Source: Escherichia coli
GTDB lineage: Bacteria > Pseudomonadota > Gammaproteobacteria > Enterobacterales > Enterobacteriaceae
DNA length: 64,000 nt
Strand: one strand, 5' to 3'
Assembly (NCBI RefSeq): GCF_003790525.1
Contig: NZ_CP033635.1
A program made the translations under genes and the position numbers. Under the pieces are notes generated by a model. That model was not told the DNA's origin. It made no database searches and worked only from the letters and a program-made list of their open reading frames with translations. This document shows, one piece after another, positions 1 through 64,000 of this stretch. How positions within the stretch are numbered: the first letter of the stretch is position 1; the number at the start of each line of letters is the position of its first letter.

Positions 1-1
1 C

Positions 2-235
2 ATTACAGCTAATTCCGATCGAACTGCAGAGATGGTAATGCATTCCTGCGGTATTGTGACTCTCCTGAAGCCACATCTGGGATATAAGGTGTGTTCTGAA
101 ATGGCGCACGAAGCATACCATACAGGCAAATCCCTCCATCAGATAGTGGTTGTCGAACGTAAGCTACTCACACAGGAAGAATGGGAGAAGACATTCAATC
201 TGGATAATCTGATTGCTCCGAAGTTCGAACAATAA
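2..235 (+). CDS. Aspartate ammonia-lyase/fumarase-family protein, C-terminal fragment (5' end outside window or truncated)
   Basis: Frame is open from window start; translation ...GIVTLLKPHLGYKVCSEMAHEAYHTGKSLHQIVVVERKLLTQEEW...NLIAPKFEQ matches the AspA/FumC C-terminal pattern as I recall it. Confidence 0.5.
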   Translation: MTANSDRTAEMVMHSCGIVTLLKPHLGYKVCSEMAHEAYHTGKSLHQIVVVERKLLTQEEWEKTFNLDNLIAPKFEQ

Positions 236-544
236 AATGTTTGGAAACTAAAAATGTAACCAATGTTCCTAGGCTGGCCCCCTGAATCTCCAGACTCCCT
301 ATATCACTTAAATTGATACAACTTTTTAGAGTAGTCATTAGTGAACAGATAATTGATAACTCAGAACCAGTAAAATGCAAAAGACGCACCACGCTGGGAA
401 AATCGCTGCTATTCAGCAGAGTTTTGTATCGAGAATGGTGGCCAGCCACTTATTGCTCTCGCGTAAGCGGGTATCCCCATCGTTTACCAGTCCAGATATA
501 GGTCACGTCACCATACTTGATTTAGCTGTGTCACAGCTAAGCGC

Positions 545-1034
<490 letters not shown>

Positions 1035-1199
1035 TTATCTTGTCATTGTGGAAAGACCGACATCCATAGCTTTGGATGGTACCTGCCACCGTAAAGTTCT
1101 GGTTAACAACTAGTTGAGTGGATTCGCGTTTAAACTCTGCGCTGAAATTTCCTTTTTTCATTGGAGCATCTGTGTTGTTCTAAGGTGAGCATATTACCT

Positions 1200-1650
1200 A
1201 TGCTCAGGTGGCCAAATTCAGTATGCCAGAACCAGAACATCTTGTGGTCAGGCAGAGGAAGAGCAAACTGTTACTGGACTCACTGCATGCGTGGATGGTG
1301 GAGAAAAATGCCACGCTGTCCAAAAATCCAGACTGGGAGAATGGTTCAGCTGTGTACTGAATCAGTGGGGCGCACTCTGTTATTACAGTGTTGACGGTCA
1401 GGCGGAGGCAGACATAATGCCGCGGAAAAAGCCCTTTGTGCCATCTGTCTCGGAAATAAAAACTTTATGTTCTTCGACGGCGAGCGCAGTGCACTGTTGT
1501 ATGGGCTTATCGGCACTTGCCTTCTGAACGACATTGATCCGGAAGAGTATCTGCGCCATATCCTGAGCGTACTGCCGGAATAACCTTCCAACCGTATTGA
1601 TGAACTCCTGCCATGGAACGTAGTTCTCACCAATAAATAAGCATCAATAT
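1200..1650 (+). mobile_element. IS66-family transposase (TnpC) 3' remnant, frameshifted
   Basis: Frames give LLLDSLHAWMVEKNATLSKNP, GNKNFMFFDGERSALLYGLIGTCLLNDIDPEEYLRHILSVLPE and NRIDELLPWNV, matching the C-terminal region of IS66-family TnpC across at least two frameshifts. Confidence 0.5.
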
Positions 1651-1778
1651 GATTCTCCATTAACGCTTACCTTTTCTCAGGCTATTTTTGATTTTTTTTG
1701 CTTTTCCCCGCCACTTTATGGTGATTATCACATCAATATACATCGACAGATATTAACGTAACTGAAGTGAGGTGAAGC

Positions 1779-2993
1779 ATGAAATTTGAACGCCATCATG
1801 AAATATTGAAACGACTCAGTAAATTCGGTTCTGTAAAAGTATCCGATCTGTCCAATAGCCTCAATGTAACGAAAGAAACTATTCGATCAGATCTTAATGA
1901 ACTTGCCAGACTTGGCTATCTGACTCGATGTCATGGCGGTGCTTTTATCGTCCTAGACTCGCTTGATACTATTGCGAAAAATGAAATCGCTTATGCGCTT
2001 GAAAATTATGATACAGCCCAGGGAATAAAAAAAGGCCACTCAACTATGAAAAGTCAAGTATGCGTTATTGGTTCGTTTAATGTTGATATCATCAGTTATT
2101 TGCCGAGGCTTCCCACTATCGGAGAATCGCTTCTGGCAAGTAATTTTATATTTTCACCGGGGGGAAAAGGTTGTAACCAAGCGCTGGCAGCAAGCTTTGC
2201 CGATACTGATGTTTATTTCATAACAAAAGTAGGTACAGATCACTTTAGTGATTATGCGATCAACTTTATGAATTCGTCTAAGATTTATAAAAGTATAATT
2301 TATCAAACGAAAGAAACGCAAACCGGAACTGCCACGATCCTTGTTAATGAAGGTACTGGCGATAATGTTATTGCGATCTATCCCGGTGCCAACATGACAA
2401 TGTCGTCCGATGAAATAACTATTCAGAAAGAAGCGATTATTAATTCTGATGTCATACTTCTGCAGCTCGAAACAAATTATACCGCTCTGCAACAAGCGAT
2501 CACATTGGCGCAAAAAAACAGTATCCCGGTCATTATTAACCCGGCACCCTATAATGATATCGTCAACGAACTTATTCAGGATGTTGATTATATCACCCCC
2601 AATGAAACAGAAGCTGGTTTACTGTCCGGCATAGACGTACACGATCTTGAATCAGCTAAACGAGCTGCAGAAGCTATCCACAATAAAGGGGTAAAAAACA
2701 CGGTTATCACGCTCGGTAGCAAGGGCTCACTCGCATTTGATGGCAAAAAATTCATTCATTCGCCAGCGTTTCCAGCGGTCGTTAAAAATACGGCAGGAGC
2801 CGGGGATGCTTTTAACGGCGCTCTGGCATCAGGACTTGCGAAAGGAAAATCACTGGAATCAGCACTGTGTTATGCCAGTGCCTTTGCATCCCTGGCGGTG
2901 GAGACAAGCAATGCTTCCGACATGCCTGAACATGAATCTGTGATACATCGAATTCAGAGTATACATTATCAGCAAACTATTTTTACGCATTAA
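1779..2993 (+). CDS. DeoR-type HTH domain fused to PfkB/ribokinase-family sugar kinase
   Basis: 404-aa ORF; N-terminus HEILKRLSKFGSVKVSDLSNSLNVTKETIRSDLNEL is DeoR-like; C-terminus has PfkB features (GGKGCNQA, NTAGAGDAFNGALA). Confidence 0.75.
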   Translation: MKFERHHEILKRLSKFGSVKVSDLSNSLNVTKETIRSDLNELARLGYLTRCHGGAFIVLDSLDTIAKNEIAYALENYDTAQGIKKGHSTMKSQVCVIGSFNVDIISYLPRLPTIGESLLASNFIFSPGGKGCNQALAASFADTDVYFITKVGTDHFSDYAINFMNSSKIYKSIIYQTKETQTGTATILVNEGTGDNVIAIYPGANMTMSSDEITIQKEAIINSDVILLQLETNYTALQQAITLAQKNSIPVIINPAPYNDIVNELIQDVDYITPNETEAGLLSGIDVHDLESAKRAAEAIHNKGVKNTVITLGSKGSLAFDGKKFIHSPAFPAVVKNTAGAGDAFNGALASGLAKGKSLESALCYASAFASLAVETSNASDMPEHESVIHRIQSIHYQQTIFTH

Positions 2994-3006
2994 GAAGGGA
3001 CAGAGA

Positions 3007-3765
3007 ATGAATAACACCAAAAAATCACTAAAGGTGCTCTTTATTGGAGAATCCTGGCATATTCATATGATTCATTCAAAAGGATATGACAGTTTTACCT
3101 CAAGTAAATATGAAGAAGGTGCGACCTGGTTACTCCAATGTCTGAAAAATAGTCAGGTAGATGTCACCTATATGCCGGCACATACGGTACAAATTGCCTT
3201 CCCTGAAGATGTGGCACAGTTAGAACAATATGATGCCATCGTTATTAGTGATATTGGTAGTAATACTTTCCTGCTACAAAATGATACTTTTTATCAGCTT
3301 CGCATAAAACCAAACGCTCTCGAACTGATTAAAGAATATGTGAATAACGGTGGTGGGTTATTGATGATTGGCGGCTATCTCTCATTCATGGGAATTGAAG
3401 CAAAAGCCAATTATAAAAATACAGTTCTGGCTGATGTGCTCCCGGTTACGATGTTAGATGGTGACGATCGTGTCGAAAAACCAGAGGGTGTTATTGCACA
3501 GCCATCACAACCTGACCATCCGGTTATTAAAGGGTTCTCTGAATATCCTTTTTTCCTAGGTTATAACCGGGCGATCGCTAAAGAAAATGCTGAGGTGGTA
3601 TTAACAATAAACAACGATCCATTACTGGTCTTTGGTAACTATCACAACGGGAAAATAGCCTGCTTTATGAGTGACTGTTCACCGCACTGGGGTACACAGC
3701 AGTTTATGTCCTGGCCGTTCTATACCGCGTTGTGGGTAAATATACTGACTCATATTGCAAGATAA
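3007..3765 (+). CDS. Class I glutamine amidotransferase-like (ThuA/DUF1355-type) protein
   Basis: 252-aa ORF 14 bp after the upstream gene; motif NNGGGLLMIGGYLSF suggests a GATase1-like fold; family assignment tentative. Confidence 0.55.
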   Translation: MNNTKKSLKVLFIGESWHIHMIHSKGYDSFTSSKYEEGATWLLQCLKNSQVDVTYMPAHTVQIAFPEDVAQLEQYDAIVISDIGSNTFLLQNDTFYQLRIKPNALELIKEYVNNGGGLLMIGGYLSFMGIEAKANYKNTVLADVLPVTMLDGDDRVEKPEGVIAQPSQPDHPVIKGFSEYPFFLGYNRAIAKENAEVVLTINNDPLLVFGNYHNGKIACFMSDCSPHWGTQQFMSWPFYTALWVNILTHIAR

Positions 3766-3821
3766 TAATAATAATGGGGTAACACCAGTTACTCCATTTA
3801 CTATAATAGAAGGATTGATGT

Positions 3822-4787
3822 ATGAAAAAGAATAAGTACTCAACTCCCTTATGGATGCTTGCCACGATTCTTGCGGGTATGCTCTCCCCTATGCAATCAG
3901 CGGTGAATGGTCAATTAGGTCACTGGTTACAGGACGGTAATGCATGCGCAGTTATCTCCTTTGCCAGTGGTTTAGTCGTGATGTTTTTTATTATTATGGC
4001 GCGAAAAGAAACCCGGCAACAATTTGCGGCAATTCCTTCTCTGATTAAAAACCGAAAAGTTCCTCTCTGGAACTGGTTTGCCGGTCTCTGTGGAGCGATG
4101 GTGGTATTTTCTGAAGGCGCATCAGCCAGCGCACTCGGGGTCGCAACGTTTCAGACCGCACTGATCTCCGCGCTATTGCTGTCTGGTTTACTTTGCGATC
4201 GCTTTGGTATCGGTGTCGACGAGAAAAAATACTTTACCCCTTATCGCATCATCGGTGCATTATTTGCGGTTATTGCTACGATTTTTGTTGTGTCACCGCA
4301 GTGGCATTCTACCTCTTTCATTTTACTTGCCATTCTTCCGTTCTTAGCTGGTTTGCTTGCAGGATGGCAGCCCGCTGGAAATGCAAAAGTAGCTGAAGCT
4401 ACGGGATCCATGCTGGTTTCAATCACCTGGAATTTCATCGTTGGATTTTGTGTTTTAGGCACAGCGCTAGCTATTCGTGTCGCATTAGGGCACGTCACTG
4501 TTCAATTACCAGATGTCTGGTGGATGTATCTTGGCGGCCCGCTTGGACTAATGTCTATCGGTTTAATGGCCATTTTGGTCAGAGGTCTTGGGTTACTGAT
4601 GCTGGGGGTTGCTTCAACGGCGGGCCAGTTACTGGGATCAGTATTGATTGACGTATTAATTCCATCGCTGGGCAATACCGTTTATCTGGTCACGATCATC
4701 GGAACACTGTTTGCACTGGTCGGTGCAATTGTTACCACTATTCCGGAATACAGAGCCTCGAAAACAATGAAGAAAATGGAGGTATAA
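3822..4787 (+). CDS. Polytopic inner-membrane protein (tandem DUF606/YdcZ-like, DMT-superfamily-like)
   Basis: 321-aa ORF with about 10 hydrophobic segments and an internal two-fold repeat; RBS-like aggattg upstream. Confidence 0.6.
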   Translation: MKKNKYSTPLWMLATILAGMLSPMQSAVNGQLGHWLQDGNACAVISFASGLVVMFFIIMARKETRQQFAAIPSLIKNRKVPLWNWFAGLCGAMVVFSEGASASALGVATFQTALISALLLSGLLCDRFGIGVDEKKYFTPYRIIGALFAVIATIFVVSPQWHSTSFILLAILPFLAGLLAGWQPAGNAKVAEATGSMLVSITWNFIVGFCVLGTALAIRVALGHVTVQLPDVWWMYLGGPLGLMSIGLMAILVRGLGLLMLGVASTAGQLLGSVLIDVLIPSLGNTVYLVTIIGTLFALVGAIVTTIPEYRASKTMKKMEV

Positions 4788-4789
4788 TC

Positions 4790-5824
4790 ATGAAAGATTA
4801 TCTACAAACTGTGACGGGCCCCGTCGCCCGTGAAGATATGGGGCTAACACTTCCTCATGAACATCTGTTCAACGATCTTTCCTCTGTTGTGGATGCTCCT
4901 TGCTATCCTTTTTCACAACGGCTTGTTGATAAAAAAGTCACGGCAGAAATCCAGTGGGCATTAAAACACGATCCTTATTGCTGCGCTGATAATATGGACC
5001 GCAAACCTATTGAAGATGTGATCTTCGAAATTAATAACTTTATCTCGCTCGGTGGTCGCACCATTGTTGATGCCACAGGGTCTGAGTCTATCGGACGAGA
5101 TGCGCAGGCATTACGAGAAGTCGCATTAAAAACAGGTCTGAATATTGTTGCTTCCTCCGGTCCCTACCTGGAAAAATTTGAAAGCCAGAGAATTCATAAA
5201 ACGGTTGATGAACTAGCGACAACGATCGATAAAGAATTGAATCAAGGGATTGGCGATACGGATATTCGTGCCGGAATGATCGGTGAAATAGGTGTCTCAC
5301 CGACATTTACCGAAGCCGAGCATAACAGCTTGCGGGCTGCCTCGCTGGCACAGATTAACAATCCTCATGTGGCGATGAATATTCACATGCCGGGCTGGCT
5401 TCGTCGCGGTGATGAAGTACTCGACATTGTGTTAGGTGAAATGGGCGTCTCGCCAAATAAAGTCTCTCTCGCACACTCGGATCCGTCAGGAAAAGACGTG
5501 GCGTATCAGCGGAAAATGCTTGATAAAGGTGTCTGGCTGGAATTCGACATGATTGGCCTAGACATTACCTTCCCGAAAGAGGGAATAGCGCCAGGGGTGC
5601 AGGAGACTGCCGATGCCGTCGCTCATCTCATTGAGTTGGGATACGCCGATCAGCTTGTTCTCAGCCACGATGTCTTCCTTAAACAAATGTGGGCTAAAAA
5701 TGGCGGTAATGGCTGGGGATTTGTTCCAGATGTTTTTCTGGCCTATCTGGCGGAGCGCGGCGTCGATAAAACGATCCTCAAAAAACTCTGTATCGATAAT
5801 CCCGGACGATTATTGACCGCATAA
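4790..5824 (+). CDS. Phosphotriesterase-family (PTE/Php-like) metal-dependent hydrolase
   Basis: 344-aa ORF; N-terminal metal-binding motif TLPHEHL typical of the PTE family; starts 3 bp after the upstream gene. Confidence 0.8.
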   Translation: MKDYLQTVTGPVAREDMGLTLPHEHLFNDLSSVVDAPCYPFSQRLVDKKVTAEIQWALKHDPYCCADNMDRKPIEDVIFEINNFISLGGRTIVDATGSESIGRDAQALREVALKTGLNIVASSGPYLEKFESQRIHKTVDELATTIDKELNQGIGDTDIRAGMIGEIGVSPTFTEAEHNSLRAASLAQINNPHVAMNIHMPGWLRRGDEVLDIVLGEMGVSPNKVSLAHSDPSGKDVAYQRKMLDKGVWLEFDMIGLDITFPKEGIAPGVQETADAVAHLIELGYADQLVLSHDVFLKQMWAKNGGNGWGFVPDVFLAYLAERGVDKTILKKLCIDNPGRLLTA

Positions 5825-5833
5825 AACCATTAT

Positions 5834-5856
5834 CCCCCGGCACATTGCGCCGGGGG
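5834..5856. terminator. Hairpin between convergent PTE gene and ggt fragment
   Basis: cccccggc-acattgc-gccggggg perfect inverted repeat directly after the PTE stop. Confidence 0.4.
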
Positions 5857-5863
5857 ATGTCAA

Positions 5864-6202
5864 TTAATACCCCGCCGTTAAATCATCCACCAAGCGCGAG
5901 TCGGATGCGCCGTACAACTCACCATCCGACCCAACCATAATGCTTTGCGTGCTGCCCATCGCCTCATTCAGCGCCACTTTCTGACCTTTTGCTTCCAGCA
6001 GCTTGAGCGTATCCGGACTAAACCCTTTTCAACACGCAGCTCGTCCGGCAACCACTGATGGTGGAAACGAGGCGCATTGGTCGCTTCGGCAACATTCATT
6101 CCACAATTGATGCTGTTCACCACCATTTGCGGCACGGTAGTGATGATCCAGCTACCGGTAACAAAGTGAGTACATAAAGGCCATACTGTCACGAACAGTG
6201 CA
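5864..6202 (-). pseudogene. gamma-glutamyltranspeptidase (ggt-like) C-terminal fragment, truncated by ISL3-family insertion and frameshifted
   Basis: Minus-strand translation ...NAPRFHHQWLPDELRVEKG... and ...GSTQSIMVGSDGELYGASD...DDLTAGY-stop matches the GGT C-terminus; N-terminal ~80% is absent. Confidence 0.6.
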
Positions 6203-7936
6203 AAAGTGGCTCTTCCTCAACCTAGGTGAAGATTTTCATGCCAGTGGACTCATTACCCTCCGCCTAAGTAGTTCAAGTCCGGCTCGACCATACATCTGGC
6301 GTATCAGCACCTTCAGGCGATTTACATGACCTTCGACAACACCAGTACTCCAGCGACTGCTGATTGCCTCACATATAGCCGCAGCATCAGCTTCCATCCC
6401 CGCAGCTACGCACCGAAGTTCTGCTGAGCCGCTTTCGTGGACCCGAGTGAACCAGCTGCTTAGCTGTGATTTATTTTAGGTTTTCAGAATACGGTAGAAC
6501 TCGAGTACCAGTTGCTGCGCTATTTTCAACTCCGGTTCTTTTTCACACATCAGACTAATAAATCGGAAAGCATAATTTTCTCCACCCCTGATTATTCTCC
6601 AGGGCATCAACCAGCGGCTTACCCGGGACACTGAAGGAAGTCTTGCGGCAGTAGTAACCGGTGGGATCCAGCCTTTATGCCATTTGGCAACAGCATCCCT
6701 GACGATGGTTTCACTGCCTGTAACCCCCCTGGCCACCATTTCCCGCCATATCCGGCCGGAGTTATAATTACCACATTCTCGTTGCTCTTTTAACCACTCC
6801 CTCCATGGGTCCAGAAGCCCTCGCTTTGGAGGCCTGGTTGACATTTCAGGGAATGTTCCTGAACCCACCCAGCGACTGACTGTCACTCGCGACAGGCCTG
6901 TAATACGGGATATTTCCCTGAAACTACATCCCTTGTTATGCAGGGCCATAACCTCTGTCCAACGCTGATGCCGTTTTTTGCGGATGTGCTGTTTAAGGCG
7001 TTCCAGACGACGGAGCGATGCTACAGGCACAGATATTTCTGGCTCAGGTGATTTCTTCAGTGATAACTCTCTGACAACAAGACGTATCAGAGGCATATGT
7101 CTGTACATCATTCGTTCAGGCTCATCACCAATATTTTTTAGCAGGTGCCATCGATCGGCCACCTGTCTGGCCTGAGGTGCACCTTCACGTGCTGCTGTCG
7201 CATAGACTCCACTGCGATCACGCGAGACAACCTGTATTTCCGGATATTTTCTGAACCAGGTCGCCAGCGTACGCTGATCACGGCCGGGAAGCAGGACGAG
7301 GGGACGGTGAGTATCAGGATTGACTATTAACATACCGCAGCAGTGGCCCCGATGCCACGCCCACTCATCAATACCGACATGAGGCGCGCCTGACTGTTTC
7401 GTCTCCGGGGTATTGATAAGCCTGCGAAGAAGAGTATCAGCACTGCAACGGAGACCCACTGCCGTTGCAGCCCGTTTTCCAGCCTCACCTCCAGCTATTA
7501 ATCCCAGTTGACATTGTTAATTTTGTAACGCCTGTGAAGACTGCTGGTGTGAACTGGCGAAGGGAGCAAGCGACTCGGCAAAAATTTTACGTGAACAAGC
7601 CGGGTTACGGCAGTACCAGTGGCGGACGGAAAATACAAGCCATAGCGTCTGCCCTGAGCAGGGTAGATGCTGTATCCGGCGCCGACGACAACTATGAACA
7701 GAGTCGCTACGCTTAAAGCATTCAGGACATTGTGCTGTTTTGCGTTTTCCGTGGAGATGGAGGGTTATACCGTCAGAGCTAATAATTTGTCGACTGCATC
7801 GCCATCCGCAAGGTAACTGTAGAAGTGTCTTAAGAGAGTGCATTGCGTTGCCCATAACTTAAAACAGCTTAGATCCTTGTTCGCCAGAAAGTTTCATCCA
7901 TTTTCTTCCACCCAGGTTGCGGAAGAACCACTTTTC
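6203..7936 (-). mobile_element. ISL3-family insertion sequence (~1.73 kb) with ~30-bp imperfect terminal inverted repeats
   Basis: Left end aaaagtggctcttcctcaacctaggtg versus reverse complement of right end aaaagtggttcttccgcaacctgggtg (3 mismatches); internal ISL3-type transposase. Confidence 0.6.
6215..7855 (-). pseudogene. ISL3-family transposase, disrupted by at least two frameshifts
   Basis: Zn-finger N-terminus (7855-7517), DDE core GIDEWAWHRGH...SRDRSGVYATAAREGAPQARQVADRWHLLKN (7459-6476), and C-terminal STGVVEGHVNRLKVLIRQMYGRAGLELL in a third frame (about 6300-6215). Confidence 0.6.
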
Positions 7937-8138
7937 ATCCGTCGTTGACAGATGTGAAGTATGCGGGAGAAAAAGTGAATATCTAACTGTAATAACTCAG
8001 ACCGGTACGAGTACTCGGGACGTCTACAATCATTCAGGGCAAAGTGCTAAAATTTCTCTATCCCGGGATGCCCCTACCAACGCAGCACTCCCGGAGATAT
8101 CATTACAGCTCTGCAACTGATTTCCGCGACTGAACCGC

Positions 8139-8546
8139 TCAGTTCCTATCCTTCCAGTTGCCCTCCTGCCCCCCCTCCCTGCTGTATACCCCGGTACCAC
8201 AACTCGGGCAGCACTTTTCCCCCTCATAATTTTCGTCACACATCACACAAAACCACTTTCTCACCTTCACCGTATAATCCGGAACCGTCATACCCTGCAG
8301 ATGCAAACGACGGGCCTCTTTCTCTGCCGGGTCAAGCCAGGTGCATCGCAGCAGGATTTTCTCAGCGACAGTCATCTGGTCATGTTCAAACCACGGTGGT
8401 TGTCCGTCATTGCCCCGCTGAAGTGTTAACGGGCATCCACAGGACACACAGCACAAAACGTCCTGGCGGTTGTGCTTCGCTGCTTCTTTCGCCGTAACAA
8501 AATGGCCTTTGCTGTCATTCGCCATATAACAGTTCAGAATTCGCAT
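8139..8546 (-). CDS. Cys-rich zinc-ribbon protein, hypothetical (paralog of upstream gene)
   Basis: CxxC pairs and a PWFEH motif shared with the adjacent gene; aggagg RBS just upstream of the ATG at 8546; start uncertain. Confidence 0.45.
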   Translation of the reverse strand: MRILNCYMANDSKGHFVTAKEAAKHNRQDVLCCVSCGCPLTLQRGNDGQPPWFEHDQMTVAEKILLRCTWLDPAEKEARRLHLQGMTVPDYTVKVRKWFCVMCDENYEGEKCCPSCGTGVYSREGGQEGNWKDRN

Positions 8547-8941
8547 ATTTCCTCCTGAGTTGTCCGGGGAATACTGAATCCTCCGGTCTGGCAGTGTGTG
8601 CAGTACCGCTCCCCATAATAATCGTGGTGACATTGTCTGCAGTGCCAGCTGGCTTTACGCACCACGGGTAAGGCATCCGGTACGAATTGCTGCAGACGTT
8701 TAATCAACTGTATTTCTCTGCGCTCCGGCCTGACATAAGGGCACTGTTGACCGTGCTCTGTCAGCCTGTCGTCAGTGTGTTCAAACCAGGGAAGTTCAGT
8801 GTCGTATTGCGGATGGTATCTGAGTGCACTGCCACACAAGTGGCAGGTGTAGTTAGCATAAGGTGCGGCCTGTGCAGTACGGGCGCCCGTCAGACGTCCG
8901 TTGCCATCAAGAGCGATAAAGGATTTTGCGTACATAGTCAT
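8534..8941 (-). CDS. Cys-rich zinc-ribbon protein, hypothetical
   Basis: 135-aa ORF with CHLCG, CRQCH, CTHCQ pairs and a PWFEH motif. Confidence 0.5.
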   Translation of the reverse strand: MTMYAKSFIALDGNGRLTGARTAQAAPYANYTCHLCGSALRYHPQYDTELPWFEHTDDRLTEHGQQCPYVRPERREIQLIKRLQQFVPDALPVVRKASWHCRQCHHDYYGERYCTHCQTGGFSIPRTTQEEICEF

Positions 8942-9194
8942 ATTCCTCAGCCGCCAGACGACACGCAGGCAACAGCCGTCCCGGTACGGGCAGCGTGGTC
9001 AGGGTGTGAATGGCGGTTCAGTTAAAATCTGGACTGGAGTTTGGGTAAAGCAGGCTGGTTGCTGTTACAGCACTGTGGTTGTCACACAATGGAACACTGA
9101 CGTAAAAAACAGTCAGTGGGCGAGTGGATACATCGTTGCCGCCAGACAACAACCCATACTTTTGGTTTGCCGGGTATTGGCGCGCCAGTCGTGC

Positions 9195-9764
9195 TCAACT
9201 CCGGCTACAGCCAAAATTGCGCTCACCGGTGCAGTGAGCTTTGGTATGTTCCTTCGCCAGATAGTCAGCACGTTCCAGCACCTGCTGAAAGCCAGTGTCA
9301 TCATCGCGTTCCAGCCACACCGCCGGCCAGGCCGGAAAATGCACCAGCGTGGCATGGCACCCGACATCCACTCCCAGGGCACTGCACCACGCCTGTTTAA
9401 TCATCCCGGCCAGTGATCCCGGAGCACGGTAATCACCGGCACGACACCAGGTATCCCGGTTAACCAGCAGCATCAGGTGATAGTGTTTTTTACCTTTGCA
9501 CTCCCCAAACTCCCGGGCCCAGACGTAATGCAGGGTTGTGGGATGCACGCGTTTACCTTCCCGATGCTTACGTTTCTGGTAAGCGTCGATTCGGGCTTTC
9601 AGGGCATTGATGAAGCGGGATATCACAGCTGCGTCCGTTGCTGCCGGTACATCCGGGAAACGCAGGTCAACCCGCAATGCCGTCAGGCGGGGATGAACAT
9701 TCAGTGCGTGCCGCACCGTCTCACGAATACGTTGCTGCCAGAAGGGGTTGTATTTGTAGGTCAT
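9195..9764 (-). CDS. YfjJ/YagK-family (inovirus Gp2-like) prophage protein
   Basis: N-terminus MTYKYNPFWQQRIRETV... recalled as the YfjJ/YagK family of CP4-type prophages; ATG at 9764 preceded by ggag; an upstream GTG at 9800 is an alternative start. Confidence 0.6.
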   Translation of the reverse strand: MTYKYNPFWQQRIRETVRHALNVHPRLTALRVDLRFPDVPAATDAAVISRFINALKARIDAYQKRKHREGKRVHPTTLHYVWAREFGECKGKKHYHLMLLVNRDTWCRAGDYRAPGSLAGMIKQAWCSALGVDVGCHATLVHFPAWPAVWLERDDDTGFQQVLERADYLAKEHTKAHCTGERNFGCSRS

Positions 9765-9963
9765 GGTTAAATCTCCGTATGGTTCATACGGAATAGCCAC
9801 GTCGTAAAAAATGCGCAGAGTCCCTGAAGTGACCTCCGGCAGGACACTGTCTCAGGCACTCTGTGATAACCCGAACGGTCGTCTCCGGACTGACGGTTGA
9901 ATTTTCAGCGTTGTTTTTTTAATGTAAAAAACCGGTTACGGGTAAGGCTGTGAGGAGGGAGTG

Positions 9964-10164
9964 ATGGTGATACGCAAAAAGAAGTGCAGGGACTGTGGAA
10001 ACGCGATTACTCATAATACAGTGTGTTGCCCGTATTGTGGTTCTGTCGACCCCTTCGGCTATTACCGGAATACAGACCGTATCGTTACCATACTGCTGGC
10101 ACTGATTATTGTGGTCCTGCTGACTACTGTCAGCGTCAGTGTGTATATACTGTGTAGCTGGTGA
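9964..10164 (+). CDS. Small zinc-ribbon protein with C-terminal transmembrane helix
   Basis: CRDCG...CPYCG zinc ribbon followed by hydrophobic IVTILLALIIVVLLTTVSVSVYIL; strong SD gaggaggga immediately upstream. Confidence 0.4.
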   Translation: MVIRKKKCRDCGNAITHNTVCCPYCGSVDPFGYYRNTDRIVTILLALIIVVLLTTVSVSVYILCSW

Positions 10165-11117
10165 GATAACGGTTCATGTATCCCCTGAGCTGACAGTGTA
10201 CCGGGTATATTAAGCGTAACCGACAGGTTCTCCTTCATACCATATTAAATTTTTCCAGGTATTGCCGCTGCCTTATTTCGTCCCATACAGGAAAACTCGT
10301 CTGGGTTTCTGACAAATACGCGAAACTCACAGCCCCTCAATATCAACCACACGCTGTAAGCCGGTAATACCTGAAAATCAGCCTATTACCGCCCGCGCCT
10401 CCGTTACCGAACGCTCAGGTGACCAGACTGAAGCCCAGCACGCACTCGTAAAATTTGCGGTCAGTTCCGTCAGTCAGTGGGCAACCGCAGAGTTACGGGC
10501 TTCCAGGTCCACAGGAGTGAGTCTATAACGCGTGTGGGAAATCATTTTTTCTGGCGTTGACAGAACGCCTTACGGGCTGCTACTTACCCGGTGTCCCGCA
10601 ATACAGCCTTAGTGTTCCGTTATCGGGGATCCGGACGCACCGCAACAACCGGGGAAGTATTTCTGGTTAGAGCTGTGTCAAGAGGGATTTCTCAGCCCCT
10701 CACTCACCGGCTCAGTCTCAGGGCAGAAGCATTAATACACTCAGTTCATGTCTTATACAGGAATGGGCATAGGGGGAGCTGGCGTGTCACTGCTGATTTT
10801 ACGCATCAGCGTTCATGTATCTGCACTCTGATACAGAATGCTTCACAGCGCTCTGTTACCGGAGAGATTTACTCTCTTAGGTTATTCTGGCAAATCCTTT
10901 ACGTTACTCTCTGATGACTTCTTATATTTATAATACCAATCAGACAACCTTATCCCATCGGTGATATCAGTCTCCTGCTCGCCAGGAACGGGCTGACTCA
11001 CTGTAACCACCTCCGAAAACAACTCTGCAATTATCAGAACGCCTGCTTCTCTCCCTGTCCTCACGAAAACTATCCCCTCTTTATCGCGCGTGCGTGCGGA
11101 AGCATCTTTTCGCAACA

Positions 11118-11130
11118 CCCCCCCCCCCCC
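11118..11130. repeat. Homopolymeric C13 tract
   Basis: 13 consecutive C residues, about 165 bp upstream of the alpA-like start. Confidence 0.9.
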
Positions 11131-11294
11131 GGGATTCCGCTACGGCTCTGCCATCGCAATCCCCCCGTTTATCTCCGGACAGCCACATTCCCGATTATTT
11201 TTTACGTTTCTCCCCGGTTGTTATGCCGGTGAAGGTGGCGCGCTGTTTTCATGACCACACCGGCTGGTTTAACAACATCCGGAGGAACATTCTC

Positions 11295-11501
11295 ATGGCT
11301 ACCCCAGTTTCGCTGATGGATGACCAGATGGTCGACATGGCGTTTATCACTCAACTGACCGGCCTAACCGATAAGTGGTTTGACAAACTCATCAAAGATG
11401 GGGGCTTTCCTGCGCCCATCAAAATGGGGCGCAGCTCCCGCTGGCTGAAAAGTGAAGTGGAAGCCTGGCTGCAGGCGCGTATTGCACAGTCCCGTCCGTA
11501 A
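11295..11501 (+). CDS. alpA: AlpA-family prophage transcriptional regulator
   Basis: 69-aa product MATPVSLMDDQMVDMAFITQLTGLTDKWFDKLIKDGGFPAPIKMGRSSRWLKSEVEAWL matches the AlpA/Phage_AlpA HTH family; ggagg RBS 8 nt upstream. Confidence 0.7.
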   Translation: MATPVSLMDDQMVDMAFITQLTGLTDKWFDKLIKDGGFPAPIKMGRSSRWLKSEVEAWLQARIAQSRP

Positions 11502-11579
11502 TTTTTAACCACTAACCCTTCGCCCACAGCAGACGCAATCTCCGGCCTGCCGGCGGCGCTCTGCTGCCTGTTATCCCCC

Positions 11580-12197
11580 GTGAGGAATATGAAAATGAAA
11601 CAACAGTATCAGACCCGTTACGAGCTGCTCCATGAAAACTACCAGAAATGGCTGACCGGCTTCACCCGGCACGCCGTATCATGGGGCGTGTGTCATCCGA
11701 ATATCTACTATTTCCATAATCTGACGCCCGGGTGGGTGTCATTCAATGGCGAAAAACCGGAGATTGCCATCGTTCCCCAGAGTCTGCACCGGCTGATTTA
11801 TGGTCCGGACAAACGGAGCTCCCCGTCCCTGGATGATGATCTGGTGGTGAATTTATGCACCAGCGAACACCTGCTGGTTCATCATCCGATGCTGGAAGGG
11901 ATCCTGCTGTCTGAATGTGAGCGCCTGAAGCAACATTCTCTGGCAAACAAACTGATCAGCCTCTTCCGTCAGTTTGGCGGCACGGAGTTACGTCTCAAAC
12001 TGGTCTGGCTCTGCTGGCTTGACTTAATGACCGGAAACAGCCTTGACGACTGGACGAAAAACCTGAAACACAAATCAGAAAAAGATCTGGAGCAATGGAT
12101 CATTGCACGTCAGGGTCAGAGTGAACCACTGACAAATCTGATGGATCAGTACGTGCTTATGGCATACCGTACATCGGTTGATGCCGCTCACAGTTGA
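11580..12197 (+). CDS. Hypothetical prophage protein
   Basis: 205-aa ORF 78 bp downstream of the alpA-like gene, same strand; no family recognised; start ambiguous among several Met codons. Confidence 0.5.
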   Translation: MRNMKMKQQYQTRYELLHENYQKWLTGFTRHAVSWGVCHPNIYYFHNLTPGWVSFNGEKPEIAIVPQSLHRLIYGPDKRSSPSLDDDLVVNLCTSEHLLVHHPMLEGILLSECERLKQHSLANKLISLFRQFGGTELRLKLVWLCWLDLMTGNSLDDWTKNLKHKSEKDLEQWIIARQGQSEPLTNLMDQYVLMAYRTSVDAAHS

Positions 12198-12739
12198 TGT
12201 CTGAGAACCACAGGGCTGGCAGCAGAAAACCAGCCCTGTGGTAAAATACAGTAATAGCGGCGTACATCAGGCACGCCGCTCACTCGTCCACAGATCATAT
12301 ACGTCATTATACTGCGCGATAACGGAGGGCTTCAGCACCCGGTCATTTCTGAGCGGGTATGAATACCATTGATGATGCGAAGCAGCCACGTGCAGAAACG
12401 TTCTTCACAACCAGGTGCCTCCATCTTCACTGCAGTCTGAATGTGCCGGCTTGTTATCCACCAGAAATGGTATGCTCCGGTACATGCATACCCCGGAGAC
12501 TATAAACGCACTGAATCATAGCCTCCCACCTCAGCAGGAGGCAGTCAGCTTTCAGGCGGAAAAACGTTGCAGTTAAAGATCGTGAGAATCGCTGTTTCGT
12601 TGCATAGCAACCCGAACAGTTGTAGTGAAACATTTTACCTGCATCAGCACATGGTCAGGCGCCGTCTGTATGGCGTGGAATACTGATGTTTCGGCTGATG
12701 GCAAGCCTCATTCTGTACTGACCCCAAAAAGTTGGACAG

Positions 12740-13591
12740 TTAAACACGAGGCATATAGGTCTGATTCCGATATTCAATTGGAGTCAGACTTTTTAATTTC
12801 AGGCTAATTCTTCTGCTGTTGTAGTATTCAATATATTCCGTAACAGCATCCTTCAGTTCGCTTATATTACTGAACTCATCAAGATAAAAACACTCCGACT
12901 TTAAGGTTCCAAAGAAACACTCCACCACAGCATTATCCAGACAATTGCCTTTTCTGGACATGCTTTGTTTAATACCATGTTCTTTAAGAATATTTTGATA
13001 TTTTCTCATACGATACTGCCATCCCTGGTCAGAGTGCAGAACAGGATGCTCGTGAGGATTAAGCTTTTTGAATGCCTGATCGAGCATATTCTCAACCATG
13101 TTCATCACTGGTCTTTCCGAAAGGCTGTAAGAAATAACTTCGTTGTTGAAGAGATCTATTACTGGAGACAAATACAGCTTGCGCCCATTGACTGCAAATT
13201 CAGTAACATCGGTAACCCACTTCTCGTTTGGCCGCGTAGCCTTGAAATCTCTTTGGAGAACATTAGGGGCGGTTTGCCCTACCTCTCCTCTGTAAGAGCG
13301 GTATCGCTTGACCTTAATCGCTGCTTTAAGTGAGAGGGTTCCCATCAGGCGCTGAACAGCTTTATGGTTAATCTGTTTCCCTTCTCGATGAAGAGACAGC
13401 GTTACCCTACGGTATCCGTATCGGCCTCTATTCTCGTGATAAATCTCACCAATACGCTTTTTAACGTCCGCATACTTGTCAGGCTTGCTGAGAGCCTTTA
13501 GATGGTAATAAAACGTACTGCGCGGTATCTCCGCAGCCCTGAGAAGCTCATCAAGAGGATAAAACTGCCTTAGCTCGTTGAGTACTTTCAC
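12740..13591 (-). CDS. insK: IS150 transposase OrfB (InsK)
   Basis: 283-aa IS3-family DDE transposase; overlaps insJ by 4 bp as expected for the -1 frameshift fusion. Confidence 0.9.
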
Positions 13592-14109
13592 TTTTTCGTG
13601 GGATGAGCTAAGGCTTTCAGCTTTTTTAGATACATAAGCCGCGTTTCAAGAAATCGAACTTGCCTTTCAAGATCCTCAATACGTCGGTCTTTTGACAGCT
13701 CCAATGCTGATGCCGCTTTTTCTGGATCAACTGATATTGCAATGTTTCTTTTGGTGCCAATCTTGAGCGCGCGTAAACCAGCTTCTCCGCGCTCTTCATA
13801 AACCTTCAGCCACCTGGCTACAGAACCACTACCAGCAAGCATAAAGTGAGCAGCAGCCTGATTAAGGGACATGTGCTGCTCGATCACAGCTTTCACGACC
13901 TTAATACGCAACTCTGGATCAGCACTAACACCTTTAGGTTTGGGAATTAAACCTTTTTCTCCATGTTTTTCATAGAGGGCAACCCATGTCCTGACCTGGG
14001 TTCGGGGGACACCAAAACGTGCCGAGATGATCCTGTAACCATCATCAGTAGTGAAGTAGTGATTCACGACTTCAAGGCGCTTTTCAAAAGGGTATTTTGG
14101 CTTTGACAT
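13588..14109 (-). CDS. insJ: IS150 OrfA (InsJ)
   Basis: 173-aa product MSKPKYPFEKRLEVVNHYFTTDDGYRIISARFGVPRTQVRTWVALYEKHG... matches InsJ of IS150 as recalled. Confidence 0.9.
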   Translation of the reverse strand: MSKPKYPFEKRLEVVNHYFTTDDGYRIISARFGVPRTQVRTWVALYEKHGEKGLIPKPKGVSADPELRIKVVKAVIEQHMSLNQAAAHFMLAGSGSVARWLKVYEERGEAGLRALKIGTKRNIAISVDPEKAASALELSKDRRIEDLERQVRFLETRLMYLKKLKALAHPTKK

Positions 14110-14439
14110 ATCAGGGGCTATTCCATTTCATCGTCCAACAAAATGGGTGCAGTACATTCTCTGTGGAAACAGGGGCGCGCATTAGCTTCTCAACCAGAGA
14201 GTGTCACAAAGACAAATATTGCTGAAAATCGCATTCATCGTTCAGGCGTGAATGCCCGGAGACAAAAGCCGCTGTCCACACAGTCCCCCTCTGACCTGAA
14301 CAAAAAGCATACACACAACAGGCTCACCTGACCCCGAAAAACCATAACTTCAGCAATACCAGTGACACCAGCACGTTACCTCAGTGCCACATCTTCAGAC
14401 CGCGATCAATCTGAAATGTGACTATCGGGGCAATATCCC

Positions 14440-14720
14440 TGCTTTGTGGTACACGATAACCAGAAAACATCCCCTGAACCGCCAGCCAGAAAGACTGGCC
14501 ACAAAAGGGGTAAGCTGAAATCGTTTATGGATTACATCGACATATGCCTGGCAGAGAATGTCCGGAATGACGAGGTTATCTTTGCGGAGATTAAGGCAAT
14601 GGTATACGGGCCGACGTTCCATGCCGCGTTACTACATTCAGCCCGGACGTAAAATGCGCCCGTCAAAAAGAACGGTTCGCTTCGAAACTCAGCCAGGATA
14701 CCACCTCTCCGCCACACCCG
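14440..14720 (+). pseudogene. IS21-family istA 5' remnant
   Basis: Frames give EPPARKTGHKRGKLKSFMDYIDICLAENVRNDEVIFAEIKAMVYG and RYYIQPGRKMRPSKRTVRFETQPGY, matching the IstA N-terminus with a frameshift and loss of the rest. Confidence 0.5.
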
Positions 14721-16024
14721 GGAAGAAGTTGATATGGTGGTTGCCGGACAACAGCGCTCCTGGATTGACTGCTGCATCACTCAACCACGCTGAATATCAA
14801 AGGAGAGCGTTACCGGTTAAAAGAGAAACGTAAAGCTGTGGTGATGACCCAAAACGCAACGCCTGTCAGTGAGGATGAAATGGTGAAAAGCGGACAGCAT
14901 CAGTAACGGAAGTATCTTAGCGGGTACGAAAATGGCAGGATCGTGACATTGACAGAATATCTCCTGATCATCCTGAATGACTGCAGTTGCTGTAGAAAAG
15001 TAAGCTGTCTCCACCCACGGCACCACTTAACAGGCATTCCGTAACTTCCCCCAGACTTACTATGACGCATTATCGGTGCACTGAAAACGGGAGAGTGCGC
15101 TTAAAACCGCAGACCGCATGCGGGTGTTACTGCATGACAGTCTGGCCGTATTGTGAGATGTCGGCAGGAACCGATGTCCGCGCAGGGGGGAACTTCCTGC
15201 AGTACCTGACGCTTCAAATGGTATTAACCGTAGGGTGTTGTTGGTTCCGGATCGCGGAAATGGGAGCACAGGTCTGCTACGGGGTGTACCTCTGACAGTA
15301 AATCCGGCTCGCTCATCTGACAGCCTCTCTCCCGGAAAAGACCAAAAATGAGATCGTCTCCTCAACAGCAGAGAAGAGGTCTTGACAGACAGGCTACATT
15401 GCATACGATTTATGAAGAAAAAGACAGCAAATATGGAGGTTATAGCGGAGAATACCCTACGAAATTCCTATGAAAAACGATTGAAAAAAATATCAAATTC
15501 GATTCGTTTTTATATGCTTTTTGGGAGCGTGGCGATGACGAACTGTTGCATGTGCAGAGGAGAATGCACCCGGAAGCACCAGAATCATCCAGAAAGGCAG
15601 AACGATTACGCATCAAACCAGGAGACAGCAATATCAAGGTAATATACTGATTTAAAATGAATTTACAGCAATACGTGAAAACATTTTTTACTTAAAGGAG
15701 ACAGATGCGCTGAAGAGAGTGCAGGTATTTTTATATAAAAATGAGAAGTTTACGGGATGTATATCCGGCACACTATGACCGGAGAATATCAGTCAAGCTT
15801 AAAAAGACAATAAATACAGTGAGTTAAATACACAGAGAAAACGTAGTATCAGAGGGTACATCTTACAACAGAGACTGAATTTCCGGTTTTTCATAACCGG
15901 CGCATTCCGGAAAGTGCAGGCGGCCCGGAGGTTTTCTGACGCCACTACCTGGTAGATTGTTCTGTACATCATGTACGGAGGTTTTTGTTTGCTTTTTTAA
16001 AATCTGCAAATGTGAGAAAAGCAG

Positions 16025-17188
16025 GTGAGGTGTATTGTGGGAAAGGAACTGGATGATATCTGCACCAGCTGTCCGTATATCGATACTGTAAAACGGCACA
16101 AACAACAGCTCGGTGCCATAGAGGAATATACACAGTGGTTAAAAAAAGAACCACGGGCATCTTATTTTTTTCTGTTCCAGCTGTATACCCGCATTCACAA
16201 TACATTTTTCTCCCAAAAGCAACAACTCCCGTTCACTCCCGGTGGCACTCACTGCCCGGAACCTGATGTCACCCTTCGGGACTTAACGCTTTCCCCTGGC
16301 TACCACAGTGATTATGCCCCTCAACCCATTCCGGAGATGGACAGTTCTGCTGTTGTTCCCCCAACTAATGAAAACACCTCGCCTCCGGAAGATACTCCCG
16401 ACAACACTCCGGCCGGAGGCAATACCGGACAAGCGGAAAAGACCAGAAACGCAGGACTCACACCCATTCCTGAAAAACGTTCAGGAATGCCCCCGGAACA
16501 TCTGCGGTTTGCCACGGGGTTTCCATCGCAACCGAAGATTGCCGGTCCCAGAGAAAAGCCGATGCGCACCGTGCATCCGGATAAAATCTACCGTGAAATT
16601 ATATGGTTCTGCTCCAGTTACCTGCTGAAATCCGGACCAGAGGCTACGAGGACGATTATCAACTCAGTATTCTCTGAATGGGCCAGCATAAACAATGATT
16701 ACCCCTCCCCCTTTTCGTGGGTGGACAGCAGGGACAGTGAACAGTGTGACTGGTTATGGAACGCCATGCAGATCCGGTGTGTGGGAACCCCGCTGAATCC
16801 CCTTACCCCGGAGCAGAAATACTGGTTTGCCTGCGCCACGTTTGATAACTGGGAGGGCTGGAATGAGCAACAGGTACAGTTTTTACTGGAAAGTAATCCC
16901 AGACGGAACAGAGCGAAGTTTACGCAGGTCTCCTTCCAGGCCCCCAGGATTCAGCATAAAGCGATTCTTCTTGATGAGCTGAAAAGTGCCCGGGAGCAAC
17001 AAAAAAGGCGTGATGAACGTGCTGATGGTTCCGTCCCTCTGAAACTGTCCGGAAAAATCCACAAACAGCTTGAAAGTATTGCCCGAAGTCGTGGTGTCCT
17101 CCCAAAAAAACTGCTGAATGAAATGATTGAGCAGGCGTACCATGATTTGGTGGCAACCAGGCAGAACAGCCAAATCGATTCCAGATAA
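16025..17188 (+). CDS. Hypothetical protein with Pro/Thr-rich linker and possible C-terminal ribbon-helix-helix segment
   Basis: 387-aa ORF with GTG start (uncertain); low-complexity PPTNENTSPPEDTPDNTPAGG; C-terminal KLSGKIHKQLESIARSRGVLPKKLLNEMIEQAYHDL resembles an RHH DNA-binding motif. Confidence 0.4.
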   Translation: MRCIVGKELDDICTSCPYIDTVKRHKQQLGAIEEYTQWLKKEPRASYFFLFQLYTRIHNTFFSQKQQLPFTPGGTHCPEPDVTLRDLTLSPGYHSDYAPQPIPEMDSSAVVPPTNENTSPPEDTPDNTPAGGNTGQAEKTRNAGLTPIPEKRSGMPPEHLRFATGFPSQPKIAGPREKPMRTVHPDKIYREIIWFCSSYLLKSGPEATRTIINSVFSEWASINNDYPSPFSWVDSRDSEQCDWLWNAMQIRCVGTPLNPLTPEQKYWFACATFDNWEGWNEQQVQFLLESNPRRNRAKFTQVSFQAPRIQHKAILLDELKSAREQQKRRDERADGSVPLKLSGKIHKQLESIARSRGVLPKKLLNEMIEQAYHDLVATRQNSQIDSR

Positions 17189-17213
17189 TTTCAGACAGAT
17201 ATTATTTCCGTGA

Positions 17214-17256
17214 ATCCCCCGCCACCTTTCCGGTGCGCGGGGTTTTGTCTTTTTTC
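17214..17256 (+). terminator. Putative rho-independent terminator
   Basis: GC stem (cccgc ... gcggg) followed by ttttgtctttttt, just after the 387-aa ORF. Confidence 0.45.
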
Positions 17257-17271
17257 ACCGGGAATACATGT

Positions 17272-18144
17272 ATGAATCCGTCTGATGCCATTGAGGCAAT
17301 TGAAAAACCGCTCTCCTCCCTGCCTTACTCACTTTCCCGTCACATCCTGGAACATCTGCGCAAACTCACCAGTCACGAACCCGTGCCTGGCATTATGGGT
17401 AAAAGCGGGGCCGGTAAATCCTCACTCTGTAATGCGCTGTTTCAGGGGGAGATCACCCCGGTCAGTGATGTTCACGCCGGCACCCGGGAAGTGCAGCGCT
17501 TCCGTCTGAATGGCCATGGTCACAGCATGGTTATCACTGACCTGCCCGGGGTGGGCGAGAGCCGGGACAGGGATGCAGAGTATGAAGCCCTGTACCGTGA
17601 CATTCTGCCCGAACTGGACCTGGTACTGTGGCTGATTAAAGCCGATGACCGTGCCCTGTCTGTGGATGAGTATTTCTGGCGACACATCCTGCACCGGGGA
17701 CATCAGCGGGTACTGTTTGTGGTGATGCAGGCCGATAAAACGGAGCCCTGCCATGAATGGGATATGGCCGGTATTCAGCCTTCTCCCGCACAGGCACAGA
17801 ACATTCGCGAAAAAACGGAGGCGGTATTCCGTCTGTTCCGGCCCGTACATCGGGTTGTTGCCGTATCGGCCCGCACCGGCTGGGAACTGGATACGCTGGT
17901 CAGTGCGCTCATGACAGCACTTCCCGACCATGCCGCCAGTCCCCTGATGACCCGCCTGCAGGACGAGCTGCGCACGGAATCTGTCCGCGCTCAGGCCCGT
18001 GAACAGTTTACCGGTGCGGTGGACCGGATATTTGACACGGCGGAGAGCGCCTGTATTGCCTCTGTTGCACGCACGGTTCTGCGTGCCGTCCGTGACTCGG
18101 TGGTCTCTGTTGCCCGCGCGGTATGGAACTGGATTTTCTTCTGA
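17272..18144 (+). CDS. YeeP/YfjP/YkfA-family prophage GTPase, apparently intact
   Basis: P-loop GKSGAGKSSLCNALF and G3 DLPGVGES; family recalled from CP4-44/CP4-57/CP4-6; start set at the ATG giving MNPSDAIE (ORF extends upstream to a GTG). Confidence 0.8.
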   Translation: MNPSDAIEAIEKPLSSLPYSLSRHILEHLRKLTSHEPVPGIMGKSGAGKSSLCNALFQGEITPVSDVHAGTREVQRFRLNGHGHSMVITDLPGVGESRDRDAEYEALYRDILPELDLVLWLIKADDRALSVDEYFWRHILHRGHQRVLFVVMQADKTEPCHEWDMAGIQPSPAQAQNIREKTEAVFRLFRPVHRVVAVSARTGWELDTLVSALMTALPDHAASPLMTRLQDELRTESVRAQAREQFTGAVDRIFDTAESACIASVARTVLRAVRDSVVSVARAVWNWIFF

Positions 18145-18261
18145 ACCCGGTGGTGATGTACCAGGCTGTTGTTACAGATTTTTAACTCCATGAAAACACT
18201 ATGCAAACGCAGCCATACCCGGGTTGTCCCCTTGCGTTGTGTTTCTCAAGTTAATAGAATG

Positions 18262-18305
18262 CATCGATCGTTACTATCATATCGATCGTTATAAACGATC
18301 GTTTG
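18262..18305. promoter_or_regulatory. Cluster of three CGATCG-core repeats upstream of the dynamin operon (putative operator)
   Basis: catcgatcgtta (18262-18273), atcgatcgtta (18281-18291), and the 12-bp perfect palindrome aaacgatcgttt (18294-18305); 57 bp upstream of the dynamin start. Confidence 0.3.
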
Positions 18306-18361
18306 TAGTAAATGACCTCCTCCGTGGTTGTCATGAAAATGCGTCTTAGGAAGGTTAAATA

Positions 18362-20758
18362 ATGCACGAAAAGAACATCGCCCTGCTTTGTGATGAAGCC
18401 GACCGACTTTTGCAACTGAACATTAATCTGCTCCGGCAAATGGTTGAGGAGCCAGATGTGTTATCTGACAGTAAGAACGAAAACAGACTGCTTTTTGATA
18501 AACAGAAAGCACTGAAAAGAATTGAGGAGCTGGAGGGCGAACAAATCAAAACCGCCCGCAGGGAGATGGTGCTGGCTGTTGTCGGCACGATGAAAGCAGG
18601 CAAATCAACCACCATCAACGCCATTGTGGGGCAGGAAATTCTGCCTAACCGTAACCGCCCCATGACCTCTGTACCGACGCTCATCCGCCACGTTCCCGGA
18701 AAAACTGAGCCGGTTCTCCATCTGGAACATATTCAGCCTGTCCGCAATTTATTAATCACACTGCAGGAAAAACTCGCCACCCCGGCAGGACAGCAGGTCG
18801 CACAGACCCTGCAGCAAACCGGGGATACCCGCGAACTGCTGGATATTCTGACGGATGATGGCTGGCTCAAAAATGAATACCACGGGGAGGAGGAAATCTT
18901 TACCGGACTGGCATCGTTAAACGATCTGGTTCGTCTTGCTGCGGCAATGGGGACTGAATTTCCTTTTGATGAATACGCAGAAGTGCAGAAACTGCCGGTG
19001 ATCGACGTGGAATTCAGCCATCTGGTGGGGATGGATGCATGCCAGGGAACACTCACACTGCTGGATACCCCCGGCCCTAATGAGGCCGGACAACCGCAGA
19101 TGGAAGTGATGATGCGGGATCAACTGCAGAAAGCCTCTGCGGTTCTGGCTGTGATGGATTACACCCAGATGAACTCAAAAGCGGATGAAGACGTCCGTAA
19201 AGAGCTTAATGCCATTGCTGACGTATCAGCCGGCCGCCTGTTTGTACTGGTCAATAAATTTGATGAGAAAGACCGCAATGGCGATGGGGCAGATGCCGTA
19301 CGCCAGAAAGTTCCGGCAATGCTGAACAGCGATGTGCTGCCCGCCTCCCGCGTTTATCCCGGATCCTCACGCCAGGCATACCTGGCTAACCGTGCGCTTC
19401 ATGAGTTACGGAAAAACGGAACCCTTCCTGTTGATGAAGCCTGGGTCGATGATTTTATCAGAGGTGCCTTCGGTTGCATGAAAAAAGAATACGTCTGTAA
19501 AGACAGTGAACTGGCAACTGAAGGGGCGACAGACCTGTGGGAAGGCTCACTTATCGATCAACTGATAACGGAAGTCATACAGAGCTCACATTCCAGAGCT
19601 GCGGCACTGGCGGTTGACTCTGCCGCCGCAAAACTGATGCAGAATGCAGAAAATATCAGTGAATACCTGTTGTTACGCCATCAGGGGCTACAGCAAAGCA
19701 TTCAGTCACTGCAGTCGCATATCACCAGCCTGCTTGCGGATATCCGGGAAATCGCGGACTGTCAGGAGCAGATGACCACTGATGTCAGAATGGCCATGGA
19801 GGAGATCGATACTAAAACCCGGGAATTACTGACGGGGGTCTGCACCTCACTGGAAGAGGAGCTGAATGACTATTTCAGAAGCGGTAAACGCAAAGAACAG
19901 CAAATGCTGGAGGAAGAAGACGCAGAACAACGAAGGTCTCAGTCCGGATTATGGGGGAAAATTTCTCAATGGTCCGGTATCAACAACCAGGGCCGGGAGG
20001 ATTACAGGAAACGAGATTTTGCCCCGGACAGCCCCGAAATAAAATTCAGTGATCGCAGGGAAGCCCTTGAACTGATGACGCAAATCGAATCGACCGTGAC
20101 CAGCCTGCACCGTGAGGCTGAAGCACAGTTCCGGCCTGAGCTGGAGAAAATCGTCAGCGGGATTGAAACAGGTTTTCGTGGCACGGCCCTGTACGCCACA
20201 GAAAACATTGCCGGTCGCATCAATGCCCGCCTGGAGGATGAGGGCTTTACCGTAAAAATCAGTTTTCCGGCAGTCAGCCAGTTACAGACCCGGCTCGCGG
20301 TAAAAATAAATCTGAGTGCGCTTATGGAGGAAAGAACGGAGACCGTCACCCGTCGCCGTCGGCAGAGTGGCGTATGGGGAACCGTTTGTCGATGGTTTGG
20401 CACCAGTGACCTGGGCTGGGAAAACTATGACGAGGATGTGAGTCGCAGCGTGATCAATATCAACAAGGTCAGAGAGGAAGTTATGTCACTGACCCGGGCA
20501 TATTTCGGGGAGCTGCAGGCATCCATTGAGCAGGATATTAACCAGCCCGTCCGCCAGGAAATCGATGCCTTTTTCTGCGCATTCAGGGAGAAAGTTGAAC
20601 AACTGCGTAACACGCTGATTCAGAGCTCTGAAGATCATAAACGCGATCAGCAGGCGCAGGAACGGCTTACCGGGCGACTTCAGGCATTAAATGAAAGGGT
20701 TCCTGAGCTCATTACTGACAGTAAGGCGCTGAGGGAAGAGCTGGAGACAATGCTGTGA
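18362..20758 (+). CDS. Bacterial dynamin-like GTPase, CrfC/YjdA-like
   Basis: 798 aa; G1 GTMKAGKST, G3 DTPGPNE, G4 NKFD; N-terminal block REMVLAVVGTMKAGKSTTINAIVGQEILPNRNRPMT matches E. coli CrfC as recalled; long helical C-terminal stalk; RBS aggaagg. Confidence 0.9.
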   Translation: MHEKNIALLCDEADRLLQLNINLLRQMVEEPDVLSDSKNENRLLFDKQKALKRIEELEGEQIKTARREMVLAVVGTMKAGKSTTINAIVGQEILPNRNRPMTSVPTLIRHVPGKTEPVLHLEHIQPVRNLLITLQEKLATPAGQQVAQTLQQTGDTRELLDILTDDGWLKNEYHGEEEIFTGLASLNDLVRLAAAMGTEFPFDEYAEVQKLPVIDVEFSHLVGMDACQGTLTLLDTPGPNEAGQPQMEVMMRDQLQKASAVLAVMDYTQMNSKADEDVRKELNAIADVSAGRLFVLVNKFDEKDRNGDGADAVRQKVPAMLNSDVLPASRVYPGSSRQAYLANRALHELRKNGTLPVDEAWVDDFIRGAFGCMKKEYVCKDSELATEGATDLWEGSLIDQLITEVIQSSHSRAAALAVDSAAAKLMQNAENISEYLLLRHQGLQQSIQSLQSHITSLLADIREIADCQEQMTTDVRMAMEEIDTKTRELLTGVCTSLEEELNDYFRSGKRKEQQMLEEEDAEQRRSQSGLWGKISQWSGINNQGREDYRKRDFAPDSPEIKFSDRREALELMTQIESTVTSLHREAEAQFRPELEKIVSGIETGFRGTALYATENIAGRINARLEDEGFTVKISFPAVSQLQTRLAVKINLSALMEERTETVTRRRRQSGVWGTVCRWFGTSDLGWENYDEDVSRSVININKVREEVMSLTRAYFGELQASIEQDINQPVRQEIDAFFCAFREKVEQLRNTLIQSSEDHKRDQQAQERLTGRLQALNERVPELITDSKALREELETML

Positions 20759-21660
20759 CTTCACCATTTATTCAACAAATTGCTGATAACCGGGTATGTC
20801 AGGTACTCACCTGTCTTCCTGAAAAATTTGTGGTTGATTTCGCAAACGGAATCGATGTTGCACAGGAGCATATCCGCACGGCCGGAGAGCGCACGTTCTT
20901 CCGGCGTTTAAAAGAGGGGCTGACCGGCGAAGGCGCTGCACGGCAGAATGCCATCAATGCGTCGCTTGCACAGGGCGTTGAGGCGTCCCTGCGCTGGCTG
21001 ACGGAGATGACAACGTCACTTGCCACCACAAACTACGCGATTACCCGGGTAAACGACAGGGTCAGTTCACTGGTCAGTGATACAGCCAGGCTGGCGCATT
21101 ATTCCGCAGATACGCGGGAGCAGTTACTCACCCTGGCCGATCAGGTTCACCATAAACTGAATCATCTTGAAGAAAAACTCCACCGTGTTGACCAGGTTCA
21201 GCGGGCGCAGTTACATCTTGAGCAGATATTCTCATGGTGGAGCGCCGGGCGATATGCGTCATTTTCCCCTGCCGGACGTTGTTATGTGGCACTTGAAGAG
21301 CTTCGCTGGGGCGCGTTTGGTGATGTGATACGTCAGAGCGAAACAGGCCAGGTTAACCAGCTACTGGATATTCTCAGACATAAAGCATTAACGCAGATGG
21401 CACAGGAGAGTGGCGGTAGTGCAACCGTGCGTCTGAACACTCTGGACTGGCTTGGTGGTCAGGGCCGGGAGCAGGCAGATAACGAGTGGCATGACGCGAT
21501 TAACTGGCTGGGAGACTGGTGCAGTGAAGAGCAGCATCCGGTGATCTGGTCAACCACGCAGGCTGCAGAACACTTACCGGTTCGCATGCCTCGCCTCTGC
21601 TCTGCAGAACGCCTCTCTGAAAGTATGGTCGATGAAATATTTCAGAAGGGGGCTGCATGA
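20755..21660 (+). CDS. Dynamin partner protein (YjcZ-like, by synteny with crfC-yjcZ)
   Basis: 301-aa ORF; GTG start overlaps the dynamin stop (GTGA); mostly helical; family assignment rests on position, not recalled sequence. Confidence 0.7.
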   Translation: MTSPFIQQIADNRVCQVLTCLPEKFVVDFANGIDVAQEHIRTAGERTFFRRLKEGLTGEGAARQNAINASLAQGVEASLRWLTEMTTSLATTNYAITRVNDRVSSLVSDTARLAHYSADTREQLLTLADQVHHKLNHLEEKLHRVDQVQRAQLHLEQIFSWWSAGRYASFSPAGRCYVALEELRWGAFGDVIRQSETGQVNQLLDILRHKALTQMAQESGGSATVRLNTLDWLGGQGREQADNEWHDAINWLGDWCSEEQHPVIWSTTQAAEHLPVRMPRLCSAERLSESMVDEIFQKGAA

Positions 21661-22727
21661 GTACAGAAATGAAAACGGGGCTGGTGCTGTCCGGTGGCGG
21701 GGCGGTGGGCGCTTATCAGGCGGGAGTGGTTAAGGCACTGGCAGAGTGTGGTACACAGATCAGCATGGTTTCAGGGGCCAGCATTGGCGCATTCAATGGT
21801 GCCATTATCGCGGCCTCTACCGATCTGTCAGAAGCTGCCGTACGCCTGGAGGCGCTCTGGGATCATCTGGGGAATAATCAGGTGCTGTCGGTAAACAGAT
21901 TGGTTTACTTTTCATTGCTGAAAAAATTGTTCCAGGCAATGAACCTCTGCCAGATCCCCGGACGTGCAGGAGCACTGCTTACGACGCTTCTTCGCCATAT
22001 ATCGACAATCAACGGGTTTGACAATCTGATGGCTCAGCCGTTGTTGTCAGATGAGCCCCTGACAGCGCTGATGGATCATTATCTTGATACTGATGCTCTG
22101 GCAGACGGGCTACCGCTGTATGTGTCGCTGTACCCCACAGAAGGGGGCATGCAGGATATTATTGACTGCATTCGTGCTGAACTGGGTGTCGGAACCACGA
22201 AAAACGCCGTTTTTCAGCATATCCAGAGCCTGCCCCGCGGACAGCAGAAAGAGGCTCTGCTTGCGTCAGCCGCGCTGCCCCTGCTGTTCCGTCCCCGTGA
22301 GGTTCAGGGGACAATGTTCGGTGATGGTGGTATGGGAGGATGGCGAAATATGCAGGGAAATACCCCTGTGACGCCTCTGGTCGATGCCGGATGCAATATG
22401 GTGATTGTGACGCATCTGAGTGACGGTTCTTTATGGGATCGCCAGGCTTTTCCGGACACCACAATCCTTGAGATCCGTCCCCGGAAAAGGCTGAAATATG
22501 CAGGTGATGGTGGCAACAGCGGCGGTCTGCTCAGTTTTACATCGGCACATACCGACGCCTGGCGTCAGCAGGGCTATGAAGACACGATGCTGGCGATGGA
22601 GCATATCCGGAAACCGCTGGCAGCACGTCAGGCACTGACCCGGTCAGAGGCGGTATTGCAGAAAAGCCTGGATATAACGGAAGAGGCAGATTTGGCACTG
22701 AGAAACGCGATGGCCCGGATTAAATAA
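21657..22727 (+). CDS. Patatin-like phospholipase
   Basis: 356 aa; Gly-rich oxyanion SGGGAVGAYQAG, lipase GxSxG as GASIG, catalytic Asp in FGDGGM; ATG overlaps the upstream stop (ATGA). Confidence 0.85.
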   Translation: MSTEMKTGLVLSGGGAVGAYQAGVVKALAECGTQISMVSGASIGAFNGAIIAASTDLSEAAVRLEALWDHLGNNQVLSVNRLVYFSLLKKLFQAMNLCQIPGRAGALLTTLLRHISTINGFDNLMAQPLLSDEPLTALMDHYLDTDALADGLPLYVSLYPTEGGMQDIIDCIRAELGVGTTKNAVFQHIQSLPRGQQKEALLASAALPLLFRPREVQGTMFGDGGMGGWRNMQGNTPVTPLVDAGCNMVIVTHLSDGSLWDRQAFPDTTILEIRPRKRLKYAGDGGNSGGLLSFTSAHTDAWRQQGYEDTMLAMEHIRKPLAARQALTRSEAVLQKSLDITEEADLALRNAMARIK

Positions 22728-22743
22728 AGACGCCCCAAAGAAA

Positions 22744-22770
22744 CGCCACCGCCTGTGGTGGTGTTTTTCC
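22744..22770 (+). terminator. Putative rho-independent terminator after the patatin gene
   Basis: ccacc-gcctgt-ggtgg hairpin followed by tgttttt, 17 bp after the patatin stop. Confidence 0.5.
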
Positions 22771-23057
22771 TGTCTGGTGTTATTGAAAATATTTTCAGAT
22801 ATATATTACCTGAGAGAAAGTTTTACCCCTCACCTGTCAATTCACTCACTGGAAATTTAATTATGAAATTACCTGTAAAGTTATTAATGAGCCTTATATC
22901 TCTGGTCAGCGTTATTGCACGTGCCGGGGAATATAAAAATTACAGCCGGGATGAAATAAAATACTGGCGATATACATCATACAAGGGGGGGAAACTTCCG
23001 GAAGGTTTCACTGATGAGAAATTTTCCAGCGCCATTTACAACGGAAGAATATTTACA

Positions 23058-23546
23058 ATGAAACGTTTACATACCCTTATGTTATTTCTGGCGGTTCTGT
23101 TCACGGGCTTTAACTTTAACGCAGAAGCGGCTACCGTAAAACAAGCTCTTAGTTGTAACCCGGAAGCCTGGGCTGAACAACCTGGAGCGTGTCCATCAAC
23201 GTACGAGTTGTACGAAGGTGACGCTACCTACAAAGCCGCTATCGACAAAGCATTAAAACCGGTCGGACTGAGCGGCATGTTCGGTAAAGGCGGCTATATG
23301 GATGGCCCTGGTGGAGGTATCACGCCAGTAAACATTAACGGTACAGTCTGGTTCCAGGGCGACGGTTGCAAAGCCAATACCTGCGGCTGGGACTTTATCG
23401 TAACACTCTATAACCCAAAAACCCATGAAGTTGTTGGCTACCGTTACTTTGGTTTAGATGACCCGGCCTACCTGGTTTGGTTCGGTGAAATTGGCGTGCA
23501 TGAATTCGCGTATCTGGTGAAAAACTACGTAGCTGCGGTTAACTAA
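23058..23546 (+). CDS. Ivy-like (inhibitor of vertebrate lysozyme family) periplasmic protein, divergent
   Basis: Signal peptide MKRLHTLMLFLAVLFTGFNFNAEA; KAA...KGG...CKANTCGWDFIV aligns with Ivy KAA...KGG...CKPHDCGSQRIAV as recalled; an in-frame upstream ATG at 22863 also precedes a hydrophobic stretch. Confidence 0.5.
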   Translation: MKRLHTLMLFLAVLFTGFNFNAEAATVKQALSCNPEAWAEQPGACPSTYELYEGDATYKAAIDKALKPVGLSGMFGKGGYMDGPGGGITPVNINGTVWFQGDGCKANTCGWDFIVTLYNPKTHEVVGYRYFGLDDPAYLVWFGEIGVHEFAYLVKNYVAAVN

Positions 23547-23561
23547 TTTAAGGAGTCTATC

Positions 23562-23972
23562 ATGAAAACTTTTATCAAAACTTTACTCGTTGCTGTAACT
23601 ATTCTGTTCTCTGTCTTCGCTACTGCGAAACAAGTAAAACTGCCAAATAACATCAAATACGTTAATACTACAGAAGCGTTTTCCTGTACCGAAATTGACG
23701 GTATGAATTGCCAGACAAAGAATCAGTTCAACTATAAAGATAACAGCTATGTTTTCGTGCTTGAGCGTGGTGGTGCCTGGTGCTACGACTACACTGTCTC
23801 GGTAGTTAACCTGAAAACCGGGAAAGCACAAATGATTGAATACGGGGACAATCAACTGTGCTCAGGTAGCAACAAACCGTTCTTCGAAATCAAAAATGGC
23901 GTACCGACGGTAGGAGTCATCGACACATCCGGAAAACCTGTCGTTGTAGCCCAGGACAAACTTAAAATCTAA
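23562..23972 (+). CDS. Small secreted Cys-containing protein, hypothetical
   Basis: 136 aa; signal peptide ending ATA-KQ; four Cys; strong aaggag RBS; 15 bp after the Ivy-like gene. Confidence 0.6.
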   Translation: MKTFIKTLLVAVTILFSVFATAKQVKLPNNIKYVNTTEAFSCTEIDGMNCQTKNQFNYKDNSYVFVLERGGAWCYDYTVSVVNLKTGKAQMIEYGDNQLCSGSNKPFFEIKNGVPTVGVIDTSGKPVVVAQDKLKI

Positions 23973-24112
23973 GGAGTAAACCATGCGTTTCTCTGCACAT
24001 TATTAATATCAAAGGTAAATACAGCCCCAGCCATTGTTACCGGAAAGCCGCTTAATGCGTGGCTCGCCAGTGAAAGGCCTCTCAGACAATAAACCTTATT
24101 CATTTCACCCGT

Positions 24113-24148
24113 CAGGCCGCGTCTTCTCCGGGAGACGCGGCTTTTTTC
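24113..24148 (+). terminator. Rho-independent terminator
   Basis: gccgcgtcttctcc / ggagacgcggc hairpin followed by ttttttc. Confidence 0.6.
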
Positions 24149-24192
24149 ATTTATTGCACCAGTAAATCTTAACCACCGATAAGGAGCAAAGT

Positions 24193-25013
24193 ATGCGATT
24201 AGCCAGTCGTTTTGGTTATGCTGCAAACCAGATACGCCGTGACCGTCCGCTGACACATGAAGAACTGATACGCCATGTACCCAGTATTTTTGGGGAAGAC
24301 CGGCACATCTCCCGCAGTGAACGGTATGCGTACATTCCCACCATTACCGTCCTGGAAAATCTGCAGCGGGAAGGCTTTCAGCCGTTCTTCGCCTGCCAGA
24401 CCCGTGTGCGCGACCCGGGCCGCCGGGGATACACAAAACACATGCTGCGTCTGCGGCGGGCCGGAGAGATAAACGGAGAACATGTCCCTGAAATTATTCT
24501 GCTCAACTCTCATGACGGTACCTCCAGCTACCAGATGCTGCCGGGTTACTTCAGGTTCGTCTGCCAGAACGGGTGCGTCTGTGGCCAGTCTCTGGGGAAG
24601 TGCGTGTTCCACACCGGGGAAATGTAGTGGAGAAAGTTATCGAAGGGGCTTACGAGGTGGTGGGCGTGTTTGACCGGATAGAGGAGAAGCGTGATGCCAT
24701 GCAGTCGCTGGTCCTGCCGCCACCGGCACGCCAGGCGCTGGCACAGGCGGCACTGACTTACCGTTATGGTGACGAACATCAGCCCGTCACCACCGCCGAC
24801 ATTCTGACGCCGCGACGCCGGGAGGATTACGGTAAGGACCTGTGGAGCGCATATCAGACCATCCAGGAGAATATGCTGAAAGGCGGGATTTCCGGTCGCA
24901 GTGCCAGAGGAAAACGTATCCATACCCGGGCCATTCACAGCATTGATACCGACATTAAGCTCAATCGCGCATTGTGGGTGATGGCAGAAACGATGCTGGA
25001 GAGCCTGCGCTGA
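24193..25013 (+). pseudogene. DUF932 (YfjQ-like) prophage protein, frameshifted
   Basis: N-terminal part (24193-24627) and C-terminal part (24573-25013) both match YfjQ as recalled but lie in different frames; break near 24590-24625. Confidence 0.75.
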
Positions 25014-25094
25014 TGCCGTTTCCCTGAGTGAGGGAATCATTCAGCTTTCGTTCCTGAAAAACACACATTTATTTGTTATTTAAGGAGTTATCTC

Positions 25095-25574
25095 ATGAAA
25101 ACCGTTTCTCAGAATACCCCCACAATTTATTCAGCTACAACACCAGAGAATAATCCGCCTCAGTTGGTTGCCAGCCTCGTCCCTGATGAACAGCGCATCA
25201 GCTTCTGGCCGCAGCATTTTGGCCTCATTCCACAGTGGGTGACCCTGGAGCCCCGTGTCTTCGGCTGGATGGACCGTCTGTGCGAAGACTACTGCGGTGG
25301 TATCTGGAATCTGTACACCCTGAACAACGGCGGGGCATTTATGGTACCCGAACCGGATGACGATGATGACGAAACATGGGTACTGTTCAATGTCATGAAC
25401 GGTAACCGCGCTGAAATGAGCCCGGAAGCCGCCGGCATTGCTGCCTGTCTGATGACGTACAGTCATCATGCCTGTCGTACAGAGTGTTATGCCATGACGG
25501 TCCATTATTACCGGCTGCGGGATTACGCCCTGCAGCATCCGGAATGCAGCGCCATTATGCGCATCATCGACTGA
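25095..25574 (+). CDS. Anti-restriction protein, ArdB/KlcA (YfjX-like) family
   Basis: 159 aa; conserved position before the RadC-like gene in CP4-type islands; acidic DDDDDE stretch; RBS aaggag. Confidence 0.75.
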   Translation: MKTVSQNTPTIYSATTPENNPPQLVASLVPDEQRISFWPQHFGLIPQWVTLEPRVFGWMDRLCEDYCGGIWNLYTLNNGGAFMVPEPDDDDDETWVLFNVMNGNRAEMSPEAAGIAACLMTYSHHACRTECYAMTVHYYRLRDYALQHPECSAIMRIID

Positions 25575-25589
25575 ATGGAGAGAAGCACA

Positions 25590-26066
25590 ATGCAACAACT
25601 TTCCTTTCTGCCAGGAGAGATGACGCCCGGCGAGCGCAGCCTCATTCTGCGGGCCCTGAAAACCCTGGACCGCCATCTTCATGAACCCGGCGTGCCCTTC
25701 ACCTCCACCCGTGCGGCACGGGAATGGCTGATTCTGAACATGGCGGGACTGGAGCGTGAAGAATTCCGGGTGCTGTATCTGAATAACCAGAATCAGCTGA
25801 TTGCCGGTGAAACCCTCTTCACCGGCACCATCAACCGCACGGAAGTCCATCCCCGGGAAGTGATTAAACGCGCCCTGTATCACAATGCCGCTGCCGTGGT
25901 GCTGGCACACAATCACCCGTCCGGTGAAGTCACACCCAGCAAGGCAGACTGCCTTATCACGGAACGTCTGGTACAGGCACTGGGCCTGGTGGATATCCGG
26001 GTGCCGGACCATCTGATAGTCGGTGGCAACCAGGTTTTCTCCTTTGCCGAACATGGTCTGCTTTAA
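25590..26066 (+). CDS. yeeS: RadC-like JAB/MPN-domain protein (YeeS/YfjY/YkfG family)
   Basis: JAMM motif HNHPSG; start set at MQQLSFLPGEMTPGER with ggagag RBS (ORF extends 5 codons upstream). Confidence 0.85.
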   Translation: MQQLSFLPGEMTPGERSLILRALKTLDRHLHEPGVPFTSTRAAREWLILNMAGLEREEFRVLYLNNQNQLIAGETLFTGTINRTEVHPREVIKRALYHNAAAVVLAHNHPSGEVTPSKADCLITERLVQALGLVDIRVPDHLIVGGNQVFSFAEHGLL

Positions 26067-26128
26067 CCCGTCACAACCACATCACACCTGTTTTCACTTT
26101 TATCTTCTGTCTTCAGAGGTATCCCATT

Positions 26129-26350
26129 ATGAAAATTATCACCCGTGGCGAAGCCATGCGTATTCACCGTCAGCATCCGGCATCCCGTCTTTTTTCGTTC
26201 TGTACCGGCAAATACCGCTGGCACGGCAGTGCTGAGGTTTATACCGGTCGTGAAGTGCAGGATATTCCCGGTGTGCTGGCCGTGTTTGCCGAACGCCGTA
26301 AGGACAGTTTTGGTCCGTATGTCCGGCTGATGAGCGTCACCCTGAACTGA
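26129..26350 (+). CDS. yeeT: YeeT-family (DUF987) protein
   Basis: 73 aa MKIITRGEAMRIH...YVRLMSVTLN matches K-12 YeeT as recalled. Confidence 0.85.
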   Translation: MKIITRGEAMRIHRQHPASRLFSFCTGKYRWHGSAEVYTGREVQDIPGVLAVFAERRKDSFGPYVRLMSVTLN

Positions 26351-26423
26351 GTGGGAATTCTGATGAGCAGAATTATCGCCACTACCGGACCATTCTTAGC
26401 CGATTTTCTGTAAGGATTTTATC

Positions 26424-26792
26424 GTGTCAGACACACTCCCCGGGACAACACTTCCCGACGACAATCACGACCGCCCCTGGTGGGGGCTGCCCTGCACCGT
26501 GACGCCCTGTTTCGGGGCACGTCTGGTGCAGGAGGGTAACCGCCTGCATTACCTTGCCGACCGCGCCGGTATCAGAGGCCTGTTCAGCGATGCAGATGCG
26601 TACCACCTGGACCAGGCCTTTCCGCTGCTGATGAAACAACTGGAACTCATGCTCACCAGCGGTGAACTGAATCCCCGCCATCAGCATACCGTCACGCTGT
26701 ATGCAAAAGGGCTGACCTGCAAAGCCGATACCCTCAGCAGTTGTGGTTACGTTTATCTGGCTGTTTATCCGACGCCCGAAATGAAAAATTAA
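26424..26792 (+). CDS. cbeA: Type IV antitoxin CbeA (YeeU)
   Basis: 122 aa MSDTLPGTTLPDDNHDRPWWGLPCTVTPCFGARLVQEGNRLHYLADRAGIRG... matches CbeA as recalled. Confidence 0.9.
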   Translation: MSDTLPGTTLPDDNHDRPWWGLPCTVTPCFGARLVQEGNRLHYLADRAGIRGLFSDADAYHLDQAFPLLMKQLELMLTSGELNPRHQHTVTLYAKGLTCKADTLSSCGYVYLAVYPTPEMKN

Positions 26793-26880
26793 CTCTCCAG
26801 AATAGCCTTCTGCTACGGCCTGGTGTTTTCACCACGCCACTTTTCCATTTTTATATCTGCATATCAGGAAAATCTTCAGT

Positions 26881-27254
26881 ATGAAAACATTACCTGTATT
26901 ACCCGGGCAGGCGGCCAGTTCTCGCCCGTCTCCTGTTGAAATCTGGCAGATACTGCTGTCCCGACTGCTGGACCAGCACTATGGCCTCACACAGAATGAC
27001 ACACCTTTTGCCGATGAACGTGTGATTGAGCAGCATATTGAGGCAGGCATTTCACTGTGTGATGCGGTGAACTTTCTCGTGGAAAAATACGCGCTGGTGC
27101 TACCGACCAGCCGGGATTCAGCGCCTGTACCCGCTCTCAGTTAATAAACAGCATCGATATCCTCCGGGCTCGCAGGGCGACCGGCCTGATGACCCGCGAC
27201 AATTACAGAACGGTAAATAACATTACCCTGGGTAAGTATCCGGAGGCGAAATGA
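26881..27254 (+). pseudogene. cbtA: Toxin CbtA (YeeV), frameshifted
   Basis: First 73 residues match CbtA, then the frame ends at 27144; the expected C-terminus INSIDILRARRATGLMTRDNYRTVNNITLGKYPEAK is in another frame (27150-27254); consistent with a single-base deletion near 27103. Confidence 0.8.
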
Positions 27255-27445
27255 TGACACTGGAAGCCGACAGCGTTAACGTACAGGCGCTGGATATGGG
27301 GCACATTGTCGTTGACATTGATGGTGTTAATATCACTGAACTGATTAATAAGGCCGCTGAAAACGGTTATTCACTCCGCGTGGTGGATGACCGTGACTCT
27401 ACCGAAACACCGGCAACTTATGCCAGCCCTCACCAGTTGCTGTAA
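27251..27445 (+). CDS. yeeW: YeeW-like small protein
   Basis: 64-aa ORF overlapping the cbtA stop, in the position of K-12 yeeW. Confidence 0.45.
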   Translation: MMTLEADSVNVQALDMGHIVVDIDGVNITELINKAAENGYSLRVVDDRDSTETPATYASPHQLL

Positions 27446-27850
27446 GACAATGCAGTGATGCAGGGTATAGTGCCATTAACCACAGAAACAGCACTGTTGT
27501 CCTGTATTAAGCAGGCAAGAGAAGATGTCCTTACCCTGCGCCATCTGCAGCTTCTGCACCAGAACCGGTGAATCTCACTCAACAGGCTTCATTTCCCCTG
27601 ACGCCAGCCTGAATACAGCTGGCGTTTTCATTTATAAACAGAAAGGAAAACCGATAATAATGGAATGGACGCCCCGACCATGAAGCAACGGTAGGATATT
27701 ACTGATAAACCTTCCAGTGGAGGTGCGTTATGGCCGTTTTAACGATTAGCATTGACCTGACAAAAAATGAATTCCAAATCCACGGTCTGGGTAGGAACAG
27801 AAAAATCTAAGCTCAGAAAACGGATTAAAGTAAGCGTCAACGGAGCACCA

Positions 27851-27985
27851 TATTGACGCTTATTTATTGGTGAGAACTACGTTCCATGGCAGGAGTTCGT
27901 CAACACGGTTGGAGGGCCATTCCGGCAGTATGCTCAGAATATGGCGCAGATACGCTTCCGGATCGATACCGTTCAGACGGCAGGT
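27851..27985 (-). mobile_element. IS66-family terminal remnant (~135 bp), inverted relative to the 1200-1650 copy
   Basis: About 88% identical by eye to the reverse complement of 1515-1650 (ttatttattggtgagaactacgttccatggcaggagttc...). Confidence 0.45.
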
Positions 27986-28029
27986 GCCTGCTTTTCCGGC
28001 AACAAGCAGGAATCTCAGCGCTGAAGCAG

Positions 28030-28242
28030 GAATTAGAGGTAAAAACGCCCTACCGGGCCATGAATCACCCGGTCATTGGAGTAGTAACCAAAGCAGATTT
28101 AGCCAGCATGGAACAAATATCTTTGGTGAAATGTTGGTTACGGGAAGCTGGAGCGCACAACGTGTTAGTAACCAGTGCGGTTAATAACAATGGAGTTACA
28201 GAACTTTTTGCCTTGCTGCATACAGAAGAAGGCTGCCGCTAA
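28030..28242 (+). pseudogene. yoeF: PduV/EutP-like fragment (yoeF-like)
   Basis: C-terminal PVIGVVTKADLASMEQISLVKCWLREAGAHNVLVTSAVNNNGVTELF resembles EutP/PduV; N-terminus missing; position matches K-12 yoeF. Confidence 0.45.
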
Positions 28243-28342
28243 TTTCGATAGGTTCTCAGATGAGAATGATGACGGTGATACACAGATAAGAATCAATGAG
28301 CAATGAGGGTTGCCGGGCAACCCTCATTGAATAAAACAGGAA

Positions 28343-28672
28343 TTACTTCGCTTCGCCGTTTTTCATTTCGCCCATAGCTTTCAGCTTTTTGGAGATATCG
28401 CGGCGTTCTTTGGAGAGCTCGGCATTTTTGATGATGTAATCGTCAACGCGATCTTCATAGTCACCTTTCATGCTGGCGATGATGCCCTGGATTGCTTCAA
28501 CGCTCATCCCTGGCTTGATGTAATCGCTCAGGTTGTCCAGCAACAGGACGCGCTTCTGGTTGTCACGGATCTTTTTCTCAACGTCCTGAATTTCACGTTG
28601 CAGTTTGTTCTTACGACGGAACAGACGAACAAATTCCAGTACGTCCTGGAATGAAGGCTTGGTAGTTTCCAT
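28343..28672 (-). CDS. yeeX: YeeX (DUF496/UPF0265) protein
   Basis: [41 protein letters not shown]...; start set at METT (ORF extends 22 codons upstream). Confidence 0.85.
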
Positions 28673-28843
28673 TTTTATACCCCTGATAATGTGAGAGTCG
28701 GATTCGTTTAAGCAACCGCTATTCGATAGGGCCAACATTACTCATAGCTGCCGCAGATGACAATGCTTTTATCCCTTTTCACTATCATACCCTTTATCCT
28801 TGCTGAATCGAAGCAGCAGCAAGATGATTCTGAAGTTCAGGAA

Positions 28844-29902
28844 TTATTTGCGCAAGGCCCGGCAAATCAGATTCGATAGCAACTCAAGCTGATGCGCCGT
28901 TTCCATGTTCAGCCACACATAACCATAGATTGGTGTTTCCACAACCTTCAGGTCATGGTGGTTATTAAGCAACAGACGCAGCTCTTCCACAGCATCGTTC
29001 AATTTTTCCGTATTGGCAAAAACCGGCTGCGGATTACCTTCGTACAGCGCATGAACAAGGCTCAGCAGTATTTGCTGCATCATGTGCTGGGTATCACGAA
29101 GTTTTTGCGCGTTCAATAACACGAAATGGCTGGGGCGCGTGGCCCAGTATGCATTGATTTGCAACTCCAGCATACAAACCAGATTGCGGTTAATGGTCTG
29201 GATACCTTCATATATCGATTTTGGAATACGGGTTTCTTTGCTGGCGGGCGCAATCAGCCCACGCATTTTCACGGCATCGGTCAGCAGTTTTTGTAGATGG
29301 CTTTCCAGACGTGGGCGTTCGAGTAAGTTCGGTGAGAATGCAGATTGATAGACCCGATTATACTCGGTCAGACTTTTCGCCAGTTGAATGCGCCAGTGGA
29401 TGAACGCCCGTTGTGGCCAGATACCGGTAAACAACATTGCCAGTAAAGAGCCGAGGATCACATCGCCGCTTCGCCATAACGCCGTATCAATTTCACCTGT
29501 CGGGGAACCCACAACAATTGCCAGCGTCACCCCAATCAATAATCCTTGATACGGTTTCTTGCCCAGCGCCAGCCAACCGCAAAGAAACATCGCCGCCGCG
29601 CACCAGACTAACATCAGCGGTAACGAAATTAACTCCAGTTGCAGAGCGATAAGACCTAAAATCGAACCCAACACCGTACCGCCAATACGTTCGAAGGCAC
29701 GAGGGACAACGTTCCCCCAGAACGAGATTGGCCCCATAATCACCACCATGGTGACCAGCGGCCAGGTGCTTTCCGGGATAGTAAACAGGCGGATAATGAG
29801 AAAAGTGAGCAGGAATGCCAGCGCGACCCGAGTACCATGCACAATGCGGTAATGGCGGTATACCCGGATTTCAAACGGGCTTAATGACTTATCGGCACGC
29901 AC
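28844..29902 (-). CDS. yeeA: Inner-membrane protein YeeA
   Basis: 352-aa polytopic membrane protein in the conserved position between yeeX and sbmC. Confidence 0.85.
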   Translation of the reverse strand: MRADKSLSPFEIRVYRHYRIVHGTRVALAFLLTFLIIRLFTIPESTWPLVTMVVIMGPISFWGNVVPRAFERIGGTVLGSILGLIALQLELISLPLMLVWCAAAMFLCGWLALGKKPYQGLLIGVTLAIVVGSPTGEIDTALWRSGDVILGSLLAMLFTGIWPQRAFIHWRIQLAKSLTEYNRVYQSAFSPNLLERPRLESHLQKLLTDAVKMRGLIAPASKETRIPKSIYEGIQTINRNLVCMLELQINAYWATRPSHFVLLNAQKLRDTQHMMQQILLSLVHALYEGNPQPVFANTEKLNDAVEELRLLLNNHHDLKVVETPIYGYVWLNMETAHQLELLSNLICRALRK

Positions 29903-30099
29903 GCAGAAACTCCGTAATGAAGATTAAAAGCGCTCATAACACATCTGTCGGCCAGAAGGCGCGCCTCTGAGTTATCCGACGGACATACCGGGAACAGTGT
30001 AATTTCCCGGCAGGAGCGAAAAATTTGAAAGGCGCATCTTACTCTTTTCGCTTTCAAAAAAAGAGTGGTCTTCGCGTCAACACACCGCCCTGAGATGAA

Positions 30100-30573
30100 T
30101 TAGTGATGTTTTGGCTGCACCGCAACATACATTTCGATATCCCAGTACCCATCTTCCGCGCCATTGTTCAAGTAAACCTCGAAGCAGGGCTTTGGTAACA
30201 TTTCATAGGCACTGTCCTGCAAGAGGCTATTAAAGAACTGATACCAGGGTTTAGCAAAATCATCACCGACTACACGAGCCACCGCCACCGCATACTGACC
30301 ACCTGAAATTTCTGTCAGAATGACGCCCTCACTGTTTTCGGGGAGCGTAAAGTTATTCGGCACCGTCACGACGGTGTCGCAGCGTAATTTTTCGGCGGGT
30401 GTTTCATCTGGATTGTCGTAATAGACAGCAACCCACTCCTTCGGCACAATATTTTTGCTATCTATCCACATCATCAACTGCTCAAAGCCTTTCTTTACCG
30501 TCTGTTCCCACGGGCCAACGAGATGGAAACCTGCAACGGTACGTTTATCTTCCTGCTTAATCTCGTAGTTCAT
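30100..30573 (-). CDS. sbmC: DNA gyrase inhibitor SbmC (GyrI)
   Basis: 157 aa [38 protein letters not shown]... matches SbmC as recalled. Confidence 0.9.
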
Positions 30574-30691
30574 GACGCCCCCATTAATACTGTTTTTATA
30601 TACAGTATAGTTGCAATATTAAAACCACAAGGAATGAGTGTTGATTATGCGAGCAGACTCGCACTCCTGCCAGTCTGCTGCAAAAGAAAGG

Positions 30692-31864
30692 TCAGGCCTT
30701 ATGGTGGAAATAATCACTCAGCCGGGAAAACATGCTGCCTTCCCCGACAGATTCCAGGGTAACCAGCGGCCAGTGCGCCACCTGTTTATCACGGTCGTAA
30801 AGTTCAATTTCCCCTACCCGCTGATGGGCGCTAATTGGCGCGGTGAGTTCTTTACCATCAAGGGTATATTTGGCTTTGATATGTGGAATTTCGGCTTTCG
30901 GTAGCACCATCCAGAACTCTTGTTCCGTTCCCAGGGCGATATTTTCTTTATCGCCATACCAGATGCGTTCCGTACCAACCTTTTTCCCACGGTGCAAAAT
31001 TTGCACCGTAGTAAAGTTTTGTTGACCCCAACGCAGTAATTTTCTTGCCTCTTCCTCACGACCTTTTGCGCTGTCAGCCCCCATTACCACTGCAATGAGA
31101 CGACGCTGCCCATCTACAGCCGAAGCAATGAGATTAAACCCGGCACCAGAAGTATGACCCGTTTTCAGGCCGTCAACATTCATGGTTTTATCCCACAATA
31201 ACCCGTTACGGTTTTGCTGGGTGATACCGTTCCAGGTGAGGCTTTTCTCACTGTACATATGATAAAACTCGGGCTCGCCGTGGATGATAGCGCGAGAAAG
31301 CACAGCTAAATCATAAGCCGAGCTATGCTGGCCAGGTGCATCCAGACCATGCACTGTTTCAAAATGCGTATCCTTGAGATGCAGCTTCTCGGCATAGTTG
31401 TTCATCATTTCAACAAACTGCCGTTGCCCACCGGCAATATAGTCAGCCAGTGCAACACAAGCGTCATTTCCGGAATCCACAATTAAACCACGGCTTAAAT
31501 CACGTACCGATACGCGATCGCCCTCTTTCAAAAACATCAGTGAAGAACCGACAAACACCGGATTATCTTTCGCCCACGCATCACGCCCCACGGTGACAAT
31601 ATCGTCTGGCGTAATGCGATGACTATCGATAGCACGATCCACGACATAGCCCGTCATCAGCTTTGTCAGGCTGGCGGGATTGCGCTGTTGATGCTCATTA
31701 CCCGCGGTGAGAATCTGACCGGTGGTGTAATCCATCAATACCCAGGACCCGGCATGAATCTCTGGAGGCTGAGGTGAAAAAGGAATGTTTTCCGCCGCAA
31801 AACCAGACGATAAATTAAAAACGAACAAAGAAGCAGCAATAATAAGACGGCGTTTCAACAGCAA
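30692..31864 (-). CDS. dacD: D-alanyl-D-alanine carboxypeptidase DacD (PBP6b)
   Basis: 390 aa with signal peptide and penicillin-binding-protein pattern; conserved position. Confidence 0.9.
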   Translation of the reverse strand: MLLKRRLIIAASLFVFNLSSGFAAENIPFSPQPPEIHAGSWVLMDYTTGQILTAGNEHQQRNPASLTKLMTGYVVDRAIDSHRITPDDIVTVGRDAWAKDNPVFVGSSLMFLKEGDRVSVRDLSRGLIVDSGNDACVALADYIAGGQRQFVEMMNNYAEKLHLKDTHFETVHGLDAPGQHSSAYDLAVLSRAIIHGEPEFYHMYSEKSLTWNGITQQNRNGLLWDKTMNVDGLKTGHTSGAGFNLIASAVDGQRRLIAVVMGADSAKGREEEARKLLRWGQQNFTTVQILHRGKKVGTERIWYGDKENIALGTEQEFWMVLPKAEIPHIKAKYTLDGKELTAPISAHQRVGEIELYDRDKQVAHWPLVTLESVGEGSMFSRLSDYFHHKA

Positions 31865-32066
31865 ACCCTCAGGTGTTTCAAATAGCTGTTCTTTTTACGG
31901 AAATACTTATGAACTGGCTGGAATAAAGTGCAAGAAAATGTGACTACTATCTCATTTTTATCTGACATGATCTGTTGCCACTCGCTGCCAAATTGTCGCG
32001 CTAAAGCTGATTAGCACGGTGATATTTGATACTCTGGCAGACAGCAGAAATAACGGATTTAACCTA

Positions 32067-33494
32067 ATGATGAATGACGGTAAGCAACAATCTACCTTTT
32101 TGTTTCACGATTACGAAACCTTTGGAACGCACCCCGCGTTAGATCGCCCTGCACAGTTCGCAGCCATTCGCACTGATAACGAATTCAATGTCATCGGCGA
32201 ACCCGAAGTCTTTTACTGCAAGCCCGCGGATGACTATTTACCCCAGCCTGGAGCAGTATTAATTACCGGTATTACCCCGCAGGAAGCACGGGCGAAAGGA
32301 GAAAACGAAGCCGCGTTTGCCGCCCGTATTCACTCGCTTTTTACCGTACCGAAGACCTGTATTCTGGGCTACAACAATGTGCGTTTCGACGATGAAGTCA
32401 CACGCAACGTTTTTTATCGTAATTTCTACGATCCTTACGCCTGGAGCTGGCAGCATGATAACTCGCGCTGGGATTTACTGGATGTTATGCGTGCCTGTTA
32501 TGCCCTGCGCCCGGAAGGAATAAACTGGCCTGAAAATGATGACGGTCTACCGAGCTTTCGCCTTGAGCATTTAACCAAAGCGAATGGTATTGAACATAGC
32601 AACGCCCACGATGCGATGGCTGATGTGTACGCCACTATTGCGATGGCGAAACTGGTAAAAACGCGTCAGCCACGCCTGTTTGATTATCTCTTTACCCATC
32701 GTAATAAACACAAACTGATGGCGTTGATTGATGTTCCGCAGATGAAACCCCTGGTTCACGTTTCCGGAATGTTTGGGGCATGGCGTGGCAATACCAGCTG
32801 GGTGGCACCGCTGGCGTGGCATCCTGAAAATCGCAATGCCGTAATTATGGTGGATTTGGCAGGAGACATTTCACCATTACTGGAGCTGGATAGCGACACA
32901 TTGCGCGAGCGTTTATATACCGCAAAAGCCGATCTTGGCGATAACGCCGCCGTTCCGGTTAAGCTGGTGCATATCAATAAATGTCCGGTACTGGCCCAGG
33001 CGAATACGCTACGCCCGGAAGACGCTGAGCGTTTAGGGATTGCTCGTCAACACTGCCTGGATAACCTGAAAGTGTTGCGCGAAAACCCGCAAGTACGCGA
33101 CAAAGTTGTGGCAATTTTTGCAGAAGCTGAACCGTTTACACCATCAGATAATGTAGATGCACAGCTTTATAATGGCTTTTTTAGCGACGCCGATCGTGCA
33201 GCAATGAAAATCGTGCTGGAGACTGAACCGCGTAATTTACCGGCTCTGGATATCACCTTTGTTGATAAGCGTATCGAGAAACTCCTGTTCAACTACCGCG
33301 CCCGCAACTTCCCCGGCACGTTAGATGACAACGAGCAGCAACGCTGGCTTGAGCACCGCCGCCAGGTCTTCACACCCGAGTTTTTACAAGGCTATGCAGA
33401 AGAGATTCAGATGCTGGCGCAGCTGTATGCCGACGATAAAGAAAAAGTGGCGCTGTTAAAAGCGCTTTGGCAGTACGCGGAAGAGATTGTCTAA
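32067..33494 (+). CDS. sbcB: Exodeoxyribonuclease I (SbcB)
   Basis: 475 aa from MMNDGKQQSTFLFHDYETFGT; DEDDh exonuclease motifs. Confidence 0.9.
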   Translation: MMNDGKQQSTFLFHDYETFGTHPALDRPAQFAAIRTDNEFNVIGEPEVFYCKPADDYLPQPGAVLITGITPQEARAKGENEAAFAARIHSLFTVPKTCILGYNNVRFDDEVTRNVFYRNFYDPYAWSWQHDNSRWDLLDVMRACYALRPEGINWPENDDGLPSFRLEHLTKANGIEHSNAHDAMADVYATIAMAKLVKTRQPRLFDYLFTHRNKHKLMALIDVPQMKPLVHVSGMFGAWRGNTSWVAPLAWHPENRNAVIMVDLAGDISPLLELDSDTLRERLYTAKADLGDNAAVPVKLVHINKCPVLAQANTLRPEDAERLGIARQHCLDNLKVLRENPQVRDKVVAIFAEAEPFTPSDNVDAQLYNGFFSDADRAAMKIVLETEPRNLPALDITFVDKRIEKLLFNYRARNFPGTLDDNEQQRWLEHRRQVFTPEFLQGYAEEIQMLAQLYADDKEKVALLKALWQYAEEIV

Positions 33495-33501
33495 TGTGAA
33501 G

Positions 33502-33525
33502 CCTCCGCCGCTGGTACGGCGGAGG
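33502..33525. terminator. Hairpin between convergent sbcB and yeeD
   Basis: cctccgccg-ctggta-cggcggagg perfect inverted repeat. Confidence 0.45.
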
Positions 33526-33536
33526 ACAATTTTGAG

Positions 33537-33764
33537 TCAGGCTTTTTGAACGGTGATGCTCCACGCTGCATCGCCAATCTGCTGATAATCGGTGATGGCA
33601 TGTCCTTCTTCTGCCGCCCACTGTGGGATTGCTTCAGTTGCCTGGGTGCAATCAAACTCAATTACCAACTCATCGCCGCTGGCCATTTCTGCCAGTGCTG
33701 CTTTTGCTTCTATGAGTGGAAACGGACAGACCTGCGTCACCACATCCAGCTTTTTAATCGCCAT
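33537..33764 (-). CDS. yeeD: TusA-like sulfurtransferase YeeD
   Basis: 75 aa with CPFP motif (VVTQVCPFPLIEAK). Confidence 0.85.
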   Translation of the reverse strand: MAIKKLDVVTQVCPFPLIEAKAALAEMASGDELVIEFDCTQATEAIPQWAAEEGHAITDYQQIGDAAWSITVQKA

Positions 33765-33777
33765 CTTTACACCTTAC

Positions 33778-34836
33778 TTAATTTGCCGCAGCAGTTGCCA
33801 GTCGCGCCTTACGCTGCGGTCGAACATACACAAGCCAGGACGCAGTCCAGACTCCGAGAATCATAAATACAAGGCCAATCCAGCCCTGCCAGGTCATCAT
33901 TGCAGTCATGACCAGTCCATTACCGATAGAGCAACCACCTGCAATGCTGGCACCGAAGCCCATCAGTACACCACCTAACCCGCTACGTAATGTTGTTTGT
34001 GCATCAGCAGCGCGAACGCGGAACTCACGGCTCGCTTTGGCGGCAATAAATGACCCCACGAAGCTCCCTAACACCAGGAAAACGCCCCAGTTAATGTATT
34101 TCACGTCACCCGCGACCAGAAATTGCAGAATATTGGCCGTTGGGGAAGTGATGCCTAACCCAAACATACGTCCGGTTGCTTCACTCAGGGGCCAGGCTAA
34201 AAGCGCAATCAAACCGATGAGTACAGCTGTGACAAAGGGATGCCAGCGTTTTTCAAACAGAATATGAGCGATCCCGGTTCGGCGCGGCGGTAAGGTCGCG
34301 ACTTTGAGTTTTGGCTTCTTCAACTCTTTCATCACCACCCAGAGCGTTATCACCAGCAAAACGGCAACCAACGGCCACACAGACAAATTAAAAGTATCAG
34401 CAATAGAGTTATGTTCAGTAGTGTAGTGCTGCAAGGTTTGATTTAAACCACTGGCGTGTGGAGAACGCATCACCGCACTCATCACCATATAAGTGAAAAG
34501 CGCGATCCAACTGCCGATCAATCCCTCACCCGCGCGATACCAGGTCCCGGTGGCACATCCACCCGCCAGAACAATTCCCAGCCCGAAAAGATACCCACCT
34601 ATAACAGTACCAAGCCACGGGAACGCCCCGGCTTCGTAAGTCAGTAGGCCCGCCTGAATTAACGCAAAAACCCCCACGCTTTGTACCGAAATTGCAATCA
34701 GCAAGGCGTAAAACATGCGATTATTTTTCGCGACATACATATCGCGAAAACCACCTGTCAGGCAAAAACGCCCACGCTGCATGACAAATCCCAGCAGAGC
34801 ACCACAAATTAGCCCGCTTAATATCATTGAAAACAT
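33778..34836 (-). CDS. yeeE: Thiosulfate transporter YeeE (TsuA family)
   Basis: 352-aa polytopic membrane protein immediately upstream of yeeD. Confidence 0.85.
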   Translation of the reverse strand: MFSMILSGLICGALLGFVMQRGRFCLTGGFRDMYVAKNNRMFYALLIAISVQSVGVFALIQAGLLTYEAGAFPWLGTVIGGYLFGLGIVLAGGCATGTWYRAGEGLIGSWIALFTYMVMSAVMRSPHASGLNQTLQHYTTEHNSIADTFNLSVWPLVAVLLVITLWVVMKELKKPKLKVATLPPRRTGIAHILFEKRWHPFVTAVLIGLIALLAWPLSEATGRMFGLGITSPTANILQFLVAGDVKYINWGVFLVLGSFVGSFIAAKASREFRVRAADAQTTLRSGLGGVLMGFGASIAGGCSIGNGLVMTAMMTWQGWIGLVFMILGVWTASWLVYVRPQRKARLATAAAN

Positions 34837-35014
34837 AAATTAATTAACCAGATGAATGTTAATAAGGAAATTATTCATGACTGGTGGAATGCAGACCAAT
34901 AACCAAATTCTCTAAATTAGAACAAATGGTTATTAATGAGGATTTCGATAAAAAAGAATAAAAAAACCGGAGCCAAATATTCATTCGACTCCGGTTGATT
35001 ATTAGAAAAGATGA

Positions 35015-36373
35015 TTATGCTACGTCTTCGTACTGCGGAACCGGGTTACGGAAGCTCTTGGTTACGCATGCCAGGTAAATCAGGCCGATAGCAGCCCAGA
35101 TCAGACCCAGAACCATTGAGCTTTCTTCCAGGTTAACCCACAGCGCACCAACGGTCAGCGCACCACACATCGGCAGGAACAGATACTGGAAGTGATCTTT
35201 CAGCGTCTTGTTACGCTTCTCACGGATCCAGAACTGCGAGATGACCGACAGGTTAACGAAGGTGAACGCCACCAACGCACCAAAGTTAATCAGCGCCGTT
35301 GCCATTACCAGGTCAAAGTTGATTGCCAGCAGGGCAATCGCGCCAACCAGGATGATATTCATCGCCGGAGTACGCCATTTCGGGTGTACATAACCGAAGA
35401 AGCTTTTCGGGAACACGCCGTCACGACCCATTACGTACATCAGACGCGCAACGCCTGCGTGCGCCGCCATACCGGACGCCAGTACGGTAATGGTGGAGAA
35501 GATCAGCGCGCCAACCTGGAACGCTTTACCCGCAACGTACAGCATGATTTCAGGCTGTGACGCATCCGGATCTTTAAAGCGAGAGATATCCGGGAAGTAC
35601 AGCTGCAGGAAGTAAGTTGCAAAGATGAAGATCATGCCGCCAATCAGCGCGGTCAGGAAAATCGCACGCGGGATCACGCGCTCTGCATCTTTGGTTTCTT
35701 CCGACAGGTTGCTGATGCCGTCAAAGCCGGTAAAGGAGAAGCACAGGATTGTCGCCCCGGTAATCATCGGGATAACATGCGCATCGCCAGACCAGAACGG
35801 ACGAGTGCTCGCCAGCGTACCCGCTCCTTCACCTTCAAATACGCCATAAACAACCATGCCCAGGATCACCGCGATCAGCACTACCTGCAACACGACGATT
35901 ACAGTGTTGAAGTTCGCTACGGATTTCAGACTACGCAGGTTAAAGGCGGTCATAAAGGCCACCAGCGCCACCACAAACATCCACGATGGAATGGAAGGCA
36001 CCAGAGCTTCAAAATAGATTTTCGCCAGCAGAATGTTGATCATCGGCGCGAACAGATAGTCGAGCAGAGAAGACCAACCCACCATAAAGCCGACAGTCGG
36101 GCTAATGGATTTCTGGGCGTAAGTGTATGCAGAGCCAGCAGAAGGATAGCGGCGGACCAGCTTCCCGTAGCTCAGAGCCGTAAACAGGATCGCAATCAAT
36201 GCGAACGCATAGGCTGTCGGCACATGACCATCCGTGAGGCCTGAAACGATACCAAAAGTATCAAACAGCGTCATCGGCTGCATATAGGCAAGACCCATCA
36301 TTACAACCGGAACTAACGTAAGCGTTTTACGCAATTCCACGCGAGAGGTGTTTGGAGTAACGTTATGCGACAT
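35015..36373 (-). CDS. plaP: Putrescine importer PlaP (YeeF)
   Basis: APC-family permease; start set at [16 protein letters not shown] as in K-12. Confidence 0.9.
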
Positions 36374-36639
36374 GGTCATTCTCCTTTACGGTGATAACCG
36401 TCGCGTAAGCAAAAAATTGCCCCATTTTTTTGGATTCCTCAGCGACAACAACTGTCGATTTTTAGTAAATATCTATCCGGTACGAAGCCCGGCCTCTTGG
36501 TATGAATGATTGGTTTGAAGCAAAAAATAACCGACGCTGATGAAACGTCGGTTTTTAGTCATTTTTTGACAGCGGCGCATTGTGCCTAAATGGGGGGGAA
36601 ATGACAAGAGAATGAGAGGCTTGTCATAATAATTTTTCT

Positions 36640-37569
36640 TTAAATGGCTGATTTTCCGTCATCAGATTTTGCATAAACACCGGCGATCGCACTATTTGCT
36701 AAAATTTCATCCCGCCACCAGCCGCTGGCAAGCCCTGCGGTCTGTTCATTCCAGCCAATCCAGACGGGTTCAAAGAGAGTTTGGGCGACCACTTTCTTCT
36801 CGATTAACGCGCCACTATCGAGAAAACGTTGCGCCAGATAACGGGGTAAATAGCCGCAGCCGAGGCCGCTAATTTGCAGCTCCAGCTTGGTTTTAAAATC
36901 GAAAACGGTAATGGCTTCTTGTTCGTCGAGAAGTTGTGAGGCCGTAGAAGCGCCTGCCTGCGCAGTGTCCCCCACCACAATCGCCCGATATCGCTTAATG
37001 ATACGACGGTTTAACGGCTCTTCTTCCTGGGCTAACGGATGATGAGGCGCGACCGCAAAGACTTGTTCCAGATCGCCCAACCGCGAGAAACCAAATTCAC
37101 TGGAAGATGGTGGCTCATGCATCGCGCCAACAATAATATCCGCTCGCCCCTGAGTCAGGGCATCCCAGGAACCACCGAGTACGCCATTGATAAACTTCAG
37201 GCGCGTCACGCTATGATGTTGATAAAAAGCTTCAATCAGTGGCGCAAGCAGAGAAAAAGGAAACGTGTCGTCCACGCCAATCACCAGCTCGTTTTCCCAG
37301 CCTTCATGCAGTTTGATCGCCTGCTTTTCCAGTTCCCGCACGGTATGCAGAACTTCCCGCCCTTTCTCTAATAACATTTTTCCGGTGCGGGTGAATTTAG
37401 CGCGGTGACCGCTACGATCAAGCAATTGAATATTAAGGTCGCTTTCCAGCTTGTGAACGGTGTAACTCAGAGCGGACGGCGTCTTGTAGAGTTTGGCCGA
37501 CGCCGCCGCAAAACTGCCTTCTTTTTCTAAGGCATCGAGGATCATCAACACATCCAGCAGTGGTTTCAT
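36640..37569 (-). CDS. yeeY: LysR-family transcriptional regulator YeeY
   Basis: N-terminal HTH and LysR substrate-binding region; start set at MKPLLDVLMILD. Confidence 0.85.
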   Translation of the reverse strand: MKPLLDVLMILDALEKEGSFAAASAKLYKTPSALSYTVHKLESDLNIQLLDRSGHRAKFTRTGKMLLEKGREVLHTVRELEKQAIKLHEGWENELVIGVDDTFPFSLLAPLIEAFYQHHSVTRLKFINGVLGGSWDALTQGRADIIVGAMHEPPSSSEFGFSRLGDLEQVFAVAPHHPLAQEEEPLNRRIIKRYRAIVVGDTAQAGASTASQLLDEQEAITVFDFKTKLELQISGLGCGYLPRYLAQRFLDSGALIEKKVVAQTLFEPVWIGWNEQTAGLASGWWRDEILANSAIAGVYAKSDDGKSAI

Positions 37570-37614
37570 ACACGCCCCCTTGCAGTGCATGCGGCGTCCT
37601 GCTGGCGTGATCGT

Positions 37615-38439
37615 TTACTCCAGCGGCATTACCAGCGGATCGGGATACTGGTATTCAAACCCCAGTTCATTACAAATCCGACTGCCATCAATAATCTTAC
37701 CTTTGCCGCTGTCCAGACTATTTCTGAACTGCGGAGGTTCCAGCCCCAGTAAACGGGCCATCTGCGGATAGAAAACATTACGCGCAGGGTGAGCTGGCGC
37801 ACATATATTATAGATGTGTCCGCCTTTAGGTGCCTGTAACAACAGAGTGATAGCGCCAATAACATCTTCTAAATGGACTAAATTAACACCATGTTCACCA
37901 TCAGGCGCGGTTTTTCCGGCAAAGAAGCGTCCGGGATGACGTCCCGGTCCGACAAGGCCCGCAAGACGCAGAATATCGACCGAAGTACCGGGTAAATTGT
38001 GCAGCCAGTCTTCGAGTTCTTCTAATACTCTTCCACTGTTGGTTACCGGATTACGCGGGGTAGTTTCTTTCACCGTGCCTTGCGCGTCGCCATAGACAGA
38101 CGTTGAGCTGGTGAAAATAATGCGGGGAATACGATGAGCCAGCGCGCTATCCACTAACTCTTGTACCGCTTGTAAATAGAACTCATCGCCGGGGCCGCTA
38201 CGACGTGCCGGAAGCGTAATGACCAGCGCATCGGCATCCATCAGGGCATCCAGATCGTCAGAATCGCAAACTAACTCAGGCTCCATGCGAAGCAGATAGC
38301 TATCAATGCCACTCATTCGGGCCGCTTCGACACCATCTTGTGTGGTTTTACTCCCGGTGACTTGCCAGCCTCGCGCTGAAAGTGACATCGCCAGCGGCAT
38401 GCCTAACCACCCTAACCCGACAATTGCGACCTTTTTCAT
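37615..38439 (-). CDS. yeeZ: NAD-dependent epimerase/dehydratase-family protein YeeZ
   Basis: 274 aa with Rossmann motif VGLGWLGMPLA. Confidence 0.85.
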   Translation of the reverse strand: MKKVAIVGLGWLGMPLAMSLSARGWQVTGSKTTQDGVEAARMSGIDSYLLRMEPELVCDSDDLDALMDADALVITLPARRSGPGDEFYLQAVQELVDSALAHRIPRIIFTSSTSVYGDAQGTVKETTPRNPVTNSGRVLEELEDWLHNLPGTSVDILRLAGLVGPGRHPGRFFAGKTAPDGEHGVNLVHLEDVIGAITLLLQAPKGGHIYNICAPAHPARNVFYPQMARLLGLEPPQFRNSLDSGKGKIIDGSRICNELGFEYQYPDPLVMPLE

Positions 38440-38865
38440 CCGTTATCTCCTGATACACCTAAGATCTATAAGGCTACGCTAGCGTATCAAAACTGACAAT
38501 TCATTCTATGAATGAAATCGAAACGGTTAGCAAATATACCATTGCCTGATGCGCTCCGCTTATCAGTCCTACAAAAACATCAATATATTGAATTTACGCA
38601 ACATTTGTAGACCAGATAAGGCATTCACGCCGCATCCGGCAGGAACAAAGCCCACTTTAGTTACAGAACACAATGTTCTTGAGGGTTTTAAAGACATATT
38701 TTCACGATTTCTTTTCTAACGTAGTCACTCCAGGCCCCCTCCTTTCCCCGCTCATTCATTAAACAAATCCATTGCCATAAAATATATAAAAAAGCCCTTG
38801 CTTTCTAACGTGAAAGTGGTTTAGGTTAAAAGACATCAGTTGAATAAACATTCACAGAGACTTTT

Positions 38866-38916
38866 ATGACACGCGTTCAATTTAAACACCACCATCATCA
38901 CCATCATCCTGACTAG
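38866..38916 (+). CDS. hisL: his operon leader peptide
   Basis: MTRVQFKHHHHHHHPD with seven consecutive His codons. Confidence 0.9.
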   Translation: MTRVQFKHHHHHHHPD

Positions 38917-38979
38917 TCTTTCAGGCGATGTGTGCTGGAAGACATTCAGATCTTCCAGTGGTGCATGAACGCATGAGAA

Positions 38980-39016
38980 AGCCCCCGGAAGATCACCTTC
39001 CGGGGGCTTTTTTATT
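38980..39016 (+). terminator. his attenuator terminator
   Basis: agcccccggaag-atcac-cttccgggggct hairpin followed by a T tract, between hisL and hisG. Confidence 0.8.
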
Positions 39017-39061
39017 GCGCGGTTGATAACGGTTCAGACAGGTTTAAAGAGGAATAACAAA

Positions 39062-39961
39062 ATGACAGACAACACTCGTTTACGCATAGCTATGCAGAAA
39101 TCCGGCCGTTTAAGTGATGATTCACGCGAATTGCTGGCGCGCTGTGGCATTAAAATCAATCTTCACACCCAGCGCCTGATCGCGATGGCAGAAAACATGC
39201 CGATTGATATTCTGCGCGTGCGTGACGACGACATTCCCGGTCTGGTAATGGATGGCGTGGTAGACCTTGGGATTATCGGCGAAAACGTGCTGGAAGAAGA
39301 GCTGCTTAACCGCCGCGCCCAGGGTGAAGATCCGCGCTACTTTACCCTGCGTCGTCTGGATTTTGGCGGCTGCCGACTTTCACTGGCAACGCCGGTTGAT
39401 GAAGCCTGGGACGGCCCGCTCTCCTTAAACGGTAAACGTATCGCCACCTCTTATCCTCACCTGCTCAAGCGTTATCTCGACCAGAAAGGCATCTCTTTTA
39501 AATCCTGCTTACTGAACGGTTCTGTTGAAGTCGCCCCGCGTGCCGGACTGGCGGATGCGATTTGCGATCTGGTTTCCACCGGTGCCACGCTGGAAGCAAA
39601 CGGCCTGCGCGAAGTCGAAGTTATCTACCGCTCGAAAGCTTGCCTGATCCAACGCGATGGCGAAATGGAAGAATCCAAACAGCAACTGATCGACAAACTG
39701 CTGACCCGTATTCAGGGTGTGATCCAGGCGCGCGAATCAAAATACATCATGATGCACGCACCGACCGAACGTCTGGATGAAGTCATCGCCCTGCTGCCAG
39801 GTGCCGAACGCCCAACTATTCTGCCGCTGGCGGGTGATCAACAGCGCGTAGCGATGCACATGGTCAGCAGCGAAACCCTGTTCTGGGAAACCATGGAAAA
39901 ACTGAAAGCGCTGGGTGCCAGTTCAATCCTGGTCCTGCCGATTGAGAAGATGATGGAGTGA
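39062..39961 (+). CDS. hisG: ATP phosphoribosyltransferase
   Basis: 299 aa from [17 protein letters not shown]; matches HisG. Confidence 0.95.
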
Positions 39962-39966
39962 TCGCC

Positions 39967-42337
<2,371 letters not shown>

Positions 42338-42338
<1 letters not shown>

Positions 42339-43404
42339 TGAGTCAGAAGTATCTTTTTATCGATCGCGATGGAACCCTGATTAGCGAACCGCCGAGTGAT
42401 TTTCAGGTGGACCGTTTTGACAAACTCGCCTTTGAACCGGGCGTGATCCCGGAACTGCTGAAGCTGCAAAAAGCGGGCTACAAACTGGTGATGATCACTA
42501 ATCAGGATGGTCTGGGAACACAAAGTTTCCCGCAGGCGGATTTTGATGGACCGCACAACCTGATGATGCAGATCTTCACCTCGCAAGGCGTGCAGTTTGA
42601 TGAAGTGCTGATTTGTCCGCACCTGCCCGCAGATGAGTGCGACTGCCGTAAACCGAAAGTAAAACTGGTGGAGCGTTATCTCGCTGAGCAAGCGATGGAT
42701 CGTGCCAACAGTTATGTGATTGGCGATCGCGCGACCGATATTCAACTGGCGGAAAACATGGGTATTAATGGTTTACGCTACGACCGCGAAACCCTGAACT
42801 GGCCGATGATTGGCGAGCAACTCACTAAACGAGACCGTTACGCCCACGTAGTGCGCAACACCAAAGAGACGCAAATTGACGTCCAGGTGTGGCTGGATCG
42901 TGAAGGTGGCAGCAAGATTAACACCGGCGTTGGCTTCTTTGATCACATGCTGGATCAGATCGCCACCCACGGCGGTTTCCGCATGGAAATCAACGTCAAA
43001 GGCGACCTCTATATCGACGATCACCACACCGTCGAAGATACCGGCCTGGCGCTGGGCGAAGCGTTAAAAATTGCCCTCGGCGATAAACGCGGTATTTGTC
43101 GCTTTGGTTTTGTGCTGCCGATGGACGAATGCCTTGCCCGCTGCGCGCTGGATATCTCTGGTCGCCCGCACCTGGAATATAAAGCCGAATTTACCTACCA
43201 GCGCGTGGGCGATCTCAGCACTGAAATGATCGAGCACTTCTTCCGTTCGCTCTCTTACACTATGGGCGTGACGCTACACCTGAAAACCAAAGGTAAAAAC
43301 GATCATCACCGTGTAGAGAGCCTGTTCAAAGCCTTTGGTCGCACCCTGCGCCAGGCCATCCGCGTGGAAGGCGACACCCTGCCCTCGTCAAAAGGAGTGC
43401 TGTA

Positions 43405-43405
<1 letters not shown>
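42338..43405 (+). CDS. hisB: Bifunctional imidazoleglycerol-phosphate dehydratase / histidinol-phosphatase
   Basis: 355 aa from [13 protein letters not shown] (HAD motif) with IGPD C-terminal domain. Confidence 0.95.
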
Positions 43406-45483
<2,078 letters not shown>

Positions 45484-45490
<7 letters not shown>

Positions 45491-46095
45491 CAGAACAACA
45501 ACGTCGCGAACTGGACTGGGAAAAAACCGACGGACTGATGCCGGTGATTGTGCAACATGCGGTATCCGGCGAAGTGCTAATGCTGGGCTATATGAACCCG
45601 GAAGCTCTGGACAAAACCCTCGAAAGCGGCAAAGTCACCTTCTTCTCGCGCACTAAACAGCGACTGTGGACCAAAGGCGAAACGTCGGGCAATTTTCTCA
45701 ATGTGGTGAGTATTGCCCCGGACTGCGACAACGACACGTTACTGGTGCTGGCGAATCCCATCGGGCCAACCTGCCACAAAGGCACCAGCAGCTGCTTCGG
45801 CGACACCGCTCACCAGTGGCTGTTCCTGTATCAACTGGAACAACTGCTCGCCGAACGTAAATCTGCCGACCCGGAAACCTCCTACACTGCCAAACTGTAT
45901 GCCAGCGGCACCAAACGCATTGCGCAGAAAGTAGGCGAAGAAGGCGTGGAAACCGCGCTGGCCGCGACGGTACATGACCGCTTTGAGCTGACCAACGAGG
46001 CATCTGATTTGATGTATCACCTGCTGGTGTTGTTGCAGGATCAGGGGCTGGATTTAACGACGGTAATTGAGAACCTGCGTAAACGGCATCAGTGA
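45484..46095 (+). CDS. hisI: Bifunctional phosphoribosyl-AMP cyclohydrolase / phosphoribosyl-ATP pyrophosphatase
   Basis: 203 aa; last gene of the his operon. Confidence 0.95.
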
Positions 46096-46144
46096 GTTGC
46101 GGGGTAAGCGGATGCGATATTGTTGCCGCATCCGGCAAAAAAAC

Positions 46145-46176
46145 GGGCAAGGTGTCACCACCCTGCCCTTTTTCTT
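46145..46176. terminator. Terminator between convergent hisI and wzzB
   Basis: gggcaaggtg...caccaccctgccc hairpin followed by tttttcttt; a second palindrome gcggatgcg...cgcatccggc lies just upstream (46108-46136). Confidence 0.5.
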
Positions 46177-46190
46177 TAAAACCGAAAAGA

Positions 46191-47171
46191 TTACTTCGCG
46201 TTGTAATTGCGTAGAGCATTACGCCCCAGCACAATCCCCGCGCCAACCATGCCACCCAGCAGCACCGCCAGAATCAAGGTAATTGCCTTTTTCGGGCTAT
46301 CACGACGAATAGGTAACGTCGGTTTCATTACATAGCGGTAAGCATGAATATCAAGATCATCAACCTTTAAGCTTTCGATATCAAGCAGGTTTTGACGAGT
46401 CTGATAGTAGTTTGGTGAGAACACCAACGGACGGGTCGCCTCATGCTTAATCATCGACTCCAGCGCTTCGCTCCCCAAAAGGAACAACGTATCTTGTGTG
46501 ATATCTTCGCCAGTCTGTTGAATCTGCGGTTTTGTCACCTGCGCCTGATTCGCATACTGCAACGCTTCCTGAATCTGACGGATACGCAGATCTTTCTGCT
46601 CCTGCGCAACCACTTCCTGCGTTCTTAAAGAGTCCTGCAAGTTTTTCCGTCCCAGAGCAAGGTTGTCCTTGAGATCCTTTTCTAGCTCTTGATTTACTTT
46701 ATCATCAACTTGCTGAATGTATTGGGCCAATTTCATTTGTGCGTCCTCTGCAGTTTGCCCAACATAAGAAACAGTCAATGGTAATTGCTGGTTCTTTACA
46801 GAAGGTTCGATTGTAAGTTTTTCTGGTTCTTTCTGATTATCCAGCGTTTCTGCTAATGCAGAGAAGGCAGAACTGAAGCGACCAATTAACGCCTCCTGTA
46901 AATCCGGCACTTTAGGTGCAGCCTGACCATAGATAACATTCATGGCATTGTTATAGCCAGCAATTTGCCCCACGTCAGGCTGAGTGATAATTGCTGTTGA
47001 CGTCCATTTCTCCTTCGCTACCGCCAAATACCCAATAGCCAGGGCAATAGCAACAATGACAGAGAAGATGATTGTCACCTTGCCACGCCACAACTGCACT
47101 AGTAAATCAATCAAATCAATCTGTTCCGGATCATGGTTTTGCCCAGAAACGTTATTATCTTCTACTCTCAT
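46191..47171 (-). CDS. wzzB: O-antigen chain-length determinant Wzz
   Basis: 326 aa from MRVEDNNVSGQNHDPEQIDLIDLLVQLWRGK; two transmembrane ends and coiled-coil periplasmic domain. Confidence 0.9.
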   Translation of the reverse strand: MRVEDNNVSGQNHDPEQIDLIDLLVQLWRGKVTIIFSVIVAIALAIGYLAVAKEKWTSTAIITQPDVGQIAGYNNAMNVIYGQAAPKVPDLQEALIGRFSSAFSALAETLDNQKEPEKLTIEPSVKNQQLPLTVSYVGQTAEDAQMKLAQYIQQVDDKVNQELEKDLKDNLALGRKNLQDSLRTQEVVAQEQKDLRIRQIQEALQYANQAQVTKPQIQQTGEDITQDTLFLLGSEALESMIKHEATRPLVFSPNYYQTRQNLLDIESLKVDDLDIHAYRYVMKPTLPIRRDSPKKAITLILAVLLGGMVGAGIVLGRNALRNYNAK

Positions 47172-47317
47172 CATTACCCTAACGGACTAAATAATTTTAA
47201 GTCGCCATAGTTTAGCGATAATCGCCATGAATGCCATAGGATAAATGATAAAAATAATGAATTATTACAAAGGGAACATAAGAGAATCAGGGCGAAAATC
47301 GCCCTGATAACAGGATG

Positions 47318-48493
<1,176 letters not shown>

Positions 48494-48731
48494 TCAGAAT
48501 TAACTTAACTGTGAATCATGATGTTTTTAGCATCCTGATAAGAGCTAAAAGTTTTAACGCTACGTTGTCAGATGGTCAACGCAACGAAAAACAATTCAGA
48601 TTTTCTTTATAAGAATAGCTGATATTTATTAAGTTAATATTAAGCAGTGAAATTTAGTCTATAAGATAATTGGCAAAAAAAAGCCCGGCGCAATATACGC
48701 CAGGCCTCAATTTATTGTTAGTTAAATAAGA

Positions 48732-50138
48732 TTAATCCAGCCATTCAGTATGGAACACACCTTCTTTATCAATGCGCTTATAAGTATGCGCCCCGAAATA
48801 GTCACGCTGTGCCTGGATCAGGTTCGCAGGCAGAACAGCGGCACGGTAGCTATCGTAATAGGCAACCGCAGCGGCGAAGGTCGGAACCGGGATACCGTTC
48901 TGTACTGCATAAGCGACGACATCGCGCAGCGCCTGCTGGTAGTCATCGGCAATTTGCTTGAAGTACGGGGCCAGCAGCAGGTTAGCGATCTGCGGATTTT
49001 CGGCATATGCATCGGTGATTTTCTGCAGGAACTGCGCACGGATGATGCAGCCAGCACGGAAAATCTTCGCGATTTCGCCGTAGTTCAGATCCCAGTTGTA
49101 CTCTTCAGACGCAGCACGCAGCTGAGAGAAGCCCTGAGCGTAAGAAACGATTTTGCCCAGATACAGCGCACGACGAACTTTTTCGATGAACTCAGCCTTG
49201 TCGCCAGCTGGCTGCGCTTGCGGACCAGAGAGAACTTTAGATGCGGCAACGCGCTGATCTTTCAGAGAAGAGATATAACGTGCAAACACAGACTCGGTAA
49301 TCAGCGACAGCGGTTCTCCGAGATCCAGCGCGCTCTGGCTGGTCCATTTACCGGTACCTTTGTTAGCCGCTTCATCCAGGATCACATCAACCAGGTAGTT
49401 ACCGTCTTCATCTTTTTTAGTGAAGATGTCTTTGGTGATGTCGATCAGGTAGCTGCTCAGTTCACCGTTATTCCACTCGGTAAAGGTCTGTGCCAGTTCT
49501 TCGTTAGAGAGATTCAGGCCGCCTTTAAGCAGAGAATAGGCTTCAGCAATCAGCTGCATATCACCGTATTCAATACCGTTGTGAACCATCTTAACATAGT
49601 GACCTGCGCCATCGGCACCAATATAGGTAACGCATGGCTCCCCGTCTTCAGCCACTGCGGCGATTTTGGTCAGGATCGGTGCAACCAGTTCATAGGCTTC
49701 TTTCTGTCCGCCAGGCATAATGGAAGGACCTTTCAGCGCACCTTCTTCACCACCGGAAACACCGGTACCGATAAAGTTAAAGCCTTCTGCAGAAAGCTCA
49801 CGGTTACGACGAATGGTGTCCTGGAAGAAGGTGTTACCACCATCAATGATGATGTCACCTTTATCGAGGTATGGCTTGAGGGAATCAATAGCAGCATCCG
49901 TGCCTGCACCTGCTTTCACCATTAACAGGATGCGACGAGGCGTTTCCAGAGATTCAACAAACTCTTTCACCGTATAGTAAGGAACCAGTTTCTTGCCTGG
50001 ATTTTCGGCAATAACTTCTTCCGTCTTTTCACGGGAACGGTTGAAAATAGAGACGGTATAACCACGGCTTTCGATGTTGAGCGCAAGGTTGCGCCCCATC
50101 ACTGCCATACCGACGACGCCAATCTGTTGCTTTGACAT
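48732..50138 (-). CDS. gnd: 6-phosphogluconate dehydrogenase (decarboxylating)
   Basis: 468 aa [27 protein letters not shown]... matches Gnd. Confidence 0.95.
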
Positions 50139-50327
50139 TGTTTACTCCTGTCTGAGGTGCTCACCGCTGCAAATAAGCGGCTGAATATGAGTAACGGGTT
50201 TACTTCTAATATATTTAGGAAAGGCTTATCTCTCTATGTCCCAAAAACTAAACCTTTTGGATACATCGACTATCAGATCTAAAAGACATACATTTTATAA
50301 TATCAAAACCTAATAAAACCATTCTAA

Positions 50328-51083
50328 TTAAAGTCTCTTAGCAAGAGCTCTTACTGAATAAATAAAAAAAAGAACTAATGACTTGAATAATGAAAAAGAC
50401 AATACTCTTCTATAAATATTCCATTGCCACATAGCTGCAGTGAACTTATTTGAGGACAACCCCGTATTATGTATATAATATCTGGCAAGATTTTTCTGTA
50501 TGCAATAAACCAGCTTTGCTTTTTTTACTATTGTTAACCACATTAGGTAATCTTCATGACCAATTTCCTGTTGATATACTTTCCCTATCTGAGTTGAGTC
50601 ATAAATACCAGTTAAGTTACCAATATGATTAGATTGCAGCATATTATTATATGTAATAACTTCCTTAAACCTTCTTTCTTTTATTACATTTGTATCAGCA
50701 TAAAAAACCTCATAGTTTGAACAAACAACTTTATAATTTCCAGCACTCAATATTTTCAGTTGTTCTTCGAGTTTAGTCTCAAACCAAACATCATCACTAT
50801 CACAAAATGCAATATATCTACCATTACAAGCAGCAATCCCAACATTTCTAGCCGAAGATACTCCCTTACCATTTCGATTTAGTAAATAAACAATACGTTC
50901 ATCGATAATAGACTTAATAATATGTTCTGTTGAATCCGACGAATTATCATTGATTATATATAATTTAAAATCCTCATACGTTTGTTTTAAAATTGACAAA
51001 ATACTATCTTTAATAGTTTCTTCAGCATTATAAGCTGGCATAATTATTGATACTGTTTCATTACCCATAAAAAGCCCCATCAT
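50328..51083 (-). CDS. Family 2 glycosyltransferase (O-antigen)
   Basis: IIMPAYNAEETI and DSDD motifs; AT-rich; start uncertain among three N-terminal Met codons. Confidence 0.8.
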   Translation of the reverse strand: MMGLFMGNETVSIIMPAYNAEETIKDSILSILKQTYEDFKLYIINDNSSDSTEHIIKSIIDERIVYLLNRNGKGVSSARNVGIAACNGRYIAFCDSDDVWFETKLEEQLKILSAGNYKVVCSNYEVFYADTNVIKERRFKEVITYNNMLQSNHIGNLTGIYDSTQIGKVYQQEIGHEDYLMWLTIVKKAKLVYCIQKNLARYYIHNTGLSSNKFTAAMWQWNIYRRVLSFSLFKSLVLFFIYSVRALAKRL

Positions 51084-51092
51084 TATTCAAAA

Positions 51093-52175
51093 TTAGAACA
51101 AGTATGATTTATAATAAAATTCTGCGATAGGAAACAGAATAACCTTTAATAGATACGGAATAAAACAGTATAATAATGAGAGATACAAACAAACGAAGTA
51201 TCTATTCTTAACAGTGTATTTAATAACATAAATTATCGGGATTATATAAAATATCACAAAATAGTAGTTAACCCTTGAAATAAAATCAAAACTGAGCATT
51301 AACAAATAAACATTCACCGTTAAAGCCCACATACCAATTAACTTTCGCTCATTATCTTTTATAACAAAAACCTTTAGTTTTAATAAGATAAGGAATAGCA
51401 AATTAAATGGAATCCAATACATTTTAGTTAGTACATTCATTATACTCACAGAACTTTCATCGAATGAGGATAAATAATGTGAGTAATAGGGGAATAAATT
51501 TTGCACTATATAATAAATAATTTGCTGAAGATAAGAGAAAAGAAACAATAAAAAAGTCAACACATAAATTTTAAAAGCATGTTTACACGCAAAAAAATAC
51601 GTCTTATCTGGAATTACGAGAAAACAGAAACCAATCAAAGCAGAGCGATGAAAACCTAAAGCAGCAACCATTAATATGAAAGATAACAATAATTTCCCTC
51701 TAAACTTATAGAGAATTGATATTGCAAACAAATAAATTGAAAATGATGCTCTTATTATATTCATCTGGGTATGAAATAAATTAGTAACAACCCAAAAAAG
51801 AAAAAAAACCAAAACAAGAGAATAACCATAGTTTTTCCATAACTGAAAAACAATAACAAACACCAATAAAGATTGTAATAAAGCAGTTAACGCAATAAAA
51901 CCTTTGAATCCCCATCCAGTCAGTTGATATAGCCTCATATATCCATAAAAGAGATATTCCTTATTTTGATAAAAGGTATCGAGTTCATTAGCATTATTAT
52001 ATATATTTTGATAGCTAAAATAATCTGTTCCAACACCGTATTGAAATGCTGGCAACAGAGTCATAAAAAAAACGCATATGCCCCCGATAATTATTTTCCC
52101 ATAAGGAATACGATTATATGCATTAAACAAAAACATATAAAAAAGCACAATAGTATTAATTATAATATATATCAT
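51093..52175 (-). CDS. wzy: O-antigen polymerase Wzy (EpsG-like)
   Basis: 360-aa highly hydrophobic polytopic protein, AT-rich, inside the O-antigen cluster. Confidence 0.7.
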   Translation of the reverse strand: MIYIIINTIVLFYMFLFNAYNRIPYGKIIIGGICVFFMTLLPAFQYGVGTDYFSYQNIYNNANELDTFYQNKEYLFYGYMRLYQLTGWGFKGFIALTALLQSLLVFVIVFQLWKNYGYSLVLVFFLFWVVTNLFHTQMNIIRASFSIYLFAISILYKFRGKLLLSFILMVAALGFHRSALIGFCFLVIPDKTYFFACKHAFKIYVLTFLLFLFSYLQQIIYYIVQNLFPYYSHYLSSFDESSVSIMNVLTKMYWIPFNLLFLILLKLKVFVIKDNERKLIGMWALTVNVYLLMLSFDFISRVNYYFVIFYIIPIIYVIKYTVKNRYFVCLYLSLLYCFIPYLLKVILFPIAEFYYKSYLF

Positions 52176-52858
52176 TTTTCTGCAATAAAAAGACGTTCAG
52201 CTTCGATAGAACTAGAGTTTAAATTTACAGGATGAGAAAAGTATTGACCATAAAATACATTATCCAGTTTCGCATTTCTTACAATGTAACTCCAGTCATC
52301 ACAAAAGAAACTATTTTCTTCCATTAACCTCAGAATTCTCTCAGCGCCTTTAATATCCACACAATAACAGCATGTCCTATATAACCAACGATGTGTACCT
52401 AATATTACTTTTCGCACCCCACATATTGATTTTCTCCCCATTATGACACGACTAAAGCTTTTTAGACCATCCTGTCCACCCAAAATATAGACACTTGATG
52501 AGCAGAATGAATTAATCATTTCGTCCAAATATTTAACATTTTCCTTGGGCAAAACGTCATCTTCCAAAACCACCAACCATTTCCTTCCACTCGCCAAAAA
52601 TTCCGTTAAAGCTTTTTTATGACTCAAGAAACATCCCAATTCCGACGGAGTTAAAAAACCTCTTCCAAACATCTTTGAGGACCTAATTTTAAATAAAGAA
52701 AAGTATTTTTCTGCCAATAATTTCCGTCCATCAATAGCATGAGAAACACGACATTCTATGTCATACTTCGCCATTTCATTTTTTAATTTATCTCTCCTTT
52801 CATTATGTTGAGGTAATGATATTATACAAAAGTCAACAAGTTTTCTTTTCATTCTCAC
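52172..52858 (-). CDS. Family 25 glycosyltransferase (LPS/O-antigen)
   Basis: N-terminal CIISLPQHNERRDKL... pattern typical of GT25 (Lic2B/LgtB-like). Confidence 0.65.
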   Translation of the reverse strand: MRMKRKLVDFCIISLPQHNERRDKLKNEMAKYDIECRVSHAIDGRKLLAEKYFSLFKIRSSKMFGRGFLTPSELGCFLSHKKALTEFLASGRKWLVVLEDDVLPKENVKYLDEMINSFCSSSVYILGGQDGLKSFSRVIMGRKSICGVRKVILGTHRWLYRTCCYCVDIKGAERILRLMEENSFFCDDWSYIVRNAKLDNVFYGQYFSHPVNLNSSSIEAERLFIAEK

Positions 52859-53664
52859 TTCCTTTTACTGGACAGTTGTTTTAATCTTTTATAAAAATAT
52901 GAAAGCATATATCTTATAACTGTTATGAATGCAAGACAAAATGCATTATTTAGGGACGTTCTGTAAACCTCCAGAGCAAGCTCAACTATTTGTTTTGGTG
53001 TATATTTATATCCCCGTCCATAGGATATTTTAATTTGAGACCCTCCCAGAGTTCTCACAGAAATTAGCGACATAACAGAAATTAGTTTTAGTTTTAATGG
53101 TATATCTTCCCCCCAAGTCAAATATCTTATTTTATAAGCATCAATGATTTTATTTCTACGATACAACGTATTAGATTGATTCCAACCAAGAGTAAATTGC
53201 TTTGGATACCCTAAACACTCTATACATTCTTGTATTAATCCTCTGTTATATTTTTTTATTGTGAAAATATTACCTGTCTCGTTTTTACAATTAAACTCTT
53301 CCACATAATCACTTCTAAAGACGATGGCATCAACCTCATTATTTTCTAATAAATAATTAACACCCCAATCAAGAGCAAATTCAGCAATATAATCATCAGT
53401 ATCAAGAAAAAAACAAAATTCTGTATCTGAATCCAATAAGCCTACATATCTTGCGTGAGAAGGGCCTTGATTAAGAGTATAGGTGTAATTACACCCGTAA
53501 TTATTACAAATAATTTTATTTTTGCGCGCTTCATCAGAAACTGAACCATCATCAATTACAAAAATCTTACACTGCTTATAGCTACTGATTATTTTAATAT
53601 TTTCCTCTAATATTATGCTCGAATTATAAGTTGGTATTATTATTGATATTCTTTTATTATTCAT
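52855..53664 (-). CDS. Family 2 glycosyltransferase (O-antigen)
   Basis: ISIIIPTYNSS and DTDD motifs. Confidence 0.8.
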   Translation of the reverse strand: MNNKRISIIIPTYNSSIILEENIKIISSYKQCKIFVIDDGSVSDEARKNKIICNNYGCNYTYTLNQGPSHARYVGLLDSDTEFCFFLDTDDYIAEFALDWGVNYLLENNEVDAIVFRSDYVEEFNCKNETGNIFTIKKYNRGLIQECIECLGYPKQFTLGWNQSNTLYRRNKIIDAYKIRYLTWGEDIPLKLKLISVMSLISVRTLGGSQIKISYGRGYKYTPKQIVELALEVYRTSLNNAFCLAFITVIRYMLSYFYKRLKQLSSKRK

Positions 53665-53672
53665 TCTATTGC

Positions 53673-54467
53673 CTATTTATTGTATTTTACGTATATGGCT
53701 TTCTTTGTGTTATAAAGGTTTTTAACATAGGATAACCGTTTAACATGCAAGTAAAGGGGTTTAATGATAGTTTTTACCCTGACGGTTGATTTATCCCACA
53801 TTAACTGTTCATATAATTCGCCATCACAATATTTCAGACCCAGTGAACGTTTATATAAAAACAGCTCATTGCTCATCCACTTCCCAAAAAACTCTAACCC
53901 TCGAAAAACGACACCATCATAATTTTTTGCTATCTGCTTTTGCAAAATATCAACACCGTATGCCGAAAAAATATAATGGGCATCGACTTTCATTAAATAA
54001 TCACAATCACCTAAAGAAAAACTAAAATTATAAAATTCGGCCAGTGAACCATCTCCCTTTGTCACCTGATCTTTATACCCTTCTCCAGCAATAGCGAGAT
54101 TTTTATCATAAGAGTAAAGTTGTATAGAGCAAACATCAGCTAATTGATTCGATAATCTTTCTACAATATCTCTTGTATTATCTGTAGAATTATTATCTAC
54201 AACAATTATTTGTGATGCTAACCCCGAAATAGACAATATAGATGCCTCTATATATTCAGATCCGTTTTTGACTCTATATATAACAGAGACACTTGGTATT
54301 TTCCTCTTATATTCATTCTGTTTTCTTAGCTTAGCTGCAACATAATCATCAAAATCTAACCGATTGGAGTACTTCTTATCGTTTTTCGCAGATAAAAAGG
54401 AAATAGTAAAAAGATAGTAATGAAAAGATAAAATTAACTTTTTTAAAATAGAATATAAACTCATCAC
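53673..54467 (-). CDS. Glycosyltransferase, GT2-like
   Basis: VSVIYRVKNGSEYIEASILSI...VVDNNSTDNT pattern; DXD-like VDAH. Confidence 0.6.
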   Translation of the reverse strand: MMSLYSILKKLILSFHYYLFTISFLSAKNDKKYSNRLDFDDYVAAKLRKQNEYKRKIPSVSVIYRVKNGSEYIEASILSISGLASQIIVVDNNSTDNTRDIVERLSNQLADVCSIQLYSYDKNLAIAGEGYKDQVTKGDGSLAEFYNFSFSLGDCDYLMKVDAHYIFSAYGVDILQKQIAKNYDGVVFRGLEFFGKWMSNELFLYKRSLGLKYCDGELYEQLMWDKSTVRVKTIIKPLYLHVKRLSYVKNLYNTKKAIYVKYNK

Positions 54468-55738
54468 TTTATCACTCGATTAAACAATAAAATACAGTAA
54501 ATCAATGGGATTATATTAATCAATGACACGACAATTAACTTAGACACAGCTATTCCAACAACACCAAATATGTTAGTCAGATAAAATGTTATAACAAGAG
54601 ACGGTATAAGCATATATATATGCAATTTACTTATAAAACCTTGCCGATCACTCATATTTAAAAAAACATATACAGGGCAAAATATTGCATTAATAATCTG
54701 CGTCATAACTAAAATAATTAACACTTCGCTAGCATTACTGTATTGAACACCAAATATAGATAATATCAGCCCTGAAAAAAAGGGAAACAGAAGAGCCATT
54801 AAAACACATGGTATCATTATGAAGAACATAGCTTTTTTAGTTAGCTCTTTTATTTCATTCATTTTACTTTGGCTGTATAAACTGGCGACCTTAGGTGCCA
54901 GAATTGTGCTAATTGACATTGCAAATAAATTTATAACCAAGGATATTCTATCAGACACAGCAATAATAGCGACATCAGCAGCTGGGAGCAACAAACCGGA
55001 AAGTACAACATAAGATTGAACAATCAGCATTCCTAATGAGTTACCAATGAAATACTCTGATAATTCTTTCAGTCTAAACGGTATTGACTCTGTTTCTAAC
55101 CGATTGAAATCGTCCCTAAATTTATAATACGAGTATACCCCCCCCCCTCCTCCAATAAGAATAATTGAGAAGAAGTATGATAAAGACACCAGTAAAACAC
55201 TTTCATTTTTAATCAGAACAATAAGTAATACAAAAAAAATAAACAATAAGGGTTGAAATATATACTGCAGAACAACACTAAAAGTGACAAGACCTTGAGA
55301 CTGTAAAAAGGAATATAACAATATATTTACTGACGATGATATTATCAACAGAATCGCCAAACACCATGTATTTCGTAATAATAATTGTGGCGAAAAATAA
55401 TGAATTATAGGTATTAAAATGATAGATAAGATAATACTGGATATAACACTCCGTTTTATGCATCTAAGAAAAAAAACGCCTCGTGCTTTTAATGCATATT
55501 TAACTGAGGCACATTTTTTCAAAATTAAATTATTTTGTCCTAAAGAGGATAGGGACGATATTATTCCAGTTACTGATAATAGGAAGAAAACCCCACCAGC
55601 CTCACTCATATTGAGCGTTCTTGATATCATCACACTCGTTGACAGCGCAAGTATAGCGCCGAATATCCTCAACACAAATACAGTTTTAATTGTAAACATT
55701 AACTTCTCGTTATTTACCCAAAGACCTCTTTGCAACAA
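54464..55738 (-). CDS. wzx: O-antigen flippase Wzx
   Basis: 424-aa polytopic membrane protein; first gene after the JUMPstart; contains an internal G10 coding-strand homopolymer. Confidence 0.8.
   Translation of the reverse strand: MLQRGLWVNNEKLMFTIKTVFVLRIFGAILALSTSVMISRTLNMSEAGGVFFLLSVTGIISSLSSLGQNNLILKKCASVKYALKARGVFFLRCIKRSVISSIILSIILIPIIHYFSPQLLLRNTWCLAILLIISSSVNILLYSFLQSQGLVTFSVVLQYIFQPLLFIFFVLLIVLIKNESVLLVSLSYFFSIILIGGGGGVYSYYKFRDDFNRLETESIPFRLKELSEYFIGNSLGMLIVQSYVVLSGLLLPAADVAIIAVSDRISLVINLFAMSISTILAPKVASLYSQSKMNEIKELTKKAMFFIMIPCVLMALLFPFFSGLILSIFGVQYSNASEVLIILVMTQIINAIFCPVYVFLNMSDRQGFISKLHIYMLIPSLVITFYLTNIFGVVGIAVSKLIVVSLINIIPLIYCILLFNRVIK
55138..55147. repeat. Homopolymeric C10 tract (G10 on the wzx coding strand)
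   Basis: Ten consecutive C residues inside wzx, encoding part of GGGGG in IILIGGGGGVYSYY. Confidence 0.9.
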
Positions 55739-55786
55739 ATAATAGGGGGGAGGGTATAGATACTACCCCGCAAGACGCAAAAAACA

Positions 55787-55797
55787 ACGCTACCGCC
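55787..55797 (-). promoter_or_regulatory. ops element (GGCGGTAGCGT) of the JUMPstart region, RfaH-dependent antitermination site
   Basis: Plus-strand acgctaccgcc is the reverse complement of GGCGGTAGCGT, 49 bp upstream of wzx on the transcribed strand. Confidence 0.7.
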
Positions 55798-56009
55798 CCT
55801 GGCTTAACAGCTACCAGTTCACTAACACAAACTTATAACATGGCAATCTTAATAAATTCGTCTCTAATAAAACAAGAGACCGTTTTCTAAATCACATGAA
55901 GCAAAAAATCACCATAAAAGATCTAAACATCATCTGATATTTTAAACATTAGCTTAGATAATCGGTTGACGACTTTCATATTACTATTTTCTCCCGCCTT
56001 TTATCTTCA

Positions 56010-56909
56010 TTAAAAATCATTTATAATTATTTCTTCTATTTTACCACGGAATTTTGTGCCTAGCATAATGTTTCTCAAACCATACTTCACAAACGCCTGC
56101 ATATAGCCCATTTTTTTGCCGCAGTCGTAACTGTCGCCAGTCATCAGCATTGCATCCACAGCATGTTTTTTCGCCAGTTCGGCAATGGCATCAGTCAGTT
56201 GAATACGTCCCCATGCACCAGGCTGAGTACGTTCCAGTTCCGGCCAAATATCGGCAGAAAGCACATAACGACCTACGGCCATGATATCTGAGTCCAGCGT
56301 CTGCGGCTGATCCGGTTTTTCGATAAATTCAACAATGCGGCTGACTTTACCTTCGCGATCCAGCGGTTCTTTGGTCTGAATGACGGAGTATTCAGAGAGA
56401 TCGCCCGGCATACGTTTTGCCAGCACCTGGCTGCGTCCCGTTTCATTGAAGCGCGCAATCATAGCGGCAAGATTGTAGCGCAGCGGGTCGGCGCTGGCGT
56501 CATCGATAACAACGTCCGGCAATACCACGACAAATGGGTTGTCACCAATGGCCGGTCGCGCACACAAAATGGAGTGGCCCAGACCTAAAGGTTCGCCCTG
56601 ACGCACGTTCATAATGGTCACACCCGGCGGGCAGATGGATTGAACTTCCGCCAGTAGTTGACGCTTCACGCGCTGTTCAAGAAGAGATTCTAATTCATAA
56701 GAGGTGTCGAAGTGGTTTTCGACCGCGTTCTTGGACGCGTGAGTTACCAAGAGGATTTCTTTGATCCCTGCAGCCACAATCTCGTCAACAATGTACTGAA
56801 TCATTGGCTTGTCGACAATCGGTAGCATCTCTTTGGGAATCGCCTTAGTGGCAGGCAACATATGCATCCCAAGACCTGCTACCGGTATAACTGCTTTTAA
56901 ATTCGTCAT
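56010..56909 (-). CDS. galF: UTP-glucose-1-phosphate uridylyltransferase paralog GalF
   Basis: 299 aa [43 protein letters not shown]... matches GalF. Confidence 0.9.
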
Positions 56910-57150
56910 TCTTTTCCTACCTCTAAGTGGCTGATAGTGCGTAAATTATTGCCATAGGTTAGCCAACGGTATGGCTATATGCCAAAGCTTAGTACCGCAT
57001 AACTTTGATTAAACCTTACGATAACACTACACACCATCAGCATCTGGGTTACTCGGATTACTCGGAAATCCACATACTGATAATTTAATCAGTACCTCTT
57101 TCCGAATAATCGTAGTCCAACCTAGTCCTTTTTTCTCTGACTCGTCTGCA

Positions 57151-58146
57151 TTACTCAGAAACAAACGTTATGTCGTCTTTTTTGGCATGGACGAATTCAT
57201 ACTGCAGAGTTCGATCCAGACCTTGCGACAGCGTATACGGTGCAACAAAACCTGACGAATGCACTTTCGTTGCGTCAAACTGTGTAGTTGCGCAGAACTT
57301 TTTCACGCGCACAGAGCTGACAGCGTATTTTTTGCCCATAATTTTGCTCAGGATATCAAAGCAATATCCACCCAGCATTCCTAGTGGGTAAGGCAAGTGC
57401 ATAGAAGGGATCTTTTTGTTCAGACTTTGTTCAACTTCAGCAACCAACTGGTTCATGTTCAGGTCTGGCTTATCAACGTAGTTATAAACCTCATAACCTG
57501 CGGCAACATTCTTCAGTTTGTACTTGATAAACTCAACAATGTTTCCAACATAAGCCATGGACTTATAGTTAGTCCCTGCGCCCACCATCATAAACTTGCC
57601 GCCAGCGATCTGTTTCAGCAAGTTATAGACGTTACCGCGGTTGCGTTCACCGAAGATAACGGTAGGACGGATGATGGTTAATGAACGTTCTGTTGGTGCT
57701 TTGTTATACCATTCACGCAGCACTTCCTCTGCCTGCCACTTACTTTTGCCGTAGTGGTTGAAAGGGTCGTGTGGATGGTTTTCGTCAGGGTTATGTTTGT
57801 TCAAACCATAAACAGCAACGGAACTGGTAAAGATGATATTTTTAACGCCATTTTTTTCCATGGCCGCCAGCACATTGCGGGTACCCTGAACGTTGACATC
57901 ATAATAGAGAGAAGTAGGGCTGACGTCATCGCGGTGTTCCGCTGCCAGTAGTACAACAGTGTCAAAACCAACTAATGCCTGGTCGAGTGCCTGTTGATCG
58001 CGAACATCGCCAATCTGTGTGATTTCTGGATAAAAGTGGCTCTGCTGTTTGTCCAGGTTCTTGATATTAAAGTCAGCAATTGCCGTTTCAAGTAGTCGGG
58101 TTCCTACGAATCCGGAAGCTCCTATGAGCAAAACGTTATCGTTCAT
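57151..58146 (-). CDS. gne: UDP-N-acetylglucosamine 4-epimerase-like (Gne/GalE family)
   Basis: 331-aa SDR with GASGFVG Rossmann motif and YGKSK catalytic motif; located between galF and wcaM as gne is in several O-antigen loci. Confidence 0.7.
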   Translation of the reverse strand: MNDNVLLIGASGFVGTRLLETAIADFNIKNLDKQQSHFYPEITQIGDVRDQQALDQALVGFDTVVLLAAEHRDDVSPTSLYYDVNVQGTRNVLAAMEKNGVKNIIFTSSVAVYGLNKHNPDENHPHDPFNHYGKSKWQAEEVLREWYNKAPTERSLTIIRPTVIFGERNRGNVYNLLKQIAGGKFMMVGAGTNYKSMAYVGNIVEFIKYKLKNVAAGYEVYNYVDKPDLNMNQLVAEVEQSLNKKIPSMHLPYPLGMLGGYCFDILSKIMGKKYAVSSVRVKKFCATTQFDATKVHSSGFVAPYTLSQGLDRTLQYEFVHAKKDDITFVSE

Positions 58147-58303
58147 AAATCACTTTAGTCTGGTTGTTACGTAAGAAACACAAGATAAAGATGAGTACCT
58201 TCCCTGAGTAGTCAATGCTGCCCAGCCCCAGCTTTAACAGTTAGTGTGAGGATTATAATCTTTTAGAACATTATATCCAGTAAGTTTATGAATGGTCGCA
58301 AAT

Positions 58304-59698
58304 CTACTCCCTCCGTTCCGGCAATCTAAAGTTAATCTTTTCCACATTAACAATATGGTGATTAATCCTGTCGATATCGACGGAGCTTTGCCCTTTTTCA
58401 TTCACCGCATGAACATTTGCAAGAGACAGTAGTGTTTCTTTTTTCGCCATAAAGACGCCGCGAACGTCTTTGCGCATGTCAAAGTTCATGCTCAATGCGG
58501 GTCCAACTGAGGATTCCTGCATCACATTGATATTACGCATAAAAAGATGTTGCGGTTTGTTGTGTAACTCCAGCGACGCACGCTTCATCTCAATGTTAGT
58601 CAGCGCCACAAAGGAGACAGCATTCCCGGCGGAGATTTGAATGCCGCGCAATTTATAAGCAAGATGAGTATTATCCAGTTGAATATTATTCACCCGGAAA
58701 TTCTGCGGTATCGAGAGATATTTGCCTTTAATTACCCCATAGCCGATTAACATCCCGGCACTATTAATCATTTCAATATTATCAATCACAAAGTTGTCAC
58801 AACCATAAATAGCAACTGTGGCGTTATCAATACCTGCTTTCTTACTGAAATCCGGCGTGATATTACGGGCTTTGATATTACGAATAACAAAATGTTTACC
58901 ATTTTCAACATGGATCAGTTGCCGACAATCCGATCCCGTGATATTCGCCACGACAAAGTTTTTCACTGCCTGGTCTTCCGGGTAGTTGTTATCATAAGTG
59001 CTTCCCGCAAGACCTATGCCAATGCCCCAGTTGATTTTGCCGTTAGTACAGTTGATGCGCTCGATGACATGGTCAGATATCAAAATATCACGGTCGTTAA
59101 TCGCCACGTTCCATTCAATAGCGTCGCCCTGTAAGTCACTGAACTTACAGTTGGTGATGTTGGCACCGATAATCTGATTATGAAATCCCTGGCGTAAGAT
59201 GGCGTAATTAGCGTGGCTGACAGTGAGGTTATCGATGGTCAGGTTGCGCATGACCCGTTTGTTTTTGCCGCCGATATAAATCTGCGTTACCGGACCAAAG
59301 CCGCTCATCGCCAGCCCTTTGATGGTGCAGTCAGAGCCGCGCACATCCAGGGTGATGTTATGCATACTGCCGCCCTCCTCCCCTGTCACCTGGCTGCCGT
59401 CCTGTAAGACAAATCGCCCTCTGCCGTTGCCGCGCAAGCTTCCAAGAATGTGTAACGTTTTACCGGGAGGGATAAAGATGCCGGTGTTGATATTGTCACA
59501 AACCAATCCGCCAGGCACGACAACCGTTTGCCCTTCGCTGAAGGCTTGTTTAAATGAGGCGATCCAGTCGTGAGGGTTGTAGTCGTTAATGTTTACGCTT
59601 TGTCGGGCGGATAGTGCGCGAGCGAAAGGGGTATGAAGGAAGGCAAGCGCGGAGCTTGCCGTCAGGAAGGTGCGTCGGGAGAGTGTTTTAAATGGCAT
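58304..59698 (-). CDS. wcaM: Colanic acid biosynthesis protein WcaM
   Basis: 464 aa with Tat-like signal [21 protein letters not shown]. Confidence 0.9.
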
Positions 59699-59708
59699 AC
59701 GTTCTCCT

Positions 59709-60929
59709 CTATAAAGCCTGCAGCAAGCTGGCGAGTTCTCGATTGATCACCTGCTGGTTAAAATCGTGTTCGACTTTTTCGCGAGCACGTTTGACGACAG
59801 GAGCCAGTTCGTCGGTGTCCAGTTGGCTAAACGCCGCCAGTCGTTGCGCCAGTGCGCGAGCATCGTTCTCAGGCACCAACCAGCCGGATTTATCGGCCTC
59901 CACCAGTTCAGGAATTCCGCTATGCAGAGTAGAAACCACCGGAATGCCGACCGCCATCGCTTCCATTAGCGCCACCGGGATGCCTTCCATATCGCCGTCC
60001 GCACCCGTTACCGAAGGCAACAGGAAGACATCCGCGTCGTCGAGCATCGCCTTCACTTCGTGGCTTGGTTTAAAGCCCGGCATCTCCACCACATCTTCCA
60101 GTTGATATTGTTCGATGAGGGTGCGCAGGCGTCGTTCCCACGGGCCAATGCCGAGGATGCGATAGCGAAATGCCACGCCCTGCTCTTTCAACTGAAGGCA
60201 GGCTTCGATCGCCACATGCAGGCCTTTTTTCTCGGTTAAGCGTGCGACGGAAATGATTTCCAGCGGCGTTGCGGGCGCTTTCACCGGACGCGGGCTAAAA
60301 CGCGTCATGTCCACGCCCATGCGCGATACGGCGATTTTTTCCCTCGGGCAGCCCATTTTTTGCAGCCTTCCGGCCCACAGATTGCTTATTGGTAACATCA
60401 GGTCGCCACGGCGAAACAGTTGTTGATATTCGGGAGTGTAGTGGTTGAGCACTTCCCGACTGGAGATATCAATACCGTGGAAGATAGTGGCAATTTTGCC
60501 GCGAATGACACCCAGTTCGCGTAGTTTTGCCGCGGTTACCCCAGCAGGGCCAAAATGAGCGATAAACACATCGGCATGAAACGGTGTTGCGACCTGGCCG
60601 CAAATGGCAGACAAAATCAGGTTCCGCGACTCGGCACCATAGCGTTTGAGGTTAAGCGCCTGCCAGGTATTTTTACGATGAATGCCGCGTAAGGTCTGAC
60701 TGGCTCGGTGGCGCAGTTTCGCCACTTTGCCCGTAGGTTCGTCCTGTAACCAGCGGGTTCTGGCGGCAAGGTTGTATTTCGTCCATGCCGCGTGGGTGTT
60801 CTGGGTGTCGCCTTTTTGCAGCGCGAGAATCTCCACCTCAAATCCCATATCAATAAACGCGGTAATTTGGTTAAGGACGAAGGTTTCTGAAGACAGCGGG
60901 AATTTCAGTAAAAAGAAGCCAACCTTCAT
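59709..60929 (-). CDS. wcaL: Colanic acid glycosyltransferase WcaL
   Basis: 406-aa GT1-family protein in conserved position. Confidence 0.9.
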
Positions 60930-62206
60930 TTCACTTCCCCGATGCGTTCAAGCACAGATTGCACCATCTGCATTCCTGTCTGACGCTCACGACTGACGGC
61001 TTCGTTAAGTCGTGTATTCAGCGCAGGAAGCTGGCCTAAGGTATCCGCAACCATCGCTTGCAGGCTGCCGTCTAATAAATGACGGATATCAATTGCCATC
61101 TCTGGTAGCCCCAGTTGTTGCATAATCCCGGCGGATTTATGTTCATAGTTGATGGCAATCGCTGGAGTGGCAAAGTTCATCGAGATAATGGCAGAGTGCA
61201 AGCGCGTACCGACGGTGAGTTCACAGGCCGCCAGAATTTTGCCCATTTCCAGATCATTGAGTTCATCCATCACTACGTGGTAACGGGCAGGATCGCTGAT
61301 GTGCTGGCGCAGGTTGAGCGCCACCATGCGGTCGTCTTTGTTATAGCTGTCGATACCCGTACAGGTGGAGAGCGCAATCACCTGATACCCTTCATCGAGA
61401 ATGCGATTGACCACCCCGGCAAAGGCTTTTTCATACGCTTGCTGAGTGGTGCCGAGACGTTTGTCGAACGGTGCCAGTTCGCGTAGGGTAATTGCTACCG
61501 TTTTCTGTTGTGCGGCAACGTCCAGCCAGTGTTGAACGGCATAGCTGGCGGTGAAGTCTTCTGTGTGGTGATCGACCAGCCACGCGGTATCGACGCCATG
61601 TTCCACTTTTGCAGTGGTGATATTGCTGCGTTTCATTAGATCGAGGCTAACCGACTCGCGCAGGATCAGCGCGTCACAGTGACCAAAAACGTAGTTCGCC
61701 AGTTGGTTAAATTGCTCATCCTGGAACGGGCCGACGCTGTGACCAATCATAAACAGCGGCTTTTTCGCCATAAATGTGCAAAGCGCATGTTCAAACTGCG
61801 GCACACCGTAGAGATCGACAAAAAACGATCCGCCGACCTGAATAATGGCGTCGTAACCTGACAGCAGGCGCACGAAGTCGGTGAATCCCTGGGCGATGGC
61901 GATATTACGCAGCTTGCCAGTGTCGGTGACGCGTGAGAGCAATACCTGATGCTGGTAGCGGCGACGGAGGACTTTTTTAACGCGCCCGACAACGCCCGCC
62001 GCGCTGTTGTGTTGTTTCATTTGCAGGAACAGCGGATCGCCCATTACCGGGCGGTTGAGCAGCCAGGAAGAACTGACCGGATAGCGACTCATCACGTCCA
62101 CTTCGGCGTGTGGATTGAGGATGTTGATGGCATCAAGTAAGCCGCGCAAGATGGCGCTGTCGCCGCGGTTGCCGCAAGTGTGGTTGCCCAGAATAAGTAA
62201 TTTCAT
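60926..62206 (-). CDS. wcaK: Colanic acid pyruvyltransferase WcaK
   Basis: 426 aa MKLLILGNHTCGNRGDSAIL...; overlaps wcaL by 4 bp. Confidence 0.9.
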   Translation of the reverse strand: MKLLILGNHTCGNRGDSAILRGLLDAINILNPHAEVDVMSRYPVSSSWLLNRPVMGDPLFLQMKQHNSAAGVVGRVKKVLRRRYQHQVLLSRVTDTGKLRNIAIAQGFTDFVRLLSGYDAIIQVGGSFFVDLYGVPQFEHALCTFMAKKPLFMIGHSVGPFQDEQFNQLANYVFGHCDALILRESVSLDLMKRSNITTAKVEHGVDTAWLVDHHTEDFTASYAVQHWLDVAAQQKTVAITLRELAPFDKRLGTTQQAYEKAFAGVVNRILDEGYQVIALSTCTGIDSYNKDDRMVALNLRQHISDPARYHVVMDELNDLEMGKILAACELTVGTRLHSAIISMNFATPAIAINYEHKSAGIMQQLGLPEMAIDIRHLLDGSLQAMVADTLGQLPALNTRLNEAVSRERQTGMQMVQSVLERIGEVK

Positions 62207-62298
62207 TATGACCTCAAAAGGAGTTCTAAATTGCGTCGGTGCTATAGTTGATGATTAAGAGTTAAACCGGTGACATATTCAAAGCTGTGCTCGATCAG

Positions 62299-62336
62299 TC
62301 CCCTCGCCCCCTGGGGAGAGGGTTAGGGTGAGGGGG
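62299..62336. repeat. GC-rich imperfect palindromic intergenic repeat
   Basis: cccctcgccccctggggagagggttagggtgaggggg between wcaK and wzxC; repeat family not assigned. Confidence 0.3.
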
Positions 62337-62367
62337 AAAATGCGCACGACCTTACGGGGATAGCCAT

Positions 62368-63846
62368 TCACCCCGCCCGTAAAAGCATTTTCATTTTTTC
62401 GCTGCGACAAAACTGACGCTTCACTTCCACCACAAGCGGATGGCGCGACAGCACAATCATCACCACAAACGCCAGCACACCCGTGGCTATTTGCACCGCC
62501 AGCAGCATCCCCAGCGCCAGTTGCCCTTTCAGCACAATGCCCAGCGCATAACTGTCCACCAGCGTCGGCAGCGAGAGATAAAACGGCAGCCACAAACTCA
62601 GGATGTACTGGCGATAACTGGAACCGAGCACCGGTTTAATCATCACGAAATAGCTCAGAATGGTGTTGATAATCTGCACCAGCAGGAAGCCAAGCGTGAC
62701 GCCGATTGCGCCCGCCATCTGCCCACCAATAACAATCGCCGGAATAAACAGAAATGTTTTGAATACGTTGAATTTAAAGCTGATGTCCACCCGTGCTTTC
62801 GCCATCAGCAGCGAACCAATCGGGTTACCCACGGAGCGCAGTAGCCCCACCACACACAGCAATTGCAGCACCGGAATAATGCTGTTCCACTTCTCACCAA
62901 AGACCAGCGGTACAAAGTTATTCGACACCACCATCAGCCCCAGCAGCGCCGGAAAGTTGATAATCCCCACTACCGACAGCAGCTTGTAGAAGTTAACGCG
63001 CAGCTTTTCGGTGTCGTCCTGAATTTTGGCAAATGCCGGAAACAACACGCGGGTGATGATTGGGTTCAGCTTCATCGGCGGCACAACGGCCACGTTGTAC
63101 GCCAGGTTGTATCCCCCTGCTACGCCCGCGCCGAGAATACGCGCCAGCACCAGCGTTGAAAGGTTGGTGTTGAGATAGTTGATGATGCTGTCCGCCGTCA
63201 GCCAGGCACCAAAGCGTAAGTTCGGTGCCACCGACGCCAGCGAGAAATGCAGACCGGGGCGATAAATTTTGCGGCCAAAGTAGCCAAACAGCAGCGTTCT
63301 CACCGCACTATTGACCAGATAACCGAGGATCGCGGTCATCGCCAGCGGCCAGAAATGGGCGCTAACCACCGTAAAAGTAAAGCCCGCCAGCACCGCGCTG
63401 GTTTCGATCATGCCGATTTTGTTGAACTCCAGCTCTTTTTGCATCAACGCGCGGAACTGTTGCCCGTGGGGGATCACCACAAACGCCAGCGACAATGTTT
63501 TAATCAACGGTGCCAGGTCCGGGTTATTCAGCACGTCGCCGATGAGATCACTCAACAAAAACACCGCCACACACACCACAAGCCCCAGCCCAACGTTCAG
63601 CCAGTACAGCGTGGTGAGTTCCAGGCGGCTGATTTCTTTTCGCTGAATAATGGAGTTAGCGATACCGAAGTCAGAAAGCGTATCTGCCAGCGCGATAATC
63701 ACCAGCGACACGGTAAGCAAACCGAACTGGTGGTTGTCGATAATCCGCGCCAGCACGGTCATCTGCACCAGCCCGAGGCCGATGATGATCACCGTGGCAA
63801 TCGCCGACCACTTCGCGCCGCTGATGGTTTTTTCACGTAAGCTCAT
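62368..63846 (-). CDS. wzxC: Colanic acid flippase WzxC
   Basis: 492-aa polytopic membrane protein MSLREKTISGAKWSAIATVIIIGLGLVQ. Confidence 0.9.
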   Translation of the reverse strand: MSLREKTISGAKWSAIATVIIIGLGLVQMTVLARIIDNHQFGLLTVSLVIIALADTLSDFGIANSIIQRKEISRLELTTLYWLNVGLGLVVCVAVFLLSDLIGDVLNNPDLAPLIKTLSLAFVVIPHGQQFRALMQKELEFNKIGMIETSAVLAGFTFTVVSAHFWPLAMTAILGYLVNSAVRTLLFGYFGRKIYRPGLHFSLASVAPNLRFGAWLTADSIINYLNTNLSTLVLARILGAGVAGGYNLAYNVAVVPPMKLNPIITRVLFPAFAKIQDDTEKLRVNFYKLLSVVGIINFPALLGLMVVSNNFVPLVFGEKWNSIIPVLQLLCVVGLLRSVGNPIGSLLMAKARVDISFKFNVFKTFLFIPAIVIGGQMAGAIGVTLGFLLVQIINTILSYFVMIKPVLGSSYRQYILSLWLPFYLSLPTLVDSYALGIVLKGQLALGMLLAVQIATGVLAFVVMIVLSRHPLVVEVKRQFCRSEKMKMLLRAG

Positions 63847-63847
63847 A

Positions 63848-64000
63848 TCAATATGCCGCTTTGTTAACGAAGCCTTTGAATACCGTCAGGAAAACGATTT
63901 TGATATCGAACCAGACGCTCCATTCGCGGATGTACTCAAGGTCGAACTCGACGCGTTTTTCCATTTTCTCCAGCGTGTCGGTTTCGCCGCGCCAGCCATT
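63848..64000 (-). CDS. wcaJ: Colanic acid UDP-glucose lipid carrier transferase WcaJ, 3' end only (continues beyond window)
   Basis: Minus-strand translation ...DIKIVFLTVFKGFVNKAAY-stop matches the WcaJ C-terminus; stop lies 2 bp upstream of the wzxC start. Confidence 0.7.
   Translation of the reverse strand, partial: NGWRGETDTLEKMEKRVEFDLEYIREWSVWFDIKIVFLTVFKGFVNKAAY

What the first reader, a model, noticed from the sequence alone, without database searches (positions are those of the whole stretch)
11118..11130. C13 homopolymer upstream of the alpA-like prophage regulator
A 13-nt poly-C run is unusual for E. coli and lies about 165 bp upstream of the alpA-like start. Tract-length changes could alter promoter geometry and so expression of the regulator, or the tract could be a scar or an assembly artefact.
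Basis: seen in the sequence. Interest (0 to 1): 0.4.

Follow-up and report, generated by a model that had tools for sequence, protein, structure and literature searches.

The report
Hypervariable poly-C repeat upstream of alpA-like gene
The run of 13 C's is a real fast-mutating DNA repeat, 9 to 20 C's long in different E. coli strains, lying in the least conserved part of a non-coding stretch of a genomic island, with no sign that it controls the neighbouring regulator gene.

Summary
The C13 run is at window 11118-11130, 164 nt before the ATG (11295) of a 68-aa AlpA/Vis-family gene. About 0.001 such runs are expected by chance in the window.

It is a polymorphic mononucleotide microsatellite, not a scar or an assembly artefact. 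At least 179 of 5,426 complete E. coli genomes carry a long pure C run at this chromosomal site. Runs of 9-17, 19 and 20 were read directly. Six copies with C13, C14, C16, C17, C19 and C20 have identical 2-kb flanks. Four near-clonal strain pairs agree in length. Shorter alleles form a series: CAACCACCC, CAACCCCCC, CAA-C7, CA-C7/C9, and an interrupted CA-C6TCC.

The promoter-geometry idea finds no support:
- No -35/-10 pair flanks the tract on either strand.
- No conserved ORF crosses it, and allele lengths show no 3-nt periodicity.
- It lies in the conservation minimum of the intergenic region, next to a 13-nt deletion in other copies.
- It lies outside the ~130-nt conserved core before the gene.

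It is most likely a near-neutral slippage product in a C-rich, G-poor stretch. A graded effect on expression is not excluded, whether through DNA spacing or through Rho loading on a C-rich leader RNA. Interest is modest.

The parts
11118..11130 (+). Poly-C tract, C13 (poly-G on the minus strand); the hypervariable mononucleotide repeat
   Evidence: sequence. (pure runs of 9-17, 19 and 20 at the same site in other E. coli; identical flanks).
11116..11117 (+). 'CA' preface to the tract. A11117 is C in a second backbone, which fuses C11116 into the run.
   Evidence: both backbones, CA-Cn and pure Cn, occur in several lengths.
11101..11160 (.). Local conservation minimum of the intergenic region; it contains the tract and the site of a 13-nt deletion in diverged copies
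   Evidence: 10, 8 and 2 invariant columns per 20. (L017 and L018 deletion).
10900..11215 (+). C-rich, G-poor stretch (C about 38%, G about 16% over 10940-11215; C/G 1.2-2.85 in 80-nt windows, at least 1.8 from 10900 to about 11220). This is the substrate in which the repeat arose, and it is rut-like if transcribed rightwards.
11165..11294 (+). Conserved core upstream of the alpA-like gene; the only upstream part retained in the most divergent copy (L056)
11206..11288 (+). Predicted conserved leader hairpin of three stacked helices. It pairs TTTCTCC (11207-11213) with the Shine-Dalgarno GGAGGA (11281-11286).
   Evidence: RNAalifold on 9 diverged copies; the sequence is nearly invariant, so there is little covariation evidence.
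11295..11501 (+). alpA-like gene: 68-aa AlpA/Vis-family helix-turn-helix protein
   Evidence: PF05930. RefSeq annotation WP_000235214.1, 'helix-turn-helix / AlpA family transcriptional regulator'.
10923..10946 (.). Highly conserved AT-rich block with a perfect TATAAT (10929-10934, + strand) and a TGnTATTAT extended -10 on the minus strand. It is a candidate divergent promoter about 180 nt upstream of the tract.
   Evidence: consensus matches only; not shown to be functional.
9961..10164 (+). Small annotated ORF (67 aa, zinc-ribbon-like, WP_001297900.1) that bounds the 1.1-kb non-coding gap on the left
9195..9800 (-). YagK/YfjJ (inovirus Gp2-like) family gene of the island
   Evidence: PF11726, E = 1e-47
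11595..12197 (+). 200-aa hypothetical protein gene downstream of alpA-like (WP_000813432.1); no Pfam match

Best explanation
The tract is a hypermutable mononucleotide microsatellite in non-coding DNA. It lies in a degraded CP4-type genomic island at the chromosomal position that CP4-44 occupies in K-12. It arose in a C-rich stretch when point substitutions purified the ancestral CAACCACCC into an uninterrupted C run (CAACCCCCC, then CAA-C7 and CA-C7/C9). Once long enough, the run expanded and contracted by replication slippage, giving C9 to C20 in present-day strains. A C-to-T interruption (CA-C6TCC) froze it in another large set of strains. The length changes are most likely close to neutral, because the tract lies in the least constrained part of the intergenic region, outside any recognisable promoter, ORF or conserved core. 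Shown here: the allelic series, the length polymorphism on identical flanks, and the absence of promoter or ORF context. Inferred: slippage as the mechanism, and neutrality.
For: - Alleles: the site reads CAACCACCC in diverged paralogous copies, and CAACCCCCC, CAA-C7, CA-C7, CA-C9, C10 and CA-C6TCC in closer ones.
- Allele counts in 5,426 complete genomes on the GGGATTCC haplotype: CAACCACCC 199, CAA-C7 226, CA-C6TCC 454, long pure runs at least 179.
- Long alleles: one place per genome and all chromosomal. A sample of 60 of the 179 gives insert lengths of 11 to 22 nt with no 3-nt periodicity.
- Runs read directly: 9-17, 19 and 20, on two backbones.
- Flanks: the window (C13), L053 (C14), L050 (C16), L049 (C17), L048 (C19) and L047 (C20) have no difference over about 2 kb outside the tract site itself (the run and, in L048, the adjacent A11117-to-C change). 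The tract therefore mutates far faster than point substitution.
- Reproducibility: four near-clonal strain pairs have equal lengths. A C10 run in wzx has the same length in 31 of 34 genomes.
- Low constraint: the tract is in a conservation minimum. There is a 13-nt deletion beside it in L017 and L018, and 1- and 2-nt indels in the surrounding region. The whole segment is replaced in L056.
- No sigma-70-like hexamer pair flanks it. There is no Rfam match.
Against: - Neutrality is inferred from context, not measured.
- The surrounding 1.1-kb non-coding region is otherwise well conserved and is C-rich and G-poor. It could therefore be a functional leader in which a poly-C insert matters.
- The alpA-like promoter has not been mapped.
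- A homopolymer this long is rare in E. coli. Its persistence at 9-20 nt in about 3% of complete genomes could reflect tolerance or weak selection.
- Some of the length spread may be homopolymer error in long-read-only assemblies. The sequencing technology of each assembly was not available.
Confidence: 0.68

Rival explanations
1. DNA-level contingency or rheostat element. Tract length changes the spacing and helical phase between the conserved upstream block (about 11062-11117) and the conserved core (11165 onwards). This would tune or switch transcription of the alpA-like regulator, and through it island genes, as the Bordetella fim C-stretch or the H. pylori sabA T-tract do.
For: The tract is hypervariable between strains with identical flanks. 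It lies between two conserved non-coding blocks, 164 nt upstream of a regulator gene. The precedent for a rheostat tract outside the -35/-10 spacer is PMC4081817, seen only as a title and abstract in the listing.
Against: No -35/-10 pair brackets the tract on either strand, even at a lenient threshold of 8 of 12. The spacing between the same two blocks differs by 13 nt in L017 and L018, and by -6 to +7 elsewhere, with the alpA-like ORF intact. The segment is absent from the divergent copy L056. Near-clonal pairs do not differ, so switching is not very fast.
Confidence: 0.12
2. RNA-level effect. The tract is transcribed as part of a long, untranslated, C-rich leader, for example from the conserved TATAAT at 10929-10934. 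A longer poly(C) run would strengthen Rho loading (a rut site) or change leader folding, lowering read-through into the alpA-like gene.
For: The plus strand from 10900 to 11215 is C-rich and G-poor, with a C/G ratio peaking at 2.85 in the window that holds the tract. No intrinsic terminator lies between the small upstream ORF and the gene, apart from a weak hairpin at 11224-11240. A conserved leader hairpin sequesters the Shine-Dalgarno sequence, so some leader RNA exists upstream of 11206. Rho's preference for C-rich, unstructured RNA is established knowledge, cited from memory.
Against: Transcription across the tract is not shown. The candidate promoter has a poor -35. C-richness exists with or without the expansion. 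L056 keeps the hairpin but lacks the C-rich segment.
Confidence: 0.12
3. Translational phase variation. The tract lies in a small ORF, so length changes shift the frame. The candidates are the minus-strand ORF 10882-11118, annotated as an 88-aa hypothetical protein in some genomes, and the plus-strand GTG-11094 extension that is in frame with alpA.
For: PGAP annotates a minus-strand hypothetical protein across the site in some genomes. In the window, the alpA frame is open upstream through the tract to GTG 11094.
Against: Diverged copies carry 1- and 2-nt indels, and 13- and 14-nt deletions, in both candidate ORFs. In the window, an in-frame TAG precedes the tract on the minus strand (read). 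There is no Shine-Dalgarno sequence before GTG 11094, whereas the annotated ATG 11295 has GGAGGA 8 nt upstream. Allele lengths show no 3-nt periodicity. The 78-aa ORF has no Pfam match.
Confidence: 0.02
4. Assembly or sequencing artefact: the long run is not in the real genome.
For: Homopolymers longer than 10 are error-prone on several platforms. No metagenome contig among 27 carried a run longer than 10.
Against: There are 179 independent complete assemblies with a long run at the same site, and 9 with exactly C13. They include SMS-3-5, which I recall (from memory) to be a Sanger-era genome. Near-clonal pairs have equal lengths. Illumina-type metagenome contigs show C9 and C10. A C10 control is stable in 31 of 34 genomes.
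Confidence: 0.03

Closest known systems
Polymorphic non-coding mononucleotide repeats of E. coli (Gur-Arie et al. 2000, Genome Res 10:62, as listed in the references of PMC3503616; content recalled from memory)
   Same: A perfect mononucleotide run in non-coding DNA that is multi-allelic among strains on conserved flanks and is attributed to replication slippage.
   Different: This run is much longer (up to C20) and has more alleles than, as I recall, the short runs that paper describes for K-12. It also sits in a horizontally acquired island rather than the core genome.
Bordetella pertussis fim2/fim3 promoter C-stretch (phase-variable fimbriae; from memory)
   Same: A run of about 13-15 C upstream of a gene, with length varying by slippage.
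   Different: In Bordetella the C-stretch lies between the activator (BvgA) site and the -10 hexamer, so its length sets promoter spacing. Here no -10 or -35 adjoins the tract, and spacing is unconstrained in related copies.
Helicobacter pylori sabA T-tract rheostat (PMC4081817; seen only as a title and abstract)
   Same: A homopolymer whose length variation could act on nearby promoter function. As I recall the paper, the sabA tract lies upstream of the core promoter and gives graded rather than on/off effects.
   Different: The sabA effect is shown experimentally and, as I recall, the tract abuts the -35 element. Here the promoter is unmapped and the tract is 164 nt from the start codon, in a poorly conserved segment.
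Neisseria meningitidis porA / opc promoter poly-G / poly-C tracts (from memory)
   Same: G/C homopolymers upstream of a gene that vary between and within strains.
   Different: Those tracts lie in or beside the -35/-10 spacer, in a species rich in such repeats. Known E. coli phase variation works mainly by inversion and methylation; the E. coli examples returned by a search of the review PMC11868660 are of those kinds.

Membership tests
Polymorphic non-coding mononucleotide repeat (microsatellite) | Uninterrupted run of one nucleotide outside any conserved ORF | tested here: met
   (C13). (frame-breaking indels in both ORFs that cross the site). (no family match).
Polymorphic non-coding mononucleotide repeat (microsatellite) | Several length alleles at the same locus on conserved flanks | tested here: met
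   (C9-C20 in at least 179 genomes). (no difference over 2 kb of flank among six alleles).
Polymorphic non-coding mononucleotide repeat (microsatellite) | Origin from a proto-repeat by substitution, followed by length change; interrupted derivatives exist | tested here: met
   CAACCACCC, CAACCCCCC, CAA-C7, CA-C7/C9, C10-C20, and CA-C6TCC.
SSR contingency locus, transcriptional type (promoter homopolymer) | Repeat lies in the -35/-10 spacer, or between an activator site and the -10, of the regulated gene | tested here: not met
   no hexamer pair flanks 11118-11130 on either strand. The nearest candidates are at 10898-10928 (+) and 11224-11194 (-).
SSR contingency locus, translational type | Repeat lies inside a real ORF, so that length sets the reading frame | tested here: not met
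   (the ORFs are not conserved). (no 3-nt periodicity of allele lengths).
SSR contingency locus (any type) | Length heterogeneity within a clonal culture, and an expression change linked to length | not testable with these tools
   This needs reads or amplicons and reporter assays. Four near-clonal genome pairs show no difference.
Rho utilisation (rut) region | C-rich, G-poor stretch of about 80 nt | tested here: met
   C/G of 2.0-2.85 in 80-nt windows from 10980 to 11220.
Rho utilisation (rut) region | Located on a transcribed, untranslated RNA, with termination dependent on Rho | not testable with these tools
   No transcription start or termination data are available. The promoter candidates are weak.
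AlpA/Vis family regulator (the neighbouring gene) | Match to Pfam PF05930 above the gathering score | tested here: met
   25.2 bits against a cutoff of 21, covering residues 13-59.

The most novel reading that the evidence does not exclude
The tract is a genuine simple-sequence contingency locus in E. coli. Slippage in the poly-C run tunes or switches expression of the AlpA/Vis-family regulator, either through DNA spacing or through Rho loading on a C-rich leader. Cell lineages would then differ stochastically in activation or excision of the island. This would be an SSR-driven bet-hedging switch in a species where phase variation is otherwise known mainly from inversion and methylation.
Probability: 0.12. 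Interest if true: 0.6.

Novelty: new member of a known kind. Interest (0 to 1): 0.27.

Why it matters
As it stands, the tract is a well-documented example of the birth, growth and interruption of a microsatellite in E. coli. It is also a practical caution for assembly and variant calling: the site will generate spurious indels. It could serve as a fine-scale typing marker in the lineages that carry it. If length proved to affect the alpA-like regulator, it would add a repeat-based stochastic switch on a genomic-island regulator to E. coli's known mechanisms. The present evidence does not point that way.

Tried and rejected
- **Known RNA families.** Rfam at E up to 1 over 9800-11700 found nothing.
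- **Promoters and terminators.** The tool's scan and my own lenient scan found nothing flanking the tract.
- **Coding readings.** I rejected the minus-strand 78/88-aa ORF and the plus-strand GTG-11094 extension of alpA. Reasons: indels in relatives, an in-frame TAG, no Shine-Dalgarno sequence, and no 3-nt periodicity.
- **Operator next to the tract.** A perfect palindrome CCGGTATACCGG occurs in L008, L011 and L012, but it is not conserved in the other copies. I did not pursue it.
- **Phage collection.** The 1.4-kb region has no match.
- **Species-representative genomes.** Two pattern scans gave no hit, then one hit on a contig labelled Collinsella MAG that looks like E. coli DNA. No tracts from other species could be compared.
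- **IMG/VR.** The single hit carries the short allele.
- **Literature.** Four full-text searches found nothing on this tract. Gur-Arie et al. 2000 is not held.
- **Scar hypothesis.** Rejected because of the stepwise allelic series.

Full report
**Observation.** Window 11118-11130 is an uninterrupted run of 13 C, in the context GCAACA-C13-GGGATTCC. With the window's base composition, about 0.001 C or G runs of this length are expected in 64 kb. The only other C/G run longer than 7 is a C10 at 55138-55147. The neighbouring gene is 11295-11501 (+). It encodes a 68-aa protein that matches Pfam PF05930 (Phage_AlpA) above the curated cutoff. RefSeq annotates it as a helix-turn-helix or AlpA-family regulator.

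**Context.**
- The region is 100% identical to E. coli strain 144, a canine isolate.
- It belongs to a degraded CP4-type island. The island carries IS fragments, two zinc-ribbon genes, a YagK/YfjJ gene, a small ORF at 9961-10164, then 1.1 kb without annotated genes, then the alpA-like gene, a 200-aa hypothetical gene and IS150.
- Homologous intergenic regions occur in 3,543 of 5,426 complete E. coli genomes, with a median of two copies per genome.
- No match was found in 50,697 phage records or, at the stringency used, in the species-representative genome set.

**What the tract is.**
- I aligned 18 E. coli copies and read 27 metagenome contigs. The site reads CAACCACCC in the diverged copies. 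Closer copies read CAACCCCCC, CAA-C7, CA-C7, CA-C9, C10 and CA-C6TCC.
- A 41-nt query spanning the tract recovers only long alleles. It finds 179 genomes, each with one chromosomal place. A systematic sample of 60 gives insert lengths of 11 to 22 nt.
- Reading individual loci gave pure runs of 9-17, 19 and 20, on two backbones: CA-Cn, and Cn after an A11117-to-C change.
- Exact-match counts for the short alleles on the same haplotype are CA-C6TCC 454, CAA-C7 226 and CAACCACCC 199.
- This pattern is the life cycle of a microsatellite. Substitutions purify a proto-repeat, slippage then changes its length, and an interrupting substitution stabilises it.
- The window and five other strains (C13, C14, C16, C17, C19, C20) have no difference in about 2 kb of flank. 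The tract therefore mutates much faster than the point-substitution rate.

**Not an artefact, not a scar.**
- Nine genomes share exactly C13.
- Four near-clonal pairs have the same length: DETEC-P649/P666, KN13-4/KN12-1, GN03551/GN03139 and APEC E16002/E18006.
- SMS-3-5, which I recall to be a Sanger-era genome, has CA-C14.
- Short-read metagenome contigs show C9 and C10.
- As an internal control, the C10 inside the O21 wzx gene of this same window has the same length in 31 of 34 genomes.
- Homopolymer error may blur individual lengths by a base or two. It cannot create a range of 9 to 20.
- The stepwise allelic series excludes a one-off scar.

**Does it control the alpA-like gene?** Five tests give no support.
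1. No sigma-70-like -35/-10 pair brackets the tract on either strand, in the tool's scan or in a more lenient scan. The nearest candidates are about 180 nt upstream (TTTACG-19-TATATT, beside a perfect TATAAT at 10929-10934) and a minus-strand site at 11224-11194.
2. The tract lies in the conservation minimum of the region. Positions 11101-11160 have 10, 8 and 2 invariant columns per 20. The blocks at 11023-11042 and 11198-11237 have 18 or 19.
3. Copies L017 and L018 carry a 13-nt deletion just 3' of the site and still have an intact alpA-like ORF. Spacing here is therefore not constrained.
4. The most divergent copy found (L056) keeps only about 130 nt upstream of the ATG. Its sequence at the tract position is unrelated.
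5. Coding readings fail. Both ORFs that cross the tract are broken by non-3n indels in relatives. The minus-strand frame has a TAG just upstream in the window. Allele lengths show no 3-nt periodicity.

**What remains possible.**
- The plus strand from about 10900 to 11215 is strongly C-rich and G-poor, with C/G up to 2.85 in the window holding the tract.
- The conserved core folds into a three-helix hairpin (11206-11288) that pairs TTTCTCC with the Shine-Dalgarno GGAGGA. The sequence is nearly invariant, so covariation evidence is weak.
- If transcription starts upstream of the tract, the poly(C) would sit in an untranslated C-rich leader, which is the kind of RNA that Rho loads on (established knowledge, from memory). 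Tract length might then modulate read-through.
- Alternatively, length could change the helical phase between two conserved DNA blocks. This would be a rheostat of the kind described for H. pylori sabA (PMC4081817, listed).
- I give each of these about 0.12.

**Comparison with known systems.** It works like, and qualifies as, a polymorphic non-coding mononucleotide repeat. This class was described for E. coli by Gur-Arie et al. 2000 (reference seen; content recalled from memory). It resembles promoter homopolymers of Bordetella fim and Neisseria porA/opc in composition and variability. It fails the defining positional feature of that class, which was tested here and not met. I found no paper describing this tract.

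**Verdict.** The tract is a real, hypervariable poly-C microsatellite, most likely a near-neutral slippage product. The promoter-geometry interpretation is unsupported but not experimentally excluded. The scar and artefact alternatives are rejected. It is a new member of a known kind, of modest interest.

Noticed in passing
window 55138-55147 (minus-strand ORF 54464-55738): A C10 run (G10 on the coding strand, encoding GGGG) lies inside the O21-family O-antigen flippase gene wzx. The ORF is intact here. 31 of 34 O21 genomes have the same length, two are 1 nt shorter and one is 3 nt shorter. It could be a frameshift-prone site in an O-antigen gene, or those could be assembly errors.
   Followed up: partly
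window 11206-11288: A predicted, nearly invariant leader hairpin of three stacked helices pairs TTTCTCC with the Shine-Dalgarno GGAGGA of the alpA-like gene. A 14-nt deletion in L015 removes only loop sequence. An inner hairpin plus TGTTTTC (11224-11250) looks like a weak terminator, which suggests attenuator-like control.
   Followed up: partly
window 11085-11098: A conserved alternating pyrimidine-purine stretch, CGCGCGTGCGTGCG (CGCGCGCGCGTGCG in some copies), lies about 20 nt upstream of the tract. It is potentially Z-DNA-prone. Its function is unknown.
   Followed up: no
L008, L011, L012 (position equivalent to window 11128-11141): Some paralogous copies carry a perfect 12-bp palindrome, CCGGTATACCGG, immediately 3' of the tract site. 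It is degenerate in the window lineage (CCGGGATTCCGC) and in other copies.
   Followed up: partly
window 10104-12144 compared with L047-L053: About 2 kb around the tract is 100% identical in strains from dog, poultry and human, and in SMS-3-5. Only L051 and L052 show a few SNPs. This suggests recent horizontal spread or recombination of this island segment across E. coli backgrounds.
   Followed up: no
window 10900-11500 compared with 55090-55195: Strain 144 matches the island segment at 100% but is absent from the 34 genomes that carry this window's O21 wzx segment. The window therefore comes from a different strain than its best island match, and none of the 34 is identical over the wzx segment.
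   Followed up: partly
window 10923-10946: A very highly conserved AT-rich block holds a perfect TATAAT on the plus strand and a TGnTATTAT extended -10 on the minus strand. It is a possible divergent promoter in the middle of the 1.1-kb 'empty' region.
   Followed up: partly
L056 (JAIJJM010000108.1, labelled 'Collinsella sp.' MAG): A 7.2-kb contig binned as Collinsella carries the E. coli-type alpA-like leader and gene start. It is probably a mis-binned Enterobacteriaceae contig.
   Followed up: no
window 12740-14109: An intact IS150 (IS3 family, with a programmed frameshift between its two ORFs) is inserted about 540 nt downstream of the stop codon of the 200-aa gene that follows the alpA-like gene. 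Other IS fragments lie upstream, so the island is decayed.
   Followed up: no

Follow-up and report, generated by a model that had tools for sequence, protein, structure and literature searches.

The IS150 Locus and Its Genes

The window, as the whole stretch of 64,000 nt analyzed here is called, carries a genomic island at the position of the CP4-44 cryptic prophage of K-12, bounded by cobU and the asn-tRNA genes at one end and by yeeA-sbmC-dacD-sbcB at the other. A single copy of IS150 is found in the window, inside this island (Table 1). To its left are the genes for an AlpA-family regulator and a hypothetical protein, the latter matching neither Pfam nor NCBIfam. To its right is the remnant of an IS21 element, followed by genes for a GTPase, a dynamin-family protein, RdcB, a patatin and a DUF932 protein, an antirestriction gene and yeeS-yeeT-cbeA-cbtA. 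In the matching genomes KFu014, SMS-3-5 and APEC O1, the annotation gives a frameshifted cbtA toxin gene (~26880-27260) and an intact cbeA antitoxin gene. Upstream of the AlpA gene, at ~470-7860 of the window, fragments of a transposase and of IS66, together with an ISL3 pseudogene that has an internal stop, flank a small metabolic cluster consisting of a PfkB kinase, a glutamine amidotransferase, a DMT transporter and a phosphotriesterase-related protein.

Table 1. Features of the IS150 insertion and its immediate surroundings, in window coordinates.
Feature	Position	Strand	Evidence
AlpA-family regulator gene, 68 aa as annotated	11295..11501	+	Pfam Phage_AlpA, E 7e-5; PGAP "AlpA family transcriptional regulator"
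Hypothetical 200-aa gene, last annotated before the insertion	11595..12197	+	PGAP annotation
AGCCTCA, fitting the IS150 target-site motif, immediately ahead of the IRR-side duplication	12704..12710	+	Insertion-site comparison
Target-site duplication TTC, IRR side	12711..12713		Direct reading; empty site with one TTC
IS150, complete, 1443 bp	12714..14156	-	Direct reading; 99.3% identity to K-12 IS150
Right terminal inverted repeat (IRR)	12714..12744		31-nt arm, 71% complementary to IRL
insK (OrfB), 283 aa, DDE catalytic domain	12740..13591	-	Pfam rve, E 5e-29; NCBIfam transpos_IS3, E 7e-104
Predicted stem-loop 3' of the slippery site (GCCUUAGCUC / GAGCUAAGGC)	13567..13614	-	Predicted fold -22 kcal/mol, z -3.0
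insJ (OrfA), 173 aa, helix-turn-helix DNA-binding protein	13588..14109	-	Pfam HTH_28, E 4e-23; identical to K-12 InsJ
Slippery heptamer A AAA AAG, -1 frameshift	13621..13627	-	In insJ frame; fusion reads through
Left terminal inverted repeat (IRL)	14126..14156		31-nt arm, 71% complementary to IRR
Target-site duplication TTC, IRL side	14157..14159		Direct reading; empty site with one TTC
IS21-family istA fragment, frameshifted, incomplete at both ends	14469..14752	+	PGAP "IS21 family transposase" pseudogene
IS21-family istB C-terminal fragment	14769..14906	+	NF006616 IstB, E 2.3e-6; Pfam IstB_IS21, E 5e-4

The element starts with TGTACTGACC (12714) and ends with GTGCAGTACA (14156), its termini reading TGTACTG and CAGTACA. 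A preliminary description of this DNA had reported a complete IS150 of 1443 bp with these ends, and direct reading returned exactly the same coordinates; on re-inspection, the flanking triplet was TTC on both sides. The insJ and insK genes overlap by 4 nt, and a -1 shift at the A AAA AAG heptamer gives a 456-aa InsJK transposase, which is the length of the joined coding sequence annotated by PGAP. The stem-loop beyond the slippery site has a perfect 10-bp stem, and its sequence is the same in K-12. InsK scores 348 bits against the NCBIfam transpos_IS3 model (cut-off 160) and contains two stretches, of 17 and 10 residues, that would carry D, D, E and K, judging from what is known of the IS3 family. 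Many RefSeq genomes have copies 100% identical to this IS150, for which the PGAP product name is "IS3-like element IS150 family transposase"; a programmed frameshift is noted and no pseudogene flag is set.

The K-12 element, described by Schwartz, Kroger and Rak in 1988 according to the reference list of PMC1525189, served as the reference in the form of the MG1655 copy (NC_000913, 3720633-3722075; insJ/insK, b3557/b3558). The window copy is identical to it at 1433 of 1443 positions, with 10 substitutions and no indels. One of the substitutions is in the 5' leader, four are in insJ and all of these are silent, and five are in insK, two of them silent and three causing the replacements S48G, R197K and G268S in InsK. 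The alignment revealed no stops or frameshifts in either gene, which bears out the earlier reading of insJ and insK as overlapping and intact. The sum of six synonymous, three non-synonymous and one non-coding change fits, as a sequence pattern, with two lineages that may have diverged while being selected to work. The element is confirmed as IS150, a member of the IS3 family and its IS150 group.

To judge from these comparisons, the window IS150 retains every part that transposition requires, namely the two inverted repeats, OrfA and OrfB, and the frameshift site followed by its stem-loop, and it would presumably have the capacity to transpose. An intact element of this kind could be active, but its intactness is not proof that it is.

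The neighboring IS21 remnant is likewise real, as the preliminary description had held when it pointed to an eroded istA fragment. In a tblastn search against plasmids, a 68-aa ORF at 14446-14652 is 80% identical to annotated istA genes, one of them in Yersinia pestis, across a stretch of 45 aa (residues 10-54), and the 284 bp of the fragment are 88% identical to plasmid istA at the DNA level. The IstA fragment was missed by Pfam and NCBIfam HMM scans and detected by tblastn against plasmids. The IstB piece that comes after it corresponds to the last ~27 residues of the protein (positions 226-252 of 253 in the NF006616 model). The insertion had been placed between the AlpA-like module and this remnant, and it does lie between the AlpA-family and hypothetical genes on one side and the remnant on the other, but not directly beside the latter: the remnant starts 313 bp from the end of IS150, and the two therefore do not abut. 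In some of the genomes that carry the IS150 (ECONIH1, L098), an IS2 is present within the IstA remnant at 14671-14676, 515 bp to the right of IS150.

The Empty Site

An empty-site construct of 1200 bp was made by joining the 600 bp of left flank that end in TTC to the 600 bp of right flank that follow the second TTC. Strain AH50 was found to match this construct at 100%, unbroken. Read base by base, the AH50 site is ...agcctcaTTCtctgtgg..., with a single TTC, and in a longer reading the junction is ...ggcaagcctcaTTCtctgtggaaacagg.... In ~1,315 complete E. coli genomes, a single unbroken match covers at least 80% of the construct. A 3-bp match between flanks has a 1/64 chance of arising at random; the uninterrupted site with one TTC shows that the 3-bp duplication is real and that it resulted from a clean transposition event. 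The duplication proposed in the preliminary description is thus genuine.

The genomes with an empty site have no annotated gene at the insertion point, which lies within an unannotated gap of 830 bp between the hypothetical 200-aa gene and the IS21 remnant. As no annotated gene is disrupted, the insertion is probably close to neutral. A mechanically called ORF of ~87 aa (GTG at 12625; 12625-12713 joined to 14160-14331) spans the insertion point of the empty site in frame and is split by IS150. This ORF is left unannotated by PGAP in every genome checked, and its tail taken by itself (62 aa, 14143-14331) has no Pfam match. Rfam scans of window positions 10000-17000 and of the AH50 empty site returned only sub-threshold microRNA noise, with no RNA gene evident at the target.

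Distribution and Age of the Insertion

A survey of IS150 copy number and of this junction, which the preliminary description had proposed as a check, covered 5,426 complete E. coli genomes. IS150-like sequence is present in 2,864 of them, the median number of places per genome being 2 and the highest 14. The left junction of the window insertion was found in 139 genomes; in 135 genomes the complete element is present together with the flanks on its two sides. Among the occupied genomes are SMS-3-5, APEC O1 and the type strain, DSM 30083 (= ATCC 11775). Each occupied genome has IS150 at 1-4 places, with a single place listed for ATCC 11775 and for APEC O1. Over 32.8 kb, SMS-3-5 is 99.985% identical to the window. 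For APEC O1 the identity is 99.48%; it has a single difference within IS150 and 11 in the surrounding 6 kb, and its adjacent core genes are ~0.8% divergent from those of the window, so that the insertion is common to lineages that are not closely related at this locus.

The 10 positions at which the window and K-12 copies differ were used to haplotype IS150 in E. coli genomes, in species-representative genomes and in 69 metagenome contigs; the scan of species-representative genomes yielded 6 loci and the metagenome scan 69. The full 10-position haplotype of the window was seen only at the island site. The ~30 other sites in the comparison, each with at least one informative position, were K-12-like or mixed. 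The index of a public assembly collection lists the exact InsK variant in 1,730 blocks, and all 28 of the contigs read for context, which came from the 24 blocks with the longest contigs, share the island neighbors. The eight places shown for exact InsK have the window flanks and differ by 0-1 nt, save for one with a 1-nt indel. No daughter copies with the window haplotype were seen at the ~30 other haplotyped sites or in the 28 exact-InsK contigs, although rare daughter copies may occur in occupied genomes.

In GCA_900622695.1 the element is 1444 bp long, and a 1-nt indel leaves an InsJ of 128 aa, so that at least one lineage has an element that has started to decay. IS150 ends were also encountered in assemblies of unrelated organisms, namely a 454-bp contig of Methylobacillus sp. 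MM3 and a Bacillota MAG. The flank on the Methylobacillus contig is that of the K-12 hokA side except for one base, and the contig looks like E. coli contamination.

This distribution bears directly on the suggestion of the preliminary description that the insertion is recent and probably active. The perfect duplication, the intact ORFs, frameshift site and inverted repeats, and the existence of an empty site with 100% identical flanks all agree with a recent jump of an IS150 currently active in this strain, and IS150 is known to be very active in E. coli B, where it accounted for 68 of the 83 IS events recorded across three populations of the LTEE (PMC11708052). However, the same insertion is shared by 135-139 complete genomes, among them the lineages with divergent core genes, and its haplotype is confined to the island site. 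Moreover, movement of the K-12 IS150 is rare, making up 2 of the 758 events seen in mutation-accumulation lines (PMC5009759), so that intactness does not imply activity. The idea of a recent insertion is largely refuted by the distribution and is considered very improbable. The insertion appears instead to be old and inherited, and transposition activity is not supported by the sequence distribution.

The shared insertion most likely has a single origin. In the sequence right next to the site, strain AH50, where the site is empty, is closer to the window than the occupied APEC O1; this indicates either recombination in the history of the site or an insertion that is young relative to the island.

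A Possible Target-Site Preference of IS150

BLAST matches to unrelated IS150 copies extended ~10 bp into the flank of the window, which prompted a comparison of insertion sites. Five of the six IS150 copies taken from the ranked hit list (L009-L014) adjoin hok-family type I toxin genes and the sixth adjoins ibsA, in either orientation. At all of the sampled sites with a duplication, the IRR-side flank ends in AGCCTCA, AGCCTCT or AGCCCTC directly before the duplication. The heptamer at the window site (AGCCTCA followed by TTC) is identical to that at the hokA site (AGCCTCA followed by CTT).

Among 50 distinct sites, positions -9 to -4 have G (38 sites), C (42), C (38), T/C (44), C (30) and A/G (40). 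The motif GCC[TC]C[AG] is present in exact register at 28 of these 50 sites, compared with 0.04 expected from the composition of the window, with many of the sites being hok paralogues and hence not fully independent in sequence. After a crude hok filter, it was still present at 17 of the 31 other sites. The IRL flank could be read at 15 sites, and no mirror motif was present there at any of them. Two de novo IS150 insertions in REL606, at 16,972 and 16,989 (hokC/nhaA; PMC5419217), fit the motif on opposite strands; the REL606 positions 582,237, 1,272,468 and 1,464,061/678 were omitted from this comparison, as they fall inside cusA, chaB, trg and ydcI, contrary to the locus names in PMC5419217. 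Hok/sok loci have been described as hot spots for the insertion of mobile elements (10.1101/527788; PMC5419217).

The hok-adjacent IS150 insertion point coincides with the 5' arm of the Sok terminator hairpin, and at the hokA site copy L014 is flanked by what looks like a duplication of 5 bp, CACTT, in place of 3 bp. A terminator-like hairpin was considered as the target and rejected: several of the motif-bearing sites lack a complementary downstream arm, which makes sequence a likelier determinant than structure. A degraded hok/sok locus as the target was likewise rejected: in tblastn with five Hok queries and short-word blastn against hokA and hokC, the only sequence in common was the 7-mer AGCCTCA. 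A resemblance of the motif to the inverted repeats of IS150 was judged by eye to be too weak to claim; IS911 targeting provides the analogy here, as a case of targets that resemble the ends of the IS.

Tentatively, and with the odds rather against it, IS150 may be proposed to choose its targets by sequence and in one orientation, with R-G-C-C-Y-C-R directly preceding the IRR-side duplication and no mirror image of it on the IRL side. Such a rule would explain both the island site and the well-known pile-ups at hok/sok and further type I toxin loci, where the motif makes up the 5' arm of the Sok terminator, the pile-ups then reflecting a target preference and not selection for toxin inactivation. 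An insertion preference of IS150 is mentioned in passing in PMC10379815. No description of the R-G-C-C-Y-C-R motif was found in the searchable literature; ISfinder or older subscription papers may have it. The preliminary description had called this part of the island a repeated IS target. This is loosely true, given the IS2 in the IstA remnant and the ISL3 and IS66 remnants upstream, but the exact spot appears to be better explained by the IS150 motif than by a region that is generally prone to IS insertion.

A preferred target also raises the question of whether different lineages acquired the island insertion independently, by recurrent jumps into a motif-matching hot spot. The window site is a perfect match to the motif, the hokA position bears both 3-bp and apparent 5-bp duplications, and de novo events have been recorded at hokC (PMC5419217). 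However, all of the occupied copies examined share the same orientation, the TTC and the rare 10-site haplotype, and apart from the one with the indel they differ by no more than a single nucleotide. Independent donors would mostly have supplied the common type, as the other sites are K-12-like or mixed. Recurrent insertion has only a slight chance of being correct, and a single event is preferred.

Proposed History of the Insertion

The explanation held with high confidence is that a single IS150 insertion took place in non-coding DNA of the CP4-44-position island and was later passed on with the island, with no further jump seen. IS150 would have inserted once into the unannotated 830-bp stretch, at a site consisting of AGCCTCA plus 3 nt that matches its putative preferred target. 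The usual 3-bp staggered cut at integration would have left TTC on both sides. The route of transposition would presumably be of the copy-out-paste-in type, using the OrfAB protein produced by frameshifting at A AAA AAG. Either by descent or by recombination, the insertion would then have been carried along with the island to about 1/10 of the genomes that have this island segment.

The element itself is known, and its position is already annotated in APEC O1, SMS-3-5 and the E. coli type strain. The insertion can serve as a stable presence/absence marker for one version of the CP4-44-position island, the site being occupied in ~135 genomes and empty in ~1,315. It also illustrates that a perfect duplication and intact genes do not by themselves mark an insertion as recent or active. 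The strong, one-sided motif, if true, would help in predicting the landing sites of IS150 in engineered strains and in evolution experiments, and would alter how recurrent insertions at toxin-antitoxin loci are read.

Comparison with Known Systems

The window element shares with the IS150 of K-12 its length of 1443 bp, its ends, gene layout, frameshift site and stem-loop, and the InsJ protein. The two differ in their surroundings. The K-12 copy is located at hokA/sokA and lacks a flanking duplication, having GTT on one side and TAC on the other, whereas the window copy is located in the island with a clean TTC duplication. The lack of a duplication is shared by the K-12 copy (L001, 634-2076) and that of strain M160133, which have GTT or GTC on one side and TAC on the other, and suggests a later rearrangement at hokA/sokA.

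Compared with the IS150 insertions at type I toxin loci (hok/sok, ibs and ldr), the window site has the same AGCCTCA before the IRR-side duplication as the hokA hot spot, but no homology to hok/sok loci beyond this heptamer. The IS21 family is represented in the window by a frameshifted remnant of ~440 bp from which both ends and most of istA and istB are gone, a relic rather than an element.

With IS911 and the IS3 family in general, the window element has in common the OrfA and OrfB proteins, an OrfAB fusion made by -1 frameshifting, a DDE (rve) domain, TG...CA ends and a 3-bp duplication, but it belongs to a different subgroup from IS911, the IS150 group. The frameshifting rate of IS150 has been given as ~50% (PMC10379815), and the element is described as generating a 3-bp duplication and following the copy-and-paste route of the IS3 family (PMC11708052). 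In the IS911/IS3 model, transposition proceeds by copy-out-paste-in via a circular intermediate (PMC11708052, PMC10379815), and by family membership the same pathway would be expected for the IS150 of the window.

What the first reader, a model, noticed from the sequence alone, without database searches (positions are those of the whole stretch)
16025..17188. Hypothetical 387-aa protein with low-complexity linker and RHH-like tail upstream of the GTPase and dynamin operon
The ORF has a Pro/Thr/Asn-rich linker and a C-terminal segment resembling a ribbon-helix-helix DNA-binding domain, and is followed by a terminator. It is a candidate regulator of the adjacent GTPase or dynamin operon, for example a binder of the CGATCG repeats. 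The GTG start is uncertain.
Basis: inference. Interest (0 to 1): 0.35.

Follow-up and report, generated by a model that had tools for sequence, protein, structure and literature searches.

The report
Island protein with ribbon-helix-helix tail
This is a real, unnamed gene found in about a third of E. coli genomes; its protein ends in a predicted ribbon-helix-helix DNA-binding domain and belongs to the backbone of a common type of genomic island, but it is very unlikely to bind the CGATCG repeats, which are the known Dam/OxyR switch of the Ag43 gene.

Summary
The ORF is real. The conserved start is the GTG at 16037 (383 aa), not 16025. It lies in a CP4-44-type E. coli island and occurs in 1963 of 5426 complete E. 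coli genomes, always annotated "hypothetical". It matches no Pfam, NCBIfam or PADLOC family. An exhaustive search found a small family in Enterobacterales islands.

The hairpin after the stop codon is real. It is also part of a conserved 5' leader of the next gene, a YeeP-like GTPase, whose promoter overlaps the ORF's end.

The long form of the family always precedes this GTPase. A short form sits in small islands that have no GTPase, and the dynamin operon is not a conserved neighbour. The CGATCG repeats are homologous to the agn43 Dam/OxyR switch.

Most likely it is a dimeric DNA-binding regulator of the island. Its target is unknown. It is a new member of a known kind, of modest interest.

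The parts
16037..17188 (+).
16023..16032 (+). Shine-Dalgarno-like AGGTGAGGTG, 6 nt before the GTG at 16037
   Evidence: read directly from the sequence
16073..16222 (+). N-terminal helical hairpin (aa 13-62) with the conserved WLKxxPRAxxFYLF motif; first copy of a W...C.W.W-type repeat
16250..16468 (+). Pro/Thr-rich disordered variable loop (aa 72-144, pLDDT below 50)
16487..16522 (+). Short conserved segment MPPEHLRFATGF (aa 151-162; A159 and G161 invariant; pLDDT about 90)
16577..16936 (+). Central Trp-rich helical domain (aa 181-300; motifs PFSWVDxxDxEQCxWLW and ATFDNWEGW); fold unassigned
16943..17023 (+). Long basic helix (aa 303-329; KSAREQQKRRDE, family consensus KAWxQKxxR) leading into the RHH
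17027..17161 (+). Predicted ribbon-helix-helix domain (strand aa 333-337, helix 339-352, helix from 356)
17179..17205 (+). Promoter of the downstream GTPase, overlapping the stop codon (TAA 17186-88): -35 TTCCAG, 15-nt conserved spacer, -10 TATTAT at 17200-05
   Evidence: the K-12 paralogues yfjP and ykfA have RpoD-SELEX promoters TTGAAA-15-TATCAT (PMC3946193)
17217..17256 (+). GC-rich hairpin (17217-42) plus T-run: terminator of the ORF and part of the GTPase 5' leader
17272..18144 (+). YeeP/YfjP/YkfA-like GTPase, the conserved downstream neighbour of the long subfamily
15457..15472 (+). CTACGAAATTCCTATG: two CTAYR boxes 11 bp apart; candidate operator (unproven). The only match to the pattern in the 64-kb window

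Best explanation
The gene encodes a cytoplasmic, sequence-specific DNA-binding protein that belongs to the backbone of P4-integrase/AlpA/YfjJ-type genomic islands.

Proposed mechanism (inferred): two copies pair through the C-terminal ribbon-helix-helix. Their two beta-strands form the ribbon that enters the DNA major groove, and the preceding basic helix adds backbone contacts, as in MatP. The protein then binds short repeated sites in the island's control region. There it regulates, most probably represses or autoregulates, the rightward gene block that starts with itself. The Trp-rich helical body, built from the N-terminal hairpin plus aa 151-300, would be the partner-, signal- or oligomerisation-binding part. 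The Pro/Thr-rich loop would be a dispensable spacer.

Shown here: the gene is real and conserved; the family and its island context exist; an RHH fold is predicted.

Inferred only: DNA binding, the target site and the regulatory direction.
For: Gene and family:
- The ORF is conserved, and an exhaustive search finds a small family.
- The gene is present in 1963 of 5426 complete E. coli genomes.

RHH tail:
- A tail-only profile against PDB sequences hits MatP (E 0.009), CopG, HP0222, ORF56, SvtR, Reg576 and MazE7.
- Family members hit RHH-type models at sub-threshold level: NCBIfam RepA (5 members, 3.5e-4) and LexA-regulated YbfE (7e-5); PHROG Arc-like repressor (5 members); Pfam RepB-RCR_reg, RHH_1 and RHH_7.
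- The AlphaFold monomer shows an extended segment followed by two helices at aa 331-382.

Position in the island:
- In every non-E. coli locus examined, the gene is the first gene of the rightward unit. It is transcribed divergently from the leftward AlpA/YfjJ (Rep-like) genes across a 400-800-bp AT-rich intergenic region.
- A CTAYR-N6-CTAYR repeat with an 11-bp period occurs only upstream of the gene in all 8 long-subfamily loci. It is absent in the short-subfamily loci, whose beta-strand residues differ.
Against: - No curated RHH model reaches its threshold, and the window protein itself scores E >= 0.03 everywhere.
- The tandem model has only moderate confidence (pLDDT 63), and the linked construct is artificial.
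- The candidate operator pattern was derived post hoc from some of the same loci. AlpA or another protein could be its binder.
- In E. coli the candidate operator lies 580 nt upstream of the gene, inside a 95%-conserved non-coding block that contains two terminator-like hairpins.
- No expression data were available.
- dN/dS of 0.4-0.66 indicates only mild constraint among E. coli alleles.
Confidence: 0.42

Rival explanations
1. It is an antitoxin-like or adaptor partner of the YeeP-like GTPase. The helical body would bind and restrain, or localise, the GTPase, and the C-terminal RHH would tether the pair to DNA. This is the architecture of HicB-type antitoxins.
For: - Adjacency to a GTPase of about 290 aa is kept even at 22-34% protein identity.
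- The RHH sits at the C-terminus, as in HicB (weak PHROG hit).
- GTPase expression looks tightly restrained: a terminator lies in its leader, and its SD is sequestered in an outer stem.
Against: - A terminator and a separate promoter lie between the two genes.
- The K-12 genes yfjP and ykfA are intact GTPases that have the same leader but lack this gene.
- The 288-aa subfamily occurs in islands with no GTPase.
Confidence: 0.17
2. It is an accessory DNA-binding factor for island replication or mobilisation. It would bind an origin or oriT-like site and assist the YagK/YfjJ (inovirus Gp2-like, HUH-type) protein, as TraY, NikA or CopG/RepA-type RHH proteins do on plasmids.
For: - The gene always co-occurs with YagK_YfjJ_C / REP_ORF2-G2P genes, and in the minimal island L020 it is transcribed divergently from one.
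- The best NCBIfam and Pfam sub-threshold hits are plasmid replication regulators: RepA, RepC IncL/M, RepB-RCR_reg, ORF56 and BfmA.
- The upstream repeats have 11-bp phasing.
Against: - The hits only reflect the shared RHH fold.
- No origin or nick site was identified.
- TraY ranks high because the model was built as a tandem.
Confidence: 0.2
3. It is a MatP-like architectural protein. It would bind several sites and bridge or condense island DNA rather than regulate a promoter.
For: MatP is the top solved-structure relative in three searches:
- sequence profile, E 0.3 with the full profile and 0.009 with the tail profile;
- Foldseek, ranks 1-3;
- hhalign, which aligns the basic helix plus the RHH (50-51 columns).
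Against: - None of these is significant (Foldseek E 3.5; hhalign probability 15-23%).
- The Pfam MatP models do not hit any family member.
- The four-helix bundle does not align.
- No matS-like repeated palindrome was found.
Confidence: 0.08
4. It is a decaying or functionless island ORF, and the RHH resemblance is fortuitous.
For: - Many frameshifted or truncated copies are in the databases (P0015, P0017, P0020, P0021).
- dN/dS is 0.4-0.66.
- The upstream region is disrupted by IS150 and an IS21 remnant.
Against: - The full-length ORF is kept in 1963 genomes.
- Homologues at 22-36% identity keep the motifs and the tail.
- The RHH signal appears in independent searches.
Confidence: 0.08

Closest known systems
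MatP (macrodomain Ter protein; PDB 4D8J, 3VEA, 7NYW)
   Same: A basic helix runs directly into an RHH of the same spacing: 20 residues from the A(R/W) motif to the end of the strand. MatP is the best PDB relative both by sequence profile and by Foldseek.
   Different: Similarity is limited to about 50 residues and is not significant. The Pfam MatP_N and MatP_C models do not match. This protein carries a 300-aa N-terminal part with a disordered loop. No coiled-coil tail or matS-like sites were found. It is encoded on an island, not in the core chromosome.
CopG/Arc/MetJ-type RHH repressors, including plasmid RepA/CopB, YbfE, ORF56 and phage Arc-like repressors
   Same: Predicted beta-alpha-alpha unit that dimerises through paired strands. 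The strand carries a K-x-(S/T) pattern. Many members have a G-x-S/T-x-x-E turn before helix B.
   Different: Those proteins are 45-90 aa, with the RHH at or near the N-terminus. Here the RHH is the last 50 aa of a 383-aa protein. All matches are below the curated cut-offs.
HicB-type antitoxins (partner-binding domain followed by a C-terminal RHH)
   Same: Domain order, and position upstream of a partner-like gene.
   Different: There is no HicB fold. The gene is not co-transcribed with its neighbour. Each partner can occur without the other.
TraY, AvtR and DndE (two RHH units in one chain)
   Different: The match arises because two tails were joined artificially. The natural protein has one RHH unit.

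Membership tests
Ribbon-helix-helix (RHH) superfamily | A beta-strand followed by two helices, with alternating hydrophobic and polar residues in the strand | tested here: met
   AlphaFold monomer: extended aa 330-338, helices 339-352 and 356-382. Family consensus xIKLTxxxxKKLxxIA...LxxLI.
Ribbon-helix-helix (RHH) superfamily | Two subunits pair their strands into an antiparallel ribbon, and the overall fold resembles solved RHH dimers | tested here: met
Ribbon-helix-helix (RHH) superfamily | Match to a curated RHH family model above its threshold | tested here: not met
   Only sub-threshold hits were found: Pfam RHH_1 0.054, RHH_7 0.035, RepB-RCR_reg 0.02; NCBIfam RepA 3.5e-4 and YbfE 7e-5 for other members; nothing for the window protein.
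Ribbon-helix-helix (RHH) superfamily | Sequence-specific DNA binding through the ribbon | not testable with these tools
   Needs EMSA, ChIP or a co-structure.
MatP family (Pfam PF06303 and PF17414) | Match to the MatP N-terminal and C-terminal family models | tested here: not met
   No MatP family appears among the hits of the 25 members at E <= 0.1.
MatP family (Pfam PF06303 and PF17414) | A four-helix bundle homologous to MatP's, N-terminal to the RHH | tested here: not met
   hhalign aligns only the basic helix plus the RHH (38-51 columns, probability 15-23%). A W.W/GW motif resemblance seen by eye is only a lead.
MatP family (Pfam PF06303 and PF17414) | Binding to matS palindromes; C-terminal coiled coil | not testable with these tools
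   No matS-like sites were searched for systematically. Helix B extends to aa 382, but no separate coiled coil is predicted.
Type II toxin-antitoxin antitoxin | Co-transcribed with, and obligatorily paired with, its toxin gene | tested here: not met
   A terminator and the GTPase's own promoter lie between the genes. yfjP and ykfA lack this gene. The short subfamily lacks the GTPase.
Death-fold (pyrin/CARD-like six-helix bundle) | Significant structural match of the helical body to death-fold domains | tested here: inconclusive

The most novel reading that the evidence does not exclude
The protein and the adjacent YeeP-type GTPase form a previously undescribed two-part island module. In this reading a DNA-anchored RHH protein, with a death-fold-like or otherwise new Trp-rich helical domain, recruits or gates an Era/dynamin-like GTPase on island or invading DNA, for island maintenance or defence. 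The double-locked GTPase leader would keep the effector silent until it is triggered.
Probability: 0.1. Interest if true: 0.6.

Novelty: new member of a known kind. Interest (0 to 1): 0.3.

Why it matters
The gene sits in roughly 36% of complete E. coli genomes, including APEC O1, Nissle 1917 and the type strain, and has no name or family. Assigning it a DNA-binding RHH gives a concrete handle on how CP4-44/CP4-57-type islands are controlled, for example by ChIP-seq or EMSA. These islands carry Ag43, CbtA/CbeA, anti-restriction genes and dynamin/patatin operons.

The work also removes a false lead. The CGATCG repeats belong to the Dam/OxyR switch. This in turn suggests that the dynamin-RdcB-patatin operon is phase-variable in many strains.

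Tried and rejected
Searches that found nothing for the protein:
- Pfam, NCBIfam and PADLOC gave no hit. PHROGs gave only E >= 0.03.
- Rfam found nothing at E <= 1 in window 14000-18500.

Searches that added little:
- The word-indexed homologue search with the family profile added almost nothing beyond E. coli and Pectobacterium.
With a closer alignment it returned only 4 loci: Serratia, Hafnia, Brenneria and Enterobacter.
- The afdb50 fold library was unavailable.
- A search for MatP homologues, meant for a profile-profile test, listed only near-identical E. coli MatP. No diverse MatP profile could be built, and hhalign had to use single sequences.
- RNAalifold on the GTPase leader gave no structure because MAFFT mis-aligned the hairpins. 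The single-sequence folds were used instead.
- One look-up of encoding contigs failed.
- A literature search for the RefSeq protein accessions found nothing.

Ideas rejected:
- The CGATCG repeats as the target of this protein.
- The two N-terminal cysteines (CxxC) as a zinc site. There are only two, and they are absent in distant homologues.
- The 69-86-aa ORF at 15382-15642 as a gene. Its differences from L003 are mostly non-synonymous.
- The imperfect palindrome at 15990-16023 as an operator. Its arms are not kept in L003.
- Alternative-frame and antisense ORFs inside the gene. None has support.

Full report
**Where the window comes from.** The region is 100% identical to E. coli chromosomes such as APEC O1, ATCC 11775 and SMS-3-5. 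It lies in a CP4-44-type island next to yeeA/tmaR. The RefSeq gene order in APEC O1 is: inovirus-Gp2/YfjJ-like, AlpA-type HTH, a 200-aa hypothetical, IS150, IS21 remnants, this ORF (hypothetical protein WP_000514103.1), a GTPase family protein, dynamin family protein, RdcB/YjcZ, patatin, then DUF932, anti-restriction, YeeS, YeeT, CbeA and CbtA. K-12's own CP4-44 lacks the gene.

**Observation.**
- The ORF 16025-17188 exists.
- The conserved start is the GTG at 16037. RefSeq uses it. Homologues start MGKELDD or MEKELDD there. GAGG lies 6 nt upstream. The in-frame GTG at 16025 results from a 5-nt duplication that is missing in the homologous locus L003.
- The gene is present at >= 80% coverage in 1963 of 5426 complete E. 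coli genomes, always annotated "hypothetical protein".
- dN/dS against the 77%-identical allele in L003 is 0.40 (N-terminus), 0.63 (linker), 0.66 (central) and 0.42 (tail). The linker is only 46% identical, with dS 0.74 against about 0.08 in the flanks, so that segment is a fast-diverging or recombinant stretch.
- Residues 67-176 are 19% Pro and 11% Thr.

**Family.**
- No Pfam, NCBIfam or PADLOC model matches.
- An exhaustive phmmer scan of 1.84 billion representatives gave only 60 hits. Many are E. coli alleles or fragments of them, and about two dozen are more distant relatives at roughly 25-44% identity, most of them full-length.
- Their alignment (A1) shows these parts in order:
  - an N-terminal motif WLKxxPRAxxFYLF;
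  - a variable spacer;
  - a short PPExLxFANG segment;
  - PFSW(V/L)DxxxEEQCxWxWxYM;
  - ATFDxWxGW;
  - a basic helix KAWxQKxxR;
  - a tail xIKLTxxxxKKLxxIAxxxxxxxxxxLxxLI.
- The W...C.W.W unit is repeated: twice in the long form and three times in some 288-314-aa members such as P0075.
- Known hosts are Enterobacterales: E. coli, Pectobacterium, Serratia, Hafnia, Brenneria and Enterobacter.

**Structure.**
- AlphaFold with A1 gave mean pLDDT 76.8 and pTM 0.67. Helices are confident at aa 13-62 and 181-383, and there is a confident short segment at 151-160. pLDDT is below 50 for aa 72-144. The "linker" is therefore best described as a long disordered loop within one helical body.
- Foldseek against the PDB ranked MatP first to third, but at E 3.5-6.1.

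**The RHH tail.**
- The family profile against PDB sequences ranked MatP first, together with SvtR.
- A tail-only profile (A5) gave MatP E 0.009, CopG 0.11, HP0222, ORF56, SvtR, Reg576 and MazE7, nearly all RHH proteins.
- Scans of all 25 members gave RHH-type sub-threshold hits:
  - Pfam RepB-RCR_reg, RHH_7 and RHH_1;
  - NCBIfam RepA, YbfE, RepC, BrnA and ORF56;
  - PHROG Arc-like repressors.
- Because an RHH strand only forms in a dimer, I joined two tails (aa 301-383) with a Gly/Ser linker for all 24 homologues (A4) and predicted the fusion. DSSP gives strands at aa 333-337 in both copies, each followed by two helices (pLDDT 63).
The tail is predicted to be an RHH, at moderate confidence.
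- hhalign against MatP aligns the basic helix plus the RHH only (38-51 columns, probability 15-23%). MatP is the nearest solved analogue, not a demonstrated family.

**Neighbourhood.**
- In every long-subfamily locus, an MMR_HSR1 GTPase of 287-291 aa follows 83-168 nt downstream. This holds at 77% identity (L003-6), 34% (L007-9), 29% (L010), 22% (L012) and 27% (Serratia, Hafnia and Brenneria).
- What follows the GTPase varies: Ag43 then dynamin in L003, a WYL protein in L007, and dynamin directly in the window.
- Outside E. coli the gene is transcribed divergently from the AlpA/YfjJ-like genes.
- The short 288-aa subfamily sits in small islands with AlpA, YagK/YfjJ_C, a DUF7828 zinc ribbon (L019) and, in L020, a P4-type integrase. 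These islands have no GTPase at all.
- The family is therefore an island backbone component, and the link to the GTPase is positional rather than obligatory.

**The terminator and the GTPase leader.**
- The hairpin 17217-17242 plus T-run is real.
- The same layout precedes the GTPase in all loci, and also precedes K-12 yfjP, which has no upstream family gene. The layout is: a conserved motif AATAATTTCAGACAGATATTAT (window 17184-17205, overlapping the stop codon), a GC hairpin with T-run, and an outer stem that pairs the sequence after the motif with the GTPase Shine-Dalgarno.
- Shimada et al. list RpoD-holoenzyme SELEX promoters TTGAAA-15-TATCAT for yfjP and ykfA (PMC3946193). This is exactly the conserved motif.
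- By homology, the GTPase here has its own promoter (-10 TATTAT at 17200-05) inside the 3' end of the ORF.
- The hairpin would both terminate the ORF's transcript and sit in the GTPase 5' leader.
- The anti-SD segment lies at or upstream of the expected start. By inference, read-through transcripts would be translationally silent.

**The proposed target.**
- The repeats at 18262-18305 align, GATC for GATC, with the region between yeeP and flu in K-12 and with the GTPase-Ag43 spacer in L003.
- That region is the agn43 switch, where Dam methylation of GATC sites blocks OxyR binding (PMC3764049).
- In the window flu is absent and the switch abuts the dynamin gene. This junction occurs in 1980 of 5426 genomes.
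- The repeats already have a well-established binder, and the dynamin operon is not a conserved neighbour of the ORF.

**Candidate operator.**
- A pattern CTAYR-N6-CTAYR (11-bp period) occurs upstream of the gene in all eight long-subfamily loci: -54 to -175 outside E. coli, and about -575 to -580 in E. coli (window 15457-15472). It occurs once per locus, apart from a tandem pair in L007, and nowhere else in 175 kb on either strand. About 5 chance hits were expected. It is absent in the short-subfamily loci.
- The pattern was defined post hoc, and AlpA is an alternative binder, so this is a lead rather than a result.
- In E. coli the 680 nt upstream of the gene are 95% identical between alleles. 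They contain a promoter-like TTGACA-16-TACGAT (15382-15409) and two terminator-like hairpins. Further upstream are an IS21 remnant and IS150.

**Verdict.** It is wrong about the target, and probably wrong about the dynamin operon. The most likely role is a dimeric RHH regulator of the island control region (confidence about 0.4). The rivals are a replication or mobilisation accessory factor, a GTPase partner, and a MatP-like architectural protein. It is a new, unnamed member of a known kind, and interest is modest.

Noticed in passing
window 18262-18305 (and up to the dynamin start at 18362): The three CGATCG(TT) repeats are homologous to the agn43/flu Dam/OxyR phase-variation switch. Here flu is missing, and the switch lies directly upstream of the dynamin-like/RdcB-like/patatin operon. 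That operon may therefore be phase-variable. The same junction occurs in 1980 of 5426 complete E. coli genomes.
   Followed up: partly
window 17179-17271; also L018 9617-9710 (K-12 yfjP), L007, L010, L012, L014-L017: The YeeP/YfjP-type GTPase genes share a conserved 5' region. It consists of a promoter with an unusually conserved spacer (TTCAGAYAGATATYAT), then a terminator-like hairpin nested in an outer stem that sequesters the Shine-Dalgarno. The outer stem differs in sequence between loci but keeps its pairing. This could be an attenuator, or a block on read-through translation.
   Followed up: partly
window 15360-16036: About 680 nt of non-coding DNA upstream of the ORF are 95% identical to L003, more conserved than much of the ORF. 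They contain a promoter-like TTGACA-16-TACGAT (15382-15409) and terminator-like hairpins at 15706-15723 and 15960-15980. This may be a small RNA or a long leader. Rfam has no match.
   Followed up: partly
window 15382-15642: A 69-86-aa Cys-rich ORF (…NCCMCRGECTRKH…) overlaps the CTAYR boxes and stays open in L003. The differences between the two are mostly non-synonymous, so it is probably not a gene.
   Followed up: yes
window 14470-14940 and 12740-14109: An IS21-family remnant (istA/istB fragments) and a complete IS150 separate the AlpA/200-aa genes from the ORF. The E. coli arrangement upstream of the gene is therefore secondary.
   Followed up: yes
window 18362-22727: The dynamin-like protein (798 aa) scores 556 bits against the CrfC/RdcA model, below its cut-off. 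It is followed by a YjcZ/RdcB-family protein and a patatin phospholipase, so this is an island paralogue of the K-12 crfC-yjcZ pair with an added lipase. It has only weak PADLOC matches to LeoBC and to phospholipase effectors.
   Followed up: no
window 16250-16468 (aa 72-144): The disordered loop shows dS 0.74 against about 0.08 in the flanking parts of the same gene when compared with L003. One natural allele (P0002, 319 aa) has lost residues 117-180, which covers the C-terminal part of this loop and about 36 residues after it. This suggests recombination or a hypervariable cassette.
   Followed up: partly
window 50000-56000: A block of about 6 kb has 27-33% GC and strongly negative GC skew, unlike the rest of the window. 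It was not examined.
   Followed up: no

Follow-up and report, generated by a model that had tools for sequence, protein, structure and literature searches.

In a CP4-44-type integrative element of E. coli, the slot for accessory genes holds a translationally coupled operon encoding a dynamin-like GTPase, a YjcZ/RdcB-like protein and a patatin-like phospholipase, placed directly behind a leader of the agn43/cah type. This allele is a common one in E. coli, with 1981 of 5426 complete genomes carrying it, and the three genes (hereafter the trio) are a mobile cassette found across the Gammaproteobacteria. Judged from its leader the operon is probably phase-variable, and it may have a role in defence. 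As a whole, the account that combines a modular slot, a switch and a defence trio seems to us to stand slightly above even chances.

The CP4-44 slot and its contents

The 64 kb window, by which we mean the whole stretch of DNA that was analysed, is the CP4-44 locus. It lies at the chromosomal site of that island, next to yeeW-tmaR-yeeA-sbmC, carries the yeeS-yeeT-cbeA-cbtA-yeeW backbone, shares its right flank with K-12 CP4-44 and is 98.8% identical to K-12 from yeeS onward. The genome NZ_CP033850.1 matches it with 99.98% identity across 3736–32242. All features described here lie on the plus strand. The left anchor is a yeeP/yfjP-family GTPase gene (17272–18144; open reading frame, RefSeq annotation, P-loop and DxPG motifs), and the conserved left arm stops at 18146/7, as indicated by blastn breakpoints against six other islands. 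The conserved right arm starts at 24040 (24040–24192; terminator scan and homology breakpoints) and is common to all island types, including islands that carry DUF905 instead. It leads to the right anchor, a DUF932 gene (24193–25013) that is split into two open reading frames by a frameshift; base-by-base comparison with NZ_CP033850.1 shows one G lost from the run at 24594–24597. The cbtA gene of the window is also damaged. The sharp homology breakpoints that bound the slot, 18146/7 and 24040, recur in independent islands, as do 18358 and 22812 within it. The anchors were present in 4894 of 5426 complete genomes, at 16,473 places, with a median of three places per genome.

The earlier note had listed a dynamin, a patatin, an Ivy-like gene and a gene for a small secreted protein in this slot, and all four lie where it put them; the YjcZ/RdcB-like gene at 20755–21660 was left out. 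Its statement that each unit has its own terminator holds for the operon, which is closed by a terminator-like hairpin (22747–22763, terminator scan), but the other terminator, a strong one with a 13-bp stem at 24114–24143, belongs to the conserved right arm. The reported lack of a flu-like autotransporter was confirmed, as tblastn searches with Ag43 and Cah were blank across the 64 kb window, no flu/agn43 gene lies 3′ of the yeeP-type gene, and coding similarity to YeeR, IrmA and DUF905 was likewise zero in the window. The K-12 arrangements that it cited are also correct: yfjP adjoins yfjQ in CP4-57, and CP4-44, at the chromosomal site of the window, has the order yeeP′-agn43-yeeR-yeeS.

The 3′ part of the slot (22813–24039) is a two-gene unit found in 1882 of 5426 complete genomes, with a lower GC content. 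Its first gene encodes a secreted Ivy-fold protein (23058–23546) that is annotated from 22863 as a 227 aa product; its homologues start at the internal methionine at 23058 (160 aa). The predicted fold of this protein is nearest to the Ivy crystal structures. Like Ivy (PF08816), it is secreted and shows, at the same position, a Cys-Lys-x-x-x-Cys loop and then a beta hairpin; unlike Ivy, it has no Pfam match, even at E 10, and Ivy is not among its PDB sequence matches. The loop reads CKANTC, as opposed to CKPHDC in Ivy and CKAHAC or CKSNAC in homologues; both cysteines and the lysine are conserved, but in the allele of the window the histidine is not. The second gene (hypB, 23562–23972) encodes a small secreted all-beta protein of 136 aa with an N-terminal hydrophobic leader, for which no Pfam, PDB or fold match was found. 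The Ivy-like gene always accompanies it, divergent paired alleles occur in other E. coli, and the Ivy-like family is apparently confined to E. coli islands. This pair, a putative periplasmic Ivy-fold inhibitor and a partner protein, may have been acquired separately from the operon.

Modular variation of the slot

We inspected about 14 E. coli loci out of the 16,473 places, in addition to counting junctions. The window has the order switch-dynamin trio-Ivy-like gene-hypB. The second island of O157 FRIK2455 has the switch and the trio only, O157 EDL933 has switch-cah-trio, and E2348/69 has the same order with a truncated cah. Other islands carry switch-agn43-yeeR-irmA-DUF905, switch-agn43-DUF905, or switch-cah with a deletion into yeeS; one retains the switch and an autotransporter remnant and nothing else, and forms interrupted by insertion sequences (IS) were also met. 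Each inspected E. coli slot is built from about four modules, namely Ag43/Cah, yeeR-irmA-DUF905, the dynamin trio and the Ivy-like pair, combined or deleted behind one promoter, and we hold with high confidence that the slot is modular. The Ag43/Cah beta-domain was detected in 4141, yeeR-irmA in 2592 and the 5′ end of the dynamin gene in 2465 of the 5426 complete genomes. Homologous recombination between the conserved arms of the several paralogous islands of a genome has probably moved the modules about, with deletions and IS insertions trimming them.

The proposal of a variable cargo hotspot, which invariant content across strains would have overturned, survives insofar as the interval varies among E. 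coli. As a hotspot to be mined it was put too strongly, given some four modules; no open-ended series of unrelated inserts was seen among the roughly 14 islands inspected. In other genera the interval between the GTPase and DUF932 genes is empty or holds homologues of yfjR, yfjS and yfjT. As these genes come after DUF932 in K-12 CP4-57, their presence represents a permutation of the backbone and not new cargo, which argues against an open hotspot.

One form of the slot, the flu (agn43)-yeeR-irmA-aec70-aec71 cluster of K-12, 042 and UPEC, was known already (PMC6480617). It shares with the window the chromosomal site, the yeeP GTPase gene on the left, a homologous promoter and three-GATC switch at the left edge, and the right backbone of DUF932, antirestriction, yeeS, yeeT, cbeA/cbtA and yeeW genes; it differs in that the window lacks the autotransporter, yeeR, irmA and DUF905 and has the Ivy-like pair in place of DUF905. 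The O157:H7 arrangement, GTPase-cah-dynamin-RdcB-like-patatin-DUF932, has the same arms and a trio cassette with 95% identity over 18358–22812, but there cah is retained behind the switch and ahead of the trio, and the Ivy-like pair is missing from that island. This block of homology, which lies 3′ of cah in O157, ends shortly past the hairpin that closes the operon.

An agn43-type leader upstream of the operon

The leader (18147–18361) abuts the dynamin start codon directly and was aligned with the leaders of K-12 agn43, O157 cah, O113, E2348/69 and E. albertii. It includes an agn43/cah-type promoter (−35 TTGCGT, 18232–18237; −10 TAGAAT, 18255–18260) and an OxyR-site-like element (18263–18300) that contains three GATC sites for Dam, at 18266, 18284 and 18297, and is predicted to act as an epigenetic phase switch. 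Neither the promoter nor the switch was part of the earlier note. The three GATC sites align with all three of the K-12 agn43 leader, and neither they nor the promoter hexamers vary in an alignment that averages 67% identity per column. The 64 kb contain a single triple-GATC pattern, against 0.04 expected, and the pattern is found at the equivalent position past the GTPase gene in other E. coli islands. The element agrees with the OxyR consensus at 16 of 20 positions, compared with 14 of 20 for K-12 agn43 and at most 13 for random windows (n = 400). The first two GATC sites lie 1 nt closer together than those of agn43 and cah. The leader of the window lacks the agn43 leader hairpin, and regulation may therefore differ from that of agn43.

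The mechanism of agn43 phase variation has been described (PMC4872104, PMC2909390); the present locus is not mentioned in the E. coli methylome papers examined. On these features we lean towards a leader that keeps a functional Dam/OxyR switch, and since the agn43 promoter and the three-GATC OxyR site are both retained, the dynamin operon is probably phase-variable. The junction of switch and dynamin gene was found in 1981 of 5426 complete genomes. In the model that we propose, the Escherichia slot opens with the agn43 promoter and its switch, which would drive any content placed 3′ of it; in the allele of the window the autotransporter gene is absent and the switch is fused to the dynamin operon. 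Methylated GATC sites would then turn the operon ON, OxyR bound to unmethylated sites would turn it OFF, and the population would be mixed. The gene irmA is reportedly co-transcribed with flu and yeeR (PMC6480617), and in O157 no terminator-like site was found between cah and the dynamin gene.

The dynamin-patatin operon and its possible role

The first gene of the operon (18362–20758) encodes a dynamin-like GTPase of 798 aa with all of the G1, G3 and G4 motifs, a distant paralogue of CrfC/YjdA/RdcA. The NCBIfam model of CrfC, NF007368, matches it over its full length (E 1e-166), but the 556 bits are below the equivalog cut-off of 1146 and identity to K-12 CrfC is 33%, so that it is not CrfC itself. 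The second gene (20755–21660) encodes a YjcZ/RdcB-like partner protein of 301 aa (Pfam PF13990, E 5e-70) with 30% identity to K-12 RdcB, and its reading frame begins within the last 4 nt of the dynamin gene. The third (21657–22727; RefSeq annotation and motifs), again overlapping its predecessor by 4 nt, encodes a patatin-like phospholipase of 356 aa, the predicted effector; its GGGxxG, GxSxG and DGG motifs are intact (GGGAVG; GASIG with Ser42; DGG with Asp223), and its homologues have Pfam PF01734. The open reading frames of the operon are intact in about 2000 genomes.

A dynamin-type GTPase followed by a protein with the PF13990 YjcZ domain is also the composition of the K-12 pair CrfC/YjdA (RdcA)-YjcZ (RdcB), which has the same order, domain families and overlapping stop and start and aligns over the full length, but includes no phospholipase and lies outside mobile elements; its known roles are clamp binding and activation of DgcE. 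Among characterised proteins CrfC and RdcA/RdcB are the nearest relatives, and they serve chromosome partitioning and control of c-di-GMP, not immunity (PMC6510439; reference list of PMC7696260). Eleos (formerly 'Dynamins', LeoA/LeoBC) resembles the trio in being a small operon with a dynamin-superfamily GTPase in defence islands; it has two consecutive dynamins, LeoA and LeoBC, in place of the single one here, and the PADLOC matches to both were marginal (E 5e-8 to 4e-3) and confined to the P-loop region. The patatin CapV of CBASS is likewise a patatin-fold phospholipase through which a multi-gene system probably degrades membrane, but the operon has no CD-NTase cyclase or nucleotide sensor, and similarity to the lipase model was weak (E 5e-4, 19.5 bits against a cut-off of 200). 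No model in PADLOC-DB v2 fits the trio, which gave only weak matches to LeoBC and phospholipase effectors, and the trio was absent from the phage collections searched.

The dynamin-YjcZ-patatin order was also found in Pectobacterium, Pseudomonas, two Vibrio species, Enterobacter, two groups of metagenomic contigs and IncR plasmids, and in these taxa the patatin gene is always 3′ of the other two. In six of seven distinct non-E. coli chromosomal contexts, a small sample taken from the best patatin matches, the trio adjoins restriction, BREX, McrB, SIR2-HerA or WYL/BrxR genes, the exception being Pectobacterium. The neighbours include WYL/BrxR regulators (five contexts), BrxL with PglZ, HsdM/S with Mrr, McrB, Mrr with PDDEXK_4, and SIR2_2 with DUF87. 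Such co-location across unrelated genomes makes the trio a candidate anti-phage system, and from this genomic setting we consider a defence function a serious possibility, if somewhat short of even. In E. coli itself the genes around it belong to the backbone (antirestriction, RadC, toxin-antitoxin) and not to defence.

The trio could instead be a module for lifestyle that goes with the aggregation adhesin, in which the RdcA/RdcB-like pair regulates a membrane enzyme and alters envelope lipids or a biofilm signal in those ON cells that would otherwise produce Ag43 or Cah. Its first two proteins are full-length paralogues of a pair that activates the biofilm diguanylate cyclase DgcE (PMC6510439), within E. 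coli it stands exclusively behind the agn43/cah switch, and in O157 it follows cah directly. We regard this reading as unlikely, as identity to RdcA/RdcB is low, the core pair has no phospholipase and, outside Escherichia, the trio occurs among defence genes without any autotransporter. A role in virulence or vesiculation, in which dynamin remodelling and phospholipase would release vesicles or toxin in the host, is suggested by the islands of O157, O104:H4, ST131 and E2348/69 lineages and by the weak similarity to LeoBC and LeoA; LeoABC of ETEC, being in a pathogenicity island, was first proposed as a set of virulence factors. Yet environmental, animal and commensal isolates carry the trio equally, as do Pseudomonas and Vibrio from soil and water, the patatin has no visible signal peptide or linkage to a secretion system, and the Leo-type operon has since been found to be anti-phage, which together make this role improbable.

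The island differences might also be no more than the remains of a single long ancestral array that decayed through deletions and IS insertions, with the leader an inert leftover and no gain of cargo. The nested series from full through truncated to absent cah, the yeeR-yeeS fusion deletion of K-12, the island with an autotransporter remnant alone, the frequent IS insertions and the damaged DUF932 and cbtA genes of the window would all fit. However, the inspected islands never combine yeeR-irmA with the trio, or DUF905 with the Ivy-like pair, and thus hold alternatives and not subsets; the GC content of the Ivy-like pair differs, the trio moves on its own in other taxa and on plasmids, the switch positions stayed invariant while the surrounding leader diverged, and the operon has remained intact. 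Decay alone is therefore quite unlikely in our view.

Under the defence reading, the GTPase and its partner would form a membrane-associated sensor or regulator, by analogy to RdcA/RdcB activating DgcE. A trigger, for example phage-induced membrane perturbation, would license the phospholipase, and lipid degradation would abort the infection. That the trio is an undescribed abortive-infection anti-phage system, which has taken over the Ag43 Dam/OxyR switch in about one third of E. coli genomes and so yields a heritable armed subpopulation, is a speculative proposal that we put well below even. If true, it would amount to phase-variable immunity, a form of bet-hedging in view of the cost that a membrane-destroying effector imposes.

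Slot genes and their chromosomal setting

The slot studied here is the interval between a yeeP-family GTPase gene (17272-18144) and a DUF932 gene. The right flank of the window, which carries yeeS, yeeT, cbeA, cbtA, yeeW, a DUF957 fragment, an EutP fragment, tmaR, yeeA, sbmC and dacD in this order, is that of the K-12 prophage CP4-44 (98.8% identity starting at yeeS), and this match indicates that the slot belongs to a CP4-44 accessory-region allele in the normal chromosomal position. Positions 17200-24700 match E. coli FDAARGOS_497 (NZ_CP033850.1) with 100% identity, and over 3736-32242 the two records differ by five substitutions and one indel. Compared with this otherwise near-identical strain, one G is lost from a G-run at 24594-24597, which leaves the DUF932 gene frameshifted and split into two open reading frames (24193-24627 and 24573-25013); this is either a true pseudogene or a homopolymer sequencing error.

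Several further features of the surroundings were recorded. Window positions 1-3741 differ from FDAARGOS_497, which carries an IS2 where the window is uninterrupted. Left of the GTPase gene, the island is rich in insertion sequences (IS66, IS2, ISL3 and IS150 fragments), and several metabolic genes are truncated. A near-identical reference record lists the toxin gene cbtA (26881-27255) of the CbeA/CbtA pair with a frameshift; its antitoxin gene is intact. At 50000-56000 the GC content falls to 0.27-0.33 with a strongly negative GC skew, and this segment is probably an O-antigen gene cluster, given its position downstream of sbcB.

The slot genes lie where the earlier note had placed them and its description of them was accurate, but its gene list missed one member. 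A 798-amino-acid dynamin-family GTPase (18362-20758) matches the NCBIfam CrfC model end to end (556 bits, below the cut-off of 1146) and is 33% identical to K-12 CrfC. It is followed by the overlooked YjcZ-domain protein (20755-21660; PF13990, E 5e-70; 30% identity to K-12 RdcB) and by a patatin phospholipase (21657-22727) whose GGGxxG, GxSxG and DGG motifs are all intact. These three genes are hereafter called the trio; consecutive members share four bases.

Downstream lies a pair of genes for secreted proteins. The RefSeq product of the first, Ivy-like gene has 227 amino acids and two signal-peptide-like segments, while most homologues have 160 and begin at an internal methionine (23058); the additional N-terminal 65 residues (22863-23057) may be an in-frame upstream extension or a fused small open reading frame. 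The second encodes a 136-amino-acid protein (23562-23972) with a hydrophobic leader at its N-terminus, for which sequence and fold comparison revealed no recognisable relative or fold.

No coding sequence similar to Ag43, Cah, YeeR, IrmA or DUF905 was found anywhere in the 64-kb window, in agreement with the claim that it encodes no flu-like autotransporter. Neither protein of the Ivy-like pair resembles IrmA and the dynamin shows no similarity to full-length YeeR, so that both were rejected as diverged forms of these proteins, and the slot genes are therefore not diverged K-12-type cargo. An Rfam scan of 16000-28500 returned no RNA families. Both K-12 arrangements used as reference were confirmed: yfjP and yfjQ are neighbours in CP4-57, separated by 91 bp, and CP4-44 has the order yeeP'-agn43-yeeR-yeeS.

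Module borders and variability of the slot

When the window was compared by blastn with six other islands, identical breakpoints were found repeatedly. The left arm extends to 18146/7, two to three bases past the GTPase stop codon. The trio and a terminator-like hairpin (22747-22763) make up the block 18358-22812, which has a counterpart with 95% identity downstream of cah in O157:H7. The segment 22813-24039, which holds the Ivy-like pair, is missing both from that O157 island and in E. albertii. From 24040 onward the sequence belongs to the right arm, which is common to islands that have DUF905 at that position. Each unit had been said to possess its own terminator; this holds for the hairpin that accompanies the trio, but the strong hairpin at 24114-24143 lies in the conserved right arm and is not part of the cargo. 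The lower GC content of the Ivy-like pair (0.45 vs 0.52-0.54 for the trio) points to a separate origin, and suggests that it was acquired separately from the trio. No convincing direct or inverted repeats, as a sign of site-specific insertion, were found at the module borders.

The inspected E. coli islands carry, behind a leader that we term the switch, the trio and Ivy-like pair (as in the window; in ST131 the Ivy-like gene is interrupted by ISEc12), the trio alone, cah and the trio, a truncated cah and the trio, agn43-yeeR-irmA-DUF905, IS66-agn43-DUF905, cah with a deletion reaching into yeeS, or an autotransporter remnant; K-12 also has a deletion form. All of the contents seen in these islands are combinations or deletion products of about four modules.

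These arrangements come from sampled loci; junction-specific queries gave module counts in 5426 complete E. coli genomes. The GTPase/DUF932 anchors are present in 4894 genomes, at 16,473 places (median 3 per genome), the Ag43/Cah beta-domain in 4141 and yeeR-irmA in 2592. The dynamin 5' end was detected in 2465 of the 5426, ST131, O157 and O104:H4 among them; the switch is fused straight to the dynamin gene, as in the window, in 1981, with O104:H4 C227-11, ST131 and O103 RM8385 as examples, and the Ivy-like pair occurs in 1882. K-12 does not carry the trio. The allele of the window is thus among the commonest in E. coli.

Thirty-one loci from other species were also inspected. Among these, E. 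albertii carries the same trio; in other genera the GTPase and DUF932 genes are adjacent or enclose 2-3.7 kb with yfjR, yfjS and yfjT homologues (yfjR encodes a WYL-domain protein). Searches of these genes against PADLOC, NCBIfam and PHROGs matched only families of unknown function. They were considered as new cargo and rejected as such on comparison with K-12 CP4-57, in which yfjR, yfjS and yfjT come after DUF932; the arrangement is therefore a permutation of the backbone.

The earlier note had proposed a variable cargo hotspot. Contents clearly differ between E. coli islands and the invariance across strains that would contradict the proposal was not seen, but the modules are few and the flu-yeeR-irmA-aec70-aec71 form has already been published, with irmA reported to be co-transcribed with flu and yeeR (PMC6480617), and the proposal is therefore supported in part: the slot is modular, but its repertoire is small and some of it is already in the literature.

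Genes were also noted on the other side of the GTPase gene. K-12 CP4-57 carries the anti-phage genes abpAB, a GmrSD fragment and rnlAB upstream of it, outside the GTPase-DUF932 interval, and another compared locus (L003) has a type I restriction-modification system upstream of it. This upstream side may be the better site for defence cargo in this element family.

A predicted phase switch ahead of the trio

The 215-bp leader between the GTPase and dynamin genes (18147-18361) can be aligned with the yeeP-agn43 and GTPase-cah intergenic regions. All share a promoter with a -35 hexamer (TTGCGT in the window vs TTGTCC in K-12), a 17-nt spacer and the -10 hexamer TAGAAT, and three GATC sites are common to the window, agn43 and cah leaders. 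The pattern GATC-N13-16-GATC-N9-GATC occurs once in the 64-kb window, vs 0.04 occurrences expected, and is also found at the corresponding position after the GTPase gene in E. albertii and in the other E. coli islands scanned for it. Seven leaders were aligned, with a mean column identity of 67%; neither the hexamers nor any of the three GATC sites vary among them. Positions 18263-18299 agree with the OxyR tetramer consensus in 16 of 20 places; in the same register K-12 agn43 reaches 14 of 20, and the highest score among 400 random windows was 13. At agn43, OxyR represses by binding unmethylated GATC sites, and Dam methylation prevents this binding and turns expression ON (PMC4872104, PMC2909390).

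The leader of the window differs from those of agn43 and cah in two respects: the spacing between GATC I and II is 1 nt shorter, and a hairpin with a T-run is missing. In the O157 cah island (L002, 4248-4275) and in K-12 agn43 this hairpin, with a 12-bp stem, lies just before the start codon and looks like a leader terminator or attenuator. No terminator-like site was found in the O157 cah-dynamin interval. The simplest reading of the sequence is that the slot would be an expression site behind a phase-variable promoter, with the trio as the first product in this allele. No expression or methylation data on this locus were found in the literature searched.

The trio beyond E. coli and its possible role

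Patatin homologues with 45-65% identity were found in Pectobacterium, Yersinia, Erwinia, Plesiomonas, Providencia, Enterobacter, Vibrio, Budvicia and Pseudomonas, and in every context retrieved the patatin gene is preceded by the dynamin and YjcZ genes in constant order. IncR plasmids and conjugative plasmids from Klebsiella, Enterobacter and E. coli carry a version with 61% identity; no relatives of the trio were found in a phage collection and IMG/VR. The family is obscured by annotation errors: the dynamin gene on a K. pneumoniae IncR plasmid (L055, 6000-10014), split by IS1, is labelled 'dGTPase', patatin fragments are called 'ferredoxin reductase' by some sources, and an Ivy-like homologue seems to be listed as DNA polymerase III subunit gamma/tau.

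Of seven distinct chromosomal contexts, six resemble defence islands, and a WYL regulator is present in five of those six. In Pectobacterium the trio follows CbtA and DUF4942 where a CP4-like element ends; in Pseudomonas fluorescens its neighbours are an integrase, a yeeP-like GTPase and a WYL regulator of the BrxR type; in Vibrio parahaemolyticus umuDC and a group II intron separate it from a SIR2_2+DUF87 pair about 6 kb away; in Vibrio vulnificus it lies directly downstream of a WYL gene and upstream of BrxL and PglZ; and in Enterobacter asburiae it comes after an integrase and a WYL gene and before Mrr and PDDEXK_4. Two groups of metagenomic contigs place it between HsdM, HsdS and Mrr upstream and BrxR downstream, or between McrB upstream and WYL and PDDEXK_4 downstream. 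The trio is thus a mobile three-gene cassette with anti-phage-like genomic habits.

That it is an anti-phage defence system is a tentative reading by analogy, which we rate a little below an even chance. The models are RdcA/RdcB, a pair that activates a membrane enzyme, and the patatin effectors of CBASS: the GTPase and its YjcZ-like partner would respond to an event at the membrane and allow the lipase to act. A biofilm or envelope function, co-expressed with the adhesin, is the main rival; the paralogy to RdcA/RdcB and the genomic context in E. coli speak for it, but the contexts outside E. coli speak against it. No PADLOC-DB v2 model matches the trio, and no description of it was found in the literature searched on dynamin and patatin systems, YjcZ with phage, and CP4-44 as a defence hotspot. 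Eleos, the known dynamin system, has two dynamins and no lipase, in contrast to the dynamin, YjcZ-like protein and patatin lipase of the trio.

Two points appear to be new, as judged from their absence in the literature searched: the retention of the Ag43 switch ahead of a different operon, and the nature of that operon as a mobile cassette with anti-phage-like genomic habits. The trio is a very common E. coli operon without a studied function, and it bears a defence-like genomic signature; if a role in defence is confirmed, its unusual architecture of mechano-GTPase, adaptor and lipase would broaden what connects dynamins with antiviral immunity. The best-studied epigenetic switch of E. coli appears to control a non-adhesin in most strains with this allele; if confirmed, this would bear on how population heterogeneity, phage sensitivity and Ag43 phase-variation results are read in non-K-12 strains.

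Follow-up and report, generated by a model that had tools for sequence, protein, structure and literature searches.

The locus studied here raises a simple question. Three repeats with the core CGATCG lie within 44 bp of each other upstream of an operon that starts with the gene of a dynamin-like GTPase, and one would like to know which factor recognizes them and what this factor does to the operon. A reading of the sequence alone (the sequence-only reading) had proposed sites for a dimeric regulator that might keep the operon repressed, with either an upstream ORF or a host factor as the cognate protein. All positions refer to the window, i.e., the whole 64-kb stretch of Escherichia coli DNA that was analyzed.

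Repeat cluster and chance expectation

The three repeats and the perfect palindrome were confirmed in the sequence, and the end of the palindrome is separated by 56 nt from the ATG of the dynamin gene (18362). The CGATCG cores start at 18265, 18283, and 18296 in the following elements:

18262-18273, first repeat, catcgatcgtta
18281-18291, second repeat, atcgatcgtta
18294-18305, perfect 12-bp palindrome, aaacgatcgttt

A repeat search returned the same elements as three direct repeats of 11 nt each, located at 18263, 18281, and 18294 with spacings of 18 and 13. It also detected perfect 8-bp inverted arms in the cluster, CGATCGTT and AACGATCG.

The hexamer CGATCG is found 17 times in the 64-kb window with about 15 occurrences expected, and the count of GATC is slightly below expectation. 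The three hexamers within 36 bp form the sole triple in the window and also contribute the sole pairs within 35 bp. Such a triple was seen in one of 300 first-order Markov simulations (Poisson expectation about 0.0007). Triples of bare GATC sites, however, are common by chance (221 of 300 simulations). A second group of three GATC within 35 bp, the only other one in the window, lies in a hisB-like coding sequence at 42941-42958 and can be taken as a chance control. The significance of the cluster therefore derives from the extended repeat and its context and not from the clustering of GATC sites alone.

Genomic context

The window is part of the E. coli chromosome and contains a CP4-44-type island adjoining yeeA, sbmC, and dacD. 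The gene names at the locus were taken from the RefSeq annotation of a 100%-identical genome (strain FDAARGOS_497). In this annotation the order is hypothetical protein, YeeP-like GTPase, the repeats, dynamin family protein, RdcB-family protein, patatin-like phospholipase, and two hypothetical proteins, followed further downstream by DUF932, an antirestriction protein, yeeS, yeeT, and cbeA/cbtA. Small HTH genes of the island are annotated further upstream of the repeats. Two upstream genes are of importance for the following:

16025-17188, ORF of 387 aa upstream of yeeP, without any Pfam or NCBIfam match at any threshold
17272-18144, plus strand, yeeP-like GTPase gene (RefSeq 'GTPase family protein'), with its 3′ end as the conserved upstream anchor of the proposed switch module

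A 340-aa homologue of the 387-aa ORF in strain fS149a carries the RefSeq name 'transcriptional regulator'. In a K-12-type strain yeeP is truncated, lies beside IS2, and is followed by agn43. An Rfam search of the region 17600-19000 gave no match.

Homology to the agn43 regulatory region

The gene agn43 is controlled by three GATC sites within one OxyR site. OxyR acts as repressor and Dam methylation abolishes its binding, so that a dam mutation locks the gene OFF, whereas it is ON in oxyR mutants; both states are inherited with switching at approximately 10^-2 to 10^-3 per generation, and Dam and OxyR compete for the hemimethylated DNA after replication (PMC2909390, PMC3764049, PMC4872104, PMC13337833). 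This role of OxyR is independent of its oxidation state (PMC4856963).

In a comparison of two spacers, yeeP-dynamin from the window and yeeP-agn43 from the K-12-type strain, each of the three GATC sites in the window aligned with its counterpart among the three of agn43, and upstream of them CTTG and the block TAATAGAAT could be aligned as well, with flanks around the aligned GATC sites that are only about 70% identical. A six-way alignment of BLAST-picked upstream regions (three dynamin-type and three Ag43/Cah-type) has a mean identity of 71% and contains the invariant blocks CTTG ... TAATAGAAT ... CGATC ... TATCGATCGTT ... CGATC. According to local alignments the homology to the agn43/cah upstream regions extends from the yeeP stop codon to 18301-18342, depending on the allele, and the sequence beyond, including the Shine-Dalgarno sequence, is specific to the dynamin junction. 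The distance from GATC-I to GATC-II is 18 bp in the window versus 19 bp in K-12-type agn43; the closest agn43 allele, that of strain 673, has the same 18-bp spacing as the window. Judged from these alignments the three repeats are almost certainly a homologous copy of the Dam/OxyR switch of agn43. The core of the hexamer is GATC, the target of Dam methylation: in variants CGATCG decays to CGATCA or TGATCG and the GATC is retained.

Proposed promoter, Dam sites, and OxyR site

The following elements were assigned to the spacer (elements without orientation are given as unstranded):

18232-18237, plus strand, inferred -35 hexamer TTGCGT, 17-bp spacer to the -10 hexamer; its CTTG is invariant in the dynamin-type and agn43/cah-type sequences, and it aligns with TTGTCC of the K-12-type
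18255-18260, plus strand, inferred -10 hexamer TAGAAT; block TAATAGAAT invariant in 6/6 sequences of the six-way alignment and in 8/8 window-type sequences
18266-18269, unstranded, GATC-I, Dam target, aligned with GATC-I of K-12-type agn43
18284-18287, unstranded, GATC-II, Dam target in the third OxyR recognition element; block TATCGATCGTT invariant in the six-way alignment
18297-18300, unstranded, GATC-III, Dam target in the fourth OxyR recognition element and centre of the palindrome; CGATC invariant in both multiple alignments
18263-18299, unstranded, predicted OxyR tetramer-binding site, ATCGATCGTTACTAT-n7-ATCGTTATAAACGAT compared with the consensus ATAGnTnnnAnCTAT-n7-ATAGnTnnnAnCTAT, 16 of 20 specified positions
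18254-18268, unstranded, extra OxyR half-site-like 15-mer (8/10) overlapping the -10 hexamer
18266-18361, plus strand, predicted 5′ UTR of 96 nt with the GATC-II/III hairpin, a possible anti-SD/SD hairpin (18313-18357), and the Shine-Dalgarno sequence AGGAAGG (18348-18354)

A generic promoter scan skipped the inferred promoter (8/12 positions) and proposed TTAATA-18-TATCAT instead. Wallecha et al. reportedly found in 2002 that agn43 transcription starts at the G of GATC-I, that OxyR(C199S) protects the region from -16 to +42, that a 101-nt fragment with promoter and OxyR site is enough for phase variation, and that methylation enhances agn43 transcription in vitro. When these agn43 coordinates are mapped on the window, transcription is predicted to start at the G of GATC-I (18266) and the footprint would cover about 18250-18307, leaving the 96-nt 5′ UTR listed above. 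In the K-12-type strain GATC-I is located 222 bp upstream of the agn43 ATG, and a start at this site is consistent with the start mapped by 5′ RACE in EC958, 228 bp upstream of the agn43 ATG (PMC4807369).

The dynamin-type 5′ UTR lacks the long leader of agn43, and with it the terminator-like hairpin. In the predicted fold of this UTR CCUCCUCC (18316-18323) pairs with the Shine-Dalgarno sequence AGGAAGG, and this weak hairpin (z = -1.8 versus shuffled sequences) could add translational damping. In the leaders of agn43 and cah (L001 3800-3860 and L012 975-1020) a GC-rich hairpin with a T-run (CCGGTA...TACCGGCTTTTTTATT) is found just before the ribosome-binding site.

The predicted OxyR site at 18263-18299 is the single best match to the OxyR consensus in the 64-kb window (runner-up 14), and a score of at least 16 was reached in four of 300 simulated windows. 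For comparison, the experimentally characterized site of K-12-type agn43 scores 14/20, the allele of strain 673 17/20, and the dynamin-type copy of strain fS149a 15/20. The match begins 3 bp past the conserved TAGAAT of the promoter inferred by homology, and all three GATC sites are situated within it or at its edge. As to half-sites, 30 positions of the window score at least 8/10, three of them inside 18254-18299. In three of the four recognition elements the ATAG/CTAT of the consensus is replaced by ATCG/CGAT, and each of these three contains the adenine of a GATC, i.e., the Dam target, which gives a direct reason why N6-methylation should exclude OxyR. The repeat units described by the sequence-only reading thus appear to be OxyR recognition elements fused to Dam sites. 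Its proposal of a symmetric regulator site holds insofar as the cluster is very probably the operator of a symmetric, oligomeric repressor acting on the operon promoter; OxyR is, however, a tetramer (a dimer of dimers) and not a dimer. The suggestion that the cognate factor is supplied by the host agrees with the homology to agn43 and with the consensus match, both of which point to OxyR.

Proposed mechanism

Dam and OxyR are encoded by core genes of E. coli. If the 44-bp cluster serves as operator in an epigenetic phase-variation switch of the agn43 type, a sigma-70 promoter (TTGCGT/TAGAAT) would fire at or near 18266, the G of the first GATC. With unmethylated GATC sites OxyR would bind and block transcription of the dynamin/RdcB-like/patatin operon (OFF). 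The bound OxyR would shield the three GATC sites from Dam, so that the OFF state would reproduce itself. Should Dam methylate the sites before OxyR binds, while the newly replicated DNA is still hemimethylated, OxyR would be excluded and the operon transcribed (ON), a state that would likewise perpetuate itself. A clonal population would then be a mixture of ON and OFF cells with switching at low frequency. The repression of the operon assumed by the sequence-only reading would be retained in the form of an OxyR-type repressor site; what is to be expected is heritable ON/OFF switching and not plain repression.

We infer that the copy probably works as a Dam/OxyR phase switch for the dynamin operon. 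The mechanism is borrowed from agn43; the homology, the OxyR consensus match, the anatomy of the site, and the distribution described below are established by the present analysis. With the 1-bp difference in spacing and the replaced leader the switching rates or even the bistability could differ from those of agn43. There is precedent for genes other than agn43 under this kind of control, as the agn43 promoter also drives yeeR and irmA, and both are subject to repression by OxyR (PMC4807369).

Distribution and variation

The occurrence of the switch was counted in 5426 complete E. coli genomes:

Window-type switch (106 bp, at least 80% covered), 1984/5426 genomes
Switch together with the first 340 bp of the dynamin gene, 1978/5426 genomes
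Triad (dynamin, RdcB-like, and patatin genes) directly behind an Ag43/Cah gene carrying the switch (O157:H7 type), 635/5426 genomes
Any switch-family sequence, 9438 places in 4373/5426 genomes

Comparison of the first two numbers implies that essentially all window-type switches are joined to the dynamin gene. This arrangement is present in about 36% of the complete E. coli genomes, and its carriers include ST131, O103, O145, and O55:H7 strains. YeeP-like DNA occurs at 10409 places in 4549 of the 5426 genomes, and a switch lies downstream of nearly every yeeP copy. Loss of island genes upstream or truncation of yeeP leaves the switch in its position, and islands without the 387-aa ORF and with a shortened yeeP still have both switch and triad. 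The 387-aa ORF is missing from K-12-type and ST131-type (ST131/EC9682-type) islands, which keep the switch; together with the lack of any domain match this speaks against the suggestion of the sequence-only reading that this ORF, described there as RHH-containing, is the cognate regulator.

In O157:H7 EDL933 (L012 775-8354) the order is yeeP, switch, cah, dynamin, RdcB, and patatin. Since the 110-bp cah-dynamin spacer of this type contains no promoter-like or terminator-like site in our scans, the triad may be cotranscribed there with cah under one switch, as are yeeR and irmA with agn43 in UPEC.

Genomes and metagenomes were also searched with the pattern TAATAGAAT-N4-CGATC-N{11,13}-TATCGATCGTT-N5-CGATC, which covers the agn43/cah type only (the corresponding gap of the window type is 10 nt), so window-type copies were counted in the E. 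coli genome collection instead. A yeeP-like gene lies upstream in all 127 pattern matches (120 metagenome contigs and other loci). In the 120 metagenome contigs the downstream gene belongs to the Ag43 family, sometimes followed by the triad, or, in Citrobacter, encodes a protein of 154 aa. In the Citrobacter loci (L007 4551-5158, C. braakii; L008 928-1337, C. amalonaticus; L101) yeeP and the switch precede the gene of this signal-peptide protein, for which we found no Pfam, NCBIfam, or PDB match and which represents a third kind of cargo behind the switch. An IMG/VR contig (L133 766-2065), in which a DUF968 gene and the gene of a lambdoid Q antiterminator come directly after a cah-type switch, at first seemed to carry a new cargo; it was set aside, its junction being present in none of the 5426 genomes (0/5426) and the assembly probably chimeric. 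A contig labeled as a Collinsella MAG (L009) consists of E. coli island DNA with the 3′ end of yeeP, a cah-type switch with leader, and small island genes, but lacks an Ag43 gene; probably it is a contaminant from binning and represents an island variant with Ag43 deleted.

The DNA upstream of triad homologues with 58-67% identity (on IncF plasmids and one metagenome contig) consists of IS elements or is unrelated, and neither a GATC cluster nor the repeat motif was detected in it. In two of these loci (L010 and L011, IncF plasmids of E. coli, Klebsiella, and Enterobacter) the whole triad, 58% identical, is flanked by IS5, IS1, and IS30 and is free of the switch. The expectation that the motif should recur upstream of homologous operons was therefore borne out only in part: it is missing at the distant triads and kept in about 2000 E. 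coli genomes as well as before agn43 and cah, which means that the switch belongs to the slot downstream of yeeP and not to the triad.

Even in the eight most divergent window-type copies of the sample the spacer retains 97% identity. Substitutions within the switch fall between the -10 hexamer and GATC-I and beside the GATC sites (CGATCG to CGATCA, TCGATC to TTGATC), and one of the eight strains has a 2-bp insertion after GATC-III. The GATC tetranucleotides are intact in all eight copies. As the copies are so similar, the pattern hints only weakly at a constraint on GATC rather than on the hexamer.

The operon behind the proposed switch

Three genes lie immediately downstream of the switch:

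18362-20758, plus strand, dynamin-like GTPase of 798 aa, paralogue of CrfC/YjdA (RdcA), first gene under the proposed switch; Pfam PF00350 and PF01926, P-loop GTMKAGKST intact
20755-21660, plus strand, RdcB/YjcZ-family protein (RefSeq annotation; PF13990 YjcZ on a homologue), start overlapping the dynamin stop
21657-22727, plus strand, patatin-like phospholipase with intact GGGxxG, GxSxG (GASIG), and DGG motifs, start overlapping the preceding stop

At both junctions the adjoining genes overlap by 4 bp, an arrangement suggestive of a single operon. At the protein level the dynamin-like protein is about 34% identical to CrfC, and it reaches 556 bits with the NCBIfam CrfC model (cut-off 1146); it is therefore a paralogue of CrfC and not an equivalog. 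Its top 120 homologues in a word-indexed protein search are all at least 93% identical and come from E. coli wherever the organism is named, so that no divergent contexts were obtained from them; the context of P0124 (L135) is chimeric or truncated. The patatin-like protein gave weak NCBIfam and PADLOC phospholipase matches. PADLOC did not list the triad among the known defence systems. An assignment to the Eleos/'Dynamins' (LeoA-LeoBC) system was rejected, as PADLOC finds no LeoA and its LeoBC match to the dynamin-like protein is only of the size of a P-loop (residues 29-89, E = 8.6e-5). Two proteins were also considered as IrmA, that of the 136-aa ORF downstream of the triad (23562-23972) and the Citrobacter 154-aa protein; neither has a PDB sequence match, and the idea was dropped.

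Alternative explanations

Could OxyR bind to the cluster and yet not bring about heritable phase variation? Repression might be simple or dependent on conditions, or the site might be a part-decayed relic of agn43 left behind when the triad replaced this gene. The homology to agn43 fades 0-40 bp past GATC-III, the agn43 leader is gone, the GATC spacing differs by 1 bp, the 97% identity within the type is little evidence of selection, and phage Mu mom is a Dam/OxyR-controlled gene that is not known to be phase-variable (PMC2909390). Nevertheless we consider this explanation unlikely. All conserved blocks of the 101-nt agn43 segment that is reported to suffice for switching are present here, the OxyR consensus match is better than that of K-12-type agn43, and the agn43 allele of strain 673 shares the 18-bp spacing. 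Still less can be said for a dedicated dimeric regulator, encoded in the island or by the host, which would repress through the CGATCG palindromes independently of Dam and OxyR. The direct and inverted repeats with their dyad symmetry and the small HTH genes further upstream would suit such a protein, and we nevertheless regard it as very improbable: the 387-aa ORF has no recognizable DNA-binding domain, islands of the K-12 and ST131/EC9682 types do without this ORF and keep the switch, GATC is conserved and the hexamer CGATCG is not, the OxyR half-sites account fully for the repeats, and phase variation of agn43 has been described as requiring both Dam and OxyR.

An effect of methylation without OxyR, either by recruitment of SeqA to hemimethylated GATC sites or by a direct influence of methylation on promoter strength, would profit from the arrangement of the three GATC sites roughly on one helical face (31 bp from GATC-I to GATC-III) and from the in vitro stimulation of agn43 transcription by methylation attributed to Wallecha et al. 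2002. SeqA is moreover known to influence the switching of agn43 and opvAB (PMC13337833, PMC4856963). Such an effect would leave aside that the OxyR consensus match at this site is the best of the window, and to us it seems even more remote than the dedicated regulator. The least credible explanation is that the cluster has no regulatory role at all and is a chance cluster or, in the form of the hairpin CGATCGTT-ATA-AACGATCG, the terminator of yeeP. A terminator scan does flag 18283-18301 followed by TTTGTAGT, and GATC triples alone are frequent by chance; the T-run is poor, however, the hairpin itself arises from the palindromic OxyR half-site, the CGATCG triple was obtained in just one of 300 simulations, and there is block-wise homology to an experimentally characterized switch. 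An agn43-type Dam/OxyR switch thus remains our preferred reading.

Implications

Our literature search revealed no report of a switch directly before the dynamin/RdcB-like/patatin operon or of this operon as phase-variable, and no paper that combines GATC, dynamin, OxyR, and E. coli. Searches for yeeP with dynamin, for OxyR with patatin, and for GATC with dynamin and Dam retrieved only irrelevant literature, and no unmethylated GATC sites are listed in a methylome paper on ST131 or in its supplements. Elements of this kind are well known, and it is this cargo behind an agn43-type switch that is unreported in the literature searched.

If the switch works as at agn43, a widespread uncharacterized operon would be expressed in just a fraction of the cells. 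A possible oversight of the operon in bulk transcriptomics and mutant screens would thereby be explained, and its phenotypes would depend on the colony picked, a pitfall already documented for Ag43. Mutants in oxyR or dam or point mutants of the GATC sites would then offer simple ON/OFF locks for studying the function of the triad. The findings also suggest that the Dam/OxyR switch is a modular cassette that is reused for varied cargo in these islands, which extends the known range of epigenetic phase variation in E. coli to cargo other than surface adhesins.

More speculatively, and with considerable doubt on our part, the promoter/OxyR/GATC segment of agn43 could be viewed as a portable epigenetic cassette, fixed behind yeeP in islands of the CP4-44 family, whose cargo is exchangeable (Ag43/Cah, yeeR-irmA, the small secreted Citrobacter protein, and the triad in about 36% of E. 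coli), and the triad as a costly or self-damaging module directed at the membrane, for example an abortive-infection/anti-phage or membrane-remodelling system, that is tolerated only owing to bistable expression in a subpopulation. Were this true, it would be the first phase-variable system of such a kind under Dam/OxyR control.

Comparison with known systems

A switch of the pap type, with two GATC sites about 102 bp apart in two sets of Lrp sites and a PapI-like coregulator (PMC2909390), was considered and rejected: the GATC sites of the window are spaced by 18 and 13 bp and no papI- or papB-like gene is annotated nearby. The gtr operon (phage P22, Salmonella) and opvAB resemble the window in that OxyR and Dam act together, GATC sites are located in OxyR half-sites, and methylation patterns are heritable; they differ in that there are three to four half-sites, that four GATC sites form two pairs upstream of the promoter, and that OxyR takes up alternative positions and can act as an activator (PMC2909390, PMC4856963). 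With a single repressor site and only three GATC sites, downstream of the -10 hexamer, the window does not belong to the gtr/opvAB type. The OxyR site of phage Mu mom lies upstream of the promoter, unlike that of the window. In common with the proposed switch, OxyR represses mom unless the GATC sites within its binding site are methylated (PMC2909390).

With respect to the cargo the closest counterpart is the pair RdcA (YjdA/CrfC) and RdcB (YjcZ) of E. coli K-12, in which a dynamin-like GTPase is likewise followed by a YjcZ-family protein and the genes are translationally coupled. The triad of the window has in addition a patatin phospholipase, is island-borne, and stands under the proposed epigenetic switch, and its dynamin scores below the family cut-off.

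As a regulatory element the cluster is most similar to the upstream regions of agn43 (flu) and of cah of O157:H7, which occupy the same slot right after yeeP in CP4-44-type islands, are homologous in sequence, and have equal promoter blocks as well as three GATC sites in matching register; in each, a single OxyR tetramer site follows directly on the -10 hexamer. The cargo of agn43/cah is an autotransporter adhesin, whereas that of the window is an operon for a cytoplasmic or membrane-associated dynamin-like GTPase, an RdcB-like protein, and a patatin. The 5′ UTR is about 96 nt in the window and about 222-250 nt in agn43/cah, only the latter having a terminator-like leader hairpin, and the OxyR consensus match is 16/20 compared with 14/20 in K-12-type agn43. 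In the agn43-yeeR-irmA arrangement of UPEC nonadhesin genes are likewise under the OxyR-repressed agn43 promoter (PMC4807369). There the extra genes ride behind agn43, whereas the triad of the window is fused directly to the switch; the true analogue of agn43-yeeR-irmA is the switch-cah-triad arrangement of the EDL933 type.
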